Shown here: positions 1 to 64,000 of the stretch, one piece after another
Numbering within the stretch: position 1 is the first letter of the stretch
How the letters are laid out: the number at the start of each line of letters is the position of its first letter
Assembly (NCBI GenBank): GCA_038226425.1
Contig: JBBRQL010000001.1
Location: 495-64,494, forward strand
Length of the DNA stretch: 64,000 bases
From: Verrucomicrobiota bacterium
GTDB lineage: Bacteria; Verrucomicrobiota; Verrucomicrobiia; Limisphaerales; UBA9464
Reading direction: 5' to 3'
Notes under the pieces: generated by a model
What the model was told of the DNA's origin: nothing
Seen by the model: only the letters and a program-made list of their open reading frames with translations
Databases searched by the model: none
Position numbers and translations under genes: made by a program

Positions 1-2140
1 ACAGGCTCGGCTCGGTGGCGGCGCGGGCGATCATCTTGTCCAACGCGTCGCCGGCCGGGATGCGGTGGCGGGCGAGCTCGCGGCCGATGTGCGCGGCTTC
101 CTTGCTGTCGGCCTTGTCGAGCGCGGTCTTGAGCGCGGCGGCGATCTTGGGCGTCTCGCTCCAGGCCTCGGGCTGGTAGTAAGGCCCGCGGGTGTCGGGA
201 CGCGTGCCCCACGAATCGCCTTTCCACTGACCATCGACGAAGTGCAGCCGGCACAGCGCGGTGAGCAGGCCGGCGCGGCGTTCGGGGTCGGTCTCGCGGT
301 CGAGGCGCGCGAGCAACCCGGCCACCGCCGCGGGCTCATGCAAGTTCTGGAGCACGCGCAGCGCACCGGCCCGGAGAGCCTGCGACGCATCGGTGTCGTC
401 CACCGTCTTGAGGCAGACGTCGACCGCTTTGAGCCGGATGAGCGACTGGACGGCGGTGTGGGCGACGATGGGATCCGCGTCGGCCAGGAGCGGCACGATG
501 GCGGCCGCGGACATGGCATCGCCGCCGCGGGCCAAGGCGACGGCCGCTTCCTTGCGCGTGCGCGGATCGGACGACTTGAGCGCCGGGAGGATTGCGCGGA
601 CGGGTTCCGCCCCGAGCGGCCGAGCGTTGTCGGCCAGCGCGCGGATCGCCCACGGCGCGATGGTGGGATCGCCGGCCAAGCGGACCAGTTCTGTCTCCGC
701 TTCGGACCTCGGACGCTGGGCCAATGCGAAGACCGCCGCGACGCGGGTGGCGAGCGGCTTCGCGGTGTCCGCGGCCAAGGCGGTGAGCGGCCGGAGAAGA
801 CCAGCGCCGGCCGGCGTCGTCCCGCGTCGGACTGCCGTGCGCTGCGCTTCGAGGCGGCGCCGATGGCTGGGCGATTCCAGCTGCTTCACCAAAGCCGCGT
901 CGCCGAGTTTGTCGAAGACCGGCATCGGCTCGGGCTTGAAGCCCTTCGGCGTCGCGCGCACGAGGAAGCCGGCCTCGGGTCCGACCCATGTGAAGGTCGC
1001 GCCTTTCCAGCTCGCGGCGTAGATGGCGCTGTCGCCGTCCACATCGAGGTCGGTCACGCGCGGCAGGCGCATGAACTCCTCCTGCGTGGCGGCGAAGGTC
1101 GCGCCCTTGGCCGTGAGGCCGTGGTGGTAGATCCAGTCGCGTCCCCAATCGCAGGTGAACGGCGCGTTGTTCCAGCGCGCCGGGATGCCCGGCTCGTCGA
1201 TCCAGGCGGCGCCGCAGCCGGAGCCTCCGCCGTAGTCGGCGAGTGGTTCGACGAACTCGCCGGCGAAGTTCTTGAACAGGCGCGGATACCCGTGCTCGGT
1301 CGCGCCGCTGAAATGATGGAAGCGCACGTCCCAGCCGCCGCCGTCGTTGGTGTTGTCGCGCGCGAAGACATCGAGCAGCGGGCTGACCGCGGCCTCGAGG
1401 ATGTTGCGGGTGCCGTTGGCGAAGAGCTCGAGGCCGGAGCCGTCGGGACGGAAGCGCACCACGCCTCCGCCGCGCAGCTGCAGCTTCCGCCCGTCCGTGC
1501 CGGTCGCCTCCATGAAGCCGAAATCCCCGATGGCCGCGTAGAGCCAGCCGTCGATGCCGAGCTCGAGGCCGTTGGAGGAATGGTCGGCCGGACGGTCCTT
1601 GAAGCCGAAGGCGATGCCTTTCACGAGGGTCTTCTCCTCGTCCACCACACCGTCGCCGTCCTTGTCGATGTAGACGCTGATGTCGGGCGGATGGAGCAGA
1701 TAGAGGCGGTCGTGGTCCCAGACGAGGCCGCGGGGCGAATCGACGTCGGGCACGAAGGCCTTCACCTCGTCGGCCTTGCCGTCGCCGTCGGTGTCGCGCA
1801 CGCGGAGCACGCGGCCGAGATGCGGTTTGCGGTCGAGTGATCCGTTGCCGTCGCTCGACACGTAGACCGTGCCGCTGGTCGAGGCGGAGACGAAGACGGG
1901 ATAATTCACCGCGGGCGGCGTGGCGAAGATGGTCACGTCGAACTCCGGCGGGAACTTCACGTCCTTGATGAGCTCGGCGGCCTTCTCCGGGACGACCGCG
2001 GGGAGCTTGGCGAGCTCTTCGGGCGTGGGTTGGCGGTCCTTCGCGGTGAAGGTCTGCGCCGTCACCGTCGCGGCGGCGCTGAGCGCCAAGGCGAGCTGGC
2101 AGACGGTCCGGCGGGAGAGGAAGCGCGGGAACGGGGACAT
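1..2140 (-). CDS. PVC-type membrane-bound-dehydrogenase-like domain protein with HEAT repeats (N-terminal 713 codons; 3' end outside window)
   Basis: Absent from the ORF track because it has no stop inside the window. Hand translation of the minus strand from ATG at 2140..2138 gives MSPFPRFLSRRTVCQLALALSAAATVTAQ (signal peptide), then FATPPAVNYPVFVSASTSGTVYVSSDGNG, DTDGDGKADE, DKDGDGVVDE and NGLELGIDGWLYAAIGDFG. The later part has HEAT-like repeats (DPRTRKEAAVALARGGD, DADPIVAHTAVQSLIRL). I checked the frame as open at both ends of the segment; it runs off at position 2. Confidence 0.8.
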   Translation of the reverse strand, partial: MSPFPRFLSRRTVCQLALALSAAATVTAQTFTAKDRQPTPEELAKLPAVVPEKAAELIKDVKFPPEFDVTIFATPPAVNYPVFVSASTSGTVYVSSDGNGSLDRKPHLGRVLRVRDTDGDGKADEVKAFVPDVDSPRGLVWDHDRLYLLHPPDISVYIDKDGDGVVDEEKTLVKGIAFGFKDRPADHSSNGLELGIDGWLYAAIGDFGFMEATGTDGRKLQLRGGGVVRFRPDGSGLELFANGTRNILEAAVSPLLDVFARDNTNDGGGWDVRFHHFSGATEHGYPRLFKNFAGEFVEPLADYGGGSGCGAAWIDEPGIPARWNNAPFTCDWGRDWIYHHGLTAKGATFAATQEEFMRLPRVTDLDVDGDSAIYAASWKGATFTWVGPEAGFLVRATPKGFKPEPMPVFDKLGDAALVKQLESPSHRRRLEAQRTAVRRGTTPAGAGLLRPLTALAADTAKPLATRVAAVFALAQRPRSEAETELVRLAGDPTIAPWAIRALADNARPLGAEPVRAILPALKSSDPRTRKEAAVALARGGDAMSAAAIVPLLADADPIVAHTAVQSLIRLKAVDVCLKTVDDTDASQALRAGALRVLQNLHEPAAVAGLLARLDRETDPERRAGLLTALCRLHFVDGQWKGDSWGTRPDTRGPYYQPEAWSETPKIAAALKTALDKADSKEAAHIGRELARHRIPAGDALDKMIARAATEPSL

Positions 2141-2254
2141 GGGGGCGGCTTTCTCTCAGTTGCCGGAGGAAAACTCAAACAGGACTTCCGGCCCGACCCT
2201 CCGCGCGATCGTCCGGTCCTTCCATTCCCGTGAGGTCCCTGAGAGGCTCGGCGC

Positions 2255-3223
2255 ATGGATGACGGTTGGGAATCGGTCGGATGCGCCGCGTGCGGTCGGC
2301 GGGAATCGACGCCGGTGGTGGTCGTGCCGATGGCTGACGCGCCGGGCGGACGTTCGGCGGTCGTCCAGTGCTCCGGCTGCGGGTTGCGCCGGCTCGATCC
2401 GCGCCCGGGCGGGGCGATCATCGGACGCTACTACGCCGCGGCCGGCGGACAGGGCTACAACGCCTACGCCGGACGCCGGCGCAGCCCCTTGAAGCAGGCC
2501 GTCTGGGACGCTCTTCGTGACGGCTATTCGCGTCCTGCCGGACAAGCGTGGTGGAGCCGCCTGCTCAGCCCGCTGACCGGGGCCGTCGCCTCCTGGGCAT
2601 TCGACATCAACGTGCGCCTGGACCGGGCCGAAGGGCTTCGCGTGCTCGAGGTCGGCGCCGGGTTCGGCGACCTGCTGATCTATCTCCGGCAACGCGGTTG
2701 CGAGGTGCTCGGCACCGACCTGAGCGAATCGGGCGCGGCGATGGCGAAGGCTTCCGGCATCGAGGTCCGGCTCGGGCATCTGGCCGAGCTGAACTTGCCG
2801 GCCGGCGGCTTCGATATCGCGGTGATGTGCCACAGCCTGGAGCACGTCGCCGATCCCGGCGTCGAACTCGCCGAACTGGCGCGGCTGCTCCGGCCCGGCG
2901 GACGGTTGCACATCGCCGTGCCCAACGGCCGCGCGGTGCGCCTGGAGCACGACGGCACGCAGTGGATCCATCTGTCGGCGCCGCTACACCTTTGGTTCTA
3001 CGATGCGGCCACGCTCACGCGGCTGTTGGAGCTCCATGGCTTCCGCACGGTGGTCGGTCCGCGGACCACGACCATGCACCACGCGATGAACGCCTGGAGG
3101 TTCTACTTCTTCCGGCAGGGTCCGGTGGCGGCCACGCGGACGCTCCTCCGGTTCTTCCGCGGATCGATGCGCCGTCCCGACGGCGGCGATATCCTCCGCG
3201 TCGTGGCGGAGAAGGTCGGTTGA
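2255..3223 (+). CDS. class I SAM-dependent methyltransferase with N-terminal Cys4 zinc-ribbon-like motif
   Basis: 322-aa track ORF. It has CAACG...CSGCG, then VLEVGAGFGDL (SAM motif I) and DIAVMCHSLEHVADP...LLRPGGRL (Methyltransf_11/23-like). Confidence 0.85.
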   Translation: MDDGWESVGCAACGRRESTPVVVVPMADAPGGRSAVVQCSGCGLRRLDPRPGGAIIGRYYAAAGGQGYNAYAGRRRSPLKQAVWDALRDGYSRPAGQAWWSRLLSPLTGAVASWAFDINVRLDRAEGLRVLEVGAGFGDLLIYLRQRGCEVLGTDLSESGAAMAKASGIEVRLGHLAELNLPAGGFDIAVMCHSLEHVADPGVELAELARLLRPGGRLHIAVPNGRAVRLEHDGTQWIHLSAPLHLWFYDAATLTRLLELHGFRTVVGPRTTTMHHAMNAWRFYFFRQGPVAATRTLLRFFRGSMRRPDGGDILRVVAEKVG

Positions 3224-3360
3224 GCGCCCGAGGTCAATCGACACCGAAGTCTTGGACGAACCTCCCATCCTCTCGGTAATCCTCCGGCCTCAAACCCAAG
3301 TGTCCTATAGTGGGCCTCCGGACATGCTCGGCGATTTCGGCGCGTCCGTGGTGTCTCCGC

Positions 3361-3591
3361 TCAATCCTGAGCGATCGCCGCTGATCCCCCGGGCACGAAC
3401 GAGCCGGACACTTGTGCGGTCAGGGGGGCTCGAAGTTGGTCCTCTGAGAAGAACAGGTCGGCGTCCTGTGCTTCCATGAGCCATTCGATGATGTCTCGCG
3501 GGCGCCGCCACGTTCCCGCGGTCGGATCGGAGGCCTCCACTCCGAAGGTCTCTTCGATAGCCATCACGAGTTCGATCGCGTCGAGTCCCAT
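3361..3591 (-). CDS. small hypothetical protein resembling helices II-IV of an acyl carrier protein (Ala at the Ser attachment position)
   Basis: These are the last 76 codons of the 696-aa minus-strand track ORF, starting at ATG 3591. The sequence is MGLDAIELVMAIEETFGVEASDPTAG...PRDIIEWL, which follows the ACP pattern GxDS-LxxVELVMxxEExFGIEIPD....VGDLxxYI. It occupies an otherwise empty intergenic gap. The upstream remainder of the track ORF is antisense to the peptidase gene. Confidence 0.3.
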   Translation of the reverse strand: MGLDAIELVMAIEETFGVEASDPTAGTWRRPRDIIEWLMEAQDADLFFSEDQLRAPLTAQVSGSFVPGGSAAIAQD

Positions 3592-3594
3592 GGA

Positions 3595-5565
3595 ATGTTC
3601 CTGCCTTCGGCCGGCGTTTGGGTCAACTTTTCCGCCGTGAGAATCCTGCTGCTGCTCTGCCTCACCGTCCTTCCGACCGCCTTCGCCGCCGATTGGCGAC
3701 CGTTGTTCGACGGCAAGTCCTTGGCCGGTTGGACCCCGACGAAGTTCGCCGGTGCCGGCGACATCGAGGTGGTCGACGGCACGATGGTGCTCAACCAAGG
3801 CCTGCTCACCGGCGTGAGCTACACCAACGCGACGCCGACCGTGGATTACGAGGTCGAGCTCGAGGCGCGGCGGACGCAGGGCATCGACTTCTTCTGCGGG
3901 CTCACCTTCCCGGTGAAGGATTCCTTCGCGACCCTCGTGGTCGGCGGTTGGGGCGGCGCGGTCGTGGGCATCTCCAGCCTCGACGGCGACGACGCGGCGC
4001 ACAACTCGACGACCAGCTACCACCGCTTCAAGAACGGCCAATGGTACCGCATCCGCCTCGCGGTCACGGCGACGAACCTGAGCGCTTGGCTCGACGGCGA
4101 GCAGGTCGTGAACGCCGACATCCGCGGCAAGACCGTGGCGCTGCGGGCCGGCGAGATCGAGGAGAGCAAGCCCTTCGGCATCGCCAGCTGGAGCACCACC
4201 TCGGAACTGCGCGGCATCCGGCTGAGGAGACTCGGGGCGGCCGCCGAAGCTCCCGCCAAGACCGTCGCGTTGCCGGCGACATTGGTGGCATCGCTCGACC
4301 GCTTGGTCGCTGCGGCCACCAACTCGGACTTCGCCCATCGGCGTCTCGCGGAGATGTGCGACACCTTCGGGGCCCGCTTCACCGGCTCGACCCAGCTCGA
4401 AGCGGCGATCGACTGGGTGCTGGGCCAGATGAAGGCGGATGGACTGGACCAAGTGCGCGGCGAGCCGGTCATGGTCCCGCGCTGGATCCGCGGCGAGGAG
4501 TCCGCGGAGTTGCTGGAGCCGCGCCGCGAAGCGCTGCCGATGCTCGGGCTGGGCGGGAGCATCGCGACGCCGCGCGGCGGGCTGACGGCGCGCGTGCTGG
4601 TGGTGACGAACTTCACGGAGCTGAGCAACCGCGTCGCCGAGGCGAAGGGCCGGATCGTGGTGTTCGACGCCCCGTTCACCGACTACGGCGAGACCGTGCG
4701 GTTCCGCTGGGCCGGGGCGAGCGAGGCGGCAAAAGCGGGCGCGGTGGCCAGCATCGTCCGCAGCGTGACACCGTTCTCGCTGCGCACGCCGCACACCGGC
4801 GCGATGTCCTATGCCACGAACGCCCCGAAGATCCCGCACGCCGCGTTGGCCTCGGAGGACGTCGCCCGGCTCTCTCGTTGGCAGGCGCGCGGGATCGCGC
4901 CGGTCGTCCGCCTCCGCATGGCGGCGAAGACGCTGGCGGCGGGACCGTCGCGCAACGTGGTCGCCGAGCTGCGCGGACGCGAGAAGCCGGACGAGGTCGT
5001 GGTCATCGGCGGGCACATCGATTCGTGGGACGTGGGGCAGGGCGCCCAGGATGACGGCGGCGGATGCTTGGCGGCGTGGGAGGCCTTGCGCCTGATGAAG
5101 GAGCTCGGGCTCCGGCCGCGGCGGACCGTGCGCGTGGTGCTGTGGACGAACGAGGAGACCGGCGGCGCGGGCGCGAAGGCCTACCGGACCGCCCACCTCG
5201 GCGAGCTCAAGGACCACATCGCGGCCATCGAGGCCGACAGCGGCACGTTCGCGCCGGAAGGATTCGCCTTCACCGGCAGCACCAAGGCCGGCGAGGTCAT
5301 CCGGTCGATCGGCGGGTTCCTCGGTTCGCGGCTCGGCGCCGGAAAAGTGACGAACGGAGCGGGCGAGGCGGACATCGCGCCGTTGCTGGAGCACGGCGTG
5401 CCGAACCTCGGCCTGCGCGTCGATCGGGAGCGGTACTTCTGGTACCACCACACGGCGGCCGACACGGTGGACAAGGTGGCGCCGCGCGACCTGGCCCGCT
5501 GCACCGCCGCGATGGCGGTGATGGCCTACGCCTTGGCCGAGATGGAGGAGCCGCTCCCGCGGTGA
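3595..5565 (+). CDS. secreted DUF1080 (3-keto-disaccharide hydrolase-like) domain fused to M28 peptidase (carboxypeptidase Q-like)
   Basis: Signal-like VRILLLLCLTVLPTAFAADW. DUF1080 pattern WRPLFDGKSLAGWTP...VVDGTMVL. M28/CPQ motifs GGHIDSWDVGQGAQDDGGG, VLWTNEETGG, YFWYHHTAADTVDKV. The start may be slightly downstream, for example the GTG at VRILLL. Confidence 0.85.
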   Translation: MFLPSAGVWVNFSAVRILLLLCLTVLPTAFAADWRPLFDGKSLAGWTPTKFAGAGDIEVVDGTMVLNQGLLTGVSYTNATPTVDYEVELEARRTQGIDFFCGLTFPVKDSFATLVVGGWGGAVVGISSLDGDDAAHNSTTSYHRFKNGQWYRIRLAVTATNLSAWLDGEQVVNADIRGKTVALRAGEIEESKPFGIASWSTTSELRGIRLRRLGAAAEAPAKTVALPATLVASLDRLVAAATNSDFAHRRLAEMCDTFGARFTGSTQLEAAIDWVLGQMKADGLDQVRGEPVMVPRWIRGEESAELLEPRREALPMLGLGGSIATPRGGLTARVLVVTNFTELSNRVAEAKGRIVVFDAPFTDYGETVRFRWAGASEAAKAGAVASIVRSVTPFSLRTPHTGAMSYATNAPKIPHAALASEDVARLSRWQARGIAPVVRLRMAAKTLAAGPSRNVVAELRGREKPDEVVVIGGHIDSWDVGQGAQDDGGGCLAAWEALRLMKELGLRPRRTVRVVLWTNEETGGAGAKAYRTAHLGELKDHIAAIEADSGTFAPEGFAFTGSTKAGEVIRSIGGFLGSRLGAGKVTNGAGEADIAPLLEHGVPNLGLRVDRERYFWYHHTAADTVDKVAPRDLARCTAAMAVMAYALAEMEEPLPR

Positions 5566-5735
5566 AGCGGCCGGTCGCTAATCCTACCCGGGCTTCACTT
5601 AAGCTACTTTGATCGGCCCGGTCGCTTGACGCCCCCTAACCCCCCGGTAAGCTGCTTGACGAACGAACCGCCGCGTGTCCCGCCGATGTCATCGGTGTCG
5701 GCACGCGGCAAATTTTCGCAGCAAAGGCACATTTA

Positions 5736-7547
5736 ATGAGCGCAGTAGCAGACGCCCCGGCACCGGCCGGTGGCCAATCCAGATTCACCAAGATCAACGA
5801 GGCGGTCATCCGCATCGCAGGCAACTCGCAGGACGGCATCCAGGCCATCGGCGGTTTCTTGGCCCGGCTCGCGGGCCGGAGCGAGCAGGAGGTCATGACC
5901 TTCATGACCATCCCGTCCACGATCTCGGGCGGGCCGTCGATCTTCCAGGTCCGCATCGGATCCGGCGAGGTGCTCTCGGCCGGCGACGAGGCCGACCTGC
6001 TCCTGTGCTTCTACCAGCACAGCTACGAGGACCACATCAAGTCGCTCAAGCTCGGCGGCATCGTGCTCTACGACGCGGACCACGTGACGCCCAAGGCCGA
6101 GTGGCAGGAAAGCTACCGCCATGTCGGCGTGAACATCTCCGGCCTCACCGTCGAGGCCATCGGTGGAACCGGCCGCGACAAGGGCAAGAACATCTACGCC
6201 CTCGGCCTTCTGGCCAAGATCTACGACCTCGACATCACCAAGCTGAAGCGCCTTTTCAGCGAGCGCTTCGGCGGCAAGGACGCGTCGATCCTCGACAACG
6301 CCAACGCCTGCTTCGATTCCGGCTACAACCACAGCCTCGAGAACCTGCTCAAGAGCTACCAGTTCTATCCCGGCGCGGACAAAGGCGGCCAGCAGGTGGT
6401 GATGAACGGCAACGAGGCCCTTGCCTACGGCCTCATCGCCGCGGGCGTGCGGTTCGGCGCCGGCTATCCGATCACCCCGTGGTCCGACATCATGGAGCTG
6501 CTCCGCAAGGAGCTCCCGAAGTACGGCGGCAGCTTCATCCAGTGCGAGGACGAGATCGCCTCCGTCTCCATGGCGCTCGGCGCCAGCTGGGGCGGACGCG
6601 TGGCGGTGACCGGATCGTCCGGCCCGGGCATCTCGCTGAAGACCGAGGCGATCGGCTGGGCGTCGATGGCGGAGATGCCGTTGATCGTCGTGGACGTGCA
6701 GCGCGGCGGCCCGTCCACGGGCATGCCGACCAACGTCGAGCAATCCGACCTCAACATCGCGACCTTCGGCGGCCACGGCGACAGCCCGCGCGTCGTGCTC
6801 GCGCCGAGCGGCGTCGAGGACTGCTTCTACACCGCGATCGAGGCGGTGAACATCGCGCGCAAGTACAGCACGCCGGTCTTCATCCTCACCGACCAGGGCA
6901 TCGCCACGCGCATCGAGGCGTTCCCCGAGCCGAAGCTCGAGCAGGTCTGCCAGGACATCTCCCCCGATCTGACGCCGGTCGCCGACCACAAGCCCTACGA
7001 CCTGAGCGCTCCGGACGGCCTCACCCGCCATCTTGCGCCCGGCACCCGCGTCGCGAGCGGCAAGTATCCGGTCGTGACCGGTCTCGAGCACGACGAGCTC
7101 GGGCATCCGACCGGTTCGCCCAAGGTGCATCTCGCGATGATCGCCAAGCGCCGCAACAAGCTGCGCAAGCTCGCTTGGGAACTCCCGTTGCCCAAGGTCT
7201 ACGGGCCCGATGAGGGCCAGATCCTGCTTGTCGGATGGGGCAGCTCCGAGGGCCCGATGCGTGAGGCCGTGGACCGCGCCCGTGCGGTCGGCGACGCCAT
7301 CTCGGCGATCAACCTCAAGCACATCAACCCGCTGCCGAACGGCTTGGAGAAGATCTTCAAGGGCTTCAACCACGTGTTCGTGGTCGAGCTGAACGACGAG
7401 GGCCTCTATGGCTACGGTCAGCTCGGGGCCGTGCTCCGTGCCCGCTATGCGGACCCGAAGATCCAAGGCATCAACAAGGTCGACGGCCTCACCTGGAAGG
7501 TGAAGGAGATCCTCGACCGCGCCCGCTCGCTCGCCAGCCCCAAGTGA
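5736..7547 (+). CDS. korA: 2-oxoglutarate:ferredoxin oxidoreductase subunit alpha (fused gamma-alpha type)
   Basis: 603-aa ORF with MNGNEALAYGLIAAGVRFGAGYPITPWSDI, CEDEIASVSMALGASWGGRVAVTGSSGPGISL and VDVQRGGPSTGMPT. The adjacent gene encodes the beta subunit. Confidence 0.92.
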   Translation: MSAVADAPAPAGGQSRFTKINEAVIRIAGNSQDGIQAIGGFLARLAGRSEQEVMTFMTIPSTISGGPSIFQVRIGSGEVLSAGDEADLLLCFYQHSYEDHIKSLKLGGIVLYDADHVTPKAEWQESYRHVGVNISGLTVEAIGGTGRDKGKNIYALGLLAKIYDLDITKLKRLFSERFGGKDASILDNANACFDSGYNHSLENLLKSYQFYPGADKGGQQVVMNGNEALAYGLIAAGVRFGAGYPITPWSDIMELLRKELPKYGGSFIQCEDEIASVSMALGASWGGRVAVTGSSGPGISLKTEAIGWASMAEMPLIVVDVQRGGPSTGMPTNVEQSDLNIATFGGHGDSPRVVLAPSGVEDCFYTAIEAVNIARKYSTPVFILTDQGIATRIEAFPEPKLEQVCQDISPDLTPVADHKPYDLSAPDGLTRHLAPGTRVASGKYPVVTGLEHDELGHPTGSPKVHLAMIAKRRNKLRKLAWELPLPKVYGPDEGQILLVGWGSSEGPMREAVDRARAVGDAISAINLKHINPLPNGLEKIFKGFNHVFVVELNDEGLYGYGQLGAVLRARYADPKIQGINKVDGLTWKVKEILDRARSLASPK

Positions 7548-7581
7548 ACCGGGACCGAACCTGACCGCGTTTTATCCAGAC

Positions 7582-8538
7582 ATGAGCACGCTCGCTTTCC
7601 CTCTCGTCTCCCTGCCCCGCACGGGCAGCCTCGACCTCACGCCGGTCGCGCCGCTCCTCGACGCCGACCGCAAGCCGCTGACCAAGAAAGAGATCTCCGC
7701 CGACCATCCGACATGGTGTCCCGGCTGCGGCGATTTCTCGGTCCTCGCGCTCTACTTCAAGCTCATCGAACGCCGCAAGCTGTGGCACGAGAAGGTGACC
7801 ACCGTCGCCGGCATCGGCTGCTCCAGCCGGTTCCCGTATTTCGTGCAGGGCCACGGCGCCCACTTCATCCACGGCCGTGCGCTGCCGTATGCCAGCGGCG
7901 TGAGCATCAGCCGGCCCGACCTGCATGTGTTCGTGTTCGGCGGCGACGGCGACGCCTTCTCGATCGGTGGCAACCACTTCACCCACACCGCCCGCAAGAA
8001 CATCAAGCTCACCTACGTGGTGATGGACAACCAGGTCTACGGCCTCACCAAGAACCAGACCTCGCCCACCTCGCCGCTCGGCTACAAGTCGAAGACCGAC
8101 ATCTGGGGCAGCTCGGACCGGCCGGTCAACCCCGTGAAGCAGGCGATCTGCGCCGGCGCGACCTTCGTGGCCCGTGCCTCGGCGATGAACCCCAACCATC
8201 TGCTCGCCACCATGGAGGCGGCGATGGACCACGACGGGTTCAGCTTCATCCAGTGCCTCAGCGAGTGCGTCGAGTTCTTCCCCGGTGCCTTCGACAAGGC
8301 CATCCCGCGCAAGGGCGGCGTGTTCAACGAGGTCCCGAAAGAGCACGACGTCACCGACGAGTACGCGGCCTACAAGCTCGCGGACGAGGCGTGGCCTGGT
8401 AATTTCGGCATCTTCTATAAAGCCGATCGCCCGACCAAGAACGCCAACGAGGCCAAGATCATCGCCGACCACAAGGCGAAGGTCCAAGGCATGGCCGACT
8501 GGCAGATCCTCCAGAAGAACTTCGACCGCATGAAGTGA
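7582..8538 (+). CDS. korB: 2-oxoglutarate:ferredoxin oxidoreductase subunit beta (TPP-binding)
   Basis: HPTWCPGCGDFSVL, GIGCSSRFPYF and FGGDGDAFSIGGNHFTHTARKNIKLTYVVMDNQVYGLTKNQTSPTS (TPP-binding motif). Confidence 0.92.
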   Translation: MSTLAFPLVSLPRTGSLDLTPVAPLLDADRKPLTKKEISADHPTWCPGCGDFSVLALYFKLIERRKLWHEKVTTVAGIGCSSRFPYFVQGHGAHFIHGRALPYASGVSISRPDLHVFVFGGDGDAFSIGGNHFTHTARKNIKLTYVVMDNQVYGLTKNQTSPTSPLGYKSKTDIWGSSDRPVNPVKQAICAGATFVARASAMNPNHLLATMEAAMDHDGFSFIQCLSECVEFFPGAFDKAIPRKGGVFNEVPKEHDVTDEYAAYKLADEAWPGNFGIFYKADRPTKNANEAKIIADHKAKVQGMADWQILQKNFDRMK

Positions 8539-8558
8539 TCCGATATCGGATCCGACCG

Positions 8559-8593
8559 GGCCCCGGCGATTCCTGCCGGGGCCTTTTTGTTTT
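8559..8593 (+). terminator. rho-independent terminator after korB
   Basis: Perfect 9-bp stem ggccccggc (8559-8567) / gccggggcc (8575-8583) with a 7-nt loop, followed by tttttgtttt (8584-8593). It lies 21 nt after the korB stop. Confidence 0.7.
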
Positions 8594-8603
8594 CGCGGAC
8601 GAC

Positions 8604-8716
8604 GAAAGATCCCACGCAAAGCCGCAAAGGCGCGGAGAGGAGATCGGGGCCGGTAAGGCCTGCGCGCGGGCGACTTGCCGTGTTCTTTGCGGCTTCGCGC
8701 CCTTGCGTGGGATCTT
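8604..8716. repeat. long imperfect inverted repeat (REP-like) between convergent korB and symporter genes
   Basis: The left arm aagatcccacgcaaagccgcaaag (8604-8627) pairs with the right arm ctttgcggctt[cgcgccc]ttgcgtgggatctt (8685-8716). The right arm carries a 7-nt insertion and the spacer is about 57 nt. Confidence 0.5.
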
Positions 8717-8736
8717 GTCCGAGCCGCGCCTCACGT

Positions 8737-9975
8737 TCACTTCGCGTCGACCATAGGACCGTCGTGCGCGAGCTTCACGCCTTCCCATCGCGCCATCACC
8801 GCGGTCGCGAGGCAGTTGCCCAACAGGTTCACCGTCGTGCGGGCCATGTCCATGAGCTCGTCCACGCCGATGATGAGGGCGACGCCTTCGAGCGGCAGGC
8901 CGAACGTCACCAGTGTGCCGGCGAGGATGACTTGCGACGCGCGCGGGATGCCCGCCATGCCCTTGCTCGTGAGCATGAGCGTGATGAGCATCGTCACCTG
9001 TTGCGCGACGGTGAGCTCCACCTTGGCCGCCTGTGCCACGAAGACCGATGCGACGGCGAGATAGAGGGTGGAGCCGTCGAGGTTGAAGGAATAGCCCAGC
9101 GGCATCACGAACGAGACGATCCGCTTGGGCACGCCGAGGCCGATGAGACGCTTCATCGCGTCGGGCATCGCGGCATCCGAAGAAGTGGTGGTGAACGCCA
9201 GCAGCATCGGCTCGCGCAGCGTCGTCAGGAAACGGCGCACCGGGATTCCCGCCCACAGCGCGACCGGTAACAGAACGACGAGGCAGAACACCGCCAGTGC
9301 CGCGTAGAGCGTGAGGATGAGCTTCGCGAGGTTCAGCAGCACGCCGAGCCCGCTGTGGCCGACGGTGTACGCCATCGCCGCGCCGATGCCGATCGGCGCG
9401 AACATCATCACCAGCCCGGTGAACTTGAACATCACCTCGGTGAGCCCCTCGCAGAAATGGAGCATGTGCTCGCGCGGCTTGCCCTCGGTCTGCGCCAGCG
9501 CCACGCCGAACACGATGGCGAAGAACACCACCTGCAGCACGTCGTTCGCGGCCGCCGCCTCGAAGAAGCTCCTGGGCACGATATGCTCGATGATCCCCGA
9601 GAGCGTGACCTTGCTGGCGGTGACGCCCTCGGCGGTGCTGTGGGCCGGCAAGGTCATCCCGTCGCCGGGCCGGGTGAGGTTCACGGCGACGAGGCCGATG
9701 AGCAGCGCGAGCGTGGTCACCACCTCGAAGTAGAAGATGGATTTGAGCGCCAGTCGGCCGACCGCCTTGAGGTCGTCGCTATGGCTGGCGATGCCGACCA
9801 CCAAGGTGCCGAACACCAGCGGCACCAGGATGCACTTGATCGCCTTGAGGAAGATGTTCGAGAACAGCTTGAGGTGCTGCGCTTCCGCCGGGAACAACCA
9901 GCCGACGAGCCCGCCGACGAGCATCGAGATGAGGATCCAATGGGTCAGCGAGATCCGGCGCAGGAACTGCCACAT
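8737..9975 (-). CDS. dicarboxylate/amino acid:cation symporter (DAACS family, GltP/DctA-like)
   Basis: 412 aa, polytopic, with FTTTSSDAAMP, MPLGYSFNLDGSTLY, LTSKGMAGIPRAS and DELMDMARTTVNLLGN. Confidence 0.9.
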   Translation of the reverse strand: MWQFLRRISLTHWILISMLVGGLVGWLFPAEAQHLKLFSNIFLKAIKCILVPLVFGTLVVGIASHSDDLKAVGRLALKSIFYFEVVTTLALLIGLVAVNLTRPGDGMTLPAHSTAEGVTASKVTLSGIIEHIVPRSFFEAAAANDVLQVVFFAIVFGVALAQTEGKPREHMLHFCEGLTEVMFKFTGLVMMFAPIGIGAAMAYTVGHSGLGVLLNLAKLILTLYAALAVFCLVVLLPVALWAGIPVRRFLTTLREPMLLAFTTTSSDAAMPDAMKRLIGLGVPKRIVSFVMPLGYSFNLDGSTLYLAVASVFVAQAAKVELTVAQQVTMLITLMLTSKGMAGIPRASQVILAGTLVTFGLPLEGVALIIGVDELMDMARTTVNLLGNCLATAVMARWEGVKLAHDGPMVDAK

Positions 9976-10071
9976 GCGTGGTAGCGTGCCGTGCGGGCGA
10001 CGGGTCGCACAACCCTTAGGTGCCGGGGAAGTCGGGAAAGTCGCCGATGGCCCGTGGCTGGCGGTCTGCCG

Positions 10072-10302
10072 TCAGTCTCTGCGGAACCACCAATCCACGA
10101 CACCGCGCCAGAAGTCGTCGCCAAACCGGACGGCCAGCCAACCGCAGACGACGGCCGTGAGGCCGACTGCTGCCCAGCTCCAGCCGCCGAAAGTGGTCAC
10201 CCTCATGCCGATCTGGCCGAAAGCGATGATTGCGCCGCCGACAAGGCCGCAGACGAAGCGGAGACGTTTCTCGAAGAGATCATGCTTCGGGGCGGGAAAC
10301 AT
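10072..10302 (-). CDS. small hypothetical membrane protein (two predicted TM helices)
   Basis: 76-aa ORF lying between two co-oriented genes. It has hydrophobic stretches FVCGLVGGAIIAFGQIG and WSWAAVGLTAVVCGWLAV. No family was recognised. Confidence 0.45.
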   Translation of the reverse strand: MFPAPKHDLFEKRLRFVCGLVGGAIIAFGQIGMRVTTFGGWSWAAVGLTAVVCGWLAVRFGDDFWRGVVDWWFRRD

Positions 10303-10379
10303 GGCTCGCGGAGCGGATGAAGCGTCGACCGGTCGGCGGACGCCCGATGCTCAGACGTCCGGCAGGGGCCCTGCCTCGC

Positions 10380-12233
10380 TCACTTCGCGTTCGGGCCGAA
10401 AGCCCGGATGTTGAACCCTTGCGTGTCCCATGAGCCGGCGTAGACGGTCATGCCGAAGTGCCCGGCGATCTGTTCGAAGGGCGGCAGCAGCGTGGCATCG
10501 AACCACTCGTCCATCGCCTTCGTGGATTTCGGGTTGCTGCCCGGGACCATCTTGCCGAGCCCGCCGCCTTGGCGGAGCGCTTCCCACATCGCGCGTGTGG
10601 TCTCGCGCTGGTCCTGGTAGCCGAAAAGCCCCGTGCCCATGCCGCCGACCTTCTGCGCCGCCTCGGCGAGGCCCGGAGCATCCTTGAGCGGCTTGCCGCC
10701 GCCTTCGGCGCTGCGGAGATATTCTTCCAGCACCGCCGGGCTGCTGCCCATCGCGACGAACCCGCCGCTGGCCGCGACCTCGAGCAGCTTGCTGTCGGGC
10801 TGGCCGGGCGTGCCCATCTTGAGGCCGAAGATCTTCTTCCCGTTGAACTCGCGTTCCTTCGGGTCCTCGCCGCCGGTCGGCAACAGGCCGGCGGCCGCCT
10901 TGAAGCCCGAGGCGAGCTGGTCGGCGTTGCCGGAGCCGAGCAGCGTGAGGCCGGGCGGTTCGGAGAGCTCGGCCATCGTCTTGCCCTTCGGCGCCTTCTC
11001 GAAGGTCACGAAGTCGTCGCCGAGATTCCCGACGAAGGCTTTCTTGAAATCGAAGTTCGGGTCCTTGTCTTTGCCCAGCGCGCTGATCGACATCTGGAGG
11101 AACCCGCCGAGCTGCGGCGAGACCTCCGACAACATCGATTCGAGCGCGGCCCAGGTCTTCTGCCCGTTGAGCCGCCAACGTTGGAACTTCACCGCGTCCG
11201 CCGGCACGAAGGCGGGCGGCGCGGCGTCCTTCGGCTCGAAGGCGAACAGCTTGAAGAGGCCGGTCCGCTTGGCCTCGGGGATGCCGGCGGCGAAGATACC
11301 GAAGCTGCCCTCGGGCGTCTGCTGGGCGGAGAAGGCGAGGCTGCGCAGGCCGTCGATGCCGAACGCCGCGAGCGCCTTCCTCGGGTCGATGCCCAACGCG
11401 GCCGCCTGCGGTCGCAGCATGTCGGCGCCGGCCCCGAGCACGCCGGAGACGGCGGCGATGTTCACCCAGCCGAACGCGTACGAGCCGCGGAAGGAAGCGG
11501 CCTTCTCGCTGCCCTGGAACTCCGCGGTGTCGGCGACCGACGGCACCGATCCGCCGGTGAGCTTGGCGACGACCTTCTCGATCGCCTTGATCGAATCACC
11601 GACCACCAGCGCGGAATCGACCTGTCCGAAGGTCAGCTCCGTCTTCTTCGGCGTCTTGCCGTCCTTGTCGTCGTCATCGTCCTCGTTCTCCTTGGACTTG
11701 GGAGCATCCGCCTTCGGCTTCGGCGGATCGATCACGACGGTGGTGAACTCCACGTCGCGGATCTTCTCGGTCTTCAGCGGGCGCTTGGCCTCGGTCAGCT
11801 TCTGGCGCGCCTCCGCGAGCTTGGCCTTGAGCTGTTCCGACTTGTCCTTGGCGTCGAGCACGAGCACGACGGCCGGCTCGGTCTTGTCGTCGGCCAGGTT
11901 CCATCCGTTCTGGAGCAGCGCGACAGAGAGCTGGCCCTGGAGCAACGGGAGATAATCGGCCGTCTTGATGCCGAGCTCTTTCTCGAGGTCGCCGAGCACC
12001 TTCTCCGTGAACTTCGCCTCCAGCTTGTCGCGGAACGGCTTCATCGCCGGATCGGCCCACAGCTTGCCGTAGTTGCCGCCGTCGAACGCGGCCTTGGCTT
12101 CGGTCCATGCCGGGACGGTGACGAGCACCAAGGTGTCCTGCGGAAAGAGCTGGGCCGGCGGCGGAACAGCGGCGAAGGACCATGACAACGAAGCGGCTGC
12201 GACGATCGCGAGGAGAGGAAAGCGGAGTTTCAT
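10380..12233 (-). CDS. secreted hypothetical protein with acidic/lysine-rich linker
   Basis: 617 aa. Signal peptide MKLRFPLLAIVAAASLSWSFAA. The composition looks coding, and there is a central KSKENEDDDDDKDGKTPKK tract. No family was recognised by eye. Confidence 0.8.
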   Translation of the reverse strand: MKLRFPLLAIVAAASLSWSFAAVPPPAQLFPQDTLVLVTVPAWTEAKAAFDGGNYGKLWADPAMKPFRDKLEAKFTEKVLGDLEKELGIKTADYLPLLQGQLSVALLQNGWNLADDKTEPAVVLVLDAKDKSEQLKAKLAEARQKLTEAKRPLKTEKIRDVEFTTVVIDPPKPKADAPKSKENEDDDDDKDGKTPKKTELTFGQVDSALVVGDSIKAIEKVVAKLTGGSVPSVADTAEFQGSEKAASFRGSYAFGWVNIAAVSGVLGAGADMLRPQAAALGIDPRKALAAFGIDGLRSLAFSAQQTPEGSFGIFAAGIPEAKRTGLFKLFAFEPKDAAPPAFVPADAVKFQRWRLNGQKTWAALESMLSEVSPQLGGFLQMSISALGKDKDPNFDFKKAFVGNLGDDFVTFEKAPKGKTMAELSEPPGLTLLGSGNADQLASGFKAAAGLLPTGGEDPKEREFNGKKIFGLKMGTPGQPDSKLLEVAASGGFVAMGSSPAVLEEYLRSAEGGGKPLKDAPGLAEAAQKVGGMGTGLFGYQDQRETTRAMWEALRQGGGLGKMVPGSNPKSTKAMDEWFDATLLPPFEQIAGHFGMTVYAGSWDTQGFNIRAFGPNAK

Positions 12234-12285
12234 TCAGGAAAGGACCGGCCGGGTCGGGCGTCGTGGGAAGGTCGCGACGAAGCCG

Positions 12286-15200
12286 ATGTTGGCAAGCGGG
12301 AACTCGCGGCGGGGACCCGGTGCGCCGCCGCGCTTCGTTTGGTTCGTGCCGGCTTGCGCTCCGTGGCATGCTCCGCGGGTGCCTCCGGCCCATGGACCCG
12401 TCACACCGCCCGCTCCGGCCGTCGCCCGGGATGCCGTGCGGTCGTTGGCGTCGCCGGTGATGGTGTTGCGCGGGGTCGGACCCGAACGCGTCTTCCAGCT
12501 CGGCCGGCTCGGTATCCACACCGTCGGCGACCTGTTGCTGCACGCGCCGCGGCGATACGAGGACCGCCGGAAGTTCATCACCATCCGCGAGCTCGAGCTG
12601 GGCAAGAGCGCGACGGTCTTCGGCAAGATCATCGCCGCCGGGGTGAAGCGTTACCGCGGCGGCGCGAGGTCGGTGTACGAGTTCGTGATCGAGGACGGTT
12701 CGGCACGGCTGCATTGCCGATGGTGGAACCTGCCGTTCCTGGAACGCATCTTCGCGGTGGGCGACGAGGTCATGGTCTTCGGGAAACCGAACCTCCTGAA
12801 GCCTCGCACCATGGACCATCCCGAGACCGAGAAGGTCGAGGGCGGCGACGACGTCACGGTCCACATCAACCGCGTGGTGCCCGTCTATCCGCTCACGGAA
12901 GGACTGCCCCAGCGATCGGTGCGCAGCTTCCTATGGCGCGCGGTCGAGGAGTTCGCGGGCCAGGTGGGTGAGCCTGAACCTAGGCTGGTGCCGGTCGGAG
13001 CAGGGGGGCAGGGGAGCAGGGGGGCAGGGGAGAGCGTCCCCGTTTCTCCCCTGCCCCCTTTCTCCCCTGCTTTCTTCCCGACCCGTGCCGACGCCGTCCG
13101 CGTGCTGCATTTCCCGGCCGAGATCGCGGATGCCGAACGTGCGCGCCGTCGCTTGGCGCTCGACGAGTTCGTGGCGCTGCAGCTGGAGATCCAGCGGCGT
13201 CGGCAGAACCTGGAGCGCAACGCGCGGGCATTCCCGTGCGGCGGCGACAACCGGTTGATGAAACCGTTCCTCGCCGCGCTCGGGTTCAAGCTGACGGGAG
13301 CCCAGGTGCGGGTCCTGCGTGAGCTGCGGGCCGACCTCGCCGGCCCGGTGCCGATGCGGCGGCTGCTCCAGGGCGATGTCGGATCGGGCAAGACCGTGGT
13401 CGCCGCCGGCGCGGCGCTGATGGCGCTGGAGAGCGGATGCGACGTGGCGCTGATGGCCCCGACCGAGATCCTCGCGGCGCAGCTCCACCGCAACCTTGCC
13501 GGGTGGCTCGGACCGCTCGGCATCGCGGTCGACCTGCGCACGGGCTCCCACAGACAACGTGCTGCCAGCGTCCCGCTGGCAGCGACGAAACCGGGGCCTT
13601 CCCGGATGTCCACGACGGAATTCGCGTCGACGATGGCAGGCGAACCCTGCCGGCAAGATGCCGGCAGCACATTGTGTGATCCGTTCTTCGATCGTGGTTC
13701 CGACATCGAACGGTACCTCGGCTGGCTACCGCATTGGCGGCAGGCGGAGAAACTCTACTTCGTCACCTTCCGGCTCGAGGATTCGGTGGACCAACAGACC
13801 CTGAAGCTTTGGCAGCAGGAACGCGAGGTGTGGGAGCGCCATCATCCCAAGCCGTGGGATGACGCGGTCTGGCGGGAGCGCCAGGAACGGTTCACCCGCC
13901 GCAGCGAGGAACAGCTCGACGCCGGGCATGGTTCTTGTGCGTTGAGGCGGCCTGATGTCGGAGAGATCGTCGTGTCCGCATTGCGGCAGTTCGATGGCGA
14001 CAGGTACCAGCTGGGGGATTTCGTCGTGATGCCGAACCACGTCCATGTGCTGGTGCGGCCCGCGCCCGGACACGGGCTCGACCAGATCCTTCACTCATGG
14101 AAATCGTTCACCTCGAAAGCAGCCAACCGGAGCCTTGGACGGACCGGTGCGTTTTGGCGCGAGGAATCGTTCGACTATCTGGTGCGCAGCGAGGCGCAAT
14201 ATCAACGCTTCCGGGACTACATCTCGGAGAATCCGCGCAAAGCCTGCCTGCCCGGAGATGCCTATCGGCTTGGTGCCGGGAGTTTCACGCTTCCGTGGCC
14301 GGAACAACGTGCTGCCAGCGTCCCGCTGGCAGCGACGAAACAAGGGACTTCCCGTATGTCCATGACGGACCTCGCGTTGATGGTGCCAGGCGAGCCCTGC
14401 CGGCAAGATGCCGGCAGCACATTGGTGGTCGGGACCCATGCGTTGCTGGAGGACTCGGTCGGTCTCGGGAAGCTCGGGCTGGTCATCATCGACGAGCAGC
14501 ACAAGTTCGGCGTCGCCCAGCGCGAGACGTTGCTGCGGAAAGGCCGCGACGGCGGACGGTTCCCGCATCTGCTCGTGATGACCGCCACGCCCATCCCGCG
14601 GACGCTCGGGCTCACGCTCTACGGCGACCTGGACGTCACCTTGCTCGACGAGGTGCCGGCCGGACGCGGACGCATCCGCACGCACGTGCGCGATGCGGCG
14701 GCGCTGCCGAAGGTCTGGCAGTTCGTCCGCGCGGAGCTGGAGAAAGGTCGCCAAGCGTATGTCGTCTATCCTCGCGTGAGCGAATCCGACCGCGACGAGG
14801 TCAAGGCGGTCACGAAGGAGTTCGCCCGGGTCCAGCAAGAGCTCGCGCCGCACGGCGTGGGTCTGCTGCACGGACAGCTCCGCGCCGAGGAGAAGGACCG
14901 TGTCATGGCCGCGTTCCGGGCAGGGACGACGAAGGTCCTGGTCGCGACCAGCGTGATCGAGGTGGGCGTGGACGTGCCGAACGCCACGGTGATGCTCATC
15001 GAGGACGCCGAGCAGTTCGGGCTCGCGCAGCTCCACCAGTTGCGCGGCCGCATCGGCCGCGGCGCGCACGAATCGCACTGCATCCTCGTGGCGGAACAGA
15101 AGACCGATGCCGCGAAGGCGCGCCTGAAGGTGCTCGCGGAGACGACCGACGGGTTCGCGTTGGCCGAGGCGGACCTGCGCCTGCGCGGACCGGGCGAACT

Positions 15201-15315
15201 CATCGGCCGCCAGCAGAGCGGCGTCCCGGAGTTCCGCTTCGGCGACCTGCGCGGCGACCGCGACCTGGTCGAGCTGGCGCGCTCGCTGGTCCGGACGCAT
15301 CTGCGCGGGAAGTAG
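12286..15315 (+). CDS. recG: ATP-dependent DNA helicase RecG carrying two in-frame insertions (palindromic element; REPIN-RAYT-REPIN unit); functional status uncertain
   Basis: RecG N-terminus LRGVGPERVFQLGRLGIHTVGDLLLHAPRRYEDRR. Wedge region is present, followed by FKLTGAQVRVLREL, GDVGSGKT (motif I) and MAPTEILAAQ (Ia). After the insert come VVGTHALL, IIDEQHKFG (II), MTATPIPRT, VATSVIEVGVDVPNA and HQLRGRIGRG. The track start at 12073 overlaps the upstream gene. ATG 12286 is the first plausible start, and the true start could be as late as about 12379. Confidence 0.85.
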   Translation: MLASGNSRRGPGAPPRFVWFVPACAPWHAPRVPPAHGPVTPPAPAVARDAVRSLASPVMVLRGVGPERVFQLGRLGIHTVGDLLLHAPRRYEDRRKFITIRELELGKSATVFGKIIAAGVKRYRGGARSVYEFVIEDGSARLHCRWWNLPFLERIFAVGDEVMVFGKPNLLKPRTMDHPETEKVEGGDDVTVHINRVVPVYPLTEGLPQRSVRSFLWRAVEEFAGQVGEPEPRLVPVGAGGQGSRGAGESVPVSPLPPFSPAFFPTRADAVRVLHFPAEIADAERARRRLALDEFVALQLEIQRRRQNLERNARAFPCGGDNRLMKPFLAALGFKLTGAQVRVLRELRADLAGPVPMRRLLQGDVGSGKTVVAAGAALMALESGCDVALMAPTEILAAQLHRNLAGWLGPLGIAVDLRTGSHRQRAASVPLAATKPGPSRMSTTEFASTMAGEPCRQDAGSTLCDPFFDRGSDIERYLGWLPHWRQAEKLYFVTFRLEDSVDQQTLKLWQQEREVWERHHPKPWDDAVWRERQERFTRRSEEQLDAGHGSCALRRPDVGEIVVSALRQFDGDRYQLGDFVVMPNHVHVLVRPAPGHGLDQILHSWKSFTSKAANRSLGRTGAFWREESFDYLVRSEAQYQRFRDYISENPRKACLPGDAYRLGAGSFTLPWPEQRAASVPLAATKQGTSRMSMTDLALMVPGEPCRQDAGSTLVVGTHALLEDSVGLGKLGLVIIDEQHKFGVAQRETLLRKGRDGGRFPHLLVMTATPIPRTLGLTLYGDLDVTLLDEVPAGRGRIRTHVRDAAALPKVWQFVRAELEKGRQAYVVYPRVSESDRDEVKAVTKEFARVQQELAPHGVGLLHGQLRAEEKDRVMAAFRAGTTKVLVATSVIEVGVDVPNATVMLIEDAEQFGLAQLHQLRGRIGRGAHESHCILVAEQKTDAAKARLKVLAETTDGFALAEADLRLRGPGELIGRQQSGVPEFRFGDLRGDRDLVELARSLVRTHLRGK
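12999..13071. repeat. G-rich/C-rich palindromic element inside recG (tandem 16-mer x2 plus inverted copy)
   Basis: agcaggggggcagggg occurs at 12999-13014 and again at 13015-13030. A perfect 13-bp stem ggggcaggggaga (13021-13033) / tctcccctgcccc (13045-13057) has an 11-nt loop. The element is translated in frame as GAGGQGSRGAGESVPVSPLPPFSPAF. Confidence 0.75.
13554..13674 (+). repeat. REPIN-like repeat copy 1 (two hairpins in inverted orientation)
   Basis: Hairpin A is gctgccagcg-tcc-cgctggcagc (13561-13583, 10-bp stem). Hairpin B is ctgccggca-aga-tgccggcag (13647-13667, 9-bp stem). The termini gtgctgcc.../...ggcagcac are inverted relative to each other. Confidence 0.8.
14304..14424 (+). repeat. 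REPIN-like repeat copy 2
   Basis: Same length as copy 1 with no indels. By hand alignment there are 12 mismatches, all in the central spacer. The first 37 nt and last 36 nt, which include both hairpins, are identical. Confidence 0.8.
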
Positions 15316-15345
15316 CGGACGGCGGCGACTTCGGCACCGGATCGG

Positions 15346-15882
15346 TCACAAGGCGCGGCGCATCCGGACGAACGGGATGGTGAGGCCGTCCGGCAACGGA
15401 GCGTCGATCCGTTCGACCGCGACGAACCCGTGCGCGGCGTAGAGGCGCTCGCCGGGCAAGGTCGCGACCAGTTGGGCGTCTCGGAAACCGGCGACCGCGG
15501 CGGCGTACATGCTCGCCCGGAGCACCATCGAGCCGATGCCTTGGCGCGCTCGCTCCGGCGCGACGAAGAAGGCGCGGATCCGGGCCGGCTCGGTCGCTGG
15601 ATCGAGCAACGGGTCTTCGGCGGACTTCATCTGGTCGCCCCCGTAGAGAGTGCGCCGCCGGCTCCAGCCGCCGCATCCGACGAGGCCCGGAGCGTCGGTG
15701 ACCACGAAGTAGGTGCCGTCGTCGATCAGCCGGGTGTCCGGTCCGAAGACATGACGGATGGCGCTCTCGATCTGGGCCGGAGAATAGCACGTCCGGCCCA
15801 AGGCGCGGACCGAGCGCGGGATCAGCTCCCGGATCGCTGGAAGATCCGCTGCGGTCGCGAGACGGAGGGCCGGGCCTGACAT
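15346..15882 (-). CDS. GNAT family N-acetyltransferase
   Basis: 178 aa with the acetyl-CoA motif region FFVAPERARQGIGSMVL and YAAHGFVAVE. Confidence 0.85.
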   Translation of the reverse strand: MSGPALRLATAADLPAIRELIPRSVRALGRTCYSPAQIESAIRHVFGPDTRLIDDGTYFVVTDAPGLVGCGGWSRRRTLYGGDQMKSAEDPLLDPATEPARIRAFFVAPERARQGIGSMVLRASMYAAAVAGFRDAQLVATLPGERLYAAHGFVAVERIDAPLPDGLTIPFVRMRRAL

Positions 15883-15898
15883 CGGGTCGTGGGATGTT

Positions 15899-17011
15899 TC
15901 ACGCGCGCCGGGTCATCCGGCGTTTCATCCATCCGGCGTTCAGCTGGTCGAGCAGCACCGCGAGGATGACCACGGCGCCGATGATGATCTGCGAATAGCT
16001 CTGGTCGATGCCGACGATGACGATGCCGCTGTTGATCATCTGGATCACGAGCGCGCCGAGCAGCGCGCCGAGGGCCGAGCCCTTGCCGCCGTTCAGGCTC
16101 GCACCGCCGACGACCGCGGCGGCGATGACGTTGAGCTCGTAGCCTTGGCCGTCACCGCTCGTGGCGGCTCCGTAGTAGCCGAGCGAGAGGAGCGCCGCGA
16201 GGCCCGCGGCCAAGCCCGCGAAGAGGAACACGCCCAGCTTCACCCGTGCGACGCGGATGCCGCTGAACCGGCTGGCGAGCTCGTTGCCGCCGACCGCGTA
16301 GATGCGCCGTCCGGCGGACGCCCGTGCCAAGTAAATCCCTCCGGCGACCGCGACCAGCAGCATCACGACCAGCGGGACCAAGGTGAGCCCGCCGGCCGTC
16401 TCCCATTTCACCAGGTCGCGGAACGGCGCCGGGAACCCGCCGATGCTCTGGCCCTTCGTCACCACGAACGCGACGCCGCGGAACATCGCCATCGTCCCGA
16501 GCGTGATGATGAACGGGTGGACGCCGAGGCCCACGATCATTCCCCCGTTGAGCAGGCCGCACACCGCGCCGACGCCGAGGCAGGAGAGCGCACCGAGCCA
16601 GGTCCCGGCGATGGGCCAATCCGCGTGCCCGCCTTCGGGTCCGGCCATGCGGAACACGAGCGCGCCGAGCACGCTGGCCAACGCGTAGGTCGCGCCGACC
16701 GAAAGATCGATCTGGCCGGCGATGACCACGAACGTCATGCCCACGGCCATGATGGCGATGAAACTCGTGTCCTTGGCCAACTGGGCGAGGTTCTGGGCGT
16801 TGAGGAATTTGTTGCGGTCGTCGAAGACCGGCGTCTTGTCGCCGTTCGCGTCGGTGGTGAAGACCCGTTGCCGGGTGCCGTCCGCCTGGAGCTCGAGCCG
16901 GGGCAGGCGGACGGATCCGCCGAAGACCGAGAGCAGTGCCCCGAGCAGGAGGATGACGAGCACGAGCCCTCCTTCCTGGAGCCGGAACGCTGGACGGAAC
17001 GGACGGGACAT
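15899..17011 (-). CDS. ABC transporter permease (ribose/xylose-type, BPD_transp_2-like)
   Basis: The real start is ATG 17011 (MSRPFRPAFRLQEGGLVLVILLLGALL), inside the 454-aa track ORF. Motifs include AIMAVGMTFVVIAGQIDLSVGA, ITLGTMAMFRG and VVGGASLNGGKGS. No ATPase or binding-protein gene is adjacent. Confidence 0.85.
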   Translation of the reverse strand: MSRPFRPAFRLQEGGLVLVILLLGALLSVFGGSVRLPRLELQADGTRQRVFTTDANGDKTPVFDDRNKFLNAQNLAQLAKDTSFIAIMAVGMTFVVIAGQIDLSVGATYALASVLGALVFRMAGPEGGHADWPIAGTWLGALSCLGVGAVCGLLNGGMIVGLGVHPFIITLGTMAMFRGVAFVVTKGQSIGGFPAPFRDLVKWETAGGLTLVPLVVMLLVAVAGGIYLARASAGRRIYAVGGNELASRFSGIRVARVKLGVFLFAGLAAGLAALLSLGYYGAATSGDGQGYELNVIAAAVVGGASLNGGKGSALGALLGALVIQMINSGIVIVGIDQSYSQIIIGAVVILAVLLDQLNAGWMKRRMTRRA

Positions 17012-17063
17012 GCCCGACGCTAACGGCGCGGAGGGCGGAGCGACAACGGCCAATCGGTCCAGG

Positions 17064-17906
17064 TCAGAAGCCTTGCCGCTCCGAGACGGTCTTGAGCGAC
17101 GGGATGGTCTTCTGGAGCTTGCGCATATCGGTCCGGTGGTCGGGTTCCGTCGCCAAGTCCGAGATCCCGACGCCTTTTTTTGGAGCCCGCCATCGATAAC
17201 GTTCCACGTGACCGTCCAAGAACGAGAGTGTTCCGCCTTGGTTGTGCCGGTCGGCGGGCACATCGAGCCAGTGGTCGCCGAAGAATCGATAGCCCTCGGG
17301 ATACAGCCCGAACGTGGCGTCGGCGATGGTGTCCTCGTGGACGTCGACGAAGGCCTGGCAATCGGAGATGCCGGGGTCGTTGACCTCGGTGAGCTTCGCG
17401 TAGGCGCCGCTACCGTCGGCGATCTGCGCGTTGAGCCAGATGCTGAGGTTGTAGCTGCGCGTCCTCGGCGCGAAGCCGCCGTTCTTCAGGGGGACCTTCC
17501 CGGGATCGGCGGGGCACCGGTAGATGCCTACCGTGCGGTTGTACGGGAAGAGCACCCCGTTCTGGATGTTGGTGGTCGTCGGGTCTCGCCGGACATCGCC
17601 GGGGCACCATGAGACCCCGGGGCTGAAGGTGCCGTCGCCGTTGTTGTCCACCTCGAGCACGGAATCGTTCTGCGGCAGCTCGTCGCGGTGGTCGCCGATG
17701 TAGAGCATGTAGGCGAGCTGGAGCTGCCGGAGGTTGTTCAGGCACGCGGTCGTCCTGGCCTGTTGGCGGGCCTTGGACAGCGCCGGCAGGAGCATCGCGG
17801 CCAGCACCGCGATGATGGCGATGACGACCAGGAGCTCGATCAACGTGAACGCGACGGGGTCCTTCCGCGGACCCCGGGACAATCGCGATGGACAGAAGAT
17901 GCCCAT
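17064..17906 (-). CDS. prepilin-type N-terminal cleavage/methylation domain protein, H-X9-DG (DUF1559-like) family
   Basis: [44 protein letters not shown] is a class III signal plus pseudopilin helix. The C-terminal [13 protein letters not shown] matches H-X9-DG. The start was taken at ATG 17906 (MGIFCPS...). Confidence 0.85.
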
Positions 17907-18022
17907 GTCATTCGACCCGGTAGGACACGAGGTCATCTACACCGGACCGGGACCCTCCGCCACAGCGAAGAACGGCGAAAAATCTCGGCCACCTCGCCGG
18001 TGCCGCGCACACTTCCGCGGAC

Positions 18023-19321
18023 ATGACACGGTTGGTCCTGTTCGACATCGATGGAACGCTGATCCGCACGGGCGGCGCCGGCGTGCGCGCGTTCGCCCGG
18101 ACGGCGGCGATGGTGTTCGGCAAGGCGGGCGGCACCGATGCGCTGCGTTTCCACGGCCGCACCGACACTTCCCTGGTCCGGGAATTCCTCCGTCTCAACG
18201 AGATCCCGGACACGCCGTGGAACCTGCGGCACTTCCTCGATGCCTACGTCTTCTTCCTCGAGGCGGAGCTGCGGGCCGGCGCGGGCGAGCTGTGCCCCGG
18301 TGTCCGCGGGCTGATCACCGGCCTGCGCGCTCTCCCCGAGCCGCCGGTGCTCGCGCTGCTCACGGGGAACATCCGGCTCGGAGCGGCCTTGAAGCTCGCC
18401 GCCCACGGATTGGCCGACGAGTTCGTGCTGGGGGTGTTCGGCGACGACCACGAGGACCGGAACCAGCTCGCCGTCATCGCGCGCGACCGGGTGAGCCGCC
18501 GCCTCGGGCGCCGTCTTGACGGCGAGGAGATCCTGGTGGTCGGGGACACCCCGGCGGACGTCGCGTGCGCCCATCATGTCGGGGCGCGTTGCGTCGCGGT
18601 GGCGACCGGCGGCATCGCGTTGGCCGAGCTGCTGGAGCATTCGCCCGCTCTCGCCGTGGAGTCGCTCGACCAGGTCTCGGCCCAGAGGGTCGCGGCGGCA
18701 GGCATCCACTGGGAACGCCCGACCGACTGGGAAGCGCTCTACCGGACCGGCGAGACGCATTGGGACAAAGGCGAGGCCTCGCCCGCGTTGGCCGATTTCT
18801 TGGCGGCGAACCCGGACCTGCCGCGCGGCACCGTGGCCGTGCCCGGATGCGGTCGCGGCCACGACGTGCGCGAATGGGCCCGCGCCGGCTTCCACGCCGC
18901 GGGCTTCGACCTTGCGCCCACCGCCGTCGCCGAGGCGCGGGCCGCTTCACCCGTCGGATCGACCGCGGAGTTCGCCGCCTCCGACTTCTTGGCGGATGCG
19001 CCGCCGCGCGGCTTCGACTGGCTCTTCGAGCACACGCTTTTCTGCGCCATCCCGCCGTCGAGGCGTGACGACTACGTCGCCGCGGCGGCCCGTTGGGTCC
19101 GGCCCGGCGGCCATTATCTCGCGGTCAACTATCTGCAGCCGCGCGACGAGTGCGGGCCGCCGTTCGGCGTCACGCCGGCGGAGCTCCGCCGGCGTTTCGC
19201 GCCTTGGTTCGAGCTCGTCCGGGACTGGTCGCCGCGTTCGTTCCCGGGACGGGACGGTCGCGAACGCGTCTTCTGGTGGCGCCGGACGGCATCGCCGGCG
19301 CCGGACGGCCGTTCATCGTGA
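18023..19321 (+). CDS. fusion protein: HAD-family phosphatase (PGP-like) + thiopurine S-methyltransferase-like SAM methyltransferase
   Basis: N-terminal LVLFDIDGTLIRT (HAD motif I), LTGN and VVGDTPADV. C-terminal WEALYRTGETHWDKGEASPAL, AVPGCGRGHDV and FEHTLFCAIPP (TPMT-like). Confidence 0.85.
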   Translation: MTRLVLFDIDGTLIRTGGAGVRAFARTAAMVFGKAGGTDALRFHGRTDTSLVREFLRLNEIPDTPWNLRHFLDAYVFFLEAELRAGAGELCPGVRGLITGLRALPEPPVLALLTGNIRLGAALKLAAHGLADEFVLGVFGDDHEDRNQLAVIARDRVSRRLGRRLDGEEILVVGDTPADVACAHHVGARCVAVATGGIALAELLEHSPALAVESLDQVSAQRVAAAGIHWERPTDWEALYRTGETHWDKGEASPALADFLAANPDLPRGTVAVPGCGRGHDVREWARAGFHAAGFDLAPTAVAEARAASPVGSTAEFAASDFLADAPPRGFDWLFEHTLFCAIPPSRRDDYVAAAARWVRPGGHYLAVNYLQPRDECGPPFGVTPAELRRRFAPWFELVRDWSPRSFPGRDGRERVFWWRRTASPAPDGRSS

Positions 19322-19337
19322 ACAATTGTGAACAAAT
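19318..19337. repeat. tandem 10-mer gtgaacaatt/gtgaacaaat upstream of the pilus-like operon
   Basis: Two adjacent 10-bp units with 9/10 identity. The first overlaps the TGA stop of the upstream gene. The repeat lies about 145 bp upstream of the pilM start. Confidence 0.4.
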
Positions 19338-19480
19338 TTCCGTCACCTACGGGTTTTTCTGTTTGACCCGACCCCGGCACTTCTTTACGTAGGCCGCAGA
19401 CCAAGCCGTGATCGCCTGCATCGGGGCACTCCCTTGCGGGCTATTTTTTTCGGCCAAGCCGGTCAGAACGCCGAGTCGCC

Positions 19481-21385
19481 ATGTTGAAGTCGAAGACATT
19501 CCTGGGTGTGGATTTTGGGGCCGGGAGCCTCAAGATCGCCGAGTTCGCGGTGACGCCGCAGAACGGGCTGCGCCTGCTCCGCTTCGGCGTGAAGCCGCTC
19601 GGTCTGGCCGGTTCGCAGGACGCCGCCCGCGAGAGCGCGCTGAAGAAGGCGCTGCCGGAGCTGCTCGCCGAGGGCGGCTTCCTCGCGAAGGAGGGCAACC
19701 TCTGCGCGCCCGGCTTCCAGGTCTTCTCCAAGTTCGTCAAGCTGCCGCCCGTCGATACCTCGAAGGTCACCCAGATCATCCAGTACGAGGCGCAGCAGAA
19801 CGTGCCTTTCCCGTTGGCCGAGACCGCGTGGGATTACCAGATCCTCGGATCCGCCCCGAGCGGCGAGCTCGAGGTCCTGCTCGTCGCGATCAAGTCGGAC
19901 GTCGTCGAGAAGCTCTCCGCCATCGGCGAGGCCGGCGGCCTCAAGATGTCGATCGTCGATTCGACCGTCGGCGCCTTGGCGAACGCCTTCCGGTACAACT
20001 ACGCCGACCAGGAGGGCTGCAGCCTGCTGCTCGACATCGGCGCGAAGACCAGCAACGTGCTCATCTTCGAGGCGAACAAGTACTACGCCCGCAGCGTGAA
20101 CGTCGGCGCGAACGCCATCACCCAGGAGTTCGCCGCCGAAGCGAAGCTGCGGTTCGACGACGCCGAGAAGTTCAAGATCTCCGATGGTTTCGTCAGTTTG
20201 GGCGGCGCCTATGAGGAACCGGACGATCCCAAGCAGGCCGCGGTCTCCAAGGTCGCCCGCAACGTCCTCACCCGGCTGCACCTGCAGGTCACGCAGACGA
20301 TCCAGTTCTACCGGACCCAGCAGGGCGGCAGCGCGCCGGTACGTGTCTTCCTGTGCGGTGGCGGTTCGATCATGCCGTACGCTTCCCAGTTCTTCCAAGA
20401 GAAGCTCAACCTGCCGGTCGATTTCCTGAACCCGTTCCGCAACGTGGAGATCGACCCCGGCGTCGACGTCGCGAGCCTCGAGAAATACGCGCAGTGCTTC
20501 GGCGAGGTCGTCGGCCTCGGGTTGCGCAACGTCGCGCAGTGCCCGATCGAGCTGAACCTGATCCCGAAGGCGTCGCTCACCCGCCAACAGTTCAATTCCA
20601 AGAAGCCGTACCTGCTCGCCGCGGCGTTCGTGCTGGCCGCCGGTGTGTTCGCTGTCGGCTGGTTCTACGCCAAGGTCGCCGATGCCCGACGCGACGGCTT
20701 GGCCAAGGTCGCGGCCCAAGCCGAACCGCTGGAGCAGAAGAAGACCAAGCTCGAGGCCGAGGAAGGCAAGCTCAAGAAAGCCGCTGAAGAAGCCGTCCTG
20801 CTGGGCAATTGGCTCCAAGAGCGGACTTACTGGGCGGACATCTTCACCGAGGTCCGCCGCGTCCTGAAACAGACCGAAGACCTCCAGCGGCAAGCGCTAG
20901 GGGTCCCGGTCGGTGTCTGGGTCGACACGTTCCTCTCGACGGAGCCTTCGGTCGCTGCCGGCCAGAGCGCCGAGGAAGAGAAGCCGATGACCGCGATGGA
21001 CCGGTACCGCATGGACCCGATCCTTGCCCGGCGCTACGGACTCGTCCCGAAAGGACCCGCGGGCGGCGAAGGTGGGGCCGAAGGTGGGGCCGGTGCTGCC
21101 GACGCAGGAGCCGGAGCGACGGGTGAAGCGAAGTCCGCCACCCCGAAAGCGGCGGCGGTCAACACCAACGAACTCGCGACGATCAAGGTGACCTTCCGCG
21201 CGGTGAGCATCAACGAATCGGCCAACAACCAGCTGATCTACGCTTTGGAGCGCGAGCTCAAGGCCAGCCCTCTGTTCGATGCCAAGGACACGCAGTTGTC
21301 CGGATCGATGGAGAAGGCGGAAGCGAACGCTCCGACGTTCTCGTTCCCGCTCAGCCTGAAATTGAAGCGTCCCATCAAGCTCTGA
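19481..21385 (+). CDS. pilM: PilM-like actin-fold ATPase fused to a PilN-like bitopic segment (Amuc_1101-like)
   Basis: FLGVDFGAGSLKIAEF, LLLDIGAKTSNV and VFLCGGGSIMP are PilM/FtsA-like. A TM helix YLLAAAFVLAAGVFAVGWFYA follows, then a coiled coil, a low-complexity G/A/E linker and a C-terminal alpha/beta domain. Confidence 0.9.
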   Translation: MLKSKTFLGVDFGAGSLKIAEFAVTPQNGLRLLRFGVKPLGLAGSQDAARESALKKALPELLAEGGFLAKEGNLCAPGFQVFSKFVKLPPVDTSKVTQIIQYEAQQNVPFPLAETAWDYQILGSAPSGELEVLLVAIKSDVVEKLSAIGEAGGLKMSIVDSTVGALANAFRYNYADQEGCSLLLDIGAKTSNVLIFEANKYYARSVNVGANAITQEFAAEAKLRFDDAEKFKISDGFVSLGGAYEEPDDPKQAAVSKVARNVLTRLHLQVTQTIQFYRTQQGGSAPVRVFLCGGGSIMPYASQFFQEKLNLPVDFLNPFRNVEIDPGVDVASLEKYAQCFGEVVGLGLRNVAQCPIELNLIPKASLTRQQFNSKKPYLLAAAFVLAAGVFAVGWFYAKVADARRDGLAKVAAQAEPLEQKKTKLEAEEGKLKKAAEEAVLLGNWLQERTYWADIFTEVRRVLKQTEDLQRQALGVPVGVWVDTFLSTEPSVAAGQSAEEEKPMTAMDRYRMDPILARRYGLVPKGPAGGEGGAEGGAGAADAGAGATGEAKSATPKAAAVNTNELATIKVTFRAVSINESANNQLIYALERELKASPLFDAKDTQLSGSMEKAEANAPTFSFPLSLKLKRPIKL

Positions 21386-21386
21386 T

Positions 21387-22409
21387 ATGGCCTGGATCAA
21401 GCGGAATCTTTTGTTCGTGGTCGGCTTGGCGGTCTCCGTCGCGTTGCTCGGTGCCGGGGTGTTCTACCTCTTCACCACGATGGACGAGGCCGACCGCGTC
21501 AGCGCCGAGCTCGACGCCAAGAACCAACAGCTCGACGGCTTGGTGAAGCGCGAGCCGTATCCGAACTCCGAGAACATCGAGAAGGTCAAGGAGGAGCAGA
21601 AACGGGTCGAGGCCTTCAAAAAAGATGCCCGCACCCGCTTCGGCCAGCTCGTGAGGCCCGGCTCGCTGGACAACGCATCGTTCAAGTCCCTGCTCGAATC
21701 GACGATCGCCGGGTTGACGCGCCAGTCCGAACGCATGGGGGTCAAGCTGCCGGAGAAGTACGACTTCACCTTCGCCGAGCAGCGGAAGCAACTCCAGTTG
21801 GCGACCAACACGCTGGTACCGCTGGCCACACAACTGGACGATCTGGACAACATCTGCCGCGTGCTCTTCGATGCCAAGATCCATTCCTTGGTGGCGTTGA
21901 AGCGGTCGGGGATGGCTTCGGGTGAAGCGATCGGCAGCGCGGATCTGTTGACCAAGAAGGTCGGCACCAATGCTTTGGCCGGTGGCTCGATCCACCCGTA
22001 CGAGATATCGTTCCAGTGTTTCAGCACCGAGCTGGGCAATGTCCTGGCCGGGTTCCTGAACTCTCCTCAGGCCTATGTGCTCAAGACGATCAATGTCGAG
22101 CGGGGTTCGACTTCCACGACAGCGGATCCGAACGCGGCTGCGGTAGGGTCGGGCCCCGTCCCGGGCCGGCCGGGAATGGATATGGCGATGGCTCGTCGCT
22201 ACGGGCTCGTGGGCGGCGGGAACCGCTACGGCCAACCCCAGCCTCAGGCCCCGGTCGCCGCCCCTGCGCCGACGCGCGCCGGAGAGACCGTCCTCGAAGA
22301 GAAACCGCTCCGGGTGACCATCGGCCTCGAAGTGGTCAAGCTCGCGGTCGCTCCGGTCGCACCCGTCGTCGACGCACCGGCCAAACCGACCACTCCCTCC
22401 GCTCGCTGA
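21387..22409 (+). CDS. Amuc_1100-like pilus-associated protein (PilO-like topology)
   Basis: N-terminal TM LLFVVGLAVSVALLGAGVFYLF, then a coiled coil. The block PYEISFQCFSTELGNVLAGFLNSPQAYVLKTINVERG and the C-terminal EEKPLRVTIGLEVVKL parallel what I recall of Akkermansia Amuc_1100 (PLEIAFQGDRESVLKAMNAI...FTVNSIRIRNE; KEQVFVQVSLNLVHF). Confidence 0.75.
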   Translation: MAWIKRNLLFVVGLAVSVALLGAGVFYLFTTMDEADRVSAELDAKNQQLDGLVKREPYPNSENIEKVKEEQKRVEAFKKDARTRFGQLVRPGSLDNASFKSLLESTIAGLTRQSERMGVKLPEKYDFTFAEQRKQLQLATNTLVPLATQLDDLDNICRVLFDAKIHSLVALKRSGMASGEAIGSADLLTKKVGTNALAGGSIHPYEISFQCFSTELGNVLAGFLNSPQAYVLKTINVERGSTSTTADPNAAAVGSGPVPGRPGMDMAMARRYGLVGGGNRYGQPQPQAPVAAPAPTRAGETVLEEKPLRVTIGLEVVKLAVAPVAPVVDAPAKPTTPSAR

Positions 22410-22412
22410 CCC

Positions 22413-23207
22413 ATGCAATTCCTCAAAAAGCATTACGAGAAGATCGTCCTCGGCGTGGTCTTGCTCTGCGTCGCCGCGACGTCGCTGGTTCTCACGATGC
22501 GTGCCGGCGATGAGCGGCAGAAACTCGCGGAGCAGCTCCAACAGAAAGTCGGCGGGAAACAAAAGCCTCTGAAGCCGGTCGAACTTGCCGGCAGCATGGC
22601 TTCGTTGGAACGGTTGTCGAAGCCTTCGGTGGTCACTCTTGCCGGCGAGCACAAGACCTTCAATCCGGGCACGTGGATCCGCAAGGCCGACTCCAGCATC
22701 GCACCGGTCGGTGACAAGGGCGGCCGGGGCGCCGAAGGCCTCACGCTGGTCGCCGTCCGCCCTCTCAATCTTTCGGTGACCTATGCGTCGGTCGCCGGCA
22801 CCGGTGAACCGTACCGTTACCAGTTCATCGTCGCACGCGACCATGAGAAACAGGCACCGAAGCGCCGCCCGACGACGATCTCGCTGACCGAGGGGACCAA
22901 GAACGATCTTTTCGTCCTCCGCGAGGTCCACGGTCCCAAGGACAATCCGACCGACGTCGTGATCGAGGTCCTGTCCGGCAACGAGCGCGTCACCTTGTCC
23001 AAGGACAAGACCTACACCAAGGGGATGGATTTCGCGGCAGACCTCCGCTACGAGGCCGAGAACAAGAACTTCACCGCGAAACGTCCCGACGAATCCTTGG
23101 TGTTGTCCGGTGCGACGTACAAGATTGTTGCCATCCAAAAAGACGAGCTTGTAGTCTCAGCGCCTAATCAAGTCCGCACCACGATCAAGCTCTCCCCCGC
23201 GCCCTGA
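22413..23207 (+). CDS. Amuc_1099-like pilus-system protein (bitopic, PilP position)
   Basis: 264 aa with the N-terminal TM IVLGVVLLCVAATSLVLT. It sits between the Amuc_1100-like gene and the secretin, with 3-nt and 48-nt gaps. Confidence 0.65.
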   Translation: MQFLKKHYEKIVLGVVLLCVAATSLVLTMRAGDERQKLAEQLQQKVGGKQKPLKPVELAGSMASLERLSKPSVVTLAGEHKTFNPGTWIRKADSSIAPVGDKGGRGAEGLTLVAVRPLNLSVTYASVAGTGEPYRYQFIVARDHEKQAPKRRPTTISLTEGTKNDLFVLREVHGPKDNPTDVVIEVLSGNERVTLSKDKTYTKGMDFAADLRYEAENKNFTAKRPDESLVLSGATYKIVAIQKDELVVSAPNQVRTTIKLSPAP

Positions 23208-23255
23208 CCCGAGTCCGATCCTTTACGCTTTCGAGTTCCAACCGAGAAGAACCCC

Positions 23256-26012
23256 ATGACCAAAGTGTCCAAACTCCTCCGCGTGTTCCTGCTGTGCGCC
23301 TGCGTCCAAGGCGCGTCGGGGCAGGCCCCGAGCCAGATCGCTGAAGAAGAAGCCATCCGGCGCCAGGAAAAGTCGATCCTGTTGCGCAGCACGCTTGAGG
23401 CAGCTCAGACGGCGCAGAAACAGAACGATCTCAAGACCGCTGCCAAGCTCTATGAAGATGCGTGGTCGTTGACCGAGGTGCTCGGGGCGAACGTGGAGGC
23501 CGAACGCCGCCAGACCGTGGCCGGTCTTTCCGGATCGCGCCTTCAGCTGGCCATCGCCGCGCAACGCGCCGGCGATGCGCGTGAAGCGGACACCCAGGTC
23601 ACCCGCGCGCTGAAGGTCGATCCGAACAACACGGTCGCCAAGAGCTTCAAGAAGGACAACGACCGCCGTCTGGCCGACCTTCAGGGCAGATTGCCGAGCG
23701 AAGCCGTCTTGGCCCGTGCAGCGGACCACAGCACCAACATGGTCAAGGTCGCGTCCTCGGTCCAGGACGGCGTGGTGCTGTACCAGATGAACAAACTGGA
23801 CGAGGCCGAGGAGGTCTTCCAGAAGGCGATCAAACAACAACCTGAAAACCAGGCCGCCTATTACTACTTGAACCTGATCCGCGAGGCGAAGTTCACCCGT
23901 GCGGCCAAGAACAAGTCGCTCACCACCAAGGACCGGCTGGTCGAGGTCGAACAAGCTTGGGAAACGCCCAAGTCGAACCTCCCCATCGCCAACCCGTGGG
24001 CCAAGACCAATCTGATCCACACCGGCAACGGACGCCAGATCATTGCGAGCAAGCTCGACCGGATCATCCTCAACGAGGTCAAGTTCGACGGTCTTCCATT
24101 GACCGAGGTCGTCAAGTACCTCGAAGAACAGGCCAAAGCCCGCGACCCCGAGAAGCGTGGTGTCAATTTCCTCATCAGCTCCAGCATCGACGTCCCGACC
24201 CCGCAGGCGACCCAGCAGTTCGACGCGACCGGCCAACCGGTAGCTTCGGCTCCGGTCGAACCGCTTGACCTCGGCAATGTGGTCATCCGCCTCAACCCCG
24301 GTCTGCACAACGTCCGGTTGGCCGATGCATTGGACGCCGTGACCAAGGTCGCTGAAAAACCGCTCAAGATATCGATCGAGGACTACGCGGTCATCTTCAC
24401 GCAGCGCCTGCCGGAGCCCGTCCAGTTGCACGCACGGCAATTCCGTGTCGATCCGAACACGTTCATGCAAGGGCTCCAGAGCGTTTCAGGCATCGACCTT
24501 GGTACGACCTTCCAGAGCACCGGTGGCGGCGGCGGCGGTGGTGGCGGCGGCGGCGGTGGTGGCGCCCAAGGCGGCCAAGGTGGTGGCATCTTCAATGTTC
24601 CCCGCGTCGATGTGAGTTCCAGCAGCAGCCAAGGTGGCGGTGGCGGAGCGGGTGGGCAGGGTGGACAAGGGATCACCGGTGTCACACGCACCAACTTGAT
24701 GGCCAATGTCCAAGTGATGGTTCGCCAATTTTTTGCGGCGGCCGGCGTCAACTTCCCGCAGACAGCCGTCCCCGGCCAAGGCGGGGCCGGTGGTGGCGGC
24801 GGTTTCGGAGGCGGCGCGCAGCAACAGCAGTTCGGTCTCAACGGCCAGGCCCAAGAAGTCGATGCGAAGGCGCTGTTCTTCAATGACCGGACCGGCATCT
24901 TGTTTGTGAGGGCGACTTTGTCCGACCTCGATATCATCGAGAAGGCCATCCAGGCGTTGAACATCGCTCCGGCCAACATCGAGATCGAGGCACGTTTCGC
25001 GGAGGTCAGCCAGACTGACAGCAAGGCGCTCGGGTTCCAATGGTTCTTGGGAAATTTCCTGATGGGCGGTGGCAAAGTAGGTCTTAGCGGTGGAACCGCT
25101 CCTTCGTATCAAGGGCAAGCGTCTGCGGCCAACCCCGACGGGGTGTTCCCGCAGTACGGGAACATCTTGCCTTCGGGCAGTGACCAGAACGTCACCGCCG
25201 GCCTTCGGAACATCGATGGAAATCAAAGTGCCATCCCGACCGTGGCGACGCTGAGCGGCATCCTTACCGACCCGCAGTTCCGCGCGGTGATCCAAGCACT
25301 CGACCAGCGTGATGGCGTCGAGTTCCTCATCGCACCGAAACTGGTCACCCAGAGCGGGCGTCAAGCCCATATCGCGGTGAACGATGCCCGCACGGTCGTC
25401 GTGGGTGTCGGTCAGAACCAACAAGGTTCTGGCGGCGGTACCGGAAACACTGCCAACGGTGTCAACGGCAACACGGGCGGCGGCGGCGCCGTCGCAACCG
25501 CGATCCAATACCAGACCACGGTGTTCCCGTTCGGTCCGACCTTGGATGTCGTCCCGTACGTCTCTTCCGATGAGTCGTCCATCCAGATGACCATCATCCC
25601 GAGCCTCACGGAATTCGTCGGCTACGATGATCCGGGCGGTTTCGTGCCGCAGGCCCAGTCCGTCGCCGGGAACACGGTCGGTACCTCGTTGAAGGCGGTC
25701 TTGCCGCTCCCTCGTATCCGGGTTCGCCAAGTCGTGACCAGTGCCACGGTCTGGGACGGCCAGACGGTCGTCTTGGGCGGCCTCATCTCCGAAGATGTGA
25801 AAAAATCGCGGGACAAGGTGCCGGTCCTGGGTGACATCCCGGTGCTGGGACGCCTCTTCCGCAGCGAGAACTCGCTGAACATCAAGAAGAACCTCATCAT
25901 CTTCGTGACGCCGACGATCCTCGATCCGTCCGGCCATCGCGTGAACGATCCGCGTAGCCTCCCGTTCGATCCGAACTCCTTCCCGGCCTTGGCTCCGACC
26001 GCGATCAAATGA
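23256..26012 (+). CDS. pilQ: outer-membrane secretin (PilQ/GspD family, Amuc_1098-like) with N-terminal TPR region and Gly-rich linkers
   Basis: Signal LLRVFLLCACVQGASGQA and a TPR-like N-terminus. STN-like LDRIILNEVKFDGLPLTEVVKYLEEQ. Secretin core ...VTSATVWDGQTVVLGGLISEDVKKSRDKVPVLGDIPVLGRLFRSENSLNIKKNLIIFVTPTIL. Confidence 0.9.
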   Translation: MTKVSKLLRVFLLCACVQGASGQAPSQIAEEEAIRRQEKSILLRSTLEAAQTAQKQNDLKTAAKLYEDAWSLTEVLGANVEAERRQTVAGLSGSRLQLAIAAQRAGDAREADTQVTRALKVDPNNTVAKSFKKDNDRRLADLQGRLPSEAVLARAADHSTNMVKVASSVQDGVVLYQMNKLDEAEEVFQKAIKQQPENQAAYYYLNLIREAKFTRAAKNKSLTTKDRLVEVEQAWETPKSNLPIANPWAKTNLIHTGNGRQIIASKLDRIILNEVKFDGLPLTEVVKYLEEQAKARDPEKRGVNFLISSSIDVPTPQATQQFDATGQPVASAPVEPLDLGNVVIRLNPGLHNVRLADALDAVTKVAEKPLKISIEDYAVIFTQRLPEPVQLHARQFRVDPNTFMQGLQSVSGIDLGTTFQSTGGGGGGGGGGGGGGAQGGQGGGIFNVPRVDVSSSSSQGGGGGAGGQGGQGITGVTRTNLMANVQVMVRQFFAAAGVNFPQTAVPGQGGAGGGGGFGGGAQQQQFGLNGQAQEVDAKALFFNDRTGILFVRATLSDLDIIEKAIQALNIAPANIEIEARFAEVSQTDSKALGFQWFLGNFLMGGGKVGLSGGTAPSYQGQASAANPDGVFPQYGNILPSGSDQNVTAGLRNIDGNQSAIPTVATLSGILTDPQFRAVIQALDQRDGVEFLIAPKLVTQSGRQAHIAVNDARTVVVGVGQNQQGSGGGTGNTANGVNGNTGGGGAVATAIQYQTTVFPFGPTLDVVPYVSSDESSIQMTIIPSLTEFVGYDDPGGFVPQAQSVAGNTVGTSLKAVLPLPRIRVRQVVTSATVWDGQTVVLGGLISEDVKKSRDKVPVLGDIPVLGRLFRSENSLNIKKNLIIFVTPTILDPSGHRVNDPRSLPFDPNSFPALAPTAIK

Positions 26013-26099
26013 ACGGATGCGCCACGGAATTGGAAGTCCGCGGCGCGTGCAGGGAACCAATGTTGACAACTGTGAACGGACAGTCAAATTGACAAGCTT

Positions 26100-27605
26100 A
26101 TGCCGAGTCTGAGTTTCAAAACGCAGAGACCTTGCCTAGGTCGGGCCGGATGGGTCGCCGCTCTCGCGGTGATGTCCGCGTGGGCTGGGTTGGGATCCAC
26201 CGGCTTCGTCGACGATGGCGGTGAGTTCCTGCCCTTGGGCGTCCCTGCCGGGGACCAGACGAATCCTGCCTTGGCCATCAACGCCGAGGGCGGTTACGTG
26301 GTCTGGCAGGAGAACAGCGGGGCTGCCGGCACCTACACGATCCGGGCGCGTCGCCTGAACCGGGCGTTGACCGGATGGTACCGTTCGTTCGTCGTGAATT
26401 CCGCCGTTGAAGGCAGCCACGAAGAACCGCAAGTCGTCCAATTGGCCGACGGTGGAGCCGCCTTTTTCTGGCGCGGTGGACCACTCGGCAAACAAGGGAT
26501 CTACGCGCGTTTTCTGAAGCCCGGTGGCGGCAATGCAGCCAACTTCGTCGGCGATGATCTCGAGATCAGCGCCGCGGGTCGCGGGCAGAACCAGAATGTC
26601 AGCGCCACGGCTCTCAAGGACGGCAGCATTCTCGTGACCTGGGCCAACTACGGCGACGACGGAAGCGGTTTCGGCGTCTTCGCTCAACGTATTTCGGCCA
26701 CCGGTGAGAAGATCGGCGGCAAGTTCCAGGTCAACTCCACCACCGCTTCCAACCAGCGCTCGCCGTCGGTGACTGCGATGCCCGACGGAGGTTTTACCAT
26801 CGCATGGGTCTCGGAAGGCCAGCGGACCGACCCGTCCCGCGACATCCTTTGCGACGTCTACTCGCGTGTCTTCGGACCCTCCGCCAAGGCGACCACCGGC
26901 GAGATGCGCCTGAACCAAGGCCTCAACTTGGCTGCCACCCCTTCGCTGGCCGCCAACGCGGACGGTGGGTTCGTTGCCGCCTGGGCTGAGCGTGATCAAG
27001 CTGTGGCCGCGAACGGCTGGGACATCATGGCCGGTTCGTTCAACCGTGACGGGGTGGCCATCAAGCCGAACGTCCGGCTCAACACCTTTCTCAAGTCGGA
27101 CCAGCTCGCGCCCAAGCTGGCCGCTGTCAACGGTTCCGTGATGGCGACGTGGACCAGCATGGGCCAGGACGGCTCACGGGAGGGCGTGTTCGCACGCAGC
27201 TTCGCCCCGACATTGGAACTGCTGGACGAGGAGTTCGGGGTGAACCAGACGACCGTCAGCCAGCAGATGGATCCAGTGGTCGCCGCGGACTCGACCGGCC
27301 GGGTCTTGTCCGTGTGGACCTCCTTCAATTCCATCGAGAGCGGTTTCGATCTGGTCGCCCGCAAGTTCGCCGCTCCGGCGTCCATCACCAAGCTGGCCTG
27401 TGACATCGTCAAGACCGCCGAAGGTGCCCGGTTGACTTGGCAGACCGAACCGGGCCGCACCTACCAAGTTCAACGCTCGCTCGACCCGATGGCTTGGGAC
27501 GCCGCTGAAAAAAGCGACCGCACGGCTGTCGGCTCATCGGATTCCATGGCGTTCCCGCTCGGCGCGTCCGGTGGGACCTTCTTCCGCGTCGTACGGCTTC
27601 CTTGA
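26100..27605 (+). CDS. secreted seven-repeat (beta-propeller-like) protein with shared C-terminal module
   Basis: Signal WVAALAVMSAWAG. It has seven repeats of the type Q..P.v..l.DGGF.v.W.s...DGS..GVFA.rf. The C-terminus is TYQVQRSLDPMAWDA...FFRVVRLP. Confidence 0.8.
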   Translation: MPSLSFKTQRPCLGRAGWVAALAVMSAWAGLGSTGFVDDGGEFLPLGVPAGDQTNPALAINAEGGYVVWQENSGAAGTYTIRARRLNRALTGWYRSFVVNSAVEGSHEEPQVVQLADGGAAFFWRGGPLGKQGIYARFLKPGGGNAANFVGDDLEISAAGRGQNQNVSATALKDGSILVTWANYGDDGSGFGVFAQRISATGEKIGGKFQVNSTTASNQRSPSVTAMPDGGFTIAWVSEGQRTDPSRDILCDVYSRVFGPSAKATTGEMRLNQGLNLAATPSLAANADGGFVAAWAERDQAVAANGWDIMAGSFNRDGVAIKPNVRLNTFLKSDQLAPKLAAVNGSVMATWTSMGQDGSREGVFARSFAPTLELLDEEFGVNQTTVSQQMDPVVAADSTGRVLSVWTSFNSIESGFDLVARKFAAPASITKLACDIVKTAEGARLTWQTEPGRTYQVQRSLDPMAWDAAEKSDRTAVGSSDSMAFPLGASGGTFFRVVRLP

Positions 27606-27612
27606 TCAAGTT

Positions 27613-29160
27613 ATGTCGCGTCATTTTCTAGCGTTGTTCATCGCTTCGTTGGTGTTCATCGCACCAAGGCAAGTTCATGGTTTTTCTCTCCTAGGAGCAC
27701 GGCCAAGCTGGCAGACGCCCGAAGTCGGGCTCGCGCCACCGTACCCGTCCGGAGTTGGGGGGGTCATGTATCTTGGCGAAGGATATCGCTTCAACATGCC
27801 GGTGTTGACCTACGCCTACGATGCCTCGTTTCTCCGTTATTTCGGGGCGAACGGAGTCGCAGCCATCGAATCCGCGATGAAGGTATTGAACGACCTTCCA
27901 GCGGCCGATAGCATGAGTGCCACGTTGGAGGAGTTTCCAACGACCACATTGCGCCACAACGCCACAGCAAGCGCTCTGTCGATCATCGATCTCAAGACGA
28001 CGACACTGTCGTTCATGCTAGAGCAACTCGCTGTCGCGGCTCCGGAAAACTATGTCTGGTCCATCCGCGCACATTTCACGGACCCGGCCGGTATCGACCA
28101 CTTTTCCGTCATCAATCCGAATTATGATCCGGTCACGTTGACTCAGTCATCCTTCATCAACGGATATCAGTATACCTACCAGATCCGCCAGACTGATACA
28201 GCGGAGTGGAAAACCGCCAATTTCCCGGTCGACCCCTTGGCGCCTAGTTTCACTACGGTGGCGAATTATGGACAAGCGTTCTTCGCGAGGGGCCGAGGTG
28301 GTTCGTTGGCGTTCGGTCCTGGTTCCTATTTCCCAGCATTGACCCGTGAGGACGTGGCAGCATTCCGATACATGCTGAGCACGACAAATTACGCAGTGGA
28401 ATCCCTCCTGCCTGATGTGATCGCTTCGACAGGTGGTGCTCTTGGAGTGAGCGGTGGAACTTCGGTCGGCAGCGGTGGTCTTGGCGGCGGTGGAGGTGGT
28501 GGCTTTTCGGGAGGGTTTGGAGCACCGTGGAGTCCTGCCTTCTCGGTTGCAGTCGGTGGAGCTGGGACTTCGAATCCTCCTTGGTCGATCGTGGCCGCCA
28601 GCACCAATGTCGCGACCAATGCGGTGGTGGTCACGGTGACCGGTGGTTTGCCTTCGGTCGTGAACGCCCTTCGGCCCGGTGTCGGCAAATATAGTTTTGT
28701 CCAGATCGGTTACGATTCGATTCTTGGTGCGGCGACCCGTCCCTACTTGGTGACTTGGCTTGATCGATATGTGACCAACAGTGTGACCCGGGTACAAGCG
28801 CTTGCCCGACAGATCACGACCCCCGACATCCTCTTTTCGGCCGCCGATCTTGGGGTGATCGATCATCTTCCGATTCTCAGTTCAATTACGGCTGATGGGT
28901 TTGTGAACGATTCCGCGCTGAACAGGGTCAACGGGGGCGGATTCGGAGAACTGGCCGGTCCCGGCATCATCACCTCCGGCAAGGAGATCACCTTCAGCAA
29001 GATCGGGCGCTACTACATCAACACCGAGGAGACCACCGAAGCCGACGGCTTTCTTTTCGGTGGATGGGGCTCGTTCGACGGCTCTACCAACGCGCCTGTG
29101 TTGTATCCCAGTGGAACCTCGATCAAGGCGATCGAGAAGCTGGTGCTCGGCGGACGGTGA
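27613..29160 (+). CDS. secreted hypothetical protein with internal poly-Gly tract
   Basis: Start ATG 27613 (MSRHFLALFIASLVFIAPRQVHG, signal peptide) lies 8 nt after the upstream stop. It contains GSGGLGGGGGGGFSGGFG. No family was recognised. GC is clearly lower than the flanks. Confidence 0.75.
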   Translation: MSRHFLALFIASLVFIAPRQVHGFSLLGARPSWQTPEVGLAPPYPSGVGGVMYLGEGYRFNMPVLTYAYDASFLRYFGANGVAAIESAMKVLNDLPAADSMSATLEEFPTTTLRHNATASALSIIDLKTTTLSFMLEQLAVAAPENYVWSIRAHFTDPAGIDHFSVINPNYDPVTLTQSSFINGYQYTYQIRQTDTAEWKTANFPVDPLAPSFTTVANYGQAFFARGRGGSLAFGPGSYFPALTREDVAAFRYMLSTTNYAVESLLPDVIASTGGALGVSGGTSVGSGGLGGGGGGGFSGGFGAPWSPAFSVAVGGAGTSNPPWSIVAASTNVATNAVVVTVTGGLPSVVNALRPGVGKYSFVQIGYDSILGAATRPYLVTWLDRYVTNSVTRVQALARQITTPDILFSAADLGVIDHLPILSSITADGFVNDSALNRVNGGGFGELAGPGIITSGKEITFSKIGRYYINTEETTEADGFLFGGWGSFDGSTNAPVLYPSGTSIKAIEKLVLGGR

Positions 29161-29188
29161 CACCCACCAGCCCTTAAAGTCCTAAGAC

Positions 29189-32074
29189 ATGAAACGTTTT
29201 CCATTCCGGTCGGTGCTCGCTGCGCTGGTTGTCTGGTGCTTTGTTCCATCGGCTCAAGCCTATGTGAACAACGGTGCCGTGACCATCGTGCCGGTCATCG
29301 ACGATGTGTCCTTTGTCAACAACGGCCTGATCCAGATCGCCACTGAACTTCCGTTCGAGACCCAGAACACGCTGTATTTCACCAATTCCGGGACCATCCT
29401 CGCCGGCAGCTTCTTCGGAGGATCTTTTGCGAACGGAGGCGTCCGCTTCGAGTACATCAACGGAGCGACCGGATATCGCAGCCCGGCCTCTGTCATCGAG
29501 AACGAACAGGGAGCCGCCATCACTGGTCGCCCTTACGTGCTGTTGAACGCGACCAACATCGTCAACCGAGGGACGTTCACGGTGCCGGCGGATGGGCTCA
29601 TCCGTTTGACCGGACAGAACGTCGACCTCTCCCGCGGAAAACTTGATCTCGGTGCCTTGGACGGGAACAGCCTCAGCGATGGATACGTCACCGACACGAA
29701 CCTGTTTGTCGGGGCCTCCGGTGTGACGGATCTTCATTGGGGGACCGACACGGTCGATCTTCCCCTTGCGTCCTTTTTCAAACTGTTGCCGAGCGGGGCG
29801 CAGGTCACGACACCGGGATATCGCGTATTTCCCGACGGCCGCATCGTGATGTCGTTGAAATCGCCGTCCACGTATCTGTACCAGCAGTTCGACGGCCCGC
29901 CCAAGACGCCCACCAACCAGATCATCCAGGCCGTGTTCGTGCTCAACGGGAACACGAACATCAACGTGGATGTGTCCTTTCTCGATAGCGATGAACGGAC
30001 GAACAGGTTCAAGATCCCGACGGTCCAGTTCAGCGGCTTCGAGACCAACGTGATCACGAGACAGAAGCAGCTCAGGTCGATCTGGTTGTCGGATTCCTTG
30101 ACCGCGAATTCGCTGCTCTTCGCGGACACGAATGTGTTCCTGAACACCAACGGGATTGCCGGAAGTTTCCGCCCCGAGAATTTCGATATCTATCGCAACG
30201 GGGTCGGCGGGGCACGCCCGAACGGGACGCTGACGAACGACACGTTCCTGAAGTTCCTGTCCCCCGAGTTCACCAACGGGATGGCGTACACCAACGCGAC
30301 CGTTCCTGCGTTCTATTCGGCCTACAAAGCCTATATCAACGGTCAGTTGACCTTCGGTGCGAATCTTCCGGATGCCGACATCACCAACTACGGCGGCCGG
30401 CTCGAGATCAACGCGGACAACCTGAATCTTCAGGACGCGCGCATCCGCGGTGTGGGTGTCGTCAACGCCAAGACCAAGAACTTGGTGAGCTCTGCTGGAG
30501 CGGTCATCGACGTGCCCTATCTCTATTATGATCTGGATTCCGCGGATGGGAACTTGGTCTTGCGCAATCTTATCGCACCTTCGGTGAGCCGGTTCGCGTC
30601 CGGGACCATCCAAGCATGGAGCGCACTTTGGACCAATGGCTTCTCGGTGAACGTCACCAACACGACGGTCGGGACGGACGGGACCACGAACTCCGAGGTG
30701 ACCGCGCAGGATTACCAGACCGTCTTCCACGTGCTGCTGGTCGCGAGCGCTTTGGACACTATCGGGTCGGTGGACATCACGGGGTTGAACACCCGTGCGA
30801 CGAATACGACAGTCGCCGACAAGGTGTCCATCTCGCGGAGGTTCCAGACCAGTTCGGACACCTTGTCCATCGATGGCGAATTCAAGCTTGGTACCTTGAC
30901 CGCCAGCACCCTGTTCGACTTCGGCGCCACCAATGCGCCGAACCTCCGGTACCTTACCAACCGGGGAATCATGAACATCGCCGGCTACGCTAATTTCGGG
31001 AGCGATCGCGCGACACCCTACGAGGTCTTCAACAACTCGCGGACGAATCTTGCGACCGGTTTCTCGATAACCTCGAAAGTCTTCCAAAACTCGGGCTCGT
31101 TGCAGTCCTCCTTCGGCCCCATCTCGATCGTCGCCGGTTCCGCTGCGCTCGATGGGAACGATAGTTTGGTGCGTTCTCCGAAGGATATCTCTCTGACGGC
31201 GACGACCCTCAAGGTCCGTGGCGGGAGCGTACGGAGCAGCAGAGGCATCCAGCTCGCCGTGACGGATTCGCTCACGGATGCAGGTATCAGCACGCCCACC
31301 ACATTTGTGAGCAGCTATGGATTCTCGCTCGCAACGCTTCCGAAGGTGAGCAGTCTGCTTGGCGCCAACTTCGAGGTCAACACCACCGAGGGCGGCACGG
31401 CCGACATCTCTTGGCCGGGCAATGATCTCGGTGCCGGTCCATCCGGCTACGTGAACAATGCGGTCATCGGCCATCTGGTGCTCAACTTGGCTCCGGACAG
31501 CCTGTTGACCCTCACCGAGACCGGCTCGAAGAACGCGCTCTACGTCGACTACTTGGAGATGAACTCCGCCATCGCTGATGACTTGGCTTCCTATGTCGAC
31601 ATCGGGGCAGGCATGACGCTCTACTTTGCCGACTCCAACATCCCGATCGAGAAGCTCGACGGGGCTCTTGGCGGCCATATCAAGTGGGTTTCGACCTATG
31701 CCGGACCGCGCAGCGGTGTGGATGTCGCGCTGGGCAACGGCAAGACCATCCGCATCAACCGCGCGCTGTTCGATAGCAAGTCGATCGACTCGGACAGCGA
31801 CGGTATCGCCAACGGATTCGACACGACGCCGTTCGGTGGCGTCCCGGTGACCGTCAAGGTCATCAACCTGCCGCCGTTGACGACCGAGATCTCTTGGATC
31901 GGCGCCCCGAAGACGGCTTACCGTGTCGAGGCCGCGGCCTCGTTGTCCCCGACGCTATGGGACTTGGTGTCCCGCGTGACCAACAATGCCGCTGTGTCCG
32001 TGCCGCTCAGCGTCCGTGAACCGGTGCCCGCCGACAATGCGGTGCGCTACTTCCGTGTGACCTACGAGCCCTGA
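29189..32074 (+). CDS. large secreted repeat protein (possible beta-helix/adhesin-like) with TSP3-like Asp motif and shared C-terminal module
   Basis: Signal MKRFPFRSVLAALVVWCFVPSAQA. It has N/T/G-rich repetitive strands (NATNIVNRGTFTVPADGLIRLTGQNVDLS...) and DSDSDGIANGFD. The C-terminus is TAYRVEAAASLSPTLWDL...RYFRVTYEP. Confidence 0.8.
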   Translation: MKRFPFRSVLAALVVWCFVPSAQAYVNNGAVTIVPVIDDVSFVNNGLIQIATELPFETQNTLYFTNSGTILAGSFFGGSFANGGVRFEYINGATGYRSPASVIENEQGAAITGRPYVLLNATNIVNRGTFTVPADGLIRLTGQNVDLSRGKLDLGALDGNSLSDGYVTDTNLFVGASGVTDLHWGTDTVDLPLASFFKLLPSGAQVTTPGYRVFPDGRIVMSLKSPSTYLYQQFDGPPKTPTNQIIQAVFVLNGNTNINVDVSFLDSDERTNRFKIPTVQFSGFETNVITRQKQLRSIWLSDSLTANSLLFADTNVFLNTNGIAGSFRPENFDIYRNGVGGARPNGTLTNDTFLKFLSPEFTNGMAYTNATVPAFYSAYKAYINGQLTFGANLPDADITNYGGRLEINADNLNLQDARIRGVGVVNAKTKNLVSSAGAVIDVPYLYYDLDSADGNLVLRNLIAPSVSRFASGTIQAWSALWTNGFSVNVTNTTVGTDGTTNSEVTAQDYQTVFHVLLVASALDTIGSVDITGLNTRATNTTVADKVSISRRFQTSSDTLSIDGEFKLGTLTASTLFDFGATNAPNLRYLTNRGIMNIAGYANFGSDRATPYEVFNNSRTNLATGFSITSKVFQNSGSLQSSFGPISIVAGSAALDGNDSLVRSPKDISLTATTLKVRGGSVRSSRGIQLAVTDSLTDAGISTPTTFVSSYGFSLATLPKVSSLLGANFEVNTTEGGTADISWPGNDLGAGPSGYVNNAVIGHLVLNLAPDSLLTLTETGSKNALYVDYLEMNSAIADDLASYVDIGAGMTLYFADSNIPIEKLDGALGGHIKWVSTYAGPRSGVDVALGNGKTIRINRALFDSKSIDSDSDGIANGFDTTPFGGVPVTVKVINLPPLTTEISWIGAPKTAYRVEAAASLSPTLWDLVSRVTNNAAVSVPLSVREPVPADNAVRYFRVTYEP

Positions 32075-32104
32075 GTTAGCTCCATCTTTCGACGTCATCT
32101 GATT

Positions 32105-35100
32105 ATGCTTCGCCAGCGACTTTGGGTTCTTGCCGTAGGTCTCCTGTTATCCGGGGCCGTCCTGCGTGCCGAGGAAAGCTCCGACACCATAGTGATCGCG
32201 GGCCACAAGGCCCATGCCACGCGGATCTTCGCCAAGCACAAGCAAGGCGGTATCGGGATCGGTTCCCAGGTCCGCCCGGCTGCTTTCGCGAAGATCGCGT
32301 CGGTCGGTCTGAACGTGCGGAAAGAGTACTCCCTCGTTCCGGGATTGTTGAGCTTGGACGAGCCGAAGGGAGGACTCAGCACCTCGGCGATCCTGACGAC
32401 GGACATGCGCATCCGTCGCATGGCCGAGCGGATCGAGACTTTGAAGGCCACGGGACTCTTCGAGTATGTGGAGCCCGATTTCGTGGTGACGGCGAACGCG
32501 GTTCCCGATGATCTCCGCTTCCGCGATGGAACGCTCTGGGGACTACAGAACACGGGCCAAGACGGCGGCACCGCCGGTGCCGACATCGATGTGGTCAGAG
32601 CTTGGGACATCACGACGGGGACCAACTCCGTTGTGGTCGCGGTCATCGACACCGGTATCCGCTACACGCATCGTGACCTCGCCGCGAACGTCTGGACCAA
32701 TCCTGGAGAAATCCCGGGCAACGGGATCGACGACGACAAGAACGGGTATGTCGACGATGTCCATGGCATCAACTCGCTGAACGGTTCCGGTGATCCGTAC
32801 GACGACAATTTCCACGGCACCCACGTTTCCGGGACGATCGGCGCCGCGGCGAACAACGGTGAGCCCCATGTCGGCGTGGCATGGAAGGTATCGTTGATGG
32901 GTCTGAAGTTTTTGGATTCGAACGGGAGCGGCTTCCTCTCGGATGCCATCGAGTGCATCCAATACGCGGTCAAGATGAAGGTGCCCATCTCCAACAACAG
33001 TTGGGGCGGTGGCGGCGCGGACCAGGCGTTGGCGGATGCCATCCTTGCGGCCGGAAACGCCGGGCACCTGTTCGTCGCGGCGGCCGGGAACGCGGCGTCC
33101 AACAACGACATCGAGTTCGACACGCCTGCCAGTTATGCGTTCGACAACATGATCTCGGTCGCGGCGATCAATCGTAAGGACCAGCTCGCCGACTTCTCCA
33201 ACTTCGGCAACCGTACCGTCCACATCGGTGCTCCCGGCGTCGACATCTATTCGACATGGACCTCGTCCGACAGTTCATATGATGTGATCAGTGGAACGAG
33301 CATGGCATGTCCTCATGTCGTCGGTGTCGCGGCGTTGGTCTTGGCCGCGAATCCGAAGGCGAACCTTTTCGAGCTCCGGCAGCGCATCTTGAACTCCGCG
33401 GTACCGACCACCGACCTTGCCGGCAAGACCGTCACGGGGGGGCGCGTGAGCGCGTATCGTGCGGTGAGCGGGGTCGTCGACGGGAAGCTCGAGCTTTCTC
33501 TCACGCCTCCGAGCGGGTCCGCGCTCCTGGAAGGGAACGCCACGCCGATCTATCTCCGTGTGACCGACTTGGTGGCCGTCACGAATGCCGTCATCGTCGC
33601 TACCCTCAACGGCCCCGGATTGACCGATGTCCCGTTGGTGTTCACCAACAACGGCGTCCTTCCGGATGTCATCGCTCTCGACGCGACCTATTCCGCAACG
33701 TTCCCGGCGGCAGCCAAAGGGTTCTACATCTTGGATGTGATCGCCACCGCCAAAGGCAAGGAAGGAGTGACGAATTCGTTCAGCTACTCGGTCCAACCTC
33801 GCCCCGACAACGACCAGTTCAAGAAACCCAAGAAGATCGCGTTGGCCGGCGAACAACTCCGGGGCGAAGACACCCGGTTGTCATCTTTCGAGCCTGGTGA
33901 GTCCTCCACGTTTGCCGGTCCGGATGGTGTCGGATCGCTTTGGTATGCTTGGACGCCTACCAAGTCCGGAACGGCCTTGATCGACACGTTCGGGACCGGT
34001 GTGCCCGTGGCGGTCGGGGTCTTCACCGGCGACAACCTCAACACATTGGCTTTGGTGGCGTCCGGTGTGCCGGTGGCTCCTAAGACGGCCACGACCTTCT
34101 CGTTCAATACGGTGGGCGGGACGACCTATCGGATCGTGGTGATCGGTAAGGGTGAGGCAGGTCGCGGCATCTTCCGGTTGCGGTTGACCCCAGATGCGGT
34201 CGTCGACCGGACCGCGCCACAGGTCGCGTTCACAAGCCCCGAGAACGGGTTCATCGCGACGACGAACCAGGTCATCGTCAGAGGGATCGCGATCGACCCA
34301 AATCCCGGAGCCTCCGGGGTCCGCCAAGTGTTGGTGAACGGTCAGAGCGCCGGGATCACCAATGGCGTCTGGTCCGCTAAAGTGGCGTTGAAGACCGGTA
34401 TCAACACCGTCACTGCCGTGGCCCAAGATTTCGCGGAGAACGTCTCCGCATCGGTGAGCATCAACATCAATCTACGGGCCGCGAGCATCGCGAACGACGG
34501 ATTCATCGGTGCGGCGGAGTTCGCCGACCTGATCGGCACGGAGAAAGGGAGCAACATCAACGCGAGCCGTGAGTTCGGGGAACCGCAGCACGGAGGGAGC
34601 GAGGGCGGACATTCTGTCTGGTGGCGATTCACCGCCCCGTCGGACGGCGTGCTCGGCCTGAGCACCGCGTCATCCAGCTTCGACACGTTGCTCGGCGTGT
34701 ATCTCGGCGACACGGTCGACAACCTGACCACCTTGGCGTCGAACGATGACGAGAAAGCGGGCACCAGCCAGAGCGCAGTCGCTGTCGCCCTGCGCGCCGG
34801 TCAGACGGCCCGCATCGCGGTGGACGGGTTCTCCGGCGCGACGGGAGCGATCAGCCTATCGCATACATTTCTGAAAGGCACTGTGCGCCCGGTAACGGTG
34901 CTGGCTGGTGCTGGCGGCAGCGTCTCGGCGTCGATCAGCAATCTTCCGGTCGTGCTCAAAGGAGTCTATGCCGACGGCACGACCTTGAATCTGACCGCTA
35001 CCGCTGATCCGCGGTACGAGTTCATCGGCTGGACGGGGACGACCAAGTCGTCGGACAACCCACTGAAGGTCGTGGTCGGGAGCGAAGTCAGCTTGATCGC

Positions 35101-35761
35101 CAATTTCCAGGTCGTGGCGTTCAGCGACGACTTCGAATCCGGCGACTTGAAGCATCTTGCTTGGGTGACCGGCGGGTCGACCCCTTGGGGAGTCCAGACC
35201 AACACTGTCTCGCTGGGCCGCTTTGCAGCGAAAGCGGGCACGATCACCGACAACCAATGGAGTTCGTTGGTGGTCGATGCGAATTCTTTCACCGGTGAAG
35301 GCGCTTTCGATGTCAAGGTCAGCTCCGAAGCGGGATGGGACCAGTTGGAGTTCTACGTGAACGGCACGGTGGTCCAACGCTGGTCCGGTGATGTAGCATG
35401 GACGACCTTCACTTTCCCGGTCGCGTCCGGAGCCAATCGTTTCGAATGGCGTTACACCAAGGACGCAGTGAACAGCGTCGGCGAGGACACCGCTTGGTTG
35501 GACAACGTCCAGCTCCGCATCCGTCCTGAAGTGGACCCGACAATCCCGGTCGTCTTGACGTTCTCGGGCTATAGCGACGCAGGGGCTGAGATCGAGGTCC
35601 GCGGACAGATCGGTCAGGCTTACCAAGTCCAAGCGTCCAACGACTTCGTCCAATGGACGACGATCAGCACCAAGGTGAACAGCACCGGCACGTTCACCGT
35701 GAGCGATTCCGCGACCTTCGGTCGTTCGGAACGCTTCTATCGCGTCATCCTTGCTCCCTGA
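32105..35761 (+). CDS. secreted subtilisin-like serine peptidase (S8 family) with roughly 800-aa C-terminal extension and shared C-terminal module
   Basis: Catalytic triad contexts VAVIDTGI (Asp), HGTHVSGTIGA (His) and SGTSMACPHVVGVAAL (Ser). Signal LWVLAVGLLLSGAVLRA. The C-terminus is QAYQVQASNDFVQWTT...RFYRVILAP. Confidence 0.9.
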   Translation: MLRQRLWVLAVGLLLSGAVLRAEESSDTIVIAGHKAHATRIFAKHKQGGIGIGSQVRPAAFAKIASVGLNVRKEYSLVPGLLSLDEPKGGLSTSAILTTDMRIRRMAERIETLKATGLFEYVEPDFVVTANAVPDDLRFRDGTLWGLQNTGQDGGTAGADIDVVRAWDITTGTNSVVVAVIDTGIRYTHRDLAANVWTNPGEIPGNGIDDDKNGYVDDVHGINSLNGSGDPYDDNFHGTHVSGTIGAAANNGEPHVGVAWKVSLMGLKFLDSNGSGFLSDAIECIQYAVKMKVPISNNSWGGGGADQALADAILAAGNAGHLFVAAAGNAASNNDIEFDTPASYAFDNMISVAAINRKDQLADFSNFGNRTVHIGAPGVDIYSTWTSSDSSYDVISGTSMACPHVVGVAALVLAANPKANLFELRQRILNSAVPTTDLAGKTVTGGRVSAYRAVSGVVDGKLELSLTPPSGSALLEGNATPIYLRVTDLVAVTNAVIVATLNGPGLTDVPLVFTNNGVLPDVIALDATYSATFPAAAKGFYILDVIATAKGKEGVTNSFSYSVQPRPDNDQFKKPKKIALAGEQLRGEDTRLSSFEPGESSTFAGPDGVGSLWYAWTPTKSGTALIDTFGTGVPVAVGVFTGDNLNTLALVASGVPVAPKTATTFSFNTVGGTTYRIVVIGKGEAGRGIFRLRLTPDAVVDRTAPQVAFTSPENGFIATTNQVIVRGIAIDPNPGASGVRQVLVNGQSAGITNGVWSAKVALKTGINTVTAVAQDFAENVSASVSININLRAASIANDGFIGAAEFADLIGTEKGSNINASREFGEPQHGGSEGGHSVWWRFTAPSDGVLGLSTASSSFDTLLGVYLGDTVDNLTTLASNDDEKAGTSQSAVAVALRAGQTARIAVDGFSGATGAISLSHTFLKGTVRPVTVLAGAGGSVSASISNLPVVLKGVYADGTTLNLTATADPRYEFIGWTGTTKSSDNPLKVVVGSEVSLIANFQVVAFSDDFESGDLKHLAWVTGGSTPWGVQTNTVSLGRFAAKAGTITDNQWSSLVVDANSFTGEGAFDVKVSSEAGWDQLEFYVNGTVVQRWSGDVAWTTFTFPVASGANRFEWRYTKDAVNSVGEDTAWLDNVQLRIRPEVDPTIPVVLTFSGYSDAGAEIEVRGQIGQAYQVQASNDFVQWTTISTKVNSTGTFTVSDSATFGRSERFYRVILAP

Positions 35762-35789
35762 GGCGGGGGCGGACGCCTTGGCTTGAGCG

Positions 35790-36374
35790 ATGAGATTGCT
35801 CGGCGTCACGGGCGGTATCGGGATGGGCAAATCGGCATCTGCCGCGCTGCTCGCGGCCCGAGGTATCCCGGTCGTGGACACGGATGATCTCGCCCGGCAG
35901 TTGGTGATACCAGGGTCGGCTGCGCTCGCGGAGATCCGCATCGCGTTCGGTCCGGATTGCATCGGTGCCGATGGAGCCTTGGACCGCCGATGGCTAGCCC
36001 AGCGCATCTTCTCTGATCCGGCGGCCCGTGGCCGGTTGGAGCAGATTCTCCATCCCCGCATCGCCGCGTCGTGGCGCGCCGAGGTGGAACAGTGGCGGCG
36101 AGATGGCACTGCGACCGGAGCCGTGGTCATCCCGTTGTTGTTCGAGAAAGGCTACGGTCCCGATTTCGACGCCGTGGTCTGTGTCGCCTGCAGCAGTGGG
36201 ACCCAGCGGAGCCGCCTACGGGACCGAGGTTGGTCCGAGGAGCAGATCGATGCGCGGAACTCGACCCAACTCGGCGTCCCGGAAAAGATGTCGCGCAGCC
36301 AGTTCGTCGTCTGGACGGAAGGCAGCTTGGAAGCCCACGCCGGTCAGTGGCGGCGTGTCCTCGGCCGGCTTTGA
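35790..36374 (+). CDS. coaE: dephospho-CoA kinase
   Basis: LLGVTGGIGMGKSA (P-loop), VDTDDLAR, ILHPRI and IPLLFE. Confidence 0.9.
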   Translation: MRLLGVTGGIGMGKSASAALLAARGIPVVDTDDLARQLVIPGSAALAEIRIAFGPDCIGADGALDRRWLAQRIFSDPAARGRLEQILHPRIAASWRAEVEQWRRDGTATGAVVIPLLFEKGYGPDFDAVVCVACSSGTQRSRLRDRGWSEEQIDARNSTQLGVPEKMSRSQFVVWTEGSLEAHAGQWRRVLGRL

Positions 36375-36941
36375 CTATTTGCTGCCGGGCTTGGTCGCGG
36401 GAGTGGCCGCCAGATCGGGCGGGAGCTGGTCGGCCGGGAATGCCTCGACGACCAGCTTGATCAAGCTGACGGTCGGGACGCCGAGATCGACGGTCCCGCC
36501 GGAACGGTCCACGACCATCGCGACGCCCGCGACGTTGCCGCCGATCCCGCGGACGATGTCGATGGTCTCTTGGACGCGACCGCCTTTGGTCACGACATCT
36601 TCGACCACGAGGCATCGTTCTCCGGGAGCGATCTTGAAGCCCCGACGGAGCACCAGCTTTCCCTCCTCCTTCTCGGCGAAGATGAATCGCAGACCGAGCT
36701 GGCGGGCGACCTCTTGGCCGATGACCAATCCCCCCATCGCCGGCGCTATCACCGTGACGGCTCCGAGGCCGCGGGTCTTCTCGGCCAACGCGGCACCGAA
36801 CCGCTCGACGATGGGCATCTGCTGCAGCGCCAGCGCGCACTGGAAGAACTGCCGGCTGTGAAGCCCGCTGCGGAGGACGAAATGTCCCTCCAAGAGGGCG
36901 CCGGTGGAGCGGAACAGGCCGAGAGCTTCCTGGGTCGTCAT
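36375..36941 (-). CDS. pyrE: orotate phosphoribosyltransferase
   Basis: GHFVLRSGLHS and the PRPP motif CLVVEDVVTKGGRV. Confidence 0.92.
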   Translation of the reverse strand: MTTQEALGLFRSTGALLEGHFVLRSGLHSRQFFQCALALQQMPIVERFGAALAEKTRGLGAVTVIAPAMGGLVIGQEVARQLGLRFIFAEKEEGKLVLRRGFKIAPGERCLVVEDVVTKGGRVQETIDIVRGIGGNVAGVAMVVDRSGGTVDLGVPTVSLIKLVVEAFPADQLPPDLAATPATKPGSK

Positions 36942-37002
36942 GCGTGCGCGAGGCTAAGAACCCCTGCGCACGCGACAAGCGCGGATTCGCGCCCCGAGCG
37001 TC

Positions 37003-37887
37003 TCACCAGCGGACGCCTTCGAGGAACTTCAGCGTCCCGGGGATCTGGTTCACCGAATCCGCCGATTCGTCCTCGATGAAGTAGTGCTTCACGCCGCTCT
37101 TCTTCGCGGCGGCGAGGATCTTCGGCCAGTCCATCTGTCCGGTGCCGAGGACGACGTCGTTGTTCGGATCGGTGCCGCCGTTGTGGAAGCCGGTCGCCAC
37201 GCCCTTCTTGAGGTCCTTCAGATGGAGCAACTCCCAACGACCAGGATATTTGGCCAGCCAAGCCGCGGCATCTTCGCCGGGGAAGGTGATCCAGAGGATG
37301 TCCATCTCGAAGGTCATCCAGCGCGGGTCGGTCTCCTTCATCAGGATGTCCATCGCCTTGATGCCGGCTCCTGCGGCGCCCGGCTCGAACTCGAAGCCGT
37401 GGCAATGGTAGAAGCAGCGGATGCCGTGCTTGGCGAGGATCTCGCCGGCTTTGTTGAAGACGGCGGCGGCATCGCGGGCTTGCTGGGCGTCGAACGATCC
37501 TTTGTGGTCGATCCAGGCGCAGCCGGCGTACTTGAGGCCGAGCGCCTTGGCCTCCTTGGCGATCCCTTCGGGGTCGGTCTGGAAACGCTTGTACGGGAAG
37601 TGCCCGCTGACGGGGACCAGGCCGCGGCGGGTCAGCTCCTCGCGGAACTTCTCAGGGGTCTGGCCGTAGGTGCCGGCGAGCTCCACCTCTTGGATCCCAT
37701 AGCCCTTCACGATGTCCAAGGTGGACGGCACGTTCTTGGTGAAGTGGCCGCGGAGGCTGTAGAGCTGGAGGCCGACCGGTCCGCGGAACGAAGCGCCGGT
37801 GCCGGTCGACGACGAGGTCGTGCATCCGGACAGGACCAACGTGGCGGCGCTCAAGGCGGCGAGGAACAGACGACGAGATGCTTTCAT
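37003..37887 (-). CDS. sugar phosphate isomerase/epimerase (xylose isomerase-like TIM barrel), lipoprotein-type signal
   Basis: The real start is ATG 37887 (MKASRRLFLAALSAATLVLSGC) inside the 484-aa track ORF. Motifs include LQLYSLR, EVELAG, FYHCHGFEF and HLKDL. Confidence 0.85.
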   Translation of the reverse strand: MKASRRLFLAALSAATLVLSGCTTSSSTGTGASFRGPVGLQLYSLRGHFTKNVPSTLDIVKGYGIQEVELAGTYGQTPEKFREELTRRGLVPVSGHFPYKRFQTDPEGIAKEAKALGLKYAGCAWIDHKGSFDAQQARDAAAVFNKAGEILAKHGIRCFYHCHGFEFEPGAAGAGIKAMDILMKETDPRWMTFEMDILWITFPGEDAAAWLAKYPGRWELLHLKDLKKGVATGFHNGGTDPNNDVVLGTGQMDWPKILAAAKKSGVKHYFIEDESADSVNQIPGTLKFLEGVRW

Positions 37888-37940
37888 GGGATAAGGAAAG
37901 TCACGCAGGGCGGGACCTCGGGAAGCAACGGAAAAATCGT

Positions 37941-39254
37941 TCAGACCGACCAACCTTTGCGGTAGCTGCCGCGGATGAACCGGTCGGCGGCAGGGGAGTG
38001 GGTCGCTCGCATCGCCTTGGCATCCCAATCGATCGCCTGCCGCGCGCGGATGGCGACGTTTCCCAGCAGCACGACCTCGGTCATCGGTCCGGCCTGGTCG
38101 AAGCCGGAGAGCGTCTTCGGCCCGCCCTTGCAGGCTGTGATCCATTCGGCGTAGTGGCCAGGCTCCCAGGCTGCCTCGTGGCGCGGCATCGTCTCCGTGA
38201 TGTGCCGGAAGTCGGCCGCGGTGCGCCCGGACCGGAACGTGCCGCCGCCCTCGTAGTTCGTGTGCATGACATCTTGGTCGCCGACGATGAGCACGCCGTT
38301 GCCGTCGAACTTGGCCTTGGGGAACAGGTCTTGCGGCGGCACCTGGCCTCCGTCGTACCACCATAGCGTGAAGGCCGGTCGCGATCCGCGAGCGGCGATG
38401 TTCCAGCGGACCTTGCACGACCGAGGTCCGGATTCCTCGGTCAAGCCTTCGCTCCACGCTTCGGCGCGGGTCGCTTCGCGGATCTCGAGCGCCATGTCCG
38501 GGACGTTGAGCAGGTGGCAGCCCATGTCACCGAGGGCGCCGGTGCCGAAATCCCAGAAGCCGCGCCAATTGAACGGGACGTACGACGGTGAATAGGGCCT
38601 CTCGGGAGCACCGCCGAGCCACAAATCCCAATCCAGGTCCTTGGGGATCGCCGGTGTCGCCGACGGCCGGTCGACGCCTTGCGGCCACCAACGGCCGGGT
38701 CGGTCCGTCCAGCAGTGGACCTCGTGGATGCGGCCGAGCACGCCGGCGCGGACGAGTTCGGCATCGCGGCGGACCGCGGGATGGGAGCGCCCTTGGTTGC
38801 CCATCTGTGTGGCGACGCCTTTTCGGGCGGCCGCTTGGGTGAGCCGGCGAGCTTCCTCGATCGTGTGGGTGAGCGGTTTCTGGCAGTAGACGTGTTTGCC
38901 GAGCCCGATCGCCCGCATGGCGGGCAGGAAGTGCATGTGGTCCGGCGTCGAGACCGTCACCGCGTCGATGTCGCGGCCGACCGCGTCGAACATCCGCCGG
39001 AAATCGCGGAAGCGTTTCGCGGCCGGGAACCGCTTGCGGGCCTCGGCGGCGCGGGCGTCGTCCACGTCGCAGAGCGCGACGATGTCCTCGGTCGCGCACA
39101 TCGTGATATCGGTCCAGCCCTTGCCGCCGACGCCGATGCCGGCGATGGCCAAGCGGCCGTTCGCGCCCAGCACGCGGGCGGACGACACGAACGGGAAGGC
39201 GAGCGCGCTTGCCGCGAGGGCGGAGCGCTGGAGGAACGAGCGGCGTGTCTGCAT
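37941..39254 (-). CDS. Gfo/Idh/MocA family oxidoreductase with Tat-type signal
   Basis: Start ATG 39254 (MQTRRSFLQRSALAASALAF, twin-Arg). Rossmann motif LAIAGIGVGGKG and CDVD...VSTPDHMH. Confidence 0.88.
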   Translation of the reverse strand: MQTRRSFLQRSALAASALAFPFVSSARVLGANGRLAIAGIGVGGKGWTDITMCATEDIVALCDVDDARAAEARKRFPAAKRFRDFRRMFDAVGRDIDAVTVSTPDHMHFLPAMRAIGLGKHVYCQKPLTHTIEEARRLTQAAARKGVATQMGNQGRSHPAVRRDAELVRAGVLGRIHEVHCWTDRPGRWWPQGVDRPSATPAIPKDLDWDLWLGGAPERPYSPSYVPFNWRGFWDFGTGALGDMGCHLLNVPDMALEIREATRAEAWSEGLTEESGPRSCKVRWNIAARGSRPAFTLWWYDGGQVPPQDLFPKAKFDGNGVLIVGDQDVMHTNYEGGGTFRSGRTAADFRHITETMPRHEAAWEPGHYAEWITACKGGPKTLSGFDQAGPMTEVVLLGNVAIRARQAIDWDAKAMRATHSPAADRFIRGSYRKGWSV

Positions 39255-39416
39255 GGCGATGAAGTGGTGGGTTCCCGGGGATCGCCGGTCGGACTGCGGC
39301 GCGGGGAGATTTCTTCGGATCCTTTCCTGCCGGAGCTTCCCGGGCAAGGCCGCCGCGGGTGCGGAAAAGACTTCTCGTCCTAGCGGGCCCTTCTGGTACA
39401 AATCACCCCCTCGCGC

Positions 39417-41546
39417 ATGACGCCCAAACTTTTTTCTGAACTCGGCCTTTCACCGGAGATCCTGAAGGCGATCGAACGCCTCGGTTTCGAGCAGGCCTCG
39501 CCCATCCAAGCGGAAGCCATCCCGGTGATCCAGTCCGGCCGCGACGTCGTCGGCCAATCGCAGACCGGCTCGGGCAAGACCGCCGCGTTCGCCATCCCGG
39601 CCATCGAGAAGGTGGACATCAAGAACCGCGCGGTGCAGGTGCTGATCCTGTGCCCGACGCGCGAGCTCGCGGTGCAGGTGAGCGAAGAGGTCCACAAGCT
39701 GGCGTGCTTCAAGCCCGGGATCCGCGCGCTGCCGGTCTACGGCGGCCAGAGCTACGAGCGCCAGTTCGCGGGCCTGAAGGCCGGCGCCAACATCGTCATC
39801 GGCACGCCAGGCCGCGTGATGGACCACATGCAGCGCGGCACGCTGCGGCTCGACCAGATCCACACCATCATCCTCGACGAGGCCGACGAGATGCTGGACA
39901 TGGGCTTCCGCGACGACATCGAGGTCATCCTCAAGGCGATGCCGGTCGAACGGCAGACCGTGCTGTTCTCGGCCACCGTGCCGCCGCCCATCCAAAACCT
40001 CATCCGCAACTACACGCGCGACGCGGTCCGCGTGCAGATCGAGGCCAAGGCGCTCACGGTGCCGACCGTCGAGCAGGTCTACTACGAGGTGGACCGCCGT
40101 TGGAAGCTGGAGGCGCTGACGCGGCTCATCGAGCTGCACGACGTCACGCTCGGCATCATCTTCTGCAACACGCAGCGTATGGTGGACGAGCTCTCGGAGC
40201 ATCTCCACGCCGCCGGCTACAGCGCGGACGCCCTCCACGGCGGCATGGCGCAGGCCGCGCGCGACCGCGTGATGAAGAAGTTCCGCTCCGGCGGGCTCGA
40301 GTTCCTCGTCGCCACCGACGTCGCGGCGCGCGGCATCGACGTGGACGACATCCAGGTCGTCTTCAACTACGACCTCCCCTACGATGTGGAGGATTACGTC
40401 CACCGCATCGGCCGCACCGGCCGCGCCGGTCGCAGCGGCCTAGCCATCACGTTCGTGAGCGGGCGCGAGTTCTTCCTCGTCCGGCACATCGAGAACTTCA
40501 CCCGCCAACGGCTCCGCCGGGGCGAGATCCCGAGCGAAGGCGAGATCGAGCGCGCGAAGGAGAACCAGCTTCTCCAGCGCGTGCGCACGACGCTGCAGAG
40601 CGGGGAGTTCCCGCGCCGCGACCATTTCATCGAGACGCTGCTCGAGGAAGGCTTCGACTCCGTGGCGATCGCCAGCGCTTCGCTGCACCTGCTCACCGGC
40701 GGCGCCGAACCCGAACCCGCCAAGAGCGAACCGAAGTCGATGTCGGCGAAGCCTGCTCTCCCGGCCGGCCCGGCGCCGGCGCCGGCGCTCGCCGCTCCGC
40801 GCCCTGCGGTCTCGACGACCGCGCGGCCTCCGGCTTCTGCCGCGCCCAAGGCTCCGGCAACCCCGCGGCCCGTCGCGGCCGCGATCCAGGCCCCGAAGGT
40901 GGTCGATGAATCCGGTTTCCAGGACGGCGAAAGTGCCTCCGCCATCGGTGCCTTGCCGGCGGTCGACAGGATTGCCGCATCCGCGCCGGCCCCGGAACCC
41001 AAGGTGGCGAAACCCGCTGTCGTGAAGGCCCCGGTCAAGAGGGCGTTGGCCGCGCCCGCTGCGATGTCCGCGCCGCCGAAGCCGGCGTTGCGGTCCTCCA
41101 CTTGGGACCGTCCGGCGTTCTCCGAGAACCGTCCGCCCTCCGTTGGACGTCCGGCTCCGGCCGCCCGGCCCGAGCCCTTCCGGCCGGGTGCGGACCGCCC
41201 GGCGCAACGTCCGATGCAGGACCAGCGCCCCCCGGTCGATCGTCAACGTGAGCGGGAGCCGATGCGTCCCACGCCGGAGCCGGTACCCGAGCCTCGCCCG
41301 GTGGCCATGACCATGATGCCCGTCTGGCTGGGCGTCGGCCAACGCGAGAAGATCACACCGGAAGAGGTCATCACTTGCGTCCAAGGCCACACCGGGTTGC
41401 CGGCGTCGGTGATCGGCGGGATCGAGATCCACGAGGAGCACACCTTGGTCGACGTGACCGGTGAGCATGCCCGCGGGGTCGTGCTGAAGCTCAAGCACGG
41501 GCTGTTCCGCGGGAAACCGCTCCGGGCAAAGCTCGCCAACCGTTGA
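39417..41546 (+). CDS. deaD: DEAD-box ATP-dependent RNA helicase (DeaD/CsdA-like) with Pro/Ala-rich linker and DbpA-like C-terminal RNA-binding domain
   Basis: F..LGL Q-motif region, SQTGSGKTAAF, PTRELA, DEADEMLDMGF, SAT and HRIGRTGRAG. The C-terminus is WLGVGQREKITPEEVITCV. Confidence 0.92.
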   Translation: MTPKLFSELGLSPEILKAIERLGFEQASPIQAEAIPVIQSGRDVVGQSQTGSGKTAAFAIPAIEKVDIKNRAVQVLILCPTRELAVQVSEEVHKLACFKPGIRALPVYGGQSYERQFAGLKAGANIVIGTPGRVMDHMQRGTLRLDQIHTIILDEADEMLDMGFRDDIEVILKAMPVERQTVLFSATVPPPIQNLIRNYTRDAVRVQIEAKALTVPTVEQVYYEVDRRWKLEALTRLIELHDVTLGIIFCNTQRMVDELSEHLHAAGYSADALHGGMAQAARDRVMKKFRSGGLEFLVATDVAARGIDVDDIQVVFNYDLPYDVEDYVHRIGRTGRAGRSGLAITFVSGREFFLVRHIENFTRQRLRRGEIPSEGEIERAKENQLLQRVRTTLQSGEFPRRDHFIETLLEEGFDSVAIASASLHLLTGGAEPEPAKSEPKSMSAKPALPAGPAPAPALAAPRPAVSTTARPPASAAPKAPATPRPVAAAIQAPKVVDESGFQDGESASAIGALPAVDRIAASAPAPEPKVAKPAVVKAPVKRALAAPAAMSAPPKPALRSSTWDRPAFSENRPPSVGRPAPAARPEPFRPGADRPAQRPMQDQRPPVDRQREREPMRPTPEPVPEPRPVAMTMMPVWLGVGQREKITPEEVITCVQGHTGLPASVIGGIEIHEEHTLVDVTGEHARGVVLKLKHGLFRGKPLRAKLANR

Positions 41547-41756
41547 TACCAGCCGTCGCGGCCCCTCGGCTTCAGCCCGGGGTCGCGATCGCCGCGTTGT
41601 CTTGGTGCAGGGACATCAGAAGCTCGATGTGTCGGGTCGCGACGAGCGCGGCATGGCAGTTTTCATCGGGTGCATTTCTCGGCCCACCGGACCGTGCGCA
41701 CGCTCCGGTCGGCGGGCAGGCAGGCGAGAGGCCTACCCTACGTTGTCGACCACCGC

Positions 41757-42434
41757 CTACTTGATGGCGCGCTGGGTCGAGCCCGCGTCGCTCTTCGACG
41801 GGCAGAGGTCGCGGATCTCGCAACCGGCGCAGTCCGGGTTCCGGGCCGCGCATCGGCGGCGCCCATGCCAGATGAGCTGATGGCTGAACGAGGTCCACCG
41901 GCCTTTCGGCACCCACTTCATCAAGGCCGTCTCGATCTTCACCGGATCGGTCTCGCGGGTGAGGCCGAGACGGCCAGAGAGGCGCGCGACATGGGTGTCG
42001 ACGACGATCCCGACCTCGATCCCGAAAGCAGTTCCGAGCACGACGTTCGCCGTCTTGCGTCCGACCCCGGCGAGGGCGATCAGCTCTTCCATCGTGCGCG
42101 GGACTGCGCCGTCGTGCCGTTCGAGCAACGTCCGGCAAGCCGACTGGATGTTCTTCGCCTTGTTCCGGAACAGTCCGATGCGGCGGATGGCCTGGGCGAA
42201 CTCGTCGGCGGGCGCGTCGGCGTAATCGCGGGCGGTGCGGTGGCGCTTGAACAGCTCCTTGGTCACGAGGTTGACCTGCCGATCGGTGCACTGCGCCGAG
42301 AGGATGGTCGCGACCAGGAGTTCGAGCGGGTCGCTGAAGTTCAGCTCGCAGTGGGCGCCGGGGTAGGCGGCCTCGAGACCGGCGATGATCCGGGCGGTCC
42401 GTCCGGCTTTGGCGGCATGAGATTCGCGCGGCAC
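41757..42434 (-). CDS. nth: endonuclease III (DNA glycosylase/AP lyase)
   Basis: LVATILSAQCTD, HhH LAGVGRKTANVVL, VDTHV and the [4Fe-4S] cluster motif CAARNPDCAGCEIRDLC. Confidence 0.92.
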   Translation of the reverse strand: MPRESHAAKAGRTARIIAGLEAAYPGAHCELNFSDPLELLVATILSAQCTDRQVNLVTKELFKRHRTARDYADAPADEFAQAIRRIGLFRNKAKNIQSACRTLLERHDGAVPRTMEELIALAGVGRKTANVVLGTAFGIEVGIVVDTHVARLSGRLGLTRETDPVKIETALMKWVPKGRWTSFSHQLIWHGRRRCAARNPDCAGCEIRDLCPSKSDAGSTQRAIK

Positions 42435-42542
42435 GGGCAGGGGATAGCCGGGATATCCCGTCGTCGCAACCGGCGCGCTTCCTGGACTGTCGACGAGAAG
42501 TCCCGGTTGTCATCCGGTGCCGCTTCTGGGAGTCTCACCGAC

Positions 42543-43550
42543 ATGGATTCCCCGTTGCTCTGCACAGATTGCGGCCCCTCGTCGATCGATCGCCGCGGTT
42601 TCCTCAAGACCGCCGCGCTCGCCGCGGCGACGACCGTCGCCGGCGGCATCCCGCTCCTGGGAGAAGTGGCCCGCAAGCCGACGTCCGAGACGCTCGTGGC
42701 GACCTTCCACAAGAGCCTTTCCGCCGAGCAACGCGCGCTGTTCTGCCTTCCGTTCGACCATCCGCTCCGGCTCCAGGTGGACAACAACTGGTTCATCACC
42801 AAGGGGCGCATCGGCAAGGACCTGTCGAAGGACCAGCAGCAGATGGTGCGGGAGATCTTCCTCGGGCTGCACAGCCCCGAGTACGCGGATCGCGTGCTCA
42901 AGGCCACCGAGCATGATTCGGAGGAAGGCGGCCTCGGGGGTTGTTCGGTCGCCGTCTTCGGCGAACCGGGCACCGGCAAGTCCGAGTTCGTGCTGACCGG
43001 TCGCCACGTGACACGGCGTTGCGACGGCGATTCGGTCGAGGGCGTGGCGTTCGGCGGACCGATCTTCTACGGGCACCAGGCCGGGCCCGACGACGAGGAG
43101 CGGCCGGACCATCCGGACAACGTCTATTGGTACCAGGCCAAGCGGGCGAACGAGGTCTTCCAGATGCTGGACGGCAAGCAGCGCTCGGTCGCGCTGGTGG
43201 ACCGGCTCCGCCGCGAGCACGCGACCGAGACGGTGAAGCTGACCGGGCTGAAGACCGGGCAACCCGGCATCCCGCTCCGCGACCTCAGCCGCGACCAGCG
43301 CGGCCATGTGCGGAAGGTGATGGCCGATCTGCTCGCGCCGTTCCGCAAGGCGGATGCGGACGAGGCGATGAAGCTGGTCGAAGCGAACGGTTTCGACGAC
43401 CTCCATCTCGCCTTCAGCAAGAGCGGCGACCTCGGCAGCGACGGTGTGTGGGATGTCTGGCAGATCGAGGGGCCGGCGATGCTCTGGTATTTCCGCGGAA
43501 GCCCGCACGTCCACAGCTGGGTGAACATCCGCCGGGATGCCGGCGCTTAG
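42543..43550 (+). CDS. DUF3500-like protein with Tat-type signal
   Basis: The real start is ATG 42543 (MDSPLL...SIDRRGFLKTAALAAATTVAGG) inside the 626-aa track ORF, whose upstream part is antisense to nth. The C-terminal WQIEGPAMLWYFRGSPHVHSWVNIR resembles the DUF3500 pattern as I recall it. Confidence 0.7.
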   Translation: MDSPLLCTDCGPSSIDRRGFLKTAALAAATTVAGGIPLLGEVARKPTSETLVATFHKSLSAEQRALFCLPFDHPLRLQVDNNWFITKGRIGKDLSKDQQQMVREIFLGLHSPEYADRVLKATEHDSEEGGLGGCSVAVFGEPGTGKSEFVLTGRHVTRRCDGDSVEGVAFGGPIFYGHQAGPDDEERPDHPDNVYWYQAKRANEVFQMLDGKQRSVALVDRLRREHATETVKLTGLKTGQPGIPLRDLSRDQRGHVRKVMADLLAPFRKADADEAMKLVEANGFDDLHLAFSKSGDLGSDGVWDVWQIEGPAMLWYFRGSPHVHSWVNIRRDAGA

Positions 43551-43628
43551 CGTCGGCGGCGTCGCGTCGCGGATCCGTTGGGCGACAGCCTTGCAACCTC
43601 GGACCCTGTCTGGCACTTGTCCGACCTG

Positions 43629-44168
43629 ATGCCTTCCAAGCCATTGGCAAGCCTGACCAAGCTCAACTTGGGATGCGGGAAGAAACAGTTCCCCGACCAT
43701 GTCAACGTCGACCTGGCGGCGGCGGTCGGGCCCGATGTGGTCCATGACCTCGATCAGTACCCGTATCCGTTCGAGGATTCGCGCTTCGGCGAGGTCTGCG
43801 TCTACGACGTGGTCGAGCACGTCGCGGACATGCCGGCGTTCATGCGCGAGATCTGGCGCGTGTGCAGGCCGGGAGCGGTGGTCCGGATCACCACCCCGCA
43901 TTTCTCCAACCGCAACTCTTACACCGACCCGACCCACCGCCGGCACCTCGCGTTGTTCTCGTGGGACTACTTCACGGCCGGTCATCCGTTCAACTTCTAC
44001 GGGTCCGAAGGCTTCGAGATACGCAAAAGGATGCTCATCTTCGAGACGACCTTGGCGAACAAGCTCGTGCACCGGCTGGCGAACCGGTGGCCGGTCGGAT
44101 ACGAGGCCCGGTGGGCCTGGATCTTCCCGGCTTGGTACATGTCCGTGGAGCTCGTGGTCCGCAAATGA
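43629..44168 (+). CDS. class I SAM-dependent methyltransferase
   Basis: LNLGCGKKQFPDHVNVD, DLDQYPYPFEDSRFGEV.VYDVVEHV and CRPGAVVRITTP. ATG 43629 is preferred over the TTG at 43578 used by the track. Confidence 0.8.
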   Translation: MPSKPLASLTKLNLGCGKKQFPDHVNVDLAAAVGPDVVHDLDQYPYPFEDSRFGEVCVYDVVEHVADMPAFMREIWRVCRPGAVVRITTPHFSNRNSYTDPTHRRHLALFSWDYFTAGHPFNFYGSEGFEIRKRMLIFETTLANKLVHRLANRWPVGYEARWAWIFPAWYMSVELVVRK

Positions 44169-44201
44169 AGCAGCCTGCTCCGAGGCGCGGCCTGCCCGGC
44201 C

Positions 44202-45233
44202 TCACCTGGAGAACCGGTCCGAGATCCGCTTGGCGATGGTGAAGGCCTGGGGCACTGCCAGCTTGAAGGCGAGGCGGAGGACCGGTCTTGGTCCGATGGG
44301 ACGGTGCTGGAGGTAACCTCCTAGGAACCGCCGGAACGCGCCGCGCGCCTTCCGCAGGTCACCTTCCTCGTCGTGGCCGATGCAGAGGTAGAACTCCCGG
44401 AGGCTGAGCTCTCGGTCGATGAGGTCCGCGTGCCTTTCGCCGAGGAACCTCCGGAACGCGGAGTACGCCTTGATCTCTTCGAGCGTCCGGCGGACGAGAG
44501 GCTGGGAATTCCAATAGCTCGCGTCGTGGAGACGGTAGGTGCTCGAGGGTTCTCCACGGAGATACGCGAACGGAGCGACCTCCATGCAGAGCACCGCGAG
44601 AGGCCAGTCGCCCATCTGCATCTCGTAGAACCAGTCCGGAAAATCGCCGAAGACGGTGCGCCGGTACATCATCGACGACGTGAGCGGGAAGCCGTGGGCA
44701 AAGATGTCGCCCAGATCCAACCGGACCTCCGCGGGGTAGTGGCGTGCGTACCGGTAGGTCCCCCCGTTTGGTTTCAGGGCCCAGACTTCATGAGCGGACC
44801 CGGAGTACTCCGGATGGCCGTCAAGGTAGTCCACCTGACGTTGGAGCTTCTTGGGATCGTTCCAGAAATCATCCCCCTCCAGCAGCGCCACGTACTCGCC
44901 GTCGCAGCTGCGGAGGGTCGCGACCAGGTTCAACTTGCCGCAATGACCGAGGTTCTTCTCGTGGAGCAGCAGGCGGATGCGCCCGGGATGCTTCGCCGCC
45001 AGCTCCTTGACCAGCTCACGGGTCCCGTCGGTGGAGAGGTCGTCGCCGAGCACGATCTCGAACGGAAAATCCGTCGACTGGGCCAGGACGCTCTCGACCG
45101 CCTGGACGATGTAGCGGGCGTGGTTGTAGGTGATCATCGCCACGCTCACCTTCGGTGTCGCGGCGGGTATCCCGGCGAGGACCGACGGAGCGCGCCGCGA
45201 GGTTGGGTGAGCGTCGGGCATCATGTTCGGCAC
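44202..45233 (-). CDS. family 2 glycosyltransferase
   Basis: VSVAMITYNHARYI, EIVLGDDLSTDGT and YVALLEGDDFW (DxD-like). Confidence 0.88.
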   Translation of the reverse strand: MPNMMPDAHPTSRRAPSVLAGIPAATPKVSVAMITYNHARYIVQAVESVLAQSTDFPFEIVLGDDLSTDGTRELVKELAAKHPGRIRLLLHEKNLGHCGKLNLVATLRSCDGEYVALLEGDDFWNDPKKLQRQVDYLDGHPEYSGSAHEVWALKPNGGTYRYARHYPAEVRLDLGDIFAHGFPLTSSMMYRRTVFGDFPDWFYEMQMGDWPLAVLCMEVAPFAYLRGEPSSTYRLHDASYWNSQPLVRRTLEEIKAYSAFRRFLGERHADLIDRELSLREFYLCIGHDEEGDLRKARGAFRRFLGGYLQHRPIGPRPVLRLAFKLAVPQAFTIAKRISDRFSR

Positions 45234-45416
45234 CGTGCTTCCGTCCGAAGGGACCGAGGACCTGCCTGCCCGCTGGTTGCGCGGAGCGAGGGATCCTCCA
45301 AGAGCCGGAGACCAACTCCCACCATATAGCCCCGGCCTCTGCGAGACAACCCCGCCTTGAGGACGCCGAGGGTCCCCTTGCCTCGTCGTGTCCGCGGAGG
45401 TTACGGTCCTCCGGTC

Positions 45417-46430
45417 ATGGCCACGCTCGCCCTATCGCGACTCCGCGCCCTTCTCGCCCGCGCCTCCGGGACGCGGATCCTGGTCGTCGGCGACGTGATG
45501 CTCGACCACTTCGTCTGGGGCCGGGTGACGCGCGTCTCGCCCGAGGCCCCGGTCCCCGTGGTCGAGTTCGAGCGGGAGAGCTTCATGCCGGGCGGAGCCG
45601 CGAACGTCGCCCGCAACCTCACGGACCTCGGCGCCGCCGCCGAGTTGTCCGGCGTCGTCGGCAAGGACCCGGACGCCGCCCGGCTCAAGCAGCTGCTGAC
45701 GGACCATCGGGTCGGGGCCTCCGGTCTGATCGCCTCGTCCGACCGGCTCACCGCCACCAAGACACGGATCGTCGCGCACCAACAGCAGGTCGTGCGCGTG
45801 GACCGCGAGACCCGCGGCGGGCTCGACGCGAAGACGACCCGCGCGCTGCTGCGTCGCATCGATGCCCTGTTGCCGCAGGCGGATGCCGTGAGCGTGGGCG
45901 ATTACGGCAAAGGCGTCGTTACCCAACCGCTGCTCGACGCGCTCAAGGAACGGTGCCGCGCCCAGGGCAAGTGGCTGAGCCTCGACCCCAAGCCGGTCCA
46001 CCAGCTCGACCTGCGCGGTCTCTCGCTGCTCACGCCGAACCGCAAGGAAGCGTTCGAGCTCGCCGGTCTCGGCGACACGACGCGCAACACGGACCCGTTG
46101 GCCGACGCCCAGTTGATGAAGGTCGCGGAACGGCTCCTCGCCGATCTGTCGCCGGCGCTGTTGCTCATCACCCTAGGCGAGCTCGGGATGCTCCTCTGCC
46201 GGCGTGGCGCGGGGCCGTACCACATCCCGACGGTCGCGCAGGAGGTCTTCGACGTCTCGGGCGCGGGCGACACCGTGATCGCCTCGTTCACGCTCGCGAT
46301 CGCGGCCGGCGCTTCTCCGGTCGAGGCGGCCATCTTCTCGAACCACGCCGCCGGCGTCGTCGTGGGCAAGGTCGGCACGGCGACGGTCACCCCGGAGGAA
46401 CTCGTCGCGAGTTTCGGAGGTGCCCGATGA
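45417..46430 (+). CDS. hldA: D-glycero-beta-D-manno-heptose-7-phosphate kinase (RfaE domain I type)
   Basis: ILVVGDVMLDHFVWG.V.R.SPEAPVPVV, GGAANVARN, LTPNRKE and DVSGAGDTVIA. ATG 45417 is preferred over the TTG at 45357. Confidence 0.88.
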   Translation: MATLALSRLRALLARASGTRILVVGDVMLDHFVWGRVTRVSPEAPVPVVEFERESFMPGGAANVARNLTDLGAAAELSGVVGKDPDAARLKQLLTDHRVGASGLIASSDRLTATKTRIVAHQQQVVRVDRETRGGLDAKTTRALLRRIDALLPQADAVSVGDYGKGVVTQPLLDALKERCRAQGKWLSLDPKPVHQLDLRGLSLLTPNRKEAFELAGLGDTTRNTDPLADAQLMKVAERLLADLSPALLLITLGELGMLLCRRGAGPYHIPTVAQEVFDVSGAGDTVIASFTLAIAAGASPVEAAIFSNHAAGVVVGKVGTATVTPEELVASFGGAR

Positions 46431-46978
46431 GCGCCCCGAGGCCGGCCGTCTTCCTCGACCGCGACGGGACCATCAACGTCGACCGCCATTACCTGAGCGA
46501 TCCGGCGAAGCTCGAGTTCTATCCTGGCGTCGGCCCTGCGCTGCGGCGGCTGATGGACGCGGGCTTCCTGCTCTTCGTCGTCACCAACCAGTCCGGGATC
46601 GGCCGCGGCTACTACACCGAGGCCGACATGCACGCCGTCAACGCCCGCATGTGCGCGCTGCTCGCGGCCGACGGCGTGGCCTTCGAGAAGATTTATTTCT
46701 CGCCCGAGGCGCCCGAGCAGCCGAGCCCCAACCGCAAGCCGTCGCCCCGGTCGCTGCTCGACGCGCGCGACGAGTTCGGCGTGGACCTGGCGCGCAGCTT
46801 CATGGTGGGCGACAAGCTCATCGACGTGGACACCGGCCGCAACGCCGGCTGCGCCGCGAGCCTGCTCGTCCGGACCGGCTACGGCGCGGAGACCGAGCGG
46901 AAGGAGGCGGCGAAACTCGTCGGTGCCGTGGTCGTGGACGACCTGCCCGGCGCGGTCGACTGGATCCTTGCGCGCTAA
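46427..46978 (+). CDS. gmhB: D-glycero-D-manno-heptose 1,7-bisphosphate phosphatase
   Basis: AVFLDRDGTIN, VVTNQSGIGRGYY, RKPSP and MVGDKLIDV. The start overlaps the hldA stop (ATGA). It is the last 183 codons of the 607-aa track ORF. Confidence 0.88.
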   Translation: MSAPRPAVFLDRDGTINVDRHYLSDPAKLEFYPGVGPALRRLMDAGFLLFVVTNQSGIGRGYYTEADMHAVNARMCALLAADGVAFEKIYFSPEAPEQPSPNRKPSPRSLLDARDEFGVDLARSFMVGDKLIDVDTGRNAGCAASLLVRTGYGAETERKEAAKLVGAVVVDDLPGAVDWILAR

Positions 46979-47709
46979 CGGGCCGCCGGACGGCGACCGT
47001 AGTTGATGCCCATCACGCCTCCGAGCAGGTCGGACACCTCGGTTTCTTCGTAGCCGAGTCCACGGAGCTTCGCGTCCACGCCGCGTTGGGCGGGATACTT
47101 CTGCAACGAATCGAGGATGTAGCCGTGGGTGTCCGCGTCGCCGCAGAAGAGTCGGCCGAACACCGGCACGCACCAGCGCAGGTAGGCGAAGTAGAGCCTT
47201 CGCCACGCCGCGAGCTCCGGCTTCCCGAAATCGAGCACCAGCAGACGCCCGCCCGGGCGAAGCACGCGCGTCAGCTCGCGCAGGCCGCGGTCGATGTCCG
47301 CCAGATTCCTCAACCCGTAGCTGATGGTCACGACGTCGAAGCACGCGTCCGCGAACGGCAGGCAGAGCGCGTCGCCCTGGATGAAGCGCGGCGCTGCGCG
47401 CGAGGAGCTTGGACGTGCCGCGGCACGGCGTCGGGCGACATCGAGCATCGGGGCGCTGAAGTCGAAGCCGGTGGCCTCGGCGCCGGCGCGGGCGAGGGCG
47501 AAGGTCACGTCGCCCGTGCCGCAGCAGACATCGAGCGCGTGTTCACCGGGGCGGACGGAAGCGAGCCGGACGAGGCGCCGCTTCCACACGCGGTGCAGGC
47601 CGAAGCTCTGGAGGTCGTTGATGAGGTCGTAGCGCGGCGCGACCGCGGCGAACAGGTCCTCGACCCTCGCCGCCCGCGTCTCGCCCTCGGCGTAGAACTT
47701 GCCAGCCAT
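46975..47709 (-). CDS. ubiE: demethylmenaquinone/ubiquinone C-methyltransferase
   Basis: YDLINDLQSFGLHRVWKR, LDVCCGTGD, YGLRN and PGGRLLVLDF. Its stop overlaps the gmhB stop by 4 bp (convergent genes). Confidence 0.9.
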   Translation of the reverse strand: MAGKFYAEGETRAARVEDLFAAVAPRYDLINDLQSFGLHRVWKRRLVRLASVRPGEHALDVCCGTGDVTFALARAGAEATGFDFSAPMLDVARRRAAARPSSSRAAPRFIQGDALCLPFADACFDVVTISYGLRNLADIDRGLRELTRVLRPGGRLLVLDFGKPELAAWRRLYFAYLRWCVPVFGRLFCGDADTHGYILDSLQKYPAQRGVDAKLRGLGYEETEVSDLLGGVMGINYGRRPAAR

Positions 47710-47833
47710 GGCTGCACGCTACGGGCAAACCGCCGGACACAAAAGCTCGGGCCGTCTCGCGTCCTGGATCTTCGCGAGTTTTCGCGACGCCTTTTGCCTT
47801 TTGCCGGCGGCGTTCGCTACCGTCGGCCCGCCG

Positions 47834-49045
47834 ATGAGCCGGGAACGACCTCGCATCTTATTCGTGGACCACGTCAGCAAGGTGCTGGGCGGGGCGGAGG
47901 TCAACCTGCTGGAGCTGCTCGCCTTCCCGGCGGCACGCGAGGGATGGGACGTCCATGTCGCCTGCGCGCCCGGCAGCCCGTTGGAAGCGGCGCTCGCGAA
48001 GCTCGGCGTGCCGCGCCACCCTTACGGTTTCGCACCGGCGTTGAACGAGCTCCGCGTGGTCGGGCGCGGCTTCAGCCCGATGGCCAAGTTCCGCGGCTGG
48101 CGGGAACTCCAGAACGCGACCGGTCGTCTTCGCGGGATCGCGGCCGCGGTGCGGCCCGACGTCCTGCTGTCGTGCACCAACAAGGACCACTTCGTCGCCG
48201 GGGCCGTGGCCGCGGGAAAGCCCAGCATCTGGTGGGTCAACGACATCGTGTCCGCCGATTTCTTCTCGTGGCCGGTGCGGCGGATGTTCTCCGCGAAGGC
48301 GAAGCAGCTCGCGACCCGTCTCGCGCCCGTCTCCGATTTCGGCCGGGCAGCCCTGCTCGCGGAAGGCATCCCGGAGGAACGGACCACGACCGTCCACAAC
48401 GGCATCCCGCTCGACCGCTACCGCCGGTCGAGCTCGACGCTGCTGCGCGACCAGCTCCGGCTCGGAGCGCGCGAACCGCTGTTCGGGCTCGTCGGCCGGG
48501 TGACGCCGTGGAAAGGGCAGGACCTGTTCATCCGCATCGCCGCCGGATGGGCGCGCCAAGGCCGGCCGGGGCGGTTCGCGATCATCGGCCGCGCGTTCAA
48601 CGAGGACGGGCCGTTCGAGGCGTCGCTCCACGATGCCGTGCGCCACCATGGCCTCGAGGGGCGCGTCCATTTCGTGGCGTTCCAGGCGGATATCGCGGCG
48701 ACGTTGTCGCAGCTCGACGTGCTGCTCCATTGCTCGACCAAGCCGGAGCCGTTCGGCCGCGTGGTCATCGAGGCGATGGCGGTCGGCGTGCCCGTGATCG
48801 GCGCGCGCGCCGGCGGCGTGCCGGAGATCCTGACCGACGGCGTCGACGGCCTGCTCGCCGCCCCGGGCAACGTCGGTGATTATCTCCGCCGGCTGACGGC
48901 GCTGATGGATGCCCCGGCGCTCCGCGCGTCGTTGGCCGTGGCCGGTCGGCGGACGGTCGAGCAGCGCTTCACGTTGGATCGCGTCCACGCCGATTTCTCT
49001 CGCATGGTCGGAGCCGTGTTGCCGCCGGCCGGGACCGCTTGCTAG
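47834..49045 (+). CDS. family 4 glycosyltransferase (GT-B)
   Basis: Start ATG 47834 (MSRERPRILFVDH). C-terminal EPFGRVVIEAMAVGVPVIGARAGGVPEIL (E-x7-E region). Confidence 0.88.
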   Translation: MSRERPRILFVDHVSKVLGGAEVNLLELLAFPAAREGWDVHVACAPGSPLEAALAKLGVPRHPYGFAPALNELRVVGRGFSPMAKFRGWRELQNATGRLRGIAAAVRPDVLLSCTNKDHFVAGAVAAGKPSIWWVNDIVSADFFSWPVRRMFSAKAKQLATRLAPVSDFGRAALLAEGIPEERTTTVHNGIPLDRYRRSSSTLLRDQLRLGAREPLFGLVGRVTPWKGQDLFIRIAAGWARQGRPGRFAIIGRAFNEDGPFEASLHDAVRHHGLEGRVHFVAFQADIAATLSQLDVLLHCSTKPEPFGRVVIEAMAVGVPVIGARAGGVPEILTDGVDGLLAAPGNVGDYLRRLTALMDAPALRASLAVAGRRTVEQRFTLDRVHADFSRMVGAVLPPAGTAC

Positions 49046-49061
49046 CACTGCTCCGCCCGCG

Positions 49062-50270
49062 ATGCGCTTCATCTTCCTCACCCTCGGCTACACGCCGGAC
49101 ATCGATGGCGGCGGGTACCGTTACGCGACCGAGGTGGCAGAGATGTTGGCGGCGCGCGGCCACGAGGTCCACGCGGTGTTCCCGAACCCCGGCAACCGCT
49201 TCCCGGAGCAGGAGACCCGGCGCGGGGTCGCCCTGCACCGTGTGCCGAAGGTCGGCGGCGGATTCCTCTCGAACTTCCGCGCCGCGAACCGGGCCGCCCG
49301 CGGCGTCGTGCGGGGGCTTCTTTCGACGTCCGCCGAGCCGACGCTGCTGTTCTCGCACCAAGCGTATCTTTCGCCGGCGTTGCGCCGGCTGCCGTTCGTG
49401 ATGGTTCTGCAGGGGCCGTGGGGCTTGGAGCACCGGTTCGCGCGGCAGGCGGTCGCCCGGACCTGGCCGAGGCGGATGCTGGACGAGTTGGTCTGCGCGG
49501 CGATGACGCGGATCGAGCGGCGTTCGGTGGCGACCGCGCGGAGGGTCTTCGTCGCGAGCGAGTACTCGCGGTCGAAGCTGCCCGAGTGGCATCCGGGCCT
49601 GGACCCTGCGACCGAGGTCATCGGCGGCGGCGCGGATTTCAGCCGCTTCCATCCGCCGGCCGACCGGGCTGCGATCCGGCGCGAGCGCGGTCTGGGCGAA
49701 GACGACCTCCTCTTCCTGGCGGTGCGGCGTCTGGATCCACGCATGGGCCTGGGGCAGCTCGTGGACGGCTTCGCGCAGGTCTCGGCGGCGGCGCCTCGGG
49801 CGCGGTTGTGGATCGCTGGCAAAGGCGCGCAACGCGACGAGCTTCAGCGGCGCATCGATGCGGCGGGGCTGCGCGGTCGGGCGGAGCTGCGCGGCTTCGT
49901 CGCGGAGGAGGAGCTGCCGCGGCTCTACGGCGCGGCCGACTGCGTGATCATGCCGTCGCTCGACCTGGAAGGCTTCGGCCTGGCGACCGCGGAGTCGCTC
50001 GCGTGCGGCACACCGGTCGTCGCGTCGCGCGCCGGCGCGAACCCCGAGCTGGTGCGGCCGCTCGGCGACGGTCTCCTCTTCGAGCCGGGCGACGTGGCAT
50101 CGTTGGCGACGGCGTTGCGGGACGTCCTCTCGGGCCGGCTCGCGTTGCCGTCGAGGGTTCGTTGCCTAGAGTACGCGCGGGCGGAGTTCCGGTGGGACCG
50201 GCCGTGCGACGCCATCGAGTGCGCGCACGCCGCGTCCGCGCTGCGCGGTTGGCCGGAGGGCCTGCGATGA
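49062..50270 (+). CDS. family 4 glycosyltransferase (GT-B)
   Basis: Start ATG 49062 (MRFIFLTLGYTPDIDGGGY). PSLDLEGFGLATAESLACGTPVVASRAGANPELV. Confidence 0.88.
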   Translation: MRFIFLTLGYTPDIDGGGYRYATEVAEMLAARGHEVHAVFPNPGNRFPEQETRRGVALHRVPKVGGGFLSNFRAANRAARGVVRGLLSTSAEPTLLFSHQAYLSPALRRLPFVMVLQGPWGLEHRFARQAVARTWPRRMLDELVCAAMTRIERRSVATARRVFVASEYSRSKLPEWHPGLDPATEVIGGGADFSRFHPPADRAAIRRERGLGEDDLLFLAVRRLDPRMGLGQLVDGFAQVSAAAPRARLWIAGKGAQRDELQRRIDAAGLRGRAELRGFVAEEELPRLYGAADCVIMPSLDLEGFGLATAESLACGTPVVASRAGANPELVRPLGDGLLFEPGDVASLATALRDVLSGRLALPSRVRCLEYARAEFRWDRPCDAIECAHAASALRGWPEGLR

Positions 50271-51397
50271 AGGTCCTGGAGCTCGGAAAATTCTACCCGC
50301 CCGAGCGCGGCGGGATCGAGACCTTGCTCAAGCTCTGGTGCGAGGGCTTCGTCGCGGCGGGCGACGAGGTGGATTGCGTCGTCGCGAACACGACGGCCCG
50401 CACCGTGACCGAGACGCTGGGCGGCGTACGCGTCCACCGCTTGGCGAGCCATGGCATGGCGCTGGGCACCTCGCTCTGCCCGTCGTACCTCTCGGCCCCG
50501 CGGCGGATCGCGGCGGACATCGTCCATGCCCATTTTCCGAACCCGTTGGCCGACCTCGCGTGCCTGCGGACGCCGAAGGGCACGCCGGTGGTCCTGAGCT
50601 GGCACAGCGACATCGTGCGGCAGCGGGCGGTGATGGGCCTGTACAAGCCGCTCCAGACCGCGCTGCTGCGGCGCGCGGACCGCATCGTGGTGGCGACGCC
50701 GAACCATCTCGAGTTCTCGCCATGGCTTCCGGCGTTCCGCGAGAAGGTGGAGGTGATCCCCTTCGGCCTGGACCTCGCACGCTTCGCGCCGGGGGCGTTC
50801 GACCCGGCCAAGGTGGCCGCCTTGCGGGCGCGGGCGGGCGGGCGGGCGATCTTGCTGAATGTCGGCCGCCTCGTCGGCTACAAGGGCCAGCGGCACGCCA
50901 TCGAGGCGTTGGCGGAGCTGCCGGGCGCGGAGCTCTGGCTCGTGGGCACCGGGCCGCTGGAGACGGCTTTGCGCACGGCCGCCGCGGCGTGCGGCGTGGC
51001 GGACCGCGTCGTCTTCCACGGCGACGTGGCCGACGCGGACCTGCCGTGCTTCTTCCAGGCGTGCGACATCTTCGTGTTCCCGTCGGTGACGCCGAACGAG
51101 GCGTTCGGGCTCGTGCAGGTCGAGGCGATGGCGTGCGGGAAACCGGTGGTGGCCTGCACGCTGCGGTCGGGCGTGCCCTGGGTCTGCGCGGACGGCGTGA
51201 CCGGCCTGACCGTGCCGCCCGGTGATAGCTCCGCGCTGGCGCTTGCGCTCCGGCGGCTTCTGGGCGAGGAATCCCTCCGTCTTCGGTTGGGTGAAGCAGG
51301 ACGGCAGCGTGCCCGGGAGGAGTTCGCCTCCGCGGTGATGGTGGAACGCTATCGCTCGCTCTTCGCCCGGCTCCGCGGACCAACCCGGCTCGGATGA
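50267..51397 (+). CDS. family 4 glycosyltransferase (GT-B)
   Basis: Start ATG 50267 overlaps the previous stop (ATGA). MKVLELGKFYPPERGGIE. PSVTPNEAFGLVQVEAMACGKPVVACTL. Confidence 0.88.
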   Translation: MKVLELGKFYPPERGGIETLLKLWCEGFVAAGDEVDCVVANTTARTVTETLGGVRVHRLASHGMALGTSLCPSYLSAPRRIAADIVHAHFPNPLADLACLRTPKGTPVVLSWHSDIVRQRAVMGLYKPLQTALLRRADRIVVATPNHLEFSPWLPAFREKVEVIPFGLDLARFAPGAFDPAKVAALRARAGGRAILLNVGRLVGYKGQRHAIEALAELPGAELWLVGTGPLETALRTAAAACGVADRVVFHGDVADADLPCFFQACDIFVFPSVTPNEAFGLVQVEAMACGKPVVACTLRSGVPWVCADGVTGLTVPPGDSSALALALRRLLGEESLRLRLGEAGRQRAREEFASAVMVERYRSLFARLRGPTRLG

Positions 51398-52482
51398 GCT
51401 ACAAGACCTATCTCGTCATGCTGTCCGTGTCGGCCTTCGGGGCGTTCTGGCTCACGCCGTTCGCCGCTTGGCTGGCCCGGAGATGCGGAGCCATGGACCT
51501 GCCGGACAAGCGCAAGGTCCACTCGCGTCCGATGCCCCGCATGGGCGGCGTCGCGGTGTACCTCGGCTTCCTGTTGCCGTGGGCCGGCCTCTATCTGCTC
51601 CACAATCCGGTGGCCGATGAGTTCAAGAACTACGAGACGGCCTTCTTCACGCTGATCATCGGGGCGACGGCCATGTTCGCGCTGGGTGTCTACGACGACA
51701 TCAAGGGGGCCGACGCGACGAAGAAATTCCTGGTCCAGACCGGCATCGCCATCGGCCTGTGGGTCGGCGGGTACCGGATCGAGACCTTCCAGAACCCCCT
51801 CGGCGACGTCATCCGGCTCGGCTGGTTCAGCCTGCCGGTCACCCTGCTCTGGATCGTCGGGGTCACCAACGCCATCAACCTGCTCGACGGCATCGACGGC
51901 CTCGTCTCCGGCGTCACCGTGTGCATGGCGATCGCGTTGGCCGTCATCAGCGCCATCACCGGCCATGTCGTCGTGGCGCTGCTGACGGTGGCCCTGGCCG
52001 GGGCCTGCCTCGGGTTCTTGCCGCACAACCATTCCCCGGCGCGGATCTTCCTCGGCGATTCGGGCAGCCTGACGATCGGGCTGGTGCTCTCGTGCGTCGG
52101 CATCATCTCGCTGTTCAAGGAGCACGACCACGCGGCCAGCCCGCTGGTCTCGGTGCCGCTGATCCTCTTCGGCCTGCCGCTCTTCGACACGTTGCGCGTC
52201 ATGTTCAAGCGTTGGCGCCGCGGCGTCTCGGTGTTCCACGCGGACAAGAGCCACGTGCACCACCGCCTGCTCTCGCTCGGGTTCAACCATCGGCAAGCGT
52301 CCTGGCTGCTCTACGGGGTGGCCTTCGCGACCGGGACGTTCGCGGTGCTGCTGACCGCGGTGGGGATCGACCGCCAGCTCCAGCTCACCGTGCTGTTCGC
52401 ACTGCTCGCTGCCGGCGTCGTGGCGCTCTGGAAGCTTCGTTTCCGCGCCGCCTTCGCGAAGACGGAAGAGTCCGTCGACTGA
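51394..52482 (+). CDS. polyprenyl-phosphate HexNAc-1-phosphate transferase (MraY/WecA family)
   Basis: MDLPDKRKVHSRPMPRMGG, YDDIKG, NAINLLDGIDGL and FLGDSGSL. The start overlaps the previous stop (ATGA). Confidence 0.9.
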   Translation: MSYKTYLVMLSVSAFGAFWLTPFAAWLARRCGAMDLPDKRKVHSRPMPRMGGVAVYLGFLLPWAGLYLLHNPVADEFKNYETAFFTLIIGATAMFALGVYDDIKGADATKKFLVQTGIAIGLWVGGYRIETFQNPLGDVIRLGWFSLPVTLLWIVGVTNAINLLDGIDGLVSGVTVCMAIALAVISAITGHVVVALLTVALAGACLGFLPHNHSPARIFLGDSGSLTIGLVLSCVGIISLFKEHDHAASPLVSVPLILFGLPLFDTLRVMFKRWRRGVSVFHADKSHVHHRLLSLGFNHRQASWLLYGVAFATGTFAVLLTAVGIDRQLQLTVLFALLAAGVVALWKLRFRAAFAKTEESVD

Positions 52483-52492
52483 AGGAGCCGGG

Positions 52493-53683
52493 ATGCTCGC
52501 CCTCGAGACCGCCCGCGAGCGCCTGCTTTCCGCCCTCGTCGCGCTCCCAGCCGAGTCCGTGCTCGTCGCGGCTGCCGATGGCCGCGTCGCTGCGTCCGAC
52601 TTAGCCACCCCCAGCGACCTGCCGCCCTTCGACAACTCCGCGATGGACGGCTACGCCGTGCGCGCCGCGGACACCGCGACCGTCCCAGTGCCGCTCCAGG
52701 TGGTCGGTCGGTCGGCCGCGGGCGACGGTTTCGCCGGCACCGTCGGCCCGGGCGGATGCGTCCGCGTCTTCACCGGCGCGCCGATGCCCGCGGGCACTGA
52801 TGCCGTGGTGATGCAAGAAGACGTCGACGTCGACCCTGCCGACCCGACGCGTGTGGTCGTCCGCGAAGGCGTGAAGCCGTGGGAGGACGTCCGGTTCCGG
52901 GGCGAGGACGTCCGGAGAGGCGCGCGGATCGTCGCCGCCGGCACAGTGCTCGGGCCGCAGCAGATCGCTCTGCTCGGCGCAGCCGGGTTTGCCGAGGTGA
53001 CGGTCCATCGCGCTCCGCGGGTGGTGGTCCTGGCGAACGGGTCCGAGCTCCGTCCGCCCGGCGCGCCGCTCGGGCCGGGCGAGATCCACGAGAGCAACAC
53101 CGCCATGCTCGCCGCGCTGGTCCGCCGCGCCGGCGGCGTCCCGGTGGCGGTGCGGTGCGTGCCGGACGATGCGGCCATGCTCCGGTCGGCTTTGGCCGAG
53201 GCCTTCGCGGTGGCGGACGTGGTGGTCACCGTGGGCGGCGCATCGGTGGGCGAGCACGACCTCGTGAAGGCGGAGTTCACCGCGCTCGGCGGCGAGCTCG
53301 AGTTCTGGAGATTGGCGCTCAAGCCCGGGAAACCGTTCTTCTTCGGTCGCCACGAGGGAAAGTTCCTCTTCGGGCTGCCGGGCAACCCGGTTTCGGCATT
53401 CGTCACCTCGGTGCTGCTCGTGCTGCCGGCGTTGCGCCGGCTGCAAGGGATCGCCGACCACGGTCCGCCCTCGACTCCGGGCACGTTGGACGGCCCGCTC
53501 TCAAACCCCGATGGACGCCGGCATTTTGTCCGCGTCGCGACCGATGCGGACGGCAGGGTCCGCCCCAGCGGAGCGCAGGCGTCGCATCTGCTCGGATCGC
53601 TCGCGGCGGCCGACGGGTTGGTCGACGTGCCGCCGCGCACGACGTGGGCGACCGGGACGGCGGTCCGCGTGATCCGTTGGTGA
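52493..53683 (+). CDS. moeA: molybdopterin molybdenumtransferase
   Basis: PPFDNSAMDGYAVR, GAPMPAGTDAVVMQE, EIHESN, GGASVGEHD and KPGKPFFFG...LPGNPVSA. AAGGAG lies 5 nt upstream of the ATG. Confidence 0.9.
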   Translation: MLALETARERLLSALVALPAESVLVAAADGRVAASDLATPSDLPPFDNSAMDGYAVRAADTATVPVPLQVVGRSAAGDGFAGTVGPGGCVRVFTGAPMPAGTDAVVMQEDVDVDPADPTRVVVREGVKPWEDVRFRGEDVRRGARIVAAGTVLGPQQIALLGAAGFAEVTVHRAPRVVVLANGSELRPPGAPLGPGEIHESNTAMLAALVRRAGGVPVAVRCVPDDAAMLRSALAEAFAVADVVVTVGGASVGEHDLVKAEFTALGGELEFWRLALKPGKPFFFGRHEGKFLFGLPGNPVSAFVTSVLLVLPALRRLQGIADHGPPSTPGTLDGPLSNPDGRRHFVRVATDADGRVRPSGAQASHLLGSLAAADGLVDVPPRTTWATGTAVRVIRW

Positions 53684-53768
53684 GACCACCGCGAGACCTG
53701 GCATCGCCGGGATCCGCCGCAGTTCCGTCTTCCGCCCGGGAGGTGCCGCTTGGCAAGGTGGTCTGACC

Positions 53769-54962
53769 GTGCGCGAGTCGTGGCGAGAATTCTCCGAGCA
53801 GGCCGAGACGTGGCTGCTCGATGTCATCTTCCAGCAACGGCCCGGCAAGAAGGCCGCGGCCGTCCGCTTCGTGCTGCTCCTGCTCAGCCGTGTGTTCGGT
53901 GTCGCGGTGAAGCTCCGGCGCGTGCTCTACAACGCGCGCATCCTCCGCGATTCCACGCTCGGCGTGCAGGTCATCGCCATCGGCAACCTCACCGTCGGCG
54001 GCACCGGCAAGACGCCCGTCGTCGAGAAGTTCGCCCGCGCGCTGCAGGACGCCGGCCGCAAGGTCGCCATCCTCTCCCGCGGCTACCGCTCTCGTCCGAA
54101 GCCCCTCCGCGAGCGCCTGCTCGACAAGCTCCTGCTGCGCGAGGACACCACGCCGCCCCGCGTCGTGAGCGACGGCACTTCTCTGCTGCTCGATTCCGAG
54201 ACCTCCGGCGACGAGCCCTACATGCTTGCGTCGAACCTCCGCGACGTCGTCGTCCTCGTGGACAAGGACCGAGTGAAGGCCGGTCGCTACGCGGTCGAGC
54301 GCTTCGGTTGCGACACGCTGCTGCTCGACGACGGCTTCCAGTACTGGAAGCTCCGCGGCCGCCGCACCGATGTCGTCTTGGTGGATGCCCAGCAACCGTT
54401 CGGCAACGAGTATCTGCTCCCGCGCGGCACGCTCCGCGAACCACCGTCGCACCTCTCCCGAGCCAACGTCGTCTTCCTGACCAAGGTCGACCGCGGCACA
54501 CCTGAGCGCAGCCGCCGGACGGACGACCTGCGCGTCCGTCTCGCGCGGCTCAATCCGCGCGCCGAGATCGTGGAGTGCGTCCATCATCCGCTCTATTTCG
54601 AGGACGTCTTCACCGGCGAGCGCGCCGGGCTCGAGCTGCTCCAAGGGAAGCGCGTCGCCAGCTTCAGCGGCATCGCGCAGCCGGAGAGCTTCGAGCAGAA
54701 GCTCGTGGAGCTCGGCGCCGAGGTCGTGCTCGCGCGGCGCTTCGCCGACCACCACCGCTTCAGCCAGCAGGAGGTCCTCGACGCCATCAACCGCGCCAAG
54801 AAACGCCGCGCCGACATGGTGGTGACCACGCAGAAGGACGCCGTGCGCTTCCCCAAGCTCGACCGCCGCGACGTGCCCATCTGGTTCATGCGCGTCGAGA
54901 TCAAGATCACTGCCGGTGCAGGTGGATTCGACGAGGCCGTCCGCCGCATCTGCTTCAAGTGA
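53769..54962 (+). CDS. lpxK: tetraacyldisaccharide 4'-kinase
   Basis: VIAIGNLTVGGTGKTPVVE (P-loop), ILSRGY, LLDDGFQ and a GTG start. Confidence 0.9.
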   Translation: MRESWREFSEQAETWLLDVIFQQRPGKKAAAVRFVLLLLSRVFGVAVKLRRVLYNARILRDSTLGVQVIAIGNLTVGGTGKTPVVEKFARALQDAGRKVAILSRGYRSRPKPLRERLLDKLLLREDTTPPRVVSDGTSLLLDSETSGDEPYMLASNLRDVVVLVDKDRVKAGRYAVERFGCDTLLLDDGFQYWKLRGRRTDVVLVDAQQPFGNEYLLPRGTLREPPSHLSRANVVFLTKVDRGTPERSRRTDDLRVRLARLNPRAEIVECVHHPLYFEDVFTGERAGLELLQGKRVASFSGIAQPESFEQKLVELGAEVVLARRFADHHRFSQQEVLDAINRAKKRRADMVVTTQKDAVRFPKLDRRDVPIWFMRVEIKITAGAGGFDEAVRRICFK

Positions 54963-55882
54963 ACGCGCTCATCGTCCTCCTCGCCCGCGCGTTCATCGCG
55001 CTGGTCCAGGCGCTGCCGCTGGACCTCGTGGCGCGCATCGGCCGCGCGGGCGGCGCGGTCGCCTTCGTCCTCGACGCGCGCCACCGCAAGGTCGCGCTCG
55101 CGAACCTCGACCTCGTGTTCGCCGCCGAGAAGTCCGCGGACGAGCGCCGCGCCGTCGCGAAGGAGAACTTCCGACGGCTCGGCGAGAACTACCTCTGCGC
55201 GCTCAAGACCGCGTCGATGTCGTCCGCCGCCATCGCCGAGCGGCTCGAATGGGTCGGGTTGCACGAGGCCGTCCCGGCAGGCGGCCAAAGCGTGGTCGCG
55301 GCGGTCGGGCACTTCGGCAACTTCGAGCTCTACGCTCGTTCGTCGGAACAGCTTCCCGGCTGGACCATCGCGACCACCTACCGCGCGCTGCGCCAACCGG
55401 CATTGAACCAGATCTTCCTCGGGCTGCGTGAACGGAGCGGCACCCGCTTCTTCGAGCGGCGGACCGAGGCGGACCAGATCCGCAAGGCGATGAACGCCGG
55501 CCATACCATGCTCGCGCTCTTGACCGACCAGCACGGCGGCGACCGCGGGCTTTGGCTGCCCTTCCTCGGCCACGATTGCTCGTGCAACCCGGCCTGCGCC
55601 GTCTTCGCGCTGCGCTACGACGCCCCGATCTTCACCGCCGTCTGCTACCGCACCGGGCTCGCGCGCTGGCGGATCGAGGCCGGTCCGGTGATCCCGGTCC
55701 GCGATGCCGCCGGGGCGCCCAGGACCGTCGAGGCGCTCATGCGCGACATCAACGCCGCGCTCGAGGCCGGTGTCCGGCGGGACCCGGCCAACTGGTTCTG
55801 GGTCCACCGCCGCTGGAAACCCCCGAGCCGCCGGCAGCAGCCCGGGGCACAGGCTCCGGCGCAGCCCGACGAGGAAGGATGA
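54959..55882 (+). CDS. lipid A biosynthesis (LpxL/HtrB-like) lysophospholipid acyltransferase family protein
   Basis: GTG 54959 overlaps the lpxK stop (GTGA). GHFGNFEL is the H(X)4-type acyltransferase motif region. DQHGGDRGLWLPFLG and DPANWFWVHRRWK are also present. It is the last 307 codons of the 435-aa track ORF. Confidence 0.82.
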   Translation: MNALIVLLARAFIALVQALPLDLVARIGRAGGAVAFVLDARHRKVALANLDLVFAAEKSADERRAVAKENFRRLGENYLCALKTASMSSAAIAERLEWVGLHEAVPAGGQSVVAAVGHFGNFELYARSSEQLPGWTIATTYRALRQPALNQIFLGLRERSGTRFFERRTEADQIRKAMNAGHTMLALLTDQHGGDRGLWLPFLGHDCSCNPACAVFALRYDAPIFTAVCYRTGLARWRIEAGPVIPVRDAAGAPRTVEALMRDINAALEAGVRRDPANWFWVHRRWKPPSRRQQPGAQAPAQPDEEG

Positions 55883-57033
55883 CGGTGCCGACGACGCGAC
55901 CGCATCCGCCTGACGACGACCCGCGACGCATCGTCGTCCGCGGCGTGAACTGGCTCGGCGACGCGGTGATGACCACGCCGGCGCTGCACCGCCTGCGCGG
56001 GCGGTTTCCGGACGCCGAGATCGTGCTGCTCACGCACGACAAGCTCGCCGGGCTCTGGCCGGGCCATCCGTCCGTCGACCGCGTGCTGACCTTTGGCAGG
56101 CAGGAAGGCGTGTGGTCGGTCGCGCGTCGGTTGCGCGCCGAACGGGCCGGCCTCGCGCTGTTGCTGCCGAACTCGCCGCGGTCCGGTTTGGAGGCGTGGC
56201 TCGCGCGCATCCCGCGCCGCGTCGGCGGGACATGGCGGTGGCGCGACCGGATGCTGACCGATGTCGTCCCGGCCGCCCCGGGCATCGTGGTGATGCGGAA
56301 GCGCAGCGAGGCCGAGATCGCCCGGCTCGTAGTAGGATCCGCCGAAGCCGCCTCGCCACCACCGTCGTCGTCGCACCAGATCCATCACTATCTGCGCCTC
56401 GTCGGGTCTCTCGGCGGCGACGTCGCGCCGGTCGCGCCGCATCTCCATGTGACATCGGCTGAACTGGGCACGATGCGCGCGAAGTTCGGTCTGGATCCGG
56501 ACACGAGGTGGATCGGCCTCAACGCGGGCGCGGAATACGGTCCGGCGAAACGTTGGCCGAAGGAGCGCTTCATCATCGCCGCGCGGCAGGCGCACGAGCG
56601 GCTCGGCTGCGGCTTCGCGGTCTTCGGCGGCAAAGCCGACACGGCGCTCGCCGACGAGATCGCCGTCGGGCTCGGAACCCTCGGCGTCCCCCGTTCTGCG
56701 CTCCGCGTCCTGGCGGGCCGGACCTCGTTGCGCGAGCTGTGCGCCGCGCTCGCCGCGTGCCGCGTCGTGCTCACCAACGACACCGGTCCGATGCACGTCG
56801 CCGCCGCGGTGGGGACACCGGTGGTCGTGCCGTTCGGCAGCACCTCGCCCGAGCTCACCGGCCCCGGCATCCCCGGCGACCCGCGGCATCTTCTGCTGCG
56901 GTCCGGGGCGCCATGCGCACCGTGCTTCTTGCGCGAGTGCCCGATCGACCTCCGTTGCATGACCGGGATCACGACGGAACGCGTGGTCGACGCCGTCGTG
57001 CGCGCCGTTCAGGGCGCAGGCACGATGCGGTAG
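55879..57033 (+). CDS. waaF: ADP-heptose:LPS heptosyltransferase II (GT9)
   Basis: VNWLGDAVMTTPAL. IGLNAGAEYGPAKRWP matches the E. coli WaaF GAEFGPAKRWP as I recall it. VLTNDTGPMHVAAAVGTPVV is also present. The start overlaps the previous stop (ATGA). Confidence 0.88.
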   Translation: MTVPTTRPHPPDDDPRRIVVRGVNWLGDAVMTTPALHRLRGRFPDAEIVLLTHDKLAGLWPGHPSVDRVLTFGRQEGVWSVARRLRAERAGLALLLPNSPRSGLEAWLARIPRRVGGTWRWRDRMLTDVVPAAPGIVVMRKRSEAEIARLVVGSAEAASPPPSSSHQIHHYLRLVGSLGGDVAPVAPHLHVTSAELGTMRAKFGLDPDTRWIGLNAGAEYGPAKRWPKERFIIAARQAHERLGCGFAVFGGKADTALADEIAVGLGTLGVPRSALRVLAGRTSLRELCAALAACRVVLTNDTGPMHVAAAVGTPVVVPFGSTSPELTGPGIPGDPRHLLLRSGAPCAPCFLRECPIDLRCMTGITTERVVDAVVRAVQGAGTMR

Positions 57034-60000
57034 TAACCTTCGCCCGCCAGTGGCAACGCGACGTCGACGAACCCTTCGGGCCCGACGGTGATCGTCTGCA
57101 CGGTCTGCCAACCGTCGGCCAACGTCGCGTTGGACTGGAGCAGGAACGCGCGGCCTGTCGGCGCGGCGAAGCGTGTCCGCGGCCCGTCCAGGTCACCGAG
57201 CTGGACCGCGATCCGCATCACGTCGGCCGCGTCACGAGGATCGGTGTGGTTCAGGAACTCCTGCCGGTTGCTCAGACCGTCGCCGTCCGGATCGGCATCG
57301 CCGCCGTCGTTCCCGGTCGCGCGCCGTGGGTCGAGGCCGTTGGCGGATTCCCACGCATCGGGCAGGCCGTCGAAATCGGAGTCGTCGGCTCCCGGCGTCG
57401 GCCACGCGCTCGTCCATGCTCCGGGCAGGGCGCCGAGAAGATCACGCGCGCTCCGGACCAAAGAACGACCGGTCCCGGAAGTGTCGGTCGGCCACGGTGC
57501 GAAGGCGGAGTAGCCGACCTCTTCCACGAGGACGTAAGGCGTGTTCCCGAGGTCGGGCACGCCGGGTTTCAGCAGGCGGAGGTCTTCCCCGTCGTTCTTC
57601 AGCGCGCCGTGCCACGGACCGGCCACGACGGCATCCGCGGGGAGCCCGTAGCGGGCGCGGAAGCGGCCGAGCGCCGCGATGTCGTCGCGCGGATCGAACG
57701 CCACCAGCACCACGTGCCCGCCGGACGGCACCACGATCTTCGCCGGGAGATCCAGGTCGATCCCGCCGCGCACGCGCCAGGTGTCCTGCGGTCGCGCCGG
57801 ATCGCCGAGCAGCAGCGGGACCGGCCCGATGTTCCGCAGGTCGATGAACTCGCCGGTGGTGTCGTCGGCGCCCGCGGCGGTCGGCGGCGGCCGGAAGTGG
57901 ATCTCGTCGAACACCAACGGGCCGACGATCGGCGAGGAGTCCGGACGTCCGGGCGTCGCCGAGACGCGGGCGAGGAAGCGTTCGTCATCCGGCCCGAGCA
58001 CCTCGCGGCCGAAGCTCACACCGTTGTCCGAGGCACCGAACTCCGTGCCGTGGTGCCAGCCGGTGAGGTCGCCTTCCGCGCTCGCCGAGAAGACCCAGAT
58101 CGCGCCGCCGGTGCGGGGCAACGCGAACGACGCGCCGAGCTGTTCTTTGCGCAGCGCGATGGCGCCGCCGGCCGGGATCTTCGTGCCAGAGGGCACGCGC
58201 CAACGCTTGGGTTGGCGGAGGTCGTCGCTCAACCACCAGCCGCCGATGTCCGCAGGGGCCGCGGAAGGATTCGAGAGTTCGACGAAATCGCTGTCGCCGG
58301 CGCGCGGGTTGGCGAGCAGTTCGCCGATGCGGACGGCGGGCACGACCGCGGCCGAGGGATCGGCGAGACCGGGGGATCCGCCCGGAGCCGCGCTGAGACG
58401 CCACGCAGCGCCCGGTGTCCCGGACGACGCGACGAGCGAGAAGCCGGCCCCGTCCGCCAGCGGATCGCGGGAAGGATGGTAGGTGAAGTCCACCCACGTC
58501 TCGCCGACCGGGCCGAGCATCGTGAGGCGTTCCCCGTCGCCGGCGAGGTCGCCGGCGTACGTGCCTGCGACCCCGGTCACGCCGGGATAGCGGCTGGCGA
58601 ACGCCGCGGCATCGCGGACCAGCAGCACGTGGCCGCCGGGCGCGATCTGGGTGCTGGCGCCTCCCGGCTCGAAGACGAACTGCACGCCATGGACGAACCG
58701 GCTCCCGACGAGGTCGACGACGCGGTCGGAGACGTTCTCGAGCTCGATGAACTCGAAGCTTCCCGAGGGATACGGGCTACCGGCGGGAGGCGGGGCAGGA
58801 TGATACATCAGCTCGCTCACCACGATCGGCGAAGGCCGGAGCGTGAAACTCGCGGAGACGGCCCGCGACCACGGCGAGCTCATGCGCGGCCCGCCGCTCG
58901 CGACCTGGCGCTTGGTCCCGTCGAACGACCGGACGGTCAGCCGCGTGTCGGCACCGATCGTGACCGGGCCGGCATAGAGCTTGGCGGATGGGCTCGGGAC
59001 GTTCGTGAGACCCGCGCGTCGCGGATCGCTGCCGTCGAGCGTGTAGTAGAGCTGCGCGCCGGCGGGCCCGTTGAGCACGACTGTCGAACCGGCCGCGACC
59101 ACGCCGCCGGCCGGTAAGACCGCGGGCGGTTGGGCGAGCTGGCGGTCGATGAAGTCCACGCGGTTCGAGAGCCAGTTCTTCATCCGGACGACCTCGGCCT
59201 GGTAGGTGCCGCCGCGGGGACGGTTCTCCGGCCAACGTTTCCCTTCTCGGACCTCGGCCGGCCGCACCTCGTCGGCGAAGCGGTCCACGAGCGCGAGCAG
59301 GTTGGCGGTCGAGAACGGCCCGCCGGCGCGCAGCTCCTGGTAGCGGTCGAGATAGAGCTGGTAGAAATCGGGGTCCTGGAAGAGACGTCCCCACCAGGTG
59401 TAGGTGAAGAAGAAGTCCGAACCGCCGCCGCCCCATGCGCGCGGGTTCGCGTCGCGCCCATCGGTCGAGCCGAGGGTCCGGTCGAAATCCCAGATCGGCC
59501 CGAAGGTGATCTTGCCCTCGCGCGGCTTGTGGAGATACGTGCTGAGTCGGAGGCAATCCGGGTTCGCGGAAAGGACGTTGAGCAGGTGGTGGTCGACCCA
59601 GGAGCTGGTGTCGATGTACGCGGCGTAGCCGGTCAGCGGGTTGCGCCAGTTCGCGCCGGTGAGCGCGCGGTTGAAGGCGAGGAAATAGTTCCGGATGTAC
59701 TGCTCCTGCGGGTCGCGCTGCGCGGTCTCGATCGCCGGCTCCTTGGGGTCGACGTACGCGAGCGTGTCCCCTCCGGTGCTGAAGCCGCTGTCGCCGGGGT
59801 CGAGCCGGTCCACCTTCAGCAAGTATCCGCCGGTGACCTCCGGTGCGGTGCGGTTCTCCGGCTGGAGCTTGTCGATGTCGACGCGGTGCTTGCCGATGCC
59901 GATCTTCTCCTCCAGCACGTAGGTGCCGAACCACTGCGCCGAGGTGAGCGTGCCGCCGCGGTTCAGGTACACCTCCACGAAACGCGTCCGCGGCGCGTAG

Positions 60001-61955
60001 CGGCCGACCTGGCGGCTCAGCTCGTACATGAAGGGGTTGTGGATCTGGACGAGGTCGAAGTTGTTCGGCGCGTAGAGCACCCATTCGGATTCCGCCGGCA
60101 TGCCGAGCACGCCCTTGTCCACGTCCTGGTCGAACTCGTCCCACCACTCCACCGCCCAGCTCGCCTTGGTGATGCCCGCGGTGCTCGAACCGCGCACCTT
60201 CGCGCCGCCGCGCGTGGCGAACGTGGGCGGGCGCGCGAGCGACGTCAGGCCATCCACCGGTTCGAAAAGCTCGAACGTCACCGGCGTGTTGATGGATTGC
60301 GAGATCTGCTTGCCGAAGGTCGAGATCACCAGCACCGGCAATGCCGAGGTGAACGTCGGTGTCTGGAACGGGCTCTCGCTCAGCCTCAGATAGGTCTCGC
60401 TGCGGGGCGGCCCGGGCAGCAGCCCTGGGGCGAAGGAGCGCGCTCGGACCTGGATGGTGGCATCCAGATGGAGCGGGCCTTCGTACAAAGGCGACGACGC
60501 GTTGGGCAGCGTGCCATCGAGCGTGTAGCGGACCGATGTCCCCGCGCCTTCCGCGGAAAGCCGCACCGTCGCCAGCGTGGTGTACGGTCCGGAGGTCCGC
60601 GAGAAGGCGACCGCGGACGCGAAGCCCTGGCCGGAGGCGCTGTTCGGAGCACCCGGCGTCGGCGTGGTGAAGAAGCCGGTGCGGTCCTCCGACCCGGGCA
60701 CGCGGCCGTAGCTCACGTCGCGCGTCTGCGACGGATAGCTGGGACCGAAGTCCGACACGACCTGTCCGTCCGGCGCCACGAGGGCGAGGTAGCCGCCCTT
60801 GGCGGAGAGCTTGAAGTTGGTGTGCAGCCTGCCGGCGATGTTCGTCTTGTCCTTCTGCGAGGCGAAGACGACCAGGCGCGCAGCCGACGCCAGCGCGACG
60901 TCGGGGAAGCGCCACTTGCCGGGCACCTTCGCGTCGTCGGTCAGGGACCAGCCGAGCAGCTTCACCGTCGAGGCACCGCCGTTGTGGACCTCGATCCAGT
61001 CCGATCTGTCCTTGTCCTCGTCGACCAGGGTCTTGTCGTCGTCGGCCATGAACTCGGAGATCGTCACCGCCGCGCGCGATGCCTTCGGGTCGAGCGTGAT
61101 CCGCCACGCATCCCCGGCGAAGGCGTTGGCCCGGCCCGTGTCGTCGGTGATGCCGTGGCCGTCCCGCCAGGCGAAGGTCACCGGTCCCGGCGACGGTTGC
61201 GCGAAGCGGAACAAAAAATGGTCGGGCGCGACGGTCTCCATCGCGGTGGCCGGGACGCCGTTCACCAAGAAGTCCGCGGCCTCGATCCCCACGACGGGCT
61301 CGCTGAAGACCACCTCGGCGGTGTCGATGGCATCGATGGTCGCGCGGGCCACCGGCAAGCGAGACACGACGACCGGTGGTTCCAGGTCGCGCTCGGCGAC
61401 GAGCGTCGCGGCGAAGGCGAAGTCGTCGCTGGCCAGCGACGCGTTGGACGCCAGCACCGCCAGCACGTTGGCGCCGTCGACCAGGACGGTCCAAGGGCGC
61501 GCGACCGGAAAATCCTCCGCGGTCGGCGGTTCGTCGAGCGGGCTGCTCGCGAGGGAAGCGTGGTCCGGCTCGCCGTCGGGCATGTTGTGGCGCGCGACCT
61601 CGCGGCCGTTGATCCAGGCCACGAAACCGTCGTCCGCCAGAGCGCGCAGCGTGAGCTTGCCGATGTCCGCGACGGAGCCGGCCGCGAACGTCCGCCGCAG
61701 GTACACGGTCGGATAGCCGCCGCGCATGTCCTTGAGCTCCGTGCCCGCGAGCGGCAACCCGTAGAAGAACGGCGCCGGGCCGGCGCTCCACGTGGAATCG
61801 TCGAAGCCCGGCGAGCGCCAATCCGCCGGCGCGTCGGCGCGGCCCGGGAGCCGCCTCCAATCGCCGGACGGCCCGAGGATCTCCTCGGCCCGCGCGCCGG
61901 TCCCGGTGAGGAGCAGCGCAGCGGAGAGGCACAAGAGGAGAAGGCGATGGTGCAT
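57009..61955 (-). CDS. giant secreted CotH-kinase-family protein with multiple lamin-tail (LTD) domains, chitobiase-C/Fn3-associated-like domains, TSP3-like Asp repeats and the shared C-terminal module
   Basis: Start ATG 61955 (MHHRLLLLCLSAALLLTGTGARA). LTD ISEFMADDDKTLVDEDKDRSDWIEVHN...LLGWSLTDD. CotH core WVLYAPNNFDLVQIHNPFMYELSRQVGRY...YVLEEKIGIGKHRVDI...GGYLLKVDR...FGPIWDFDRTLG. DSDFDGLPDAWE...DADPDGDGLSNRQEF. The C-terminus is ...GEGYYRIVPAP. The 3' end overlaps the waaF 3' end by 25 bp. Confidence 0.88.
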   Translation of the reverse strand: MHHRLLLLCLSAALLLTGTGARAEEILGPSGDWRRLPGRADAPADWRSPGFDDSTWSAGPAPFFYGLPLAGTELKDMRGGYPTVYLRRTFAAGSVADIGKLTLRALADDGFVAWINGREVARHNMPDGEPDHASLASSPLDEPPTAEDFPVARPWTVLVDGANVLAVLASNASLASDDFAFAATLVAERDLEPPVVVSRLPVARATIDAIDTAEVVFSEPVVGIEAADFLVNGVPATAMETVAPDHFLFRFAQPSPGPVTFAWRDGHGITDDTGRANAFAGDAWRITLDPKASRAAVTISEFMADDDKTLVDEDKDRSDWIEVHNGGASTVKLLGWSLTDDAKVPGKWRFPDVALASAARLVVFASQKDKTNIAGRLHTNFKLSAKGGYLALVAPDGQVVSDFGPSYPSQTRDVSYGRVPGSEDRTGFFTTPTPGAPNSASGQGFASAVAFSRTSGPYTTLATVRLSAEGAGTSVRYTLDGTLPNASSPLYEGPLHLDATIQVRARSFAPGLLPGPPRSETYLRLSESPFQTPTFTSALPVLVISTFGKQISQSINTPVTFELFEPVDGLTSLARPPTFATRGGAKVRGSSTAGITKASWAVEWWDEFDQDVDKGVLGMPAESEWVLYAPNNFDLVQIHNPFMYELSRQVGRYAPRTRFVEVYLNRGGTLTSAQWFGTYVLEEKIGIGKHRVDIDKLQPENRTAPEVTGGYLLKVDRLDPGDSGFSTGGDTLAYVDPKEPAIETAQRDPQEQYIRNYFLAFNRALTGANWRNPLTGYAAYIDTSSWVDHHLLNVLSANPDCLRLSTYLHKPREGKITFGPIWDFDRTLGSTDGRDANPRAWGGGGSDFFFTYTWWGRLFQDPDFYQLYLDRYQELRAGGPFSTANLLALVDRFADEVRPAEVREGKRWPENRPRGGTYQAEVVRMKNWLSNRVDFIDRQLAQPPAVLPAGGVVAAGSTVVLNGPAGAQLYYTLDGSDPRRAGLTNVPSPSAKLYAGPVTIGADTRLTVRSFDGTKRQVASGGPRMSSPWSRAVSASFTLRPSPIVVSELMYHPAPPPAGSPYPSGSFEFIELENVSDRVVDLVGSRFVHGVQFVFEPGGASTQIAPGGHVLLVRDAAAFASRYPGVTGVAGTYAGDLAGDGERLTMLGPVGETWVDFTYHPSRDPLADGAGFSLVASSGTPGAAWRLSAAPGGSPGLADPSAAVVPAVRIGELLANPRAGDSDFVELSNPSAAPADIGGWWLSDDLRQPKRWRVPSGTKIPAGGAIALRKEQLGASFALPRTGGAIWVFSASAEGDLTGWHHGTEFGASDNGVSFGREVLGPDDERFLARVSATPGRPDSSPIVGPLVFDEIHFRPPPTAAGADDTTGEFIDLRNIGPVPLLLGDPARPQDTWRVRGGIDLDLPAKIVVPSGGHVVLVAFDPRDDIAALGRFRARYGLPADAVVAGPWHGALKNDGEDLRLLKPGVPDLGNTPYVLVEEVGYSAFAPWPTDTSGTGRSLVRSARDLLGALPGAWTSAWPTPGADDSDFDGLPDAWESANGLDPRRATGNDGGDADPDGDGLSNRQEFLNHTDPRDAADVMRIAVQLGDLDGPRTRFAAPTGRAFLLQSNATLADGWQTVQTITVGPEGFVDVALPLAGEGYYRIVPAP

Positions 61956-62113
61956 GACGGCTTCCCTCGACCCTAGCCGGCCACGCGGCAAATAGCTATC
62001 TGTCGCATCGGGCCGGGTGCGGTCCGAAGGGGCGGTCAGTTGAGGTGAGAAAGCGGGTGCGGGAACGGGGGATGCAGCGGTGAAGCCGGTCGCGGACCTC
62101 CTTGGTGTCGCGT

Positions 62114-62195
62114 GGTAGGGCGAAGCTCCTGCTGAGCCCCTGCGAGTTCACGGGCCGCCCTTTGCTCAGCGGCTCGGCAGGAGCCTCGCCCTACC
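62114..62195. repeat. 82-bp imperfect palindromic (REP-like) element in the divergent intergenic region
   Basis: The left arm ggtagggcgaagctcctgctgagc pairs with the right arm gctcagc[ggctcg]gcaggagcctcgccctacc. The right arm has a 6-nt bulge and one mismatch, and the central spacer is 26 nt. Confidence 0.6.
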
Positions 62196-62342
62196 GCCGG
62201 TCTCGTTCCTCCTCGCTCCCAACCCACTGCCATGCCTCTCCTTCACTGCTTCCTGACCGCCACTTCGGATCGCCCGTCTGCATGGATGCCGGCTTGCGGC
62301 CGGTATCGGGTGCATCCTAGAGTCCCTAAGTAATCCCAAGAT

Positions 62343-63017
62343 ATGCGTTTGCTGTTGATCGACGACGACTTGCTGCTGCTGGGTTTCCTCGCCAAGGAGC
62401 TTCGCGCGAACGGCCATGCGGTGGATACCGCCGGGTCCGGCGCGGAGGGGTTGTCGAAGGCCCTGGACTGCGGCTACGACGCCATCGTACTGGACGTCGT
62501 CATGCCCGGGATGGACGGCTGGCAGGTGTTGGCAGCGGTGCGCCGGGCCAAGAAGACGCCGGTGCTGATGCTGACATGCCGCAATTCGGTCGCGGACAAG
62601 GTGACCGGCCTGGACGGCGGCGCGGACGACCATCTCGCGAAGCCGTTCGAGCTCCCGGAACTGCTGGCACGGATCCGGGCGGTGACGCGTCGTTCGACCC
62701 GGCACACCCGGTCGTTCGTCGAGGCCGGCGACATCCGGATCGATCTGGCCGCGCGGACCGTCACCCGAGGGGGCGAGCGCGTCGCGCTCAGCCAGCGCGA
62801 GTACGCGATCATCGAGCATCTGTCCTTGCACCTTGGCGATATCGTGACCCGCAGCGCCCTCTACGAAGGCGTCTTCGACGAGAACGACGATTCCCTCTCG
62901 AACGTCATCGACGTCCACGTGGCCAAGCTCCGCAAGAAGCTGGGTCGGGACCTCATCGTGACCCACCACGGGCGCGGATATTCCATGGAGATCGGGACCG
63001 GTGCCGCGAGGTCTTGA
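62343..63017 (+). CDS. OmpR/PhoB-family two-component response regulator
   Basis: Receiver domain LLIDDD...DAIVLDVMMPGMDG...LTCR...GADDHLAKPF. Winged-helix domain LSQREYAIIEHL...VDVHVAKLRKKL...HHGRGYSM. Confidence 0.92.
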   Translation: MRLLLIDDDLLLLGFLAKELRANGHAVDTAGSGAEGLSKALDCGYDAIVLDVVMPGMDGWQVLAAVRRAKKTPVLMLTCRNSVADKVTGLDGGADDHLAKPFELPELLARIRAVTRRSTRHTRSFVEAGDIRIDLAARTVTRGGERVALSQREYAIIEHLSLHLGDIVTRSALYEGVFDENDDSLSNVIDVHVAKLRKKLGRDLIVTHHGRGYSMEIGTGAARS

Positions 63018-63027
63018 AGAAGGAACT

Positions 63028-63295
63028 ATCTGGAAAACAGGAAAGCAGGAACGGAGGCGACCCACTGCCGGGACGATGCAACGGGTTCTGGGTGGAACGG
63101 CCAACCTGGCCGTTCTCGGCGGCAACTTGCCGCCGAGCTTCGGCACGAGGACGCACCCACCGGAGGGTGCGTGCCCGGCGCATCCGACGCGGCGAGCTGG
63201 TAGCCCGCCCCAACGGGCCGATGGCCCGTTCCACCCAGCCTTTGACTGCATCGTGCCGGAACAGGTGGCCCTTCCTGTTTTCCTGCTTTCCAGAT
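63028..63295. repeat. roughly 270-bp nested palindromic element (MITE-like or structured RNA) immediately downstream of the response regulator
   Basis: Outer arms atctggaaaacaggaaagcaggaa (63028-63051) / ttcctgttttcctgctttccagat (63272-63295) match 22/24. Next pair ccgggacgatgca (63068-80) / tgcatcgtgccgg (63247-59) match 12/13. Next pair ctgggtggaacgg (63088-100) / ccgttccacccag (63226-38) match 13/13. The interior has local hairpins: acggcca-acc-tggccgt, ctcggcggcaa-c-ttgccgccgag, acgcaccc-accgga-gggtgcgt and acgggcc-gat-ggcccgt. Confidence 0.7.
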
Positions 63296-63466
63296 TCCAA
63301 GCAGGACAAAACCGCCGCCTCACCGCCGCGAACGCTTTCCCGGCCTGACCGAGGGCCTCACCGCCTGTCTCCGCAACCTTCTCCTCCTGAACCACCTCCC
63401 CCAACTTCACCATTGCCGGCCAACTACGTTGCTCCACGACGCTTTCGCGCAGAAGGGATGCGCGGC

Positions 63467-63496
63467 AACGAAAACAGCCCGGCGCTCAGGCCGGGC
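63467..63496 (-). terminator. putative rho-independent terminator of the PEP-CTERM gene
   Basis: Read on the minus strand: gcccggc-ctgagc-gccgggc (7-bp stem, 63477-63496) followed by tgttttcgtt. It lies about 25 nt after the stop at 63521. Confidence 0.5.
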
Positions 63497-63520
63497 GGTC
63501 GAGGGAAGACTGGGCGAGGC

Positions 63521-64000
63521 TCAGGCGCGGGCGGCGCGGCGACGCCAGAGGGCGAAGCCGACGAGGCCCAGACCCGCGACGGCCGCGTATTCGGAAGGCT
63601 CGGGGACGGCGGATACGCTCACCGTCACGTTGTCGAGCCCCCAGGACTCGTCGGTGAGCCCTTGATTTAGGGTACCCAGAAACACCGCGTTGAACGAGGT
63701 GTCGCTGTGCGGCAACGTGAAAGAGAAGTGATAGACAGTGTCGATGATAGGAATCGCGTTAAATGAGTAGCCGAGCGTGTCGCTCTCGGCAGCTCCCGTT
63801 CGCGGGGCGTGAGTAAGCCCGGAGGCCAAGGAATCCGGATAGGCTTGAAGCTGACTGGTGTGGTTCGAAAAGGTCGTGTTCAACACCTCGCTTTGGGTCA
63901 CACCGTTCCCCAGCGACACTCGGAAACGGTCCTCGTCACCGGGGCCAACGCCGTTTCCGTCCCATGTCCGGATTGCAAACAGGTCGAACGCGAATGTCAC
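63521..64000 (-). CDS. PEP-CTERM sorting-domain protein (C-terminal part; 5' end outside window)
   Basis: The C-terminus VPEPSEYAAVAGLGLVGFALWRRRAARA has the PEP motif, a TM helix and a basic tail. The apparent GTG start at the window edge is probably an artefact of truncation. Confidence 0.8.
   Translation of the reverse strand: MTFAFDLFAIRTWDGNGVGPGDEDRFRVSLGNGVTQSEVLNTTFSNHTSQLQAYPDSLASGLTHAPRTGAAESDTLGYSFNAIPIIDTVYHFSFTLPHSDTSFNAVFLGTLNQGLTDESWGLDNVTVSVSAVPEPSEYAAVAGLGLVGFALWRRRAARA

What the first reader, a model, noticed from the sequence alone, without database searches (positions are those of the whole stretch)
27393..35761. Shared roughly 60-aa C-terminal module ending in F/Y-(F/Y)-R-(V/I)-x-x-x-P-stop in four giant secreted proteins
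The C-termini align by eye as follows:
- 26100 gene: LTWQTEPGRTYQVQRSLDPMAWDA...GGTFFRVVRLP*
- 29189 gene: ISWIGAPKTAYRVEAAASLSPTLWDL...AVRYFRVTYEP*
- 32105 gene: IEVRGQIGQAYQVQASNDFVQWTT...SERFYRVILAP*
- CotH giant, whose C-terminus is encoded at about 57012..57200 on the minus strand: RTRFAAPTGRAFLLQSNATLADGWQT...GEGYYRIVPAP*

All four end with Pro immediately before the stop. In two of them the module is preceded by TSP3-like DxDxDG repeats.

A common C-terminal beta-rich tag on otherwise unrelated large exoproteins is how known sorting domains look (T9SS CTD, PEP-CTERM, LPXTG). This module differs from the PEP-CTERM signal seen at 63521. It could be a sorting or anchoring signal, possibly tied to the adjacent secretin. 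I do not know of a named family for it.
Basis: partly seen in the sequence, partly recalled or inferred. Interest (0 to 1): 0.6.

Follow-up and report, generated by a model that had tools for sequence, protein, structure and literature searches.

The report
Verrucomicrobial C-terminal Fn3-like tag domain
The four proteins really do share a small C-terminal beta-sandwich domain, one member of a huge and so far unnamed Verrucomicrobiota family that sits at the very end of many unrelated exported proteins, as protein-sorting or surface-anchoring tags do, although that function is untested.

Summary
An HMM built only from outside sequences finds exactly four copies in the window, all at the extreme C-terminus of signal-peptide proteins (E 6e-16 to 2e-5; next hit 0.58).

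- **Fold:** AlphaFold gives a confident six-strand, Fn3-like sandwich of about 65-75 aa (pLDDT 90).
- **No named family:** no Pfam or NCBIfam model covers it.
- **Size and taxonomy:** a profile search finds 40,897 representative proteins. Named genome hits are almost all Verrucomicrobiota (Limisphaerales, Pedosphaera).
- **Position:** in a metagenome sample not selected for position, 104 of 108 copies end within 12 residues of the stop. 107 of 108 proteins carry one copy, and 57% end in Pro. A minority carry tandem arrays of 2-9 copies that also run to the C-terminus.
- **Cargo:** diverse proteases, lipases, GH18, Ig and beta-propeller proteins. Several belong to families that elsewhere carry PEP-CTERM, MYXO-CTERM or GlyGly-CTERM tails.
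- **Secretin link:** the operon (PilM, Amuc_1100-like, Amuc_1099-like, secretin, gA, gB, gC, S8 protease) keeps the module on gA, gC and the protease in three divergent genomes. Variant operons swap or drop it.

A sorting or anchoring role is the best reading but is inferred. A specific tie to the secretin is unproven.

The parts
27393..27602 (+). C-terminal Fn3-like module of gA (gene 26100-27605, 501 aa, repeat-rich, no Pfam hit)
   Evidence: External-only HMM E 3.8e-8 at the C-terminus. AlphaFold2 model of this copy has pLDDT 90 and six strands.
31847..32071 (+). C-terminal module of gC (gene 29189-32074, 961 aa, no Pfam hit)
   Evidence: External-only HMM E 3.5e-9. 83 of the 100 proteins then held (97 gC homologues plus three short module fragments) carry an [FY]R motif in their last 22 residues.
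35549..35758 (+). C-terminal module of the S8 subtilase (gene 32105-35761, 1218 aa)
   Evidence: External-only HMM E 6e-16. Peptidase_S8 at residues 174-438. The orthologues in L001 and L002 also end in the module.
57012..57218 (-). C-terminal module of the CotH/LTD giant protein (ORF 57009-61991, minus strand)
   Evidence: External-only HMM E 2.4e-5, the weakest of the four. CotH, LTD, CHB_HEX_C_1 and TSP3_bac lie upstream.
19481..21385 (+). Amuc_1101-like PilM protein, first gene of the conserved operon
   Evidence: NCBIfam Amuc_1101_fam E 1.7e-139; PilM_2.
21387..23207 (+). Amuc_1100-like gene (21387-22409) and weakly Amuc_1099-like gene (22413-23207)
   Evidence: NCBIfam E 2.1e-23 and 8.8e-4. 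Same positions in L001, L002 and L125-L127.
23256..26012 (+). Amuc_1098-like secretin with TPR region
   Evidence: NCBIfam Amuc_1098_fam E 1.6e-105; Pfam Secretin E 4e-31.
27613..29160 (+). gB, a conserved operon gene without the module
   Evidence: No module hit and no Pfam or NCBIfam hit. A gene occupies the same slot between gA and gC in L002 and L125-L129 and is split in L001; position only, homology not checked.

Best explanation
Shown:
- The shared segment is an autonomous beta-sandwich domain of about 65-75 aa with an Fn3-like fold. Its consensus is ..l.W....G..Y.VQ.S.dL..W..l.......g....tD......RFYRV...P.
- It belongs to a very large family centred on Verrucomicrobiota that has no Pfam or NCBIfam model.
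- In that phylum it caps the extreme C-terminus of many unrelated Sec-exported proteins. It is usually a single copy. The protein stops 4-5 residues after the FYR motif, and the last residue is Pro in more than half of cases.

Inferred:
- It works as a C-terminal address or retention tag, following the logic of the T9SS C-terminal domain or of PEP-CTERM-type tails. The Sec system takes the protein to the periplasm. The folded C-terminal domain is then recognised, either for passage across the outer membrane or for holding the cargo on the cell surface.
- Tandem copies would add avidity or reach.
- The three operon proteins next to the Amuc_1098-like secretin (gA, gC and the S8 protease) carry the tag because they are envelope or surface proteins themselves. 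It is open whether that secretin system is the route.
For: - **Family membership:** all four window copies match an external-only HMM.
- **Fold:** pLDDT 90, six strands. The best PDB fold matches are Fn3 and cytokine-receptor domains with TM 0.6-0.7.
- **No existing model:** Pfam and NCBIfam give no hit over the module.
- **Size:** 40,897 representative proteins at E<=1e-3.
- **Taxonomy:** 113 of 120 genome loci found with a QRFYRVxxxP-stop DNA pattern hold an HMM-confirmed module, and nearly all are Verrucomicrobiota. The same pattern in viral contigs gave 7 hits, none real.
- **Position:** in loci found with a pattern that lacks the stop codon, 84 of 87 selected copies and 20 of 21 bystander copies end within 12 aa of the stop. 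107 of 108 ORFs are single-copy, and 59 of 104 end in Pro. In the arrays, 141 of 150 run to the C-terminus.
- **Cargo diversity:** Ig, pro-kumamolisin, GDSL lipase, GH18, M10, RCC1, NHL and others.
- **Anchor-slot evidence:** cargo matches NCBIfam families defined with other C-terminal sorting signals. These are the choice-of-anchor GloVer repeat (5 of 62 proteins), myxosortase- and rhombosortase-dependent M36 peptidases, and the PEP-CTERM protein ScyF.
- **Signal peptides:** present on all four window proteins and, by a crude test, on at least 42 of 72 complete outside ORFs.
- **Operon:** gA, gC and the S8 protease keep the module at 33-42% identity of gC.
Against: - No experiment or phylogenetic profile links the domain to any machinery.
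- Tandem arrays of 2-9 copies exist. Known secretion CTDs are single.
- Internal and terminal copies have the same consensus.
- A few copies are followed by other domains.
- Orthologous operons replace it with a different C-terminal beta domain or lack any (gA in L126, L128 and L129). One operon mixes both types. So it is not indispensable to those proteins.
- The conserved residues (W, Y, W, FYR) look like core residues, so no conserved binding surface is evident.
Confidence: 0.5

Rival explanations
1. It is a generic structural Fn3-like cap or spacer with no targeting role. It would be a stable end-domain that aids folding or protects the C-terminus of large exoproteins, comparable to the pre-peptidase C-terminal (PPC) or PKD domains of secreted proteases. 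Domain shuffling within one phylum would have spread it.
For: - Fn3-like fold and weak profile hits to Fn3 chains.
- Tandem arrays.
- Terminal and internal copies are indistinguishable in consensus.
- Dispensable or swapped in orthologous operons.
- Proteases are frequent carriers.
Against: - A spacer has no reason to be the last domain in about 96% of carriers, with the protein ending 4-5 residues after the last strand.
- Cargo families carry true sorting signals in the same slot elsewhere.
Confidence: 0.27
2. It is a carbohydrate- or ligand-binding module that directs enzymes and adhesins to an external substrate rather than to the cell's own envelope.
For: - Best sequence match in the PDB is a 52-position stretch of the CBM32 discoidin chitosan-binding modules of a Paenibacillus glucanase/chitosanase (E 1.5e-5).
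- There are weak F5_F8_type_C_2 and CBM31 traces.
- Carriers include GH18, pectate lyases and amylase-like proteins.
Against: - The module is half the length of a discoidin domain, and the fold match is Fn3-like.
- Carriers are mostly not glycoside hydrolases.
- CBMs are not confined to the extreme C-terminus.
Confidence: 0.12
3. It is the specific recognition signal of the adjacent Amuc_1098-type secretin system, and module-bearing proteins genome-wide are its substrates. The operon's beta-propeller-like gA and the S8 protease would act as a processing or attachment complex, as PorZ and PorU do in T9SS.
For: - Three of the four genes after the secretin carry the module, and this is conserved in L001 and L002.
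- A 2994-aa S8 protease with 8 copies directly follows a T2SSF plus pseudopilin cassette in L003.
Against: - Variant operons keep the secretin but lack the module on gA or gC.
- Most module genes sampled are not shown to lie near secretins.
- No phylogenetic profile was possible.
Confidence: 0.12
4. It is a chance resemblance of four beta-rich C-termini.
For: Pairwise similarity is weak (phmmer E 0.06 or worse).
Against: External-only HMM E-values are 6e-16 to 2.4e-5 at the exact C-termini, with the next hit at 0.58. Thousands of homologues exist.
Confidence: 0.01

Closest known systems
T9SS C-terminal domain (Por_Secre_tail; TIGR04183 / PF18962) of Bacteroidota
   Same: A small Ig/Fn3-like beta-sandwich at the extreme C-terminus of many unrelated signal-peptide exoproteins in one phylum. 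It is usually single and is frequent on proteases and adhesins.
   Different: - No sequence match to it.
- The phylum is Verrucomicrobiota, not Bacteroidota.
- Tandem arrays occur here.
- One true T9SS-tailed protein turned up only as a cross-hit through ordinary Fn3 repeats (P0168).
- The machinery is unknown.
PEP-CTERM, MYXO-CTERM and GlyGly-CTERM sorting tails (exosortase, myxosortase, rhombosortase)
   Same: They occupy the same slot on homologous cargo families: GloVer repeat proteins, M36 peptidases and NHL/ScyF-like proteins. PEP-CTERM coexists in this genome.
   Different: Those are short motifs followed by a transmembrane helix and a basic tail. This is a folded domain of about 70 aa with no hydrophobic helix.
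Fibronectin type III domain (PF00041)
   Same: Similar fold (TM 0.6-0.7). Weak profile hits to Fn3 chains 1cfb, 3mpc and 4u3h. The W...Y.V pattern is shared.
   Different: - No Pfam fn3 hit over the module.
- It is shorter, with six predicted strands.
- It has a strict C-terminal position and an RFYRV...P ending.
Bacterial pre-peptidase C-terminal domain (PPC, PF04151)
   Same: A C-terminal beta domain of about 70 aa on secreted peptidases, sometimes in tandem (from general knowledge of the family).
   Different: No HMM match over the module. The cargo range here is far wider than peptidases.
CBM32 / discoidin chitosan-binding modules (PDB 2rv9, 4zxe)
   Same: Local sequence motif v.L.W.....Y.IQ.S.D....W..v (E 1.5e-5 over 52 of 72 profile positions).
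   Different: Discoidin domains are about twice as long and have a jelly-roll fold. Only part of the module aligns.

Membership tests
T9SS C-terminal sorting domain (TIGR04183 / PF18962) | Match to the family HMMs | tested here: not met
   No hit at E<=0.01 in the four window proteins or in multi-copy carriers.
T9SS C-terminal sorting domain (TIGR04183 / PF18962) | Single beta-sandwich at the extreme C-terminus of signal-peptide cargo | tested here: met
   104 of 108 copies are terminal and 107 of 108 ORFs are single-copy. The fold is a sandwich.
T9SS C-terminal sorting domain (TIGR04183 / PF18962) | Host genomes encode the T9SS machinery (PorK-N, SprA, PorU/V) | not tested
   Whole genomes were not available. 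The carriers are Verrucomicrobiota, a phylum not known for T9SS (general knowledge).
Fibronectin type III (PF00041) | Match to the Pfam fn3 model over the module | tested here: not met
   No fn3 hit over the module. The fn3 hits in carriers lie in other regions.
Fibronectin type III (PF00041) | Fn3-type beta-sandwich fold | tested here: inconclusive
   Foldseek top hits are Fn3 and cytokine-receptor domains with TM 0.6-0.7 but E>=0.06. The profile against PDB sequences gives E 6.6e-4 to 0.017 to Fn3 chains.
PEP-CTERM (TIGR02595 and relatives) | PEP motif, transmembrane helix and basic C-terminal cluster | tested here: not met
   No NCBIfam PEP-CTERM hit for the four proteins. The tails end ...FYRVxxxP with no hydrophobic helix. 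The protein at 63524-64000 does hit PEP-CTERM models.
PPC pre-peptidase C-terminal domain (PF04151) | Match to the Pfam model | tested here: not met
   No hit in the four proteins.
Discoidin / CBM32 (F5_F8_type_C) | Full-length match to a jelly-roll domain of about 130-150 aa | tested here: not met
   Only a 52-position local match. The module is about 70 aa with six predicted strands.

The most novel reading that the evidence does not exclude
The module is the cargo tag of a Verrucomicrobiota-specific export and surface-attachment pathway, with the Amuc_1098-type secretin operon as its machinery. The tag-bearing beta-propeller-like gA, gC and the S8 protease would form the processing or attachment complex (by analogy with PorZ and PorU of T9SS). 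The roughly one hundred tagged proteins guessed per genome would be its substrates.
Probability: 0.12. Interest if true: 0.9.

Novelty: new variant of a known kind. Interest (0 to 1): 0.66.

Why it matters
Verrucomicrobiota are abundant degraders of polymers in soil, freshwater and the gut. How they export or display their many large exoenzymes is poorly understood. A phylum-wide, unmodelled C-terminal domain with tens of thousands of representative proteins marks a large exoprotein set, and it behaves in position and cargo range like known sorting tags. This has two uses.

- **Annotation:** an HMM would label many proteins now called hypothetical.
- **Testable hypothesis:** a dedicated sorting or retention route may exist. 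It can be tested by phylogenetic profiling, by surface proteomics and by fusions in cultured Pedosphaera, Prosthecobacter or Limisphaera.

The work also defines a conserved eight-gene extension of the Akkermansia Amuc_1098-1102 pili-like cluster.

Tried and rejected
- **Word-indexed homology searches with the short module alignment** found almost nothing: 3 close orthologue fragments and 28 small fragments.
I used degenerate DNA patterns instead.
- **Viral contigs:** 7 pattern matches, none a real module. This served as a false-positive control.
- **Are terminal copies of arrays specialised?** The consensus is identical to that of internal copies. Terminal copies do prefer terminal copies as best cross-protein match (82/130 against 58/286), but positional orthology could explain that.
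- **Does the C-terminal module co-vary among operon partners?** The result was mixed.
  - In L125 and L127 both gA and gC carry the alternative GFFLG module.
  - In L126, L128 and L129 gA has no module.
  - In L129 the downstream giant carries the FYRV-type module.
- **Alternative module:** its model (pLDDT 76) weakly resembles TbpB and HphA eight-strand barrels (E 0.013-0.05). There is no sequence support, so I draw no conclusion from it.
- **TSP3-like repeats as a regular partner:** rejected. D.D.DG precedes the module in 8 of 111 proteins.
- **Literature:** full-text searches for the motif or for a Verrucomicrobial C-terminal sorting domain found nothing.
Full report
**The observation**

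Each ends [FY][FY]R[VI]xxxP-stop and each protein starts with a Sec-type signal peptide. The proteins have 501, 961, 1218 and about 1650 aa.

The four tails share only 20-27% identity. Taken alone the case is weak. Leave-one-out HMMs recover three of them at E 3e-4 to 3e-2 and miss the CotH copy. The question is settled by an HMM built from 416 copies taken from unrelated outside proteins. The four window tails are then the top four of 755 six-frame ORFs, with E-values of 6e-16, 3.5e-9, 3.8e-8 and 2.4e-5, each aligned to the exact C-terminus. The next hit is at E 0.58. There is no fifth copy in the window.

**What the module is**

No Pfam-A or NCBIfam model matches it, either in the window proteins or in outside proteins that carry several copies. 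AlphaFold2 with a 35-sequence alignment gives a confident six-strand beta-sandwich (pLDDT 90). The best Foldseek matches in the PDB are fibronectin type III and cytokine-receptor domains, with TM 0.6-0.7 but E>=0.06. A profile search of PDB sequences gives two kinds of weak hit:

- Fn3 chains, at E 6.6e-4 to 0.017.
- A 52-position local match to the CBM32 discoidin modules of a Paenibacillus glucanase/chitosanase, at E 1.5e-5.

It is therefore a compact Fn3-like domain that forms its own sequence family.

**Size and taxonomy of the family**

A profile search of 1.84 billion representative proteins returned 40,897 proteins at E<=1e-3 and 1,509 at E<=1e-10. A few of the top hits are ordinary Fn3 arrays (P0149, P0249) or a T9SS protein (P0168), so the total includes some cross-hits.

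Of these, 113 hold an HMM-confirmed module, and nearly all are Verrucomicrobiota MAGs (Limisphaerales, Pedosphaera, subdivision 3, Chthoniobacteraceae, Prosthecobacter). Matches in isolates of other phyla, such as Blautia hansenii, hold no module. The non-Verrucomicrobial labels that do hold one are all MAGs. The same pattern in 2.9 million viral contigs gave 7 matches, none real.

**Position**

The 150 best-scoring representatives all carry tandem arrays of 2-9 copies, because scores add. In 141 of them the last copy ends within 12 residues of the C-terminus.

I then drew a sample not selected for position, using a pattern for PQRFYRV with no stop codon in metagenome contigs:

- 84 of 87 selected copies are terminal.
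- 20 of 21 bystander copies are terminal.
- 107 of 108 ORFs are single-copy.
- 59 of 104 terminal proteins end in Pro.

Bystander ORFs in the genome loci agree: 15 of 20 end within 3 residues of the stop.

Proteins stop 4-5 residues after the Arg of FYR in 94 of 139 terminal copies. Internal copies have Pro at those positions in only 59 of 321 cases. The Pro-stop is therefore a real, roughly three-fold enriched feature of the terminal copy, and I have no tested explanation for it. Exceptions to the terminal rule exist. A few copies are followed by GDSL-like, beta-propeller-like or cytochrome-c-like regions.

**Cargo**

I scanned 62 complete carriers against Pfam. They include Ig/I-set, pro-kumamolisin, CarboxypepD_reg, DUF11, He_PIG, SBBP, RCC1, NHL, GDSL lipase, GH18, matrixin, LTD and P-domain proteins.

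NCBIfam places several in families that are defined together with other C-terminal sorting signals:

- the choice-of-anchor GloVer repeat (5 of 62)
- myxosortase-dependent and rhombosortase-dependent M36 peptidases
- the PEP-CTERM protein ScyF

This is the strongest comparative argument that the module occupies an anchor slot. A crude test finds signal peptides in at least 42 of 72 complete ORFs. The linker before the module is enriched in Pro (1.7-fold). TSP3-like D.D.DG motifs precede it in only 8 of 111 proteins.

**The operon**

The window carries a plus-strand operon from 19481 to 35761. In gene order it encodes:

1. an Amuc_1101-like PilM
2. an Amuc_1100-like protein
3. a weakly Amuc_1099-like protein
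4. an Amuc_1098-like secretin
5. gA
6. gB
7. gC
8. an S8 subtilase

The same order recurs around gC homologues of 33% and 42% identity (L001 and L002), with gB split into two genes in L001. There the module again ends gA, gC and the subtilase, and nothing else in about 23 kb. From the window and the locus flanks I estimate very roughly one module gene per 40-50 kb elsewhere. On that rough estimate, three in four adjacent genes would be unlikely by chance.

More distant operons behave differently:

- gC carries another C-terminal beta domain of about 105 aa, with a GFFLG motif.
- In L125 and L127, gA carries that domain too (E 5e-28 with an HMM built only from gC tails).
- In L126, L128 and L129, gA has no C-terminal module.
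- The subtilase is replaced by giant Calx-beta/DUF5122 proteins. One of these, in L129, ends in the FYRV-type module.

The module is therefore exchangeable and not essential to these proteins. Separately, a 2994-aa S8 protease with eight copies directly follows a T2SSF plus pseudopilin cassette on a 10.5-Mb contig. The Akkermansia literature describes Amuc_1098-1102 as an abundant envelope or pili-like cluster and does not mention Amuc_1097 (PMC5332112).

**Interpretation**

Shown:
- It is a real, very large, unmodelled Fn3-like domain family centred on Verrucomicrobiota.
- It follows a near-absolute C-terminal rule on diverse exported proteins.

Inferred:
- It acts as a C-terminal address or surface-retention tag (confidence about 0.5).

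The arrays, the identical consensus of internal and terminal copies and its dispensability in orthologues keep two rivals alive. One is a purely structural cap. The other is a ligand-binding module. A specific tie to the neighbouring secretin is possible, but I rate it at about 0.12.

No paper describing the motif or such a domain was found.

Noticed in passing
window 12073-15315 (+): The 1080-aa RecG ORF matches RecG models in two or three separate stretches. Residues 627-724 match a REP-associated tyrosine transposase model (NF047646, E 1.8e-15). This looks like a RAYT-like segment inside recG.
   Followed up: no
L125 5125-7518 and 10001-13942; L127 5275-7530 and 10001-13981; L105 44-3496 (-): A second recurring C-terminal beta domain of about 105 aa (...G.F.G...QG..L...G.GFFLG.NQSG.V.L) replaces the FYRV module on distant gC homologues. 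It is also present on gA in two loci and on an unrelated 1151-aa ORF. It has no Pfam hit. Its model (pLDDT 76) weakly resembles TbpB and HphA eight-strand barrels, without sequence support.
   Followed up: partly
L003 1-18985: On a 10.5-Mb contig, a 2994-aa S8 protease with eight module copies directly follows T2SSF, three N_methyl pseudopilin genes and three unannotated genes. The arrangement looks like a Verru_Chthon cassette.
   Followed up: partly
window 63524-64000 (-): A 159-aa protein has a PEP-CTERM-type tail (E 1.6e-5, below the family cut-offs). The organism therefore appears to use exosortase-type sorting alongside the new module.
   Followed up: partly
window 17064-17936 (-): A prepilin-type N-terminal methylation / DUF1559 protein with a weak Verru_Chthon cassette D match lies about 1.5 kb upstream of the secretin operon.
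   Followed up: no
window 20000-36000: The operon region has lower G+C (0.59-0.63) than the rest of the window (0.66-0.71).
   Followed up: no
family-wide; window 27600-27602, 32069-32071, 35756-35758, 57012-57014: Pro is the last residue in 55-60% of terminal copies. At the equivalent +4/+5 positions of internal copies it occurs in about 18%. This is an unusual, unexplained preference for Pro-stop.
   Followed up: partly
L005, L014, L060, L076, L081, L107, L114, L115: Contigs of MAGs labelled Bifidobacteriaceae or Bifidobacterium carry HMM-confirmed modules at 55-63% G+C. These are probably mislabelled or misbinned Verrucomicrobial contigs.
   Followed up: no
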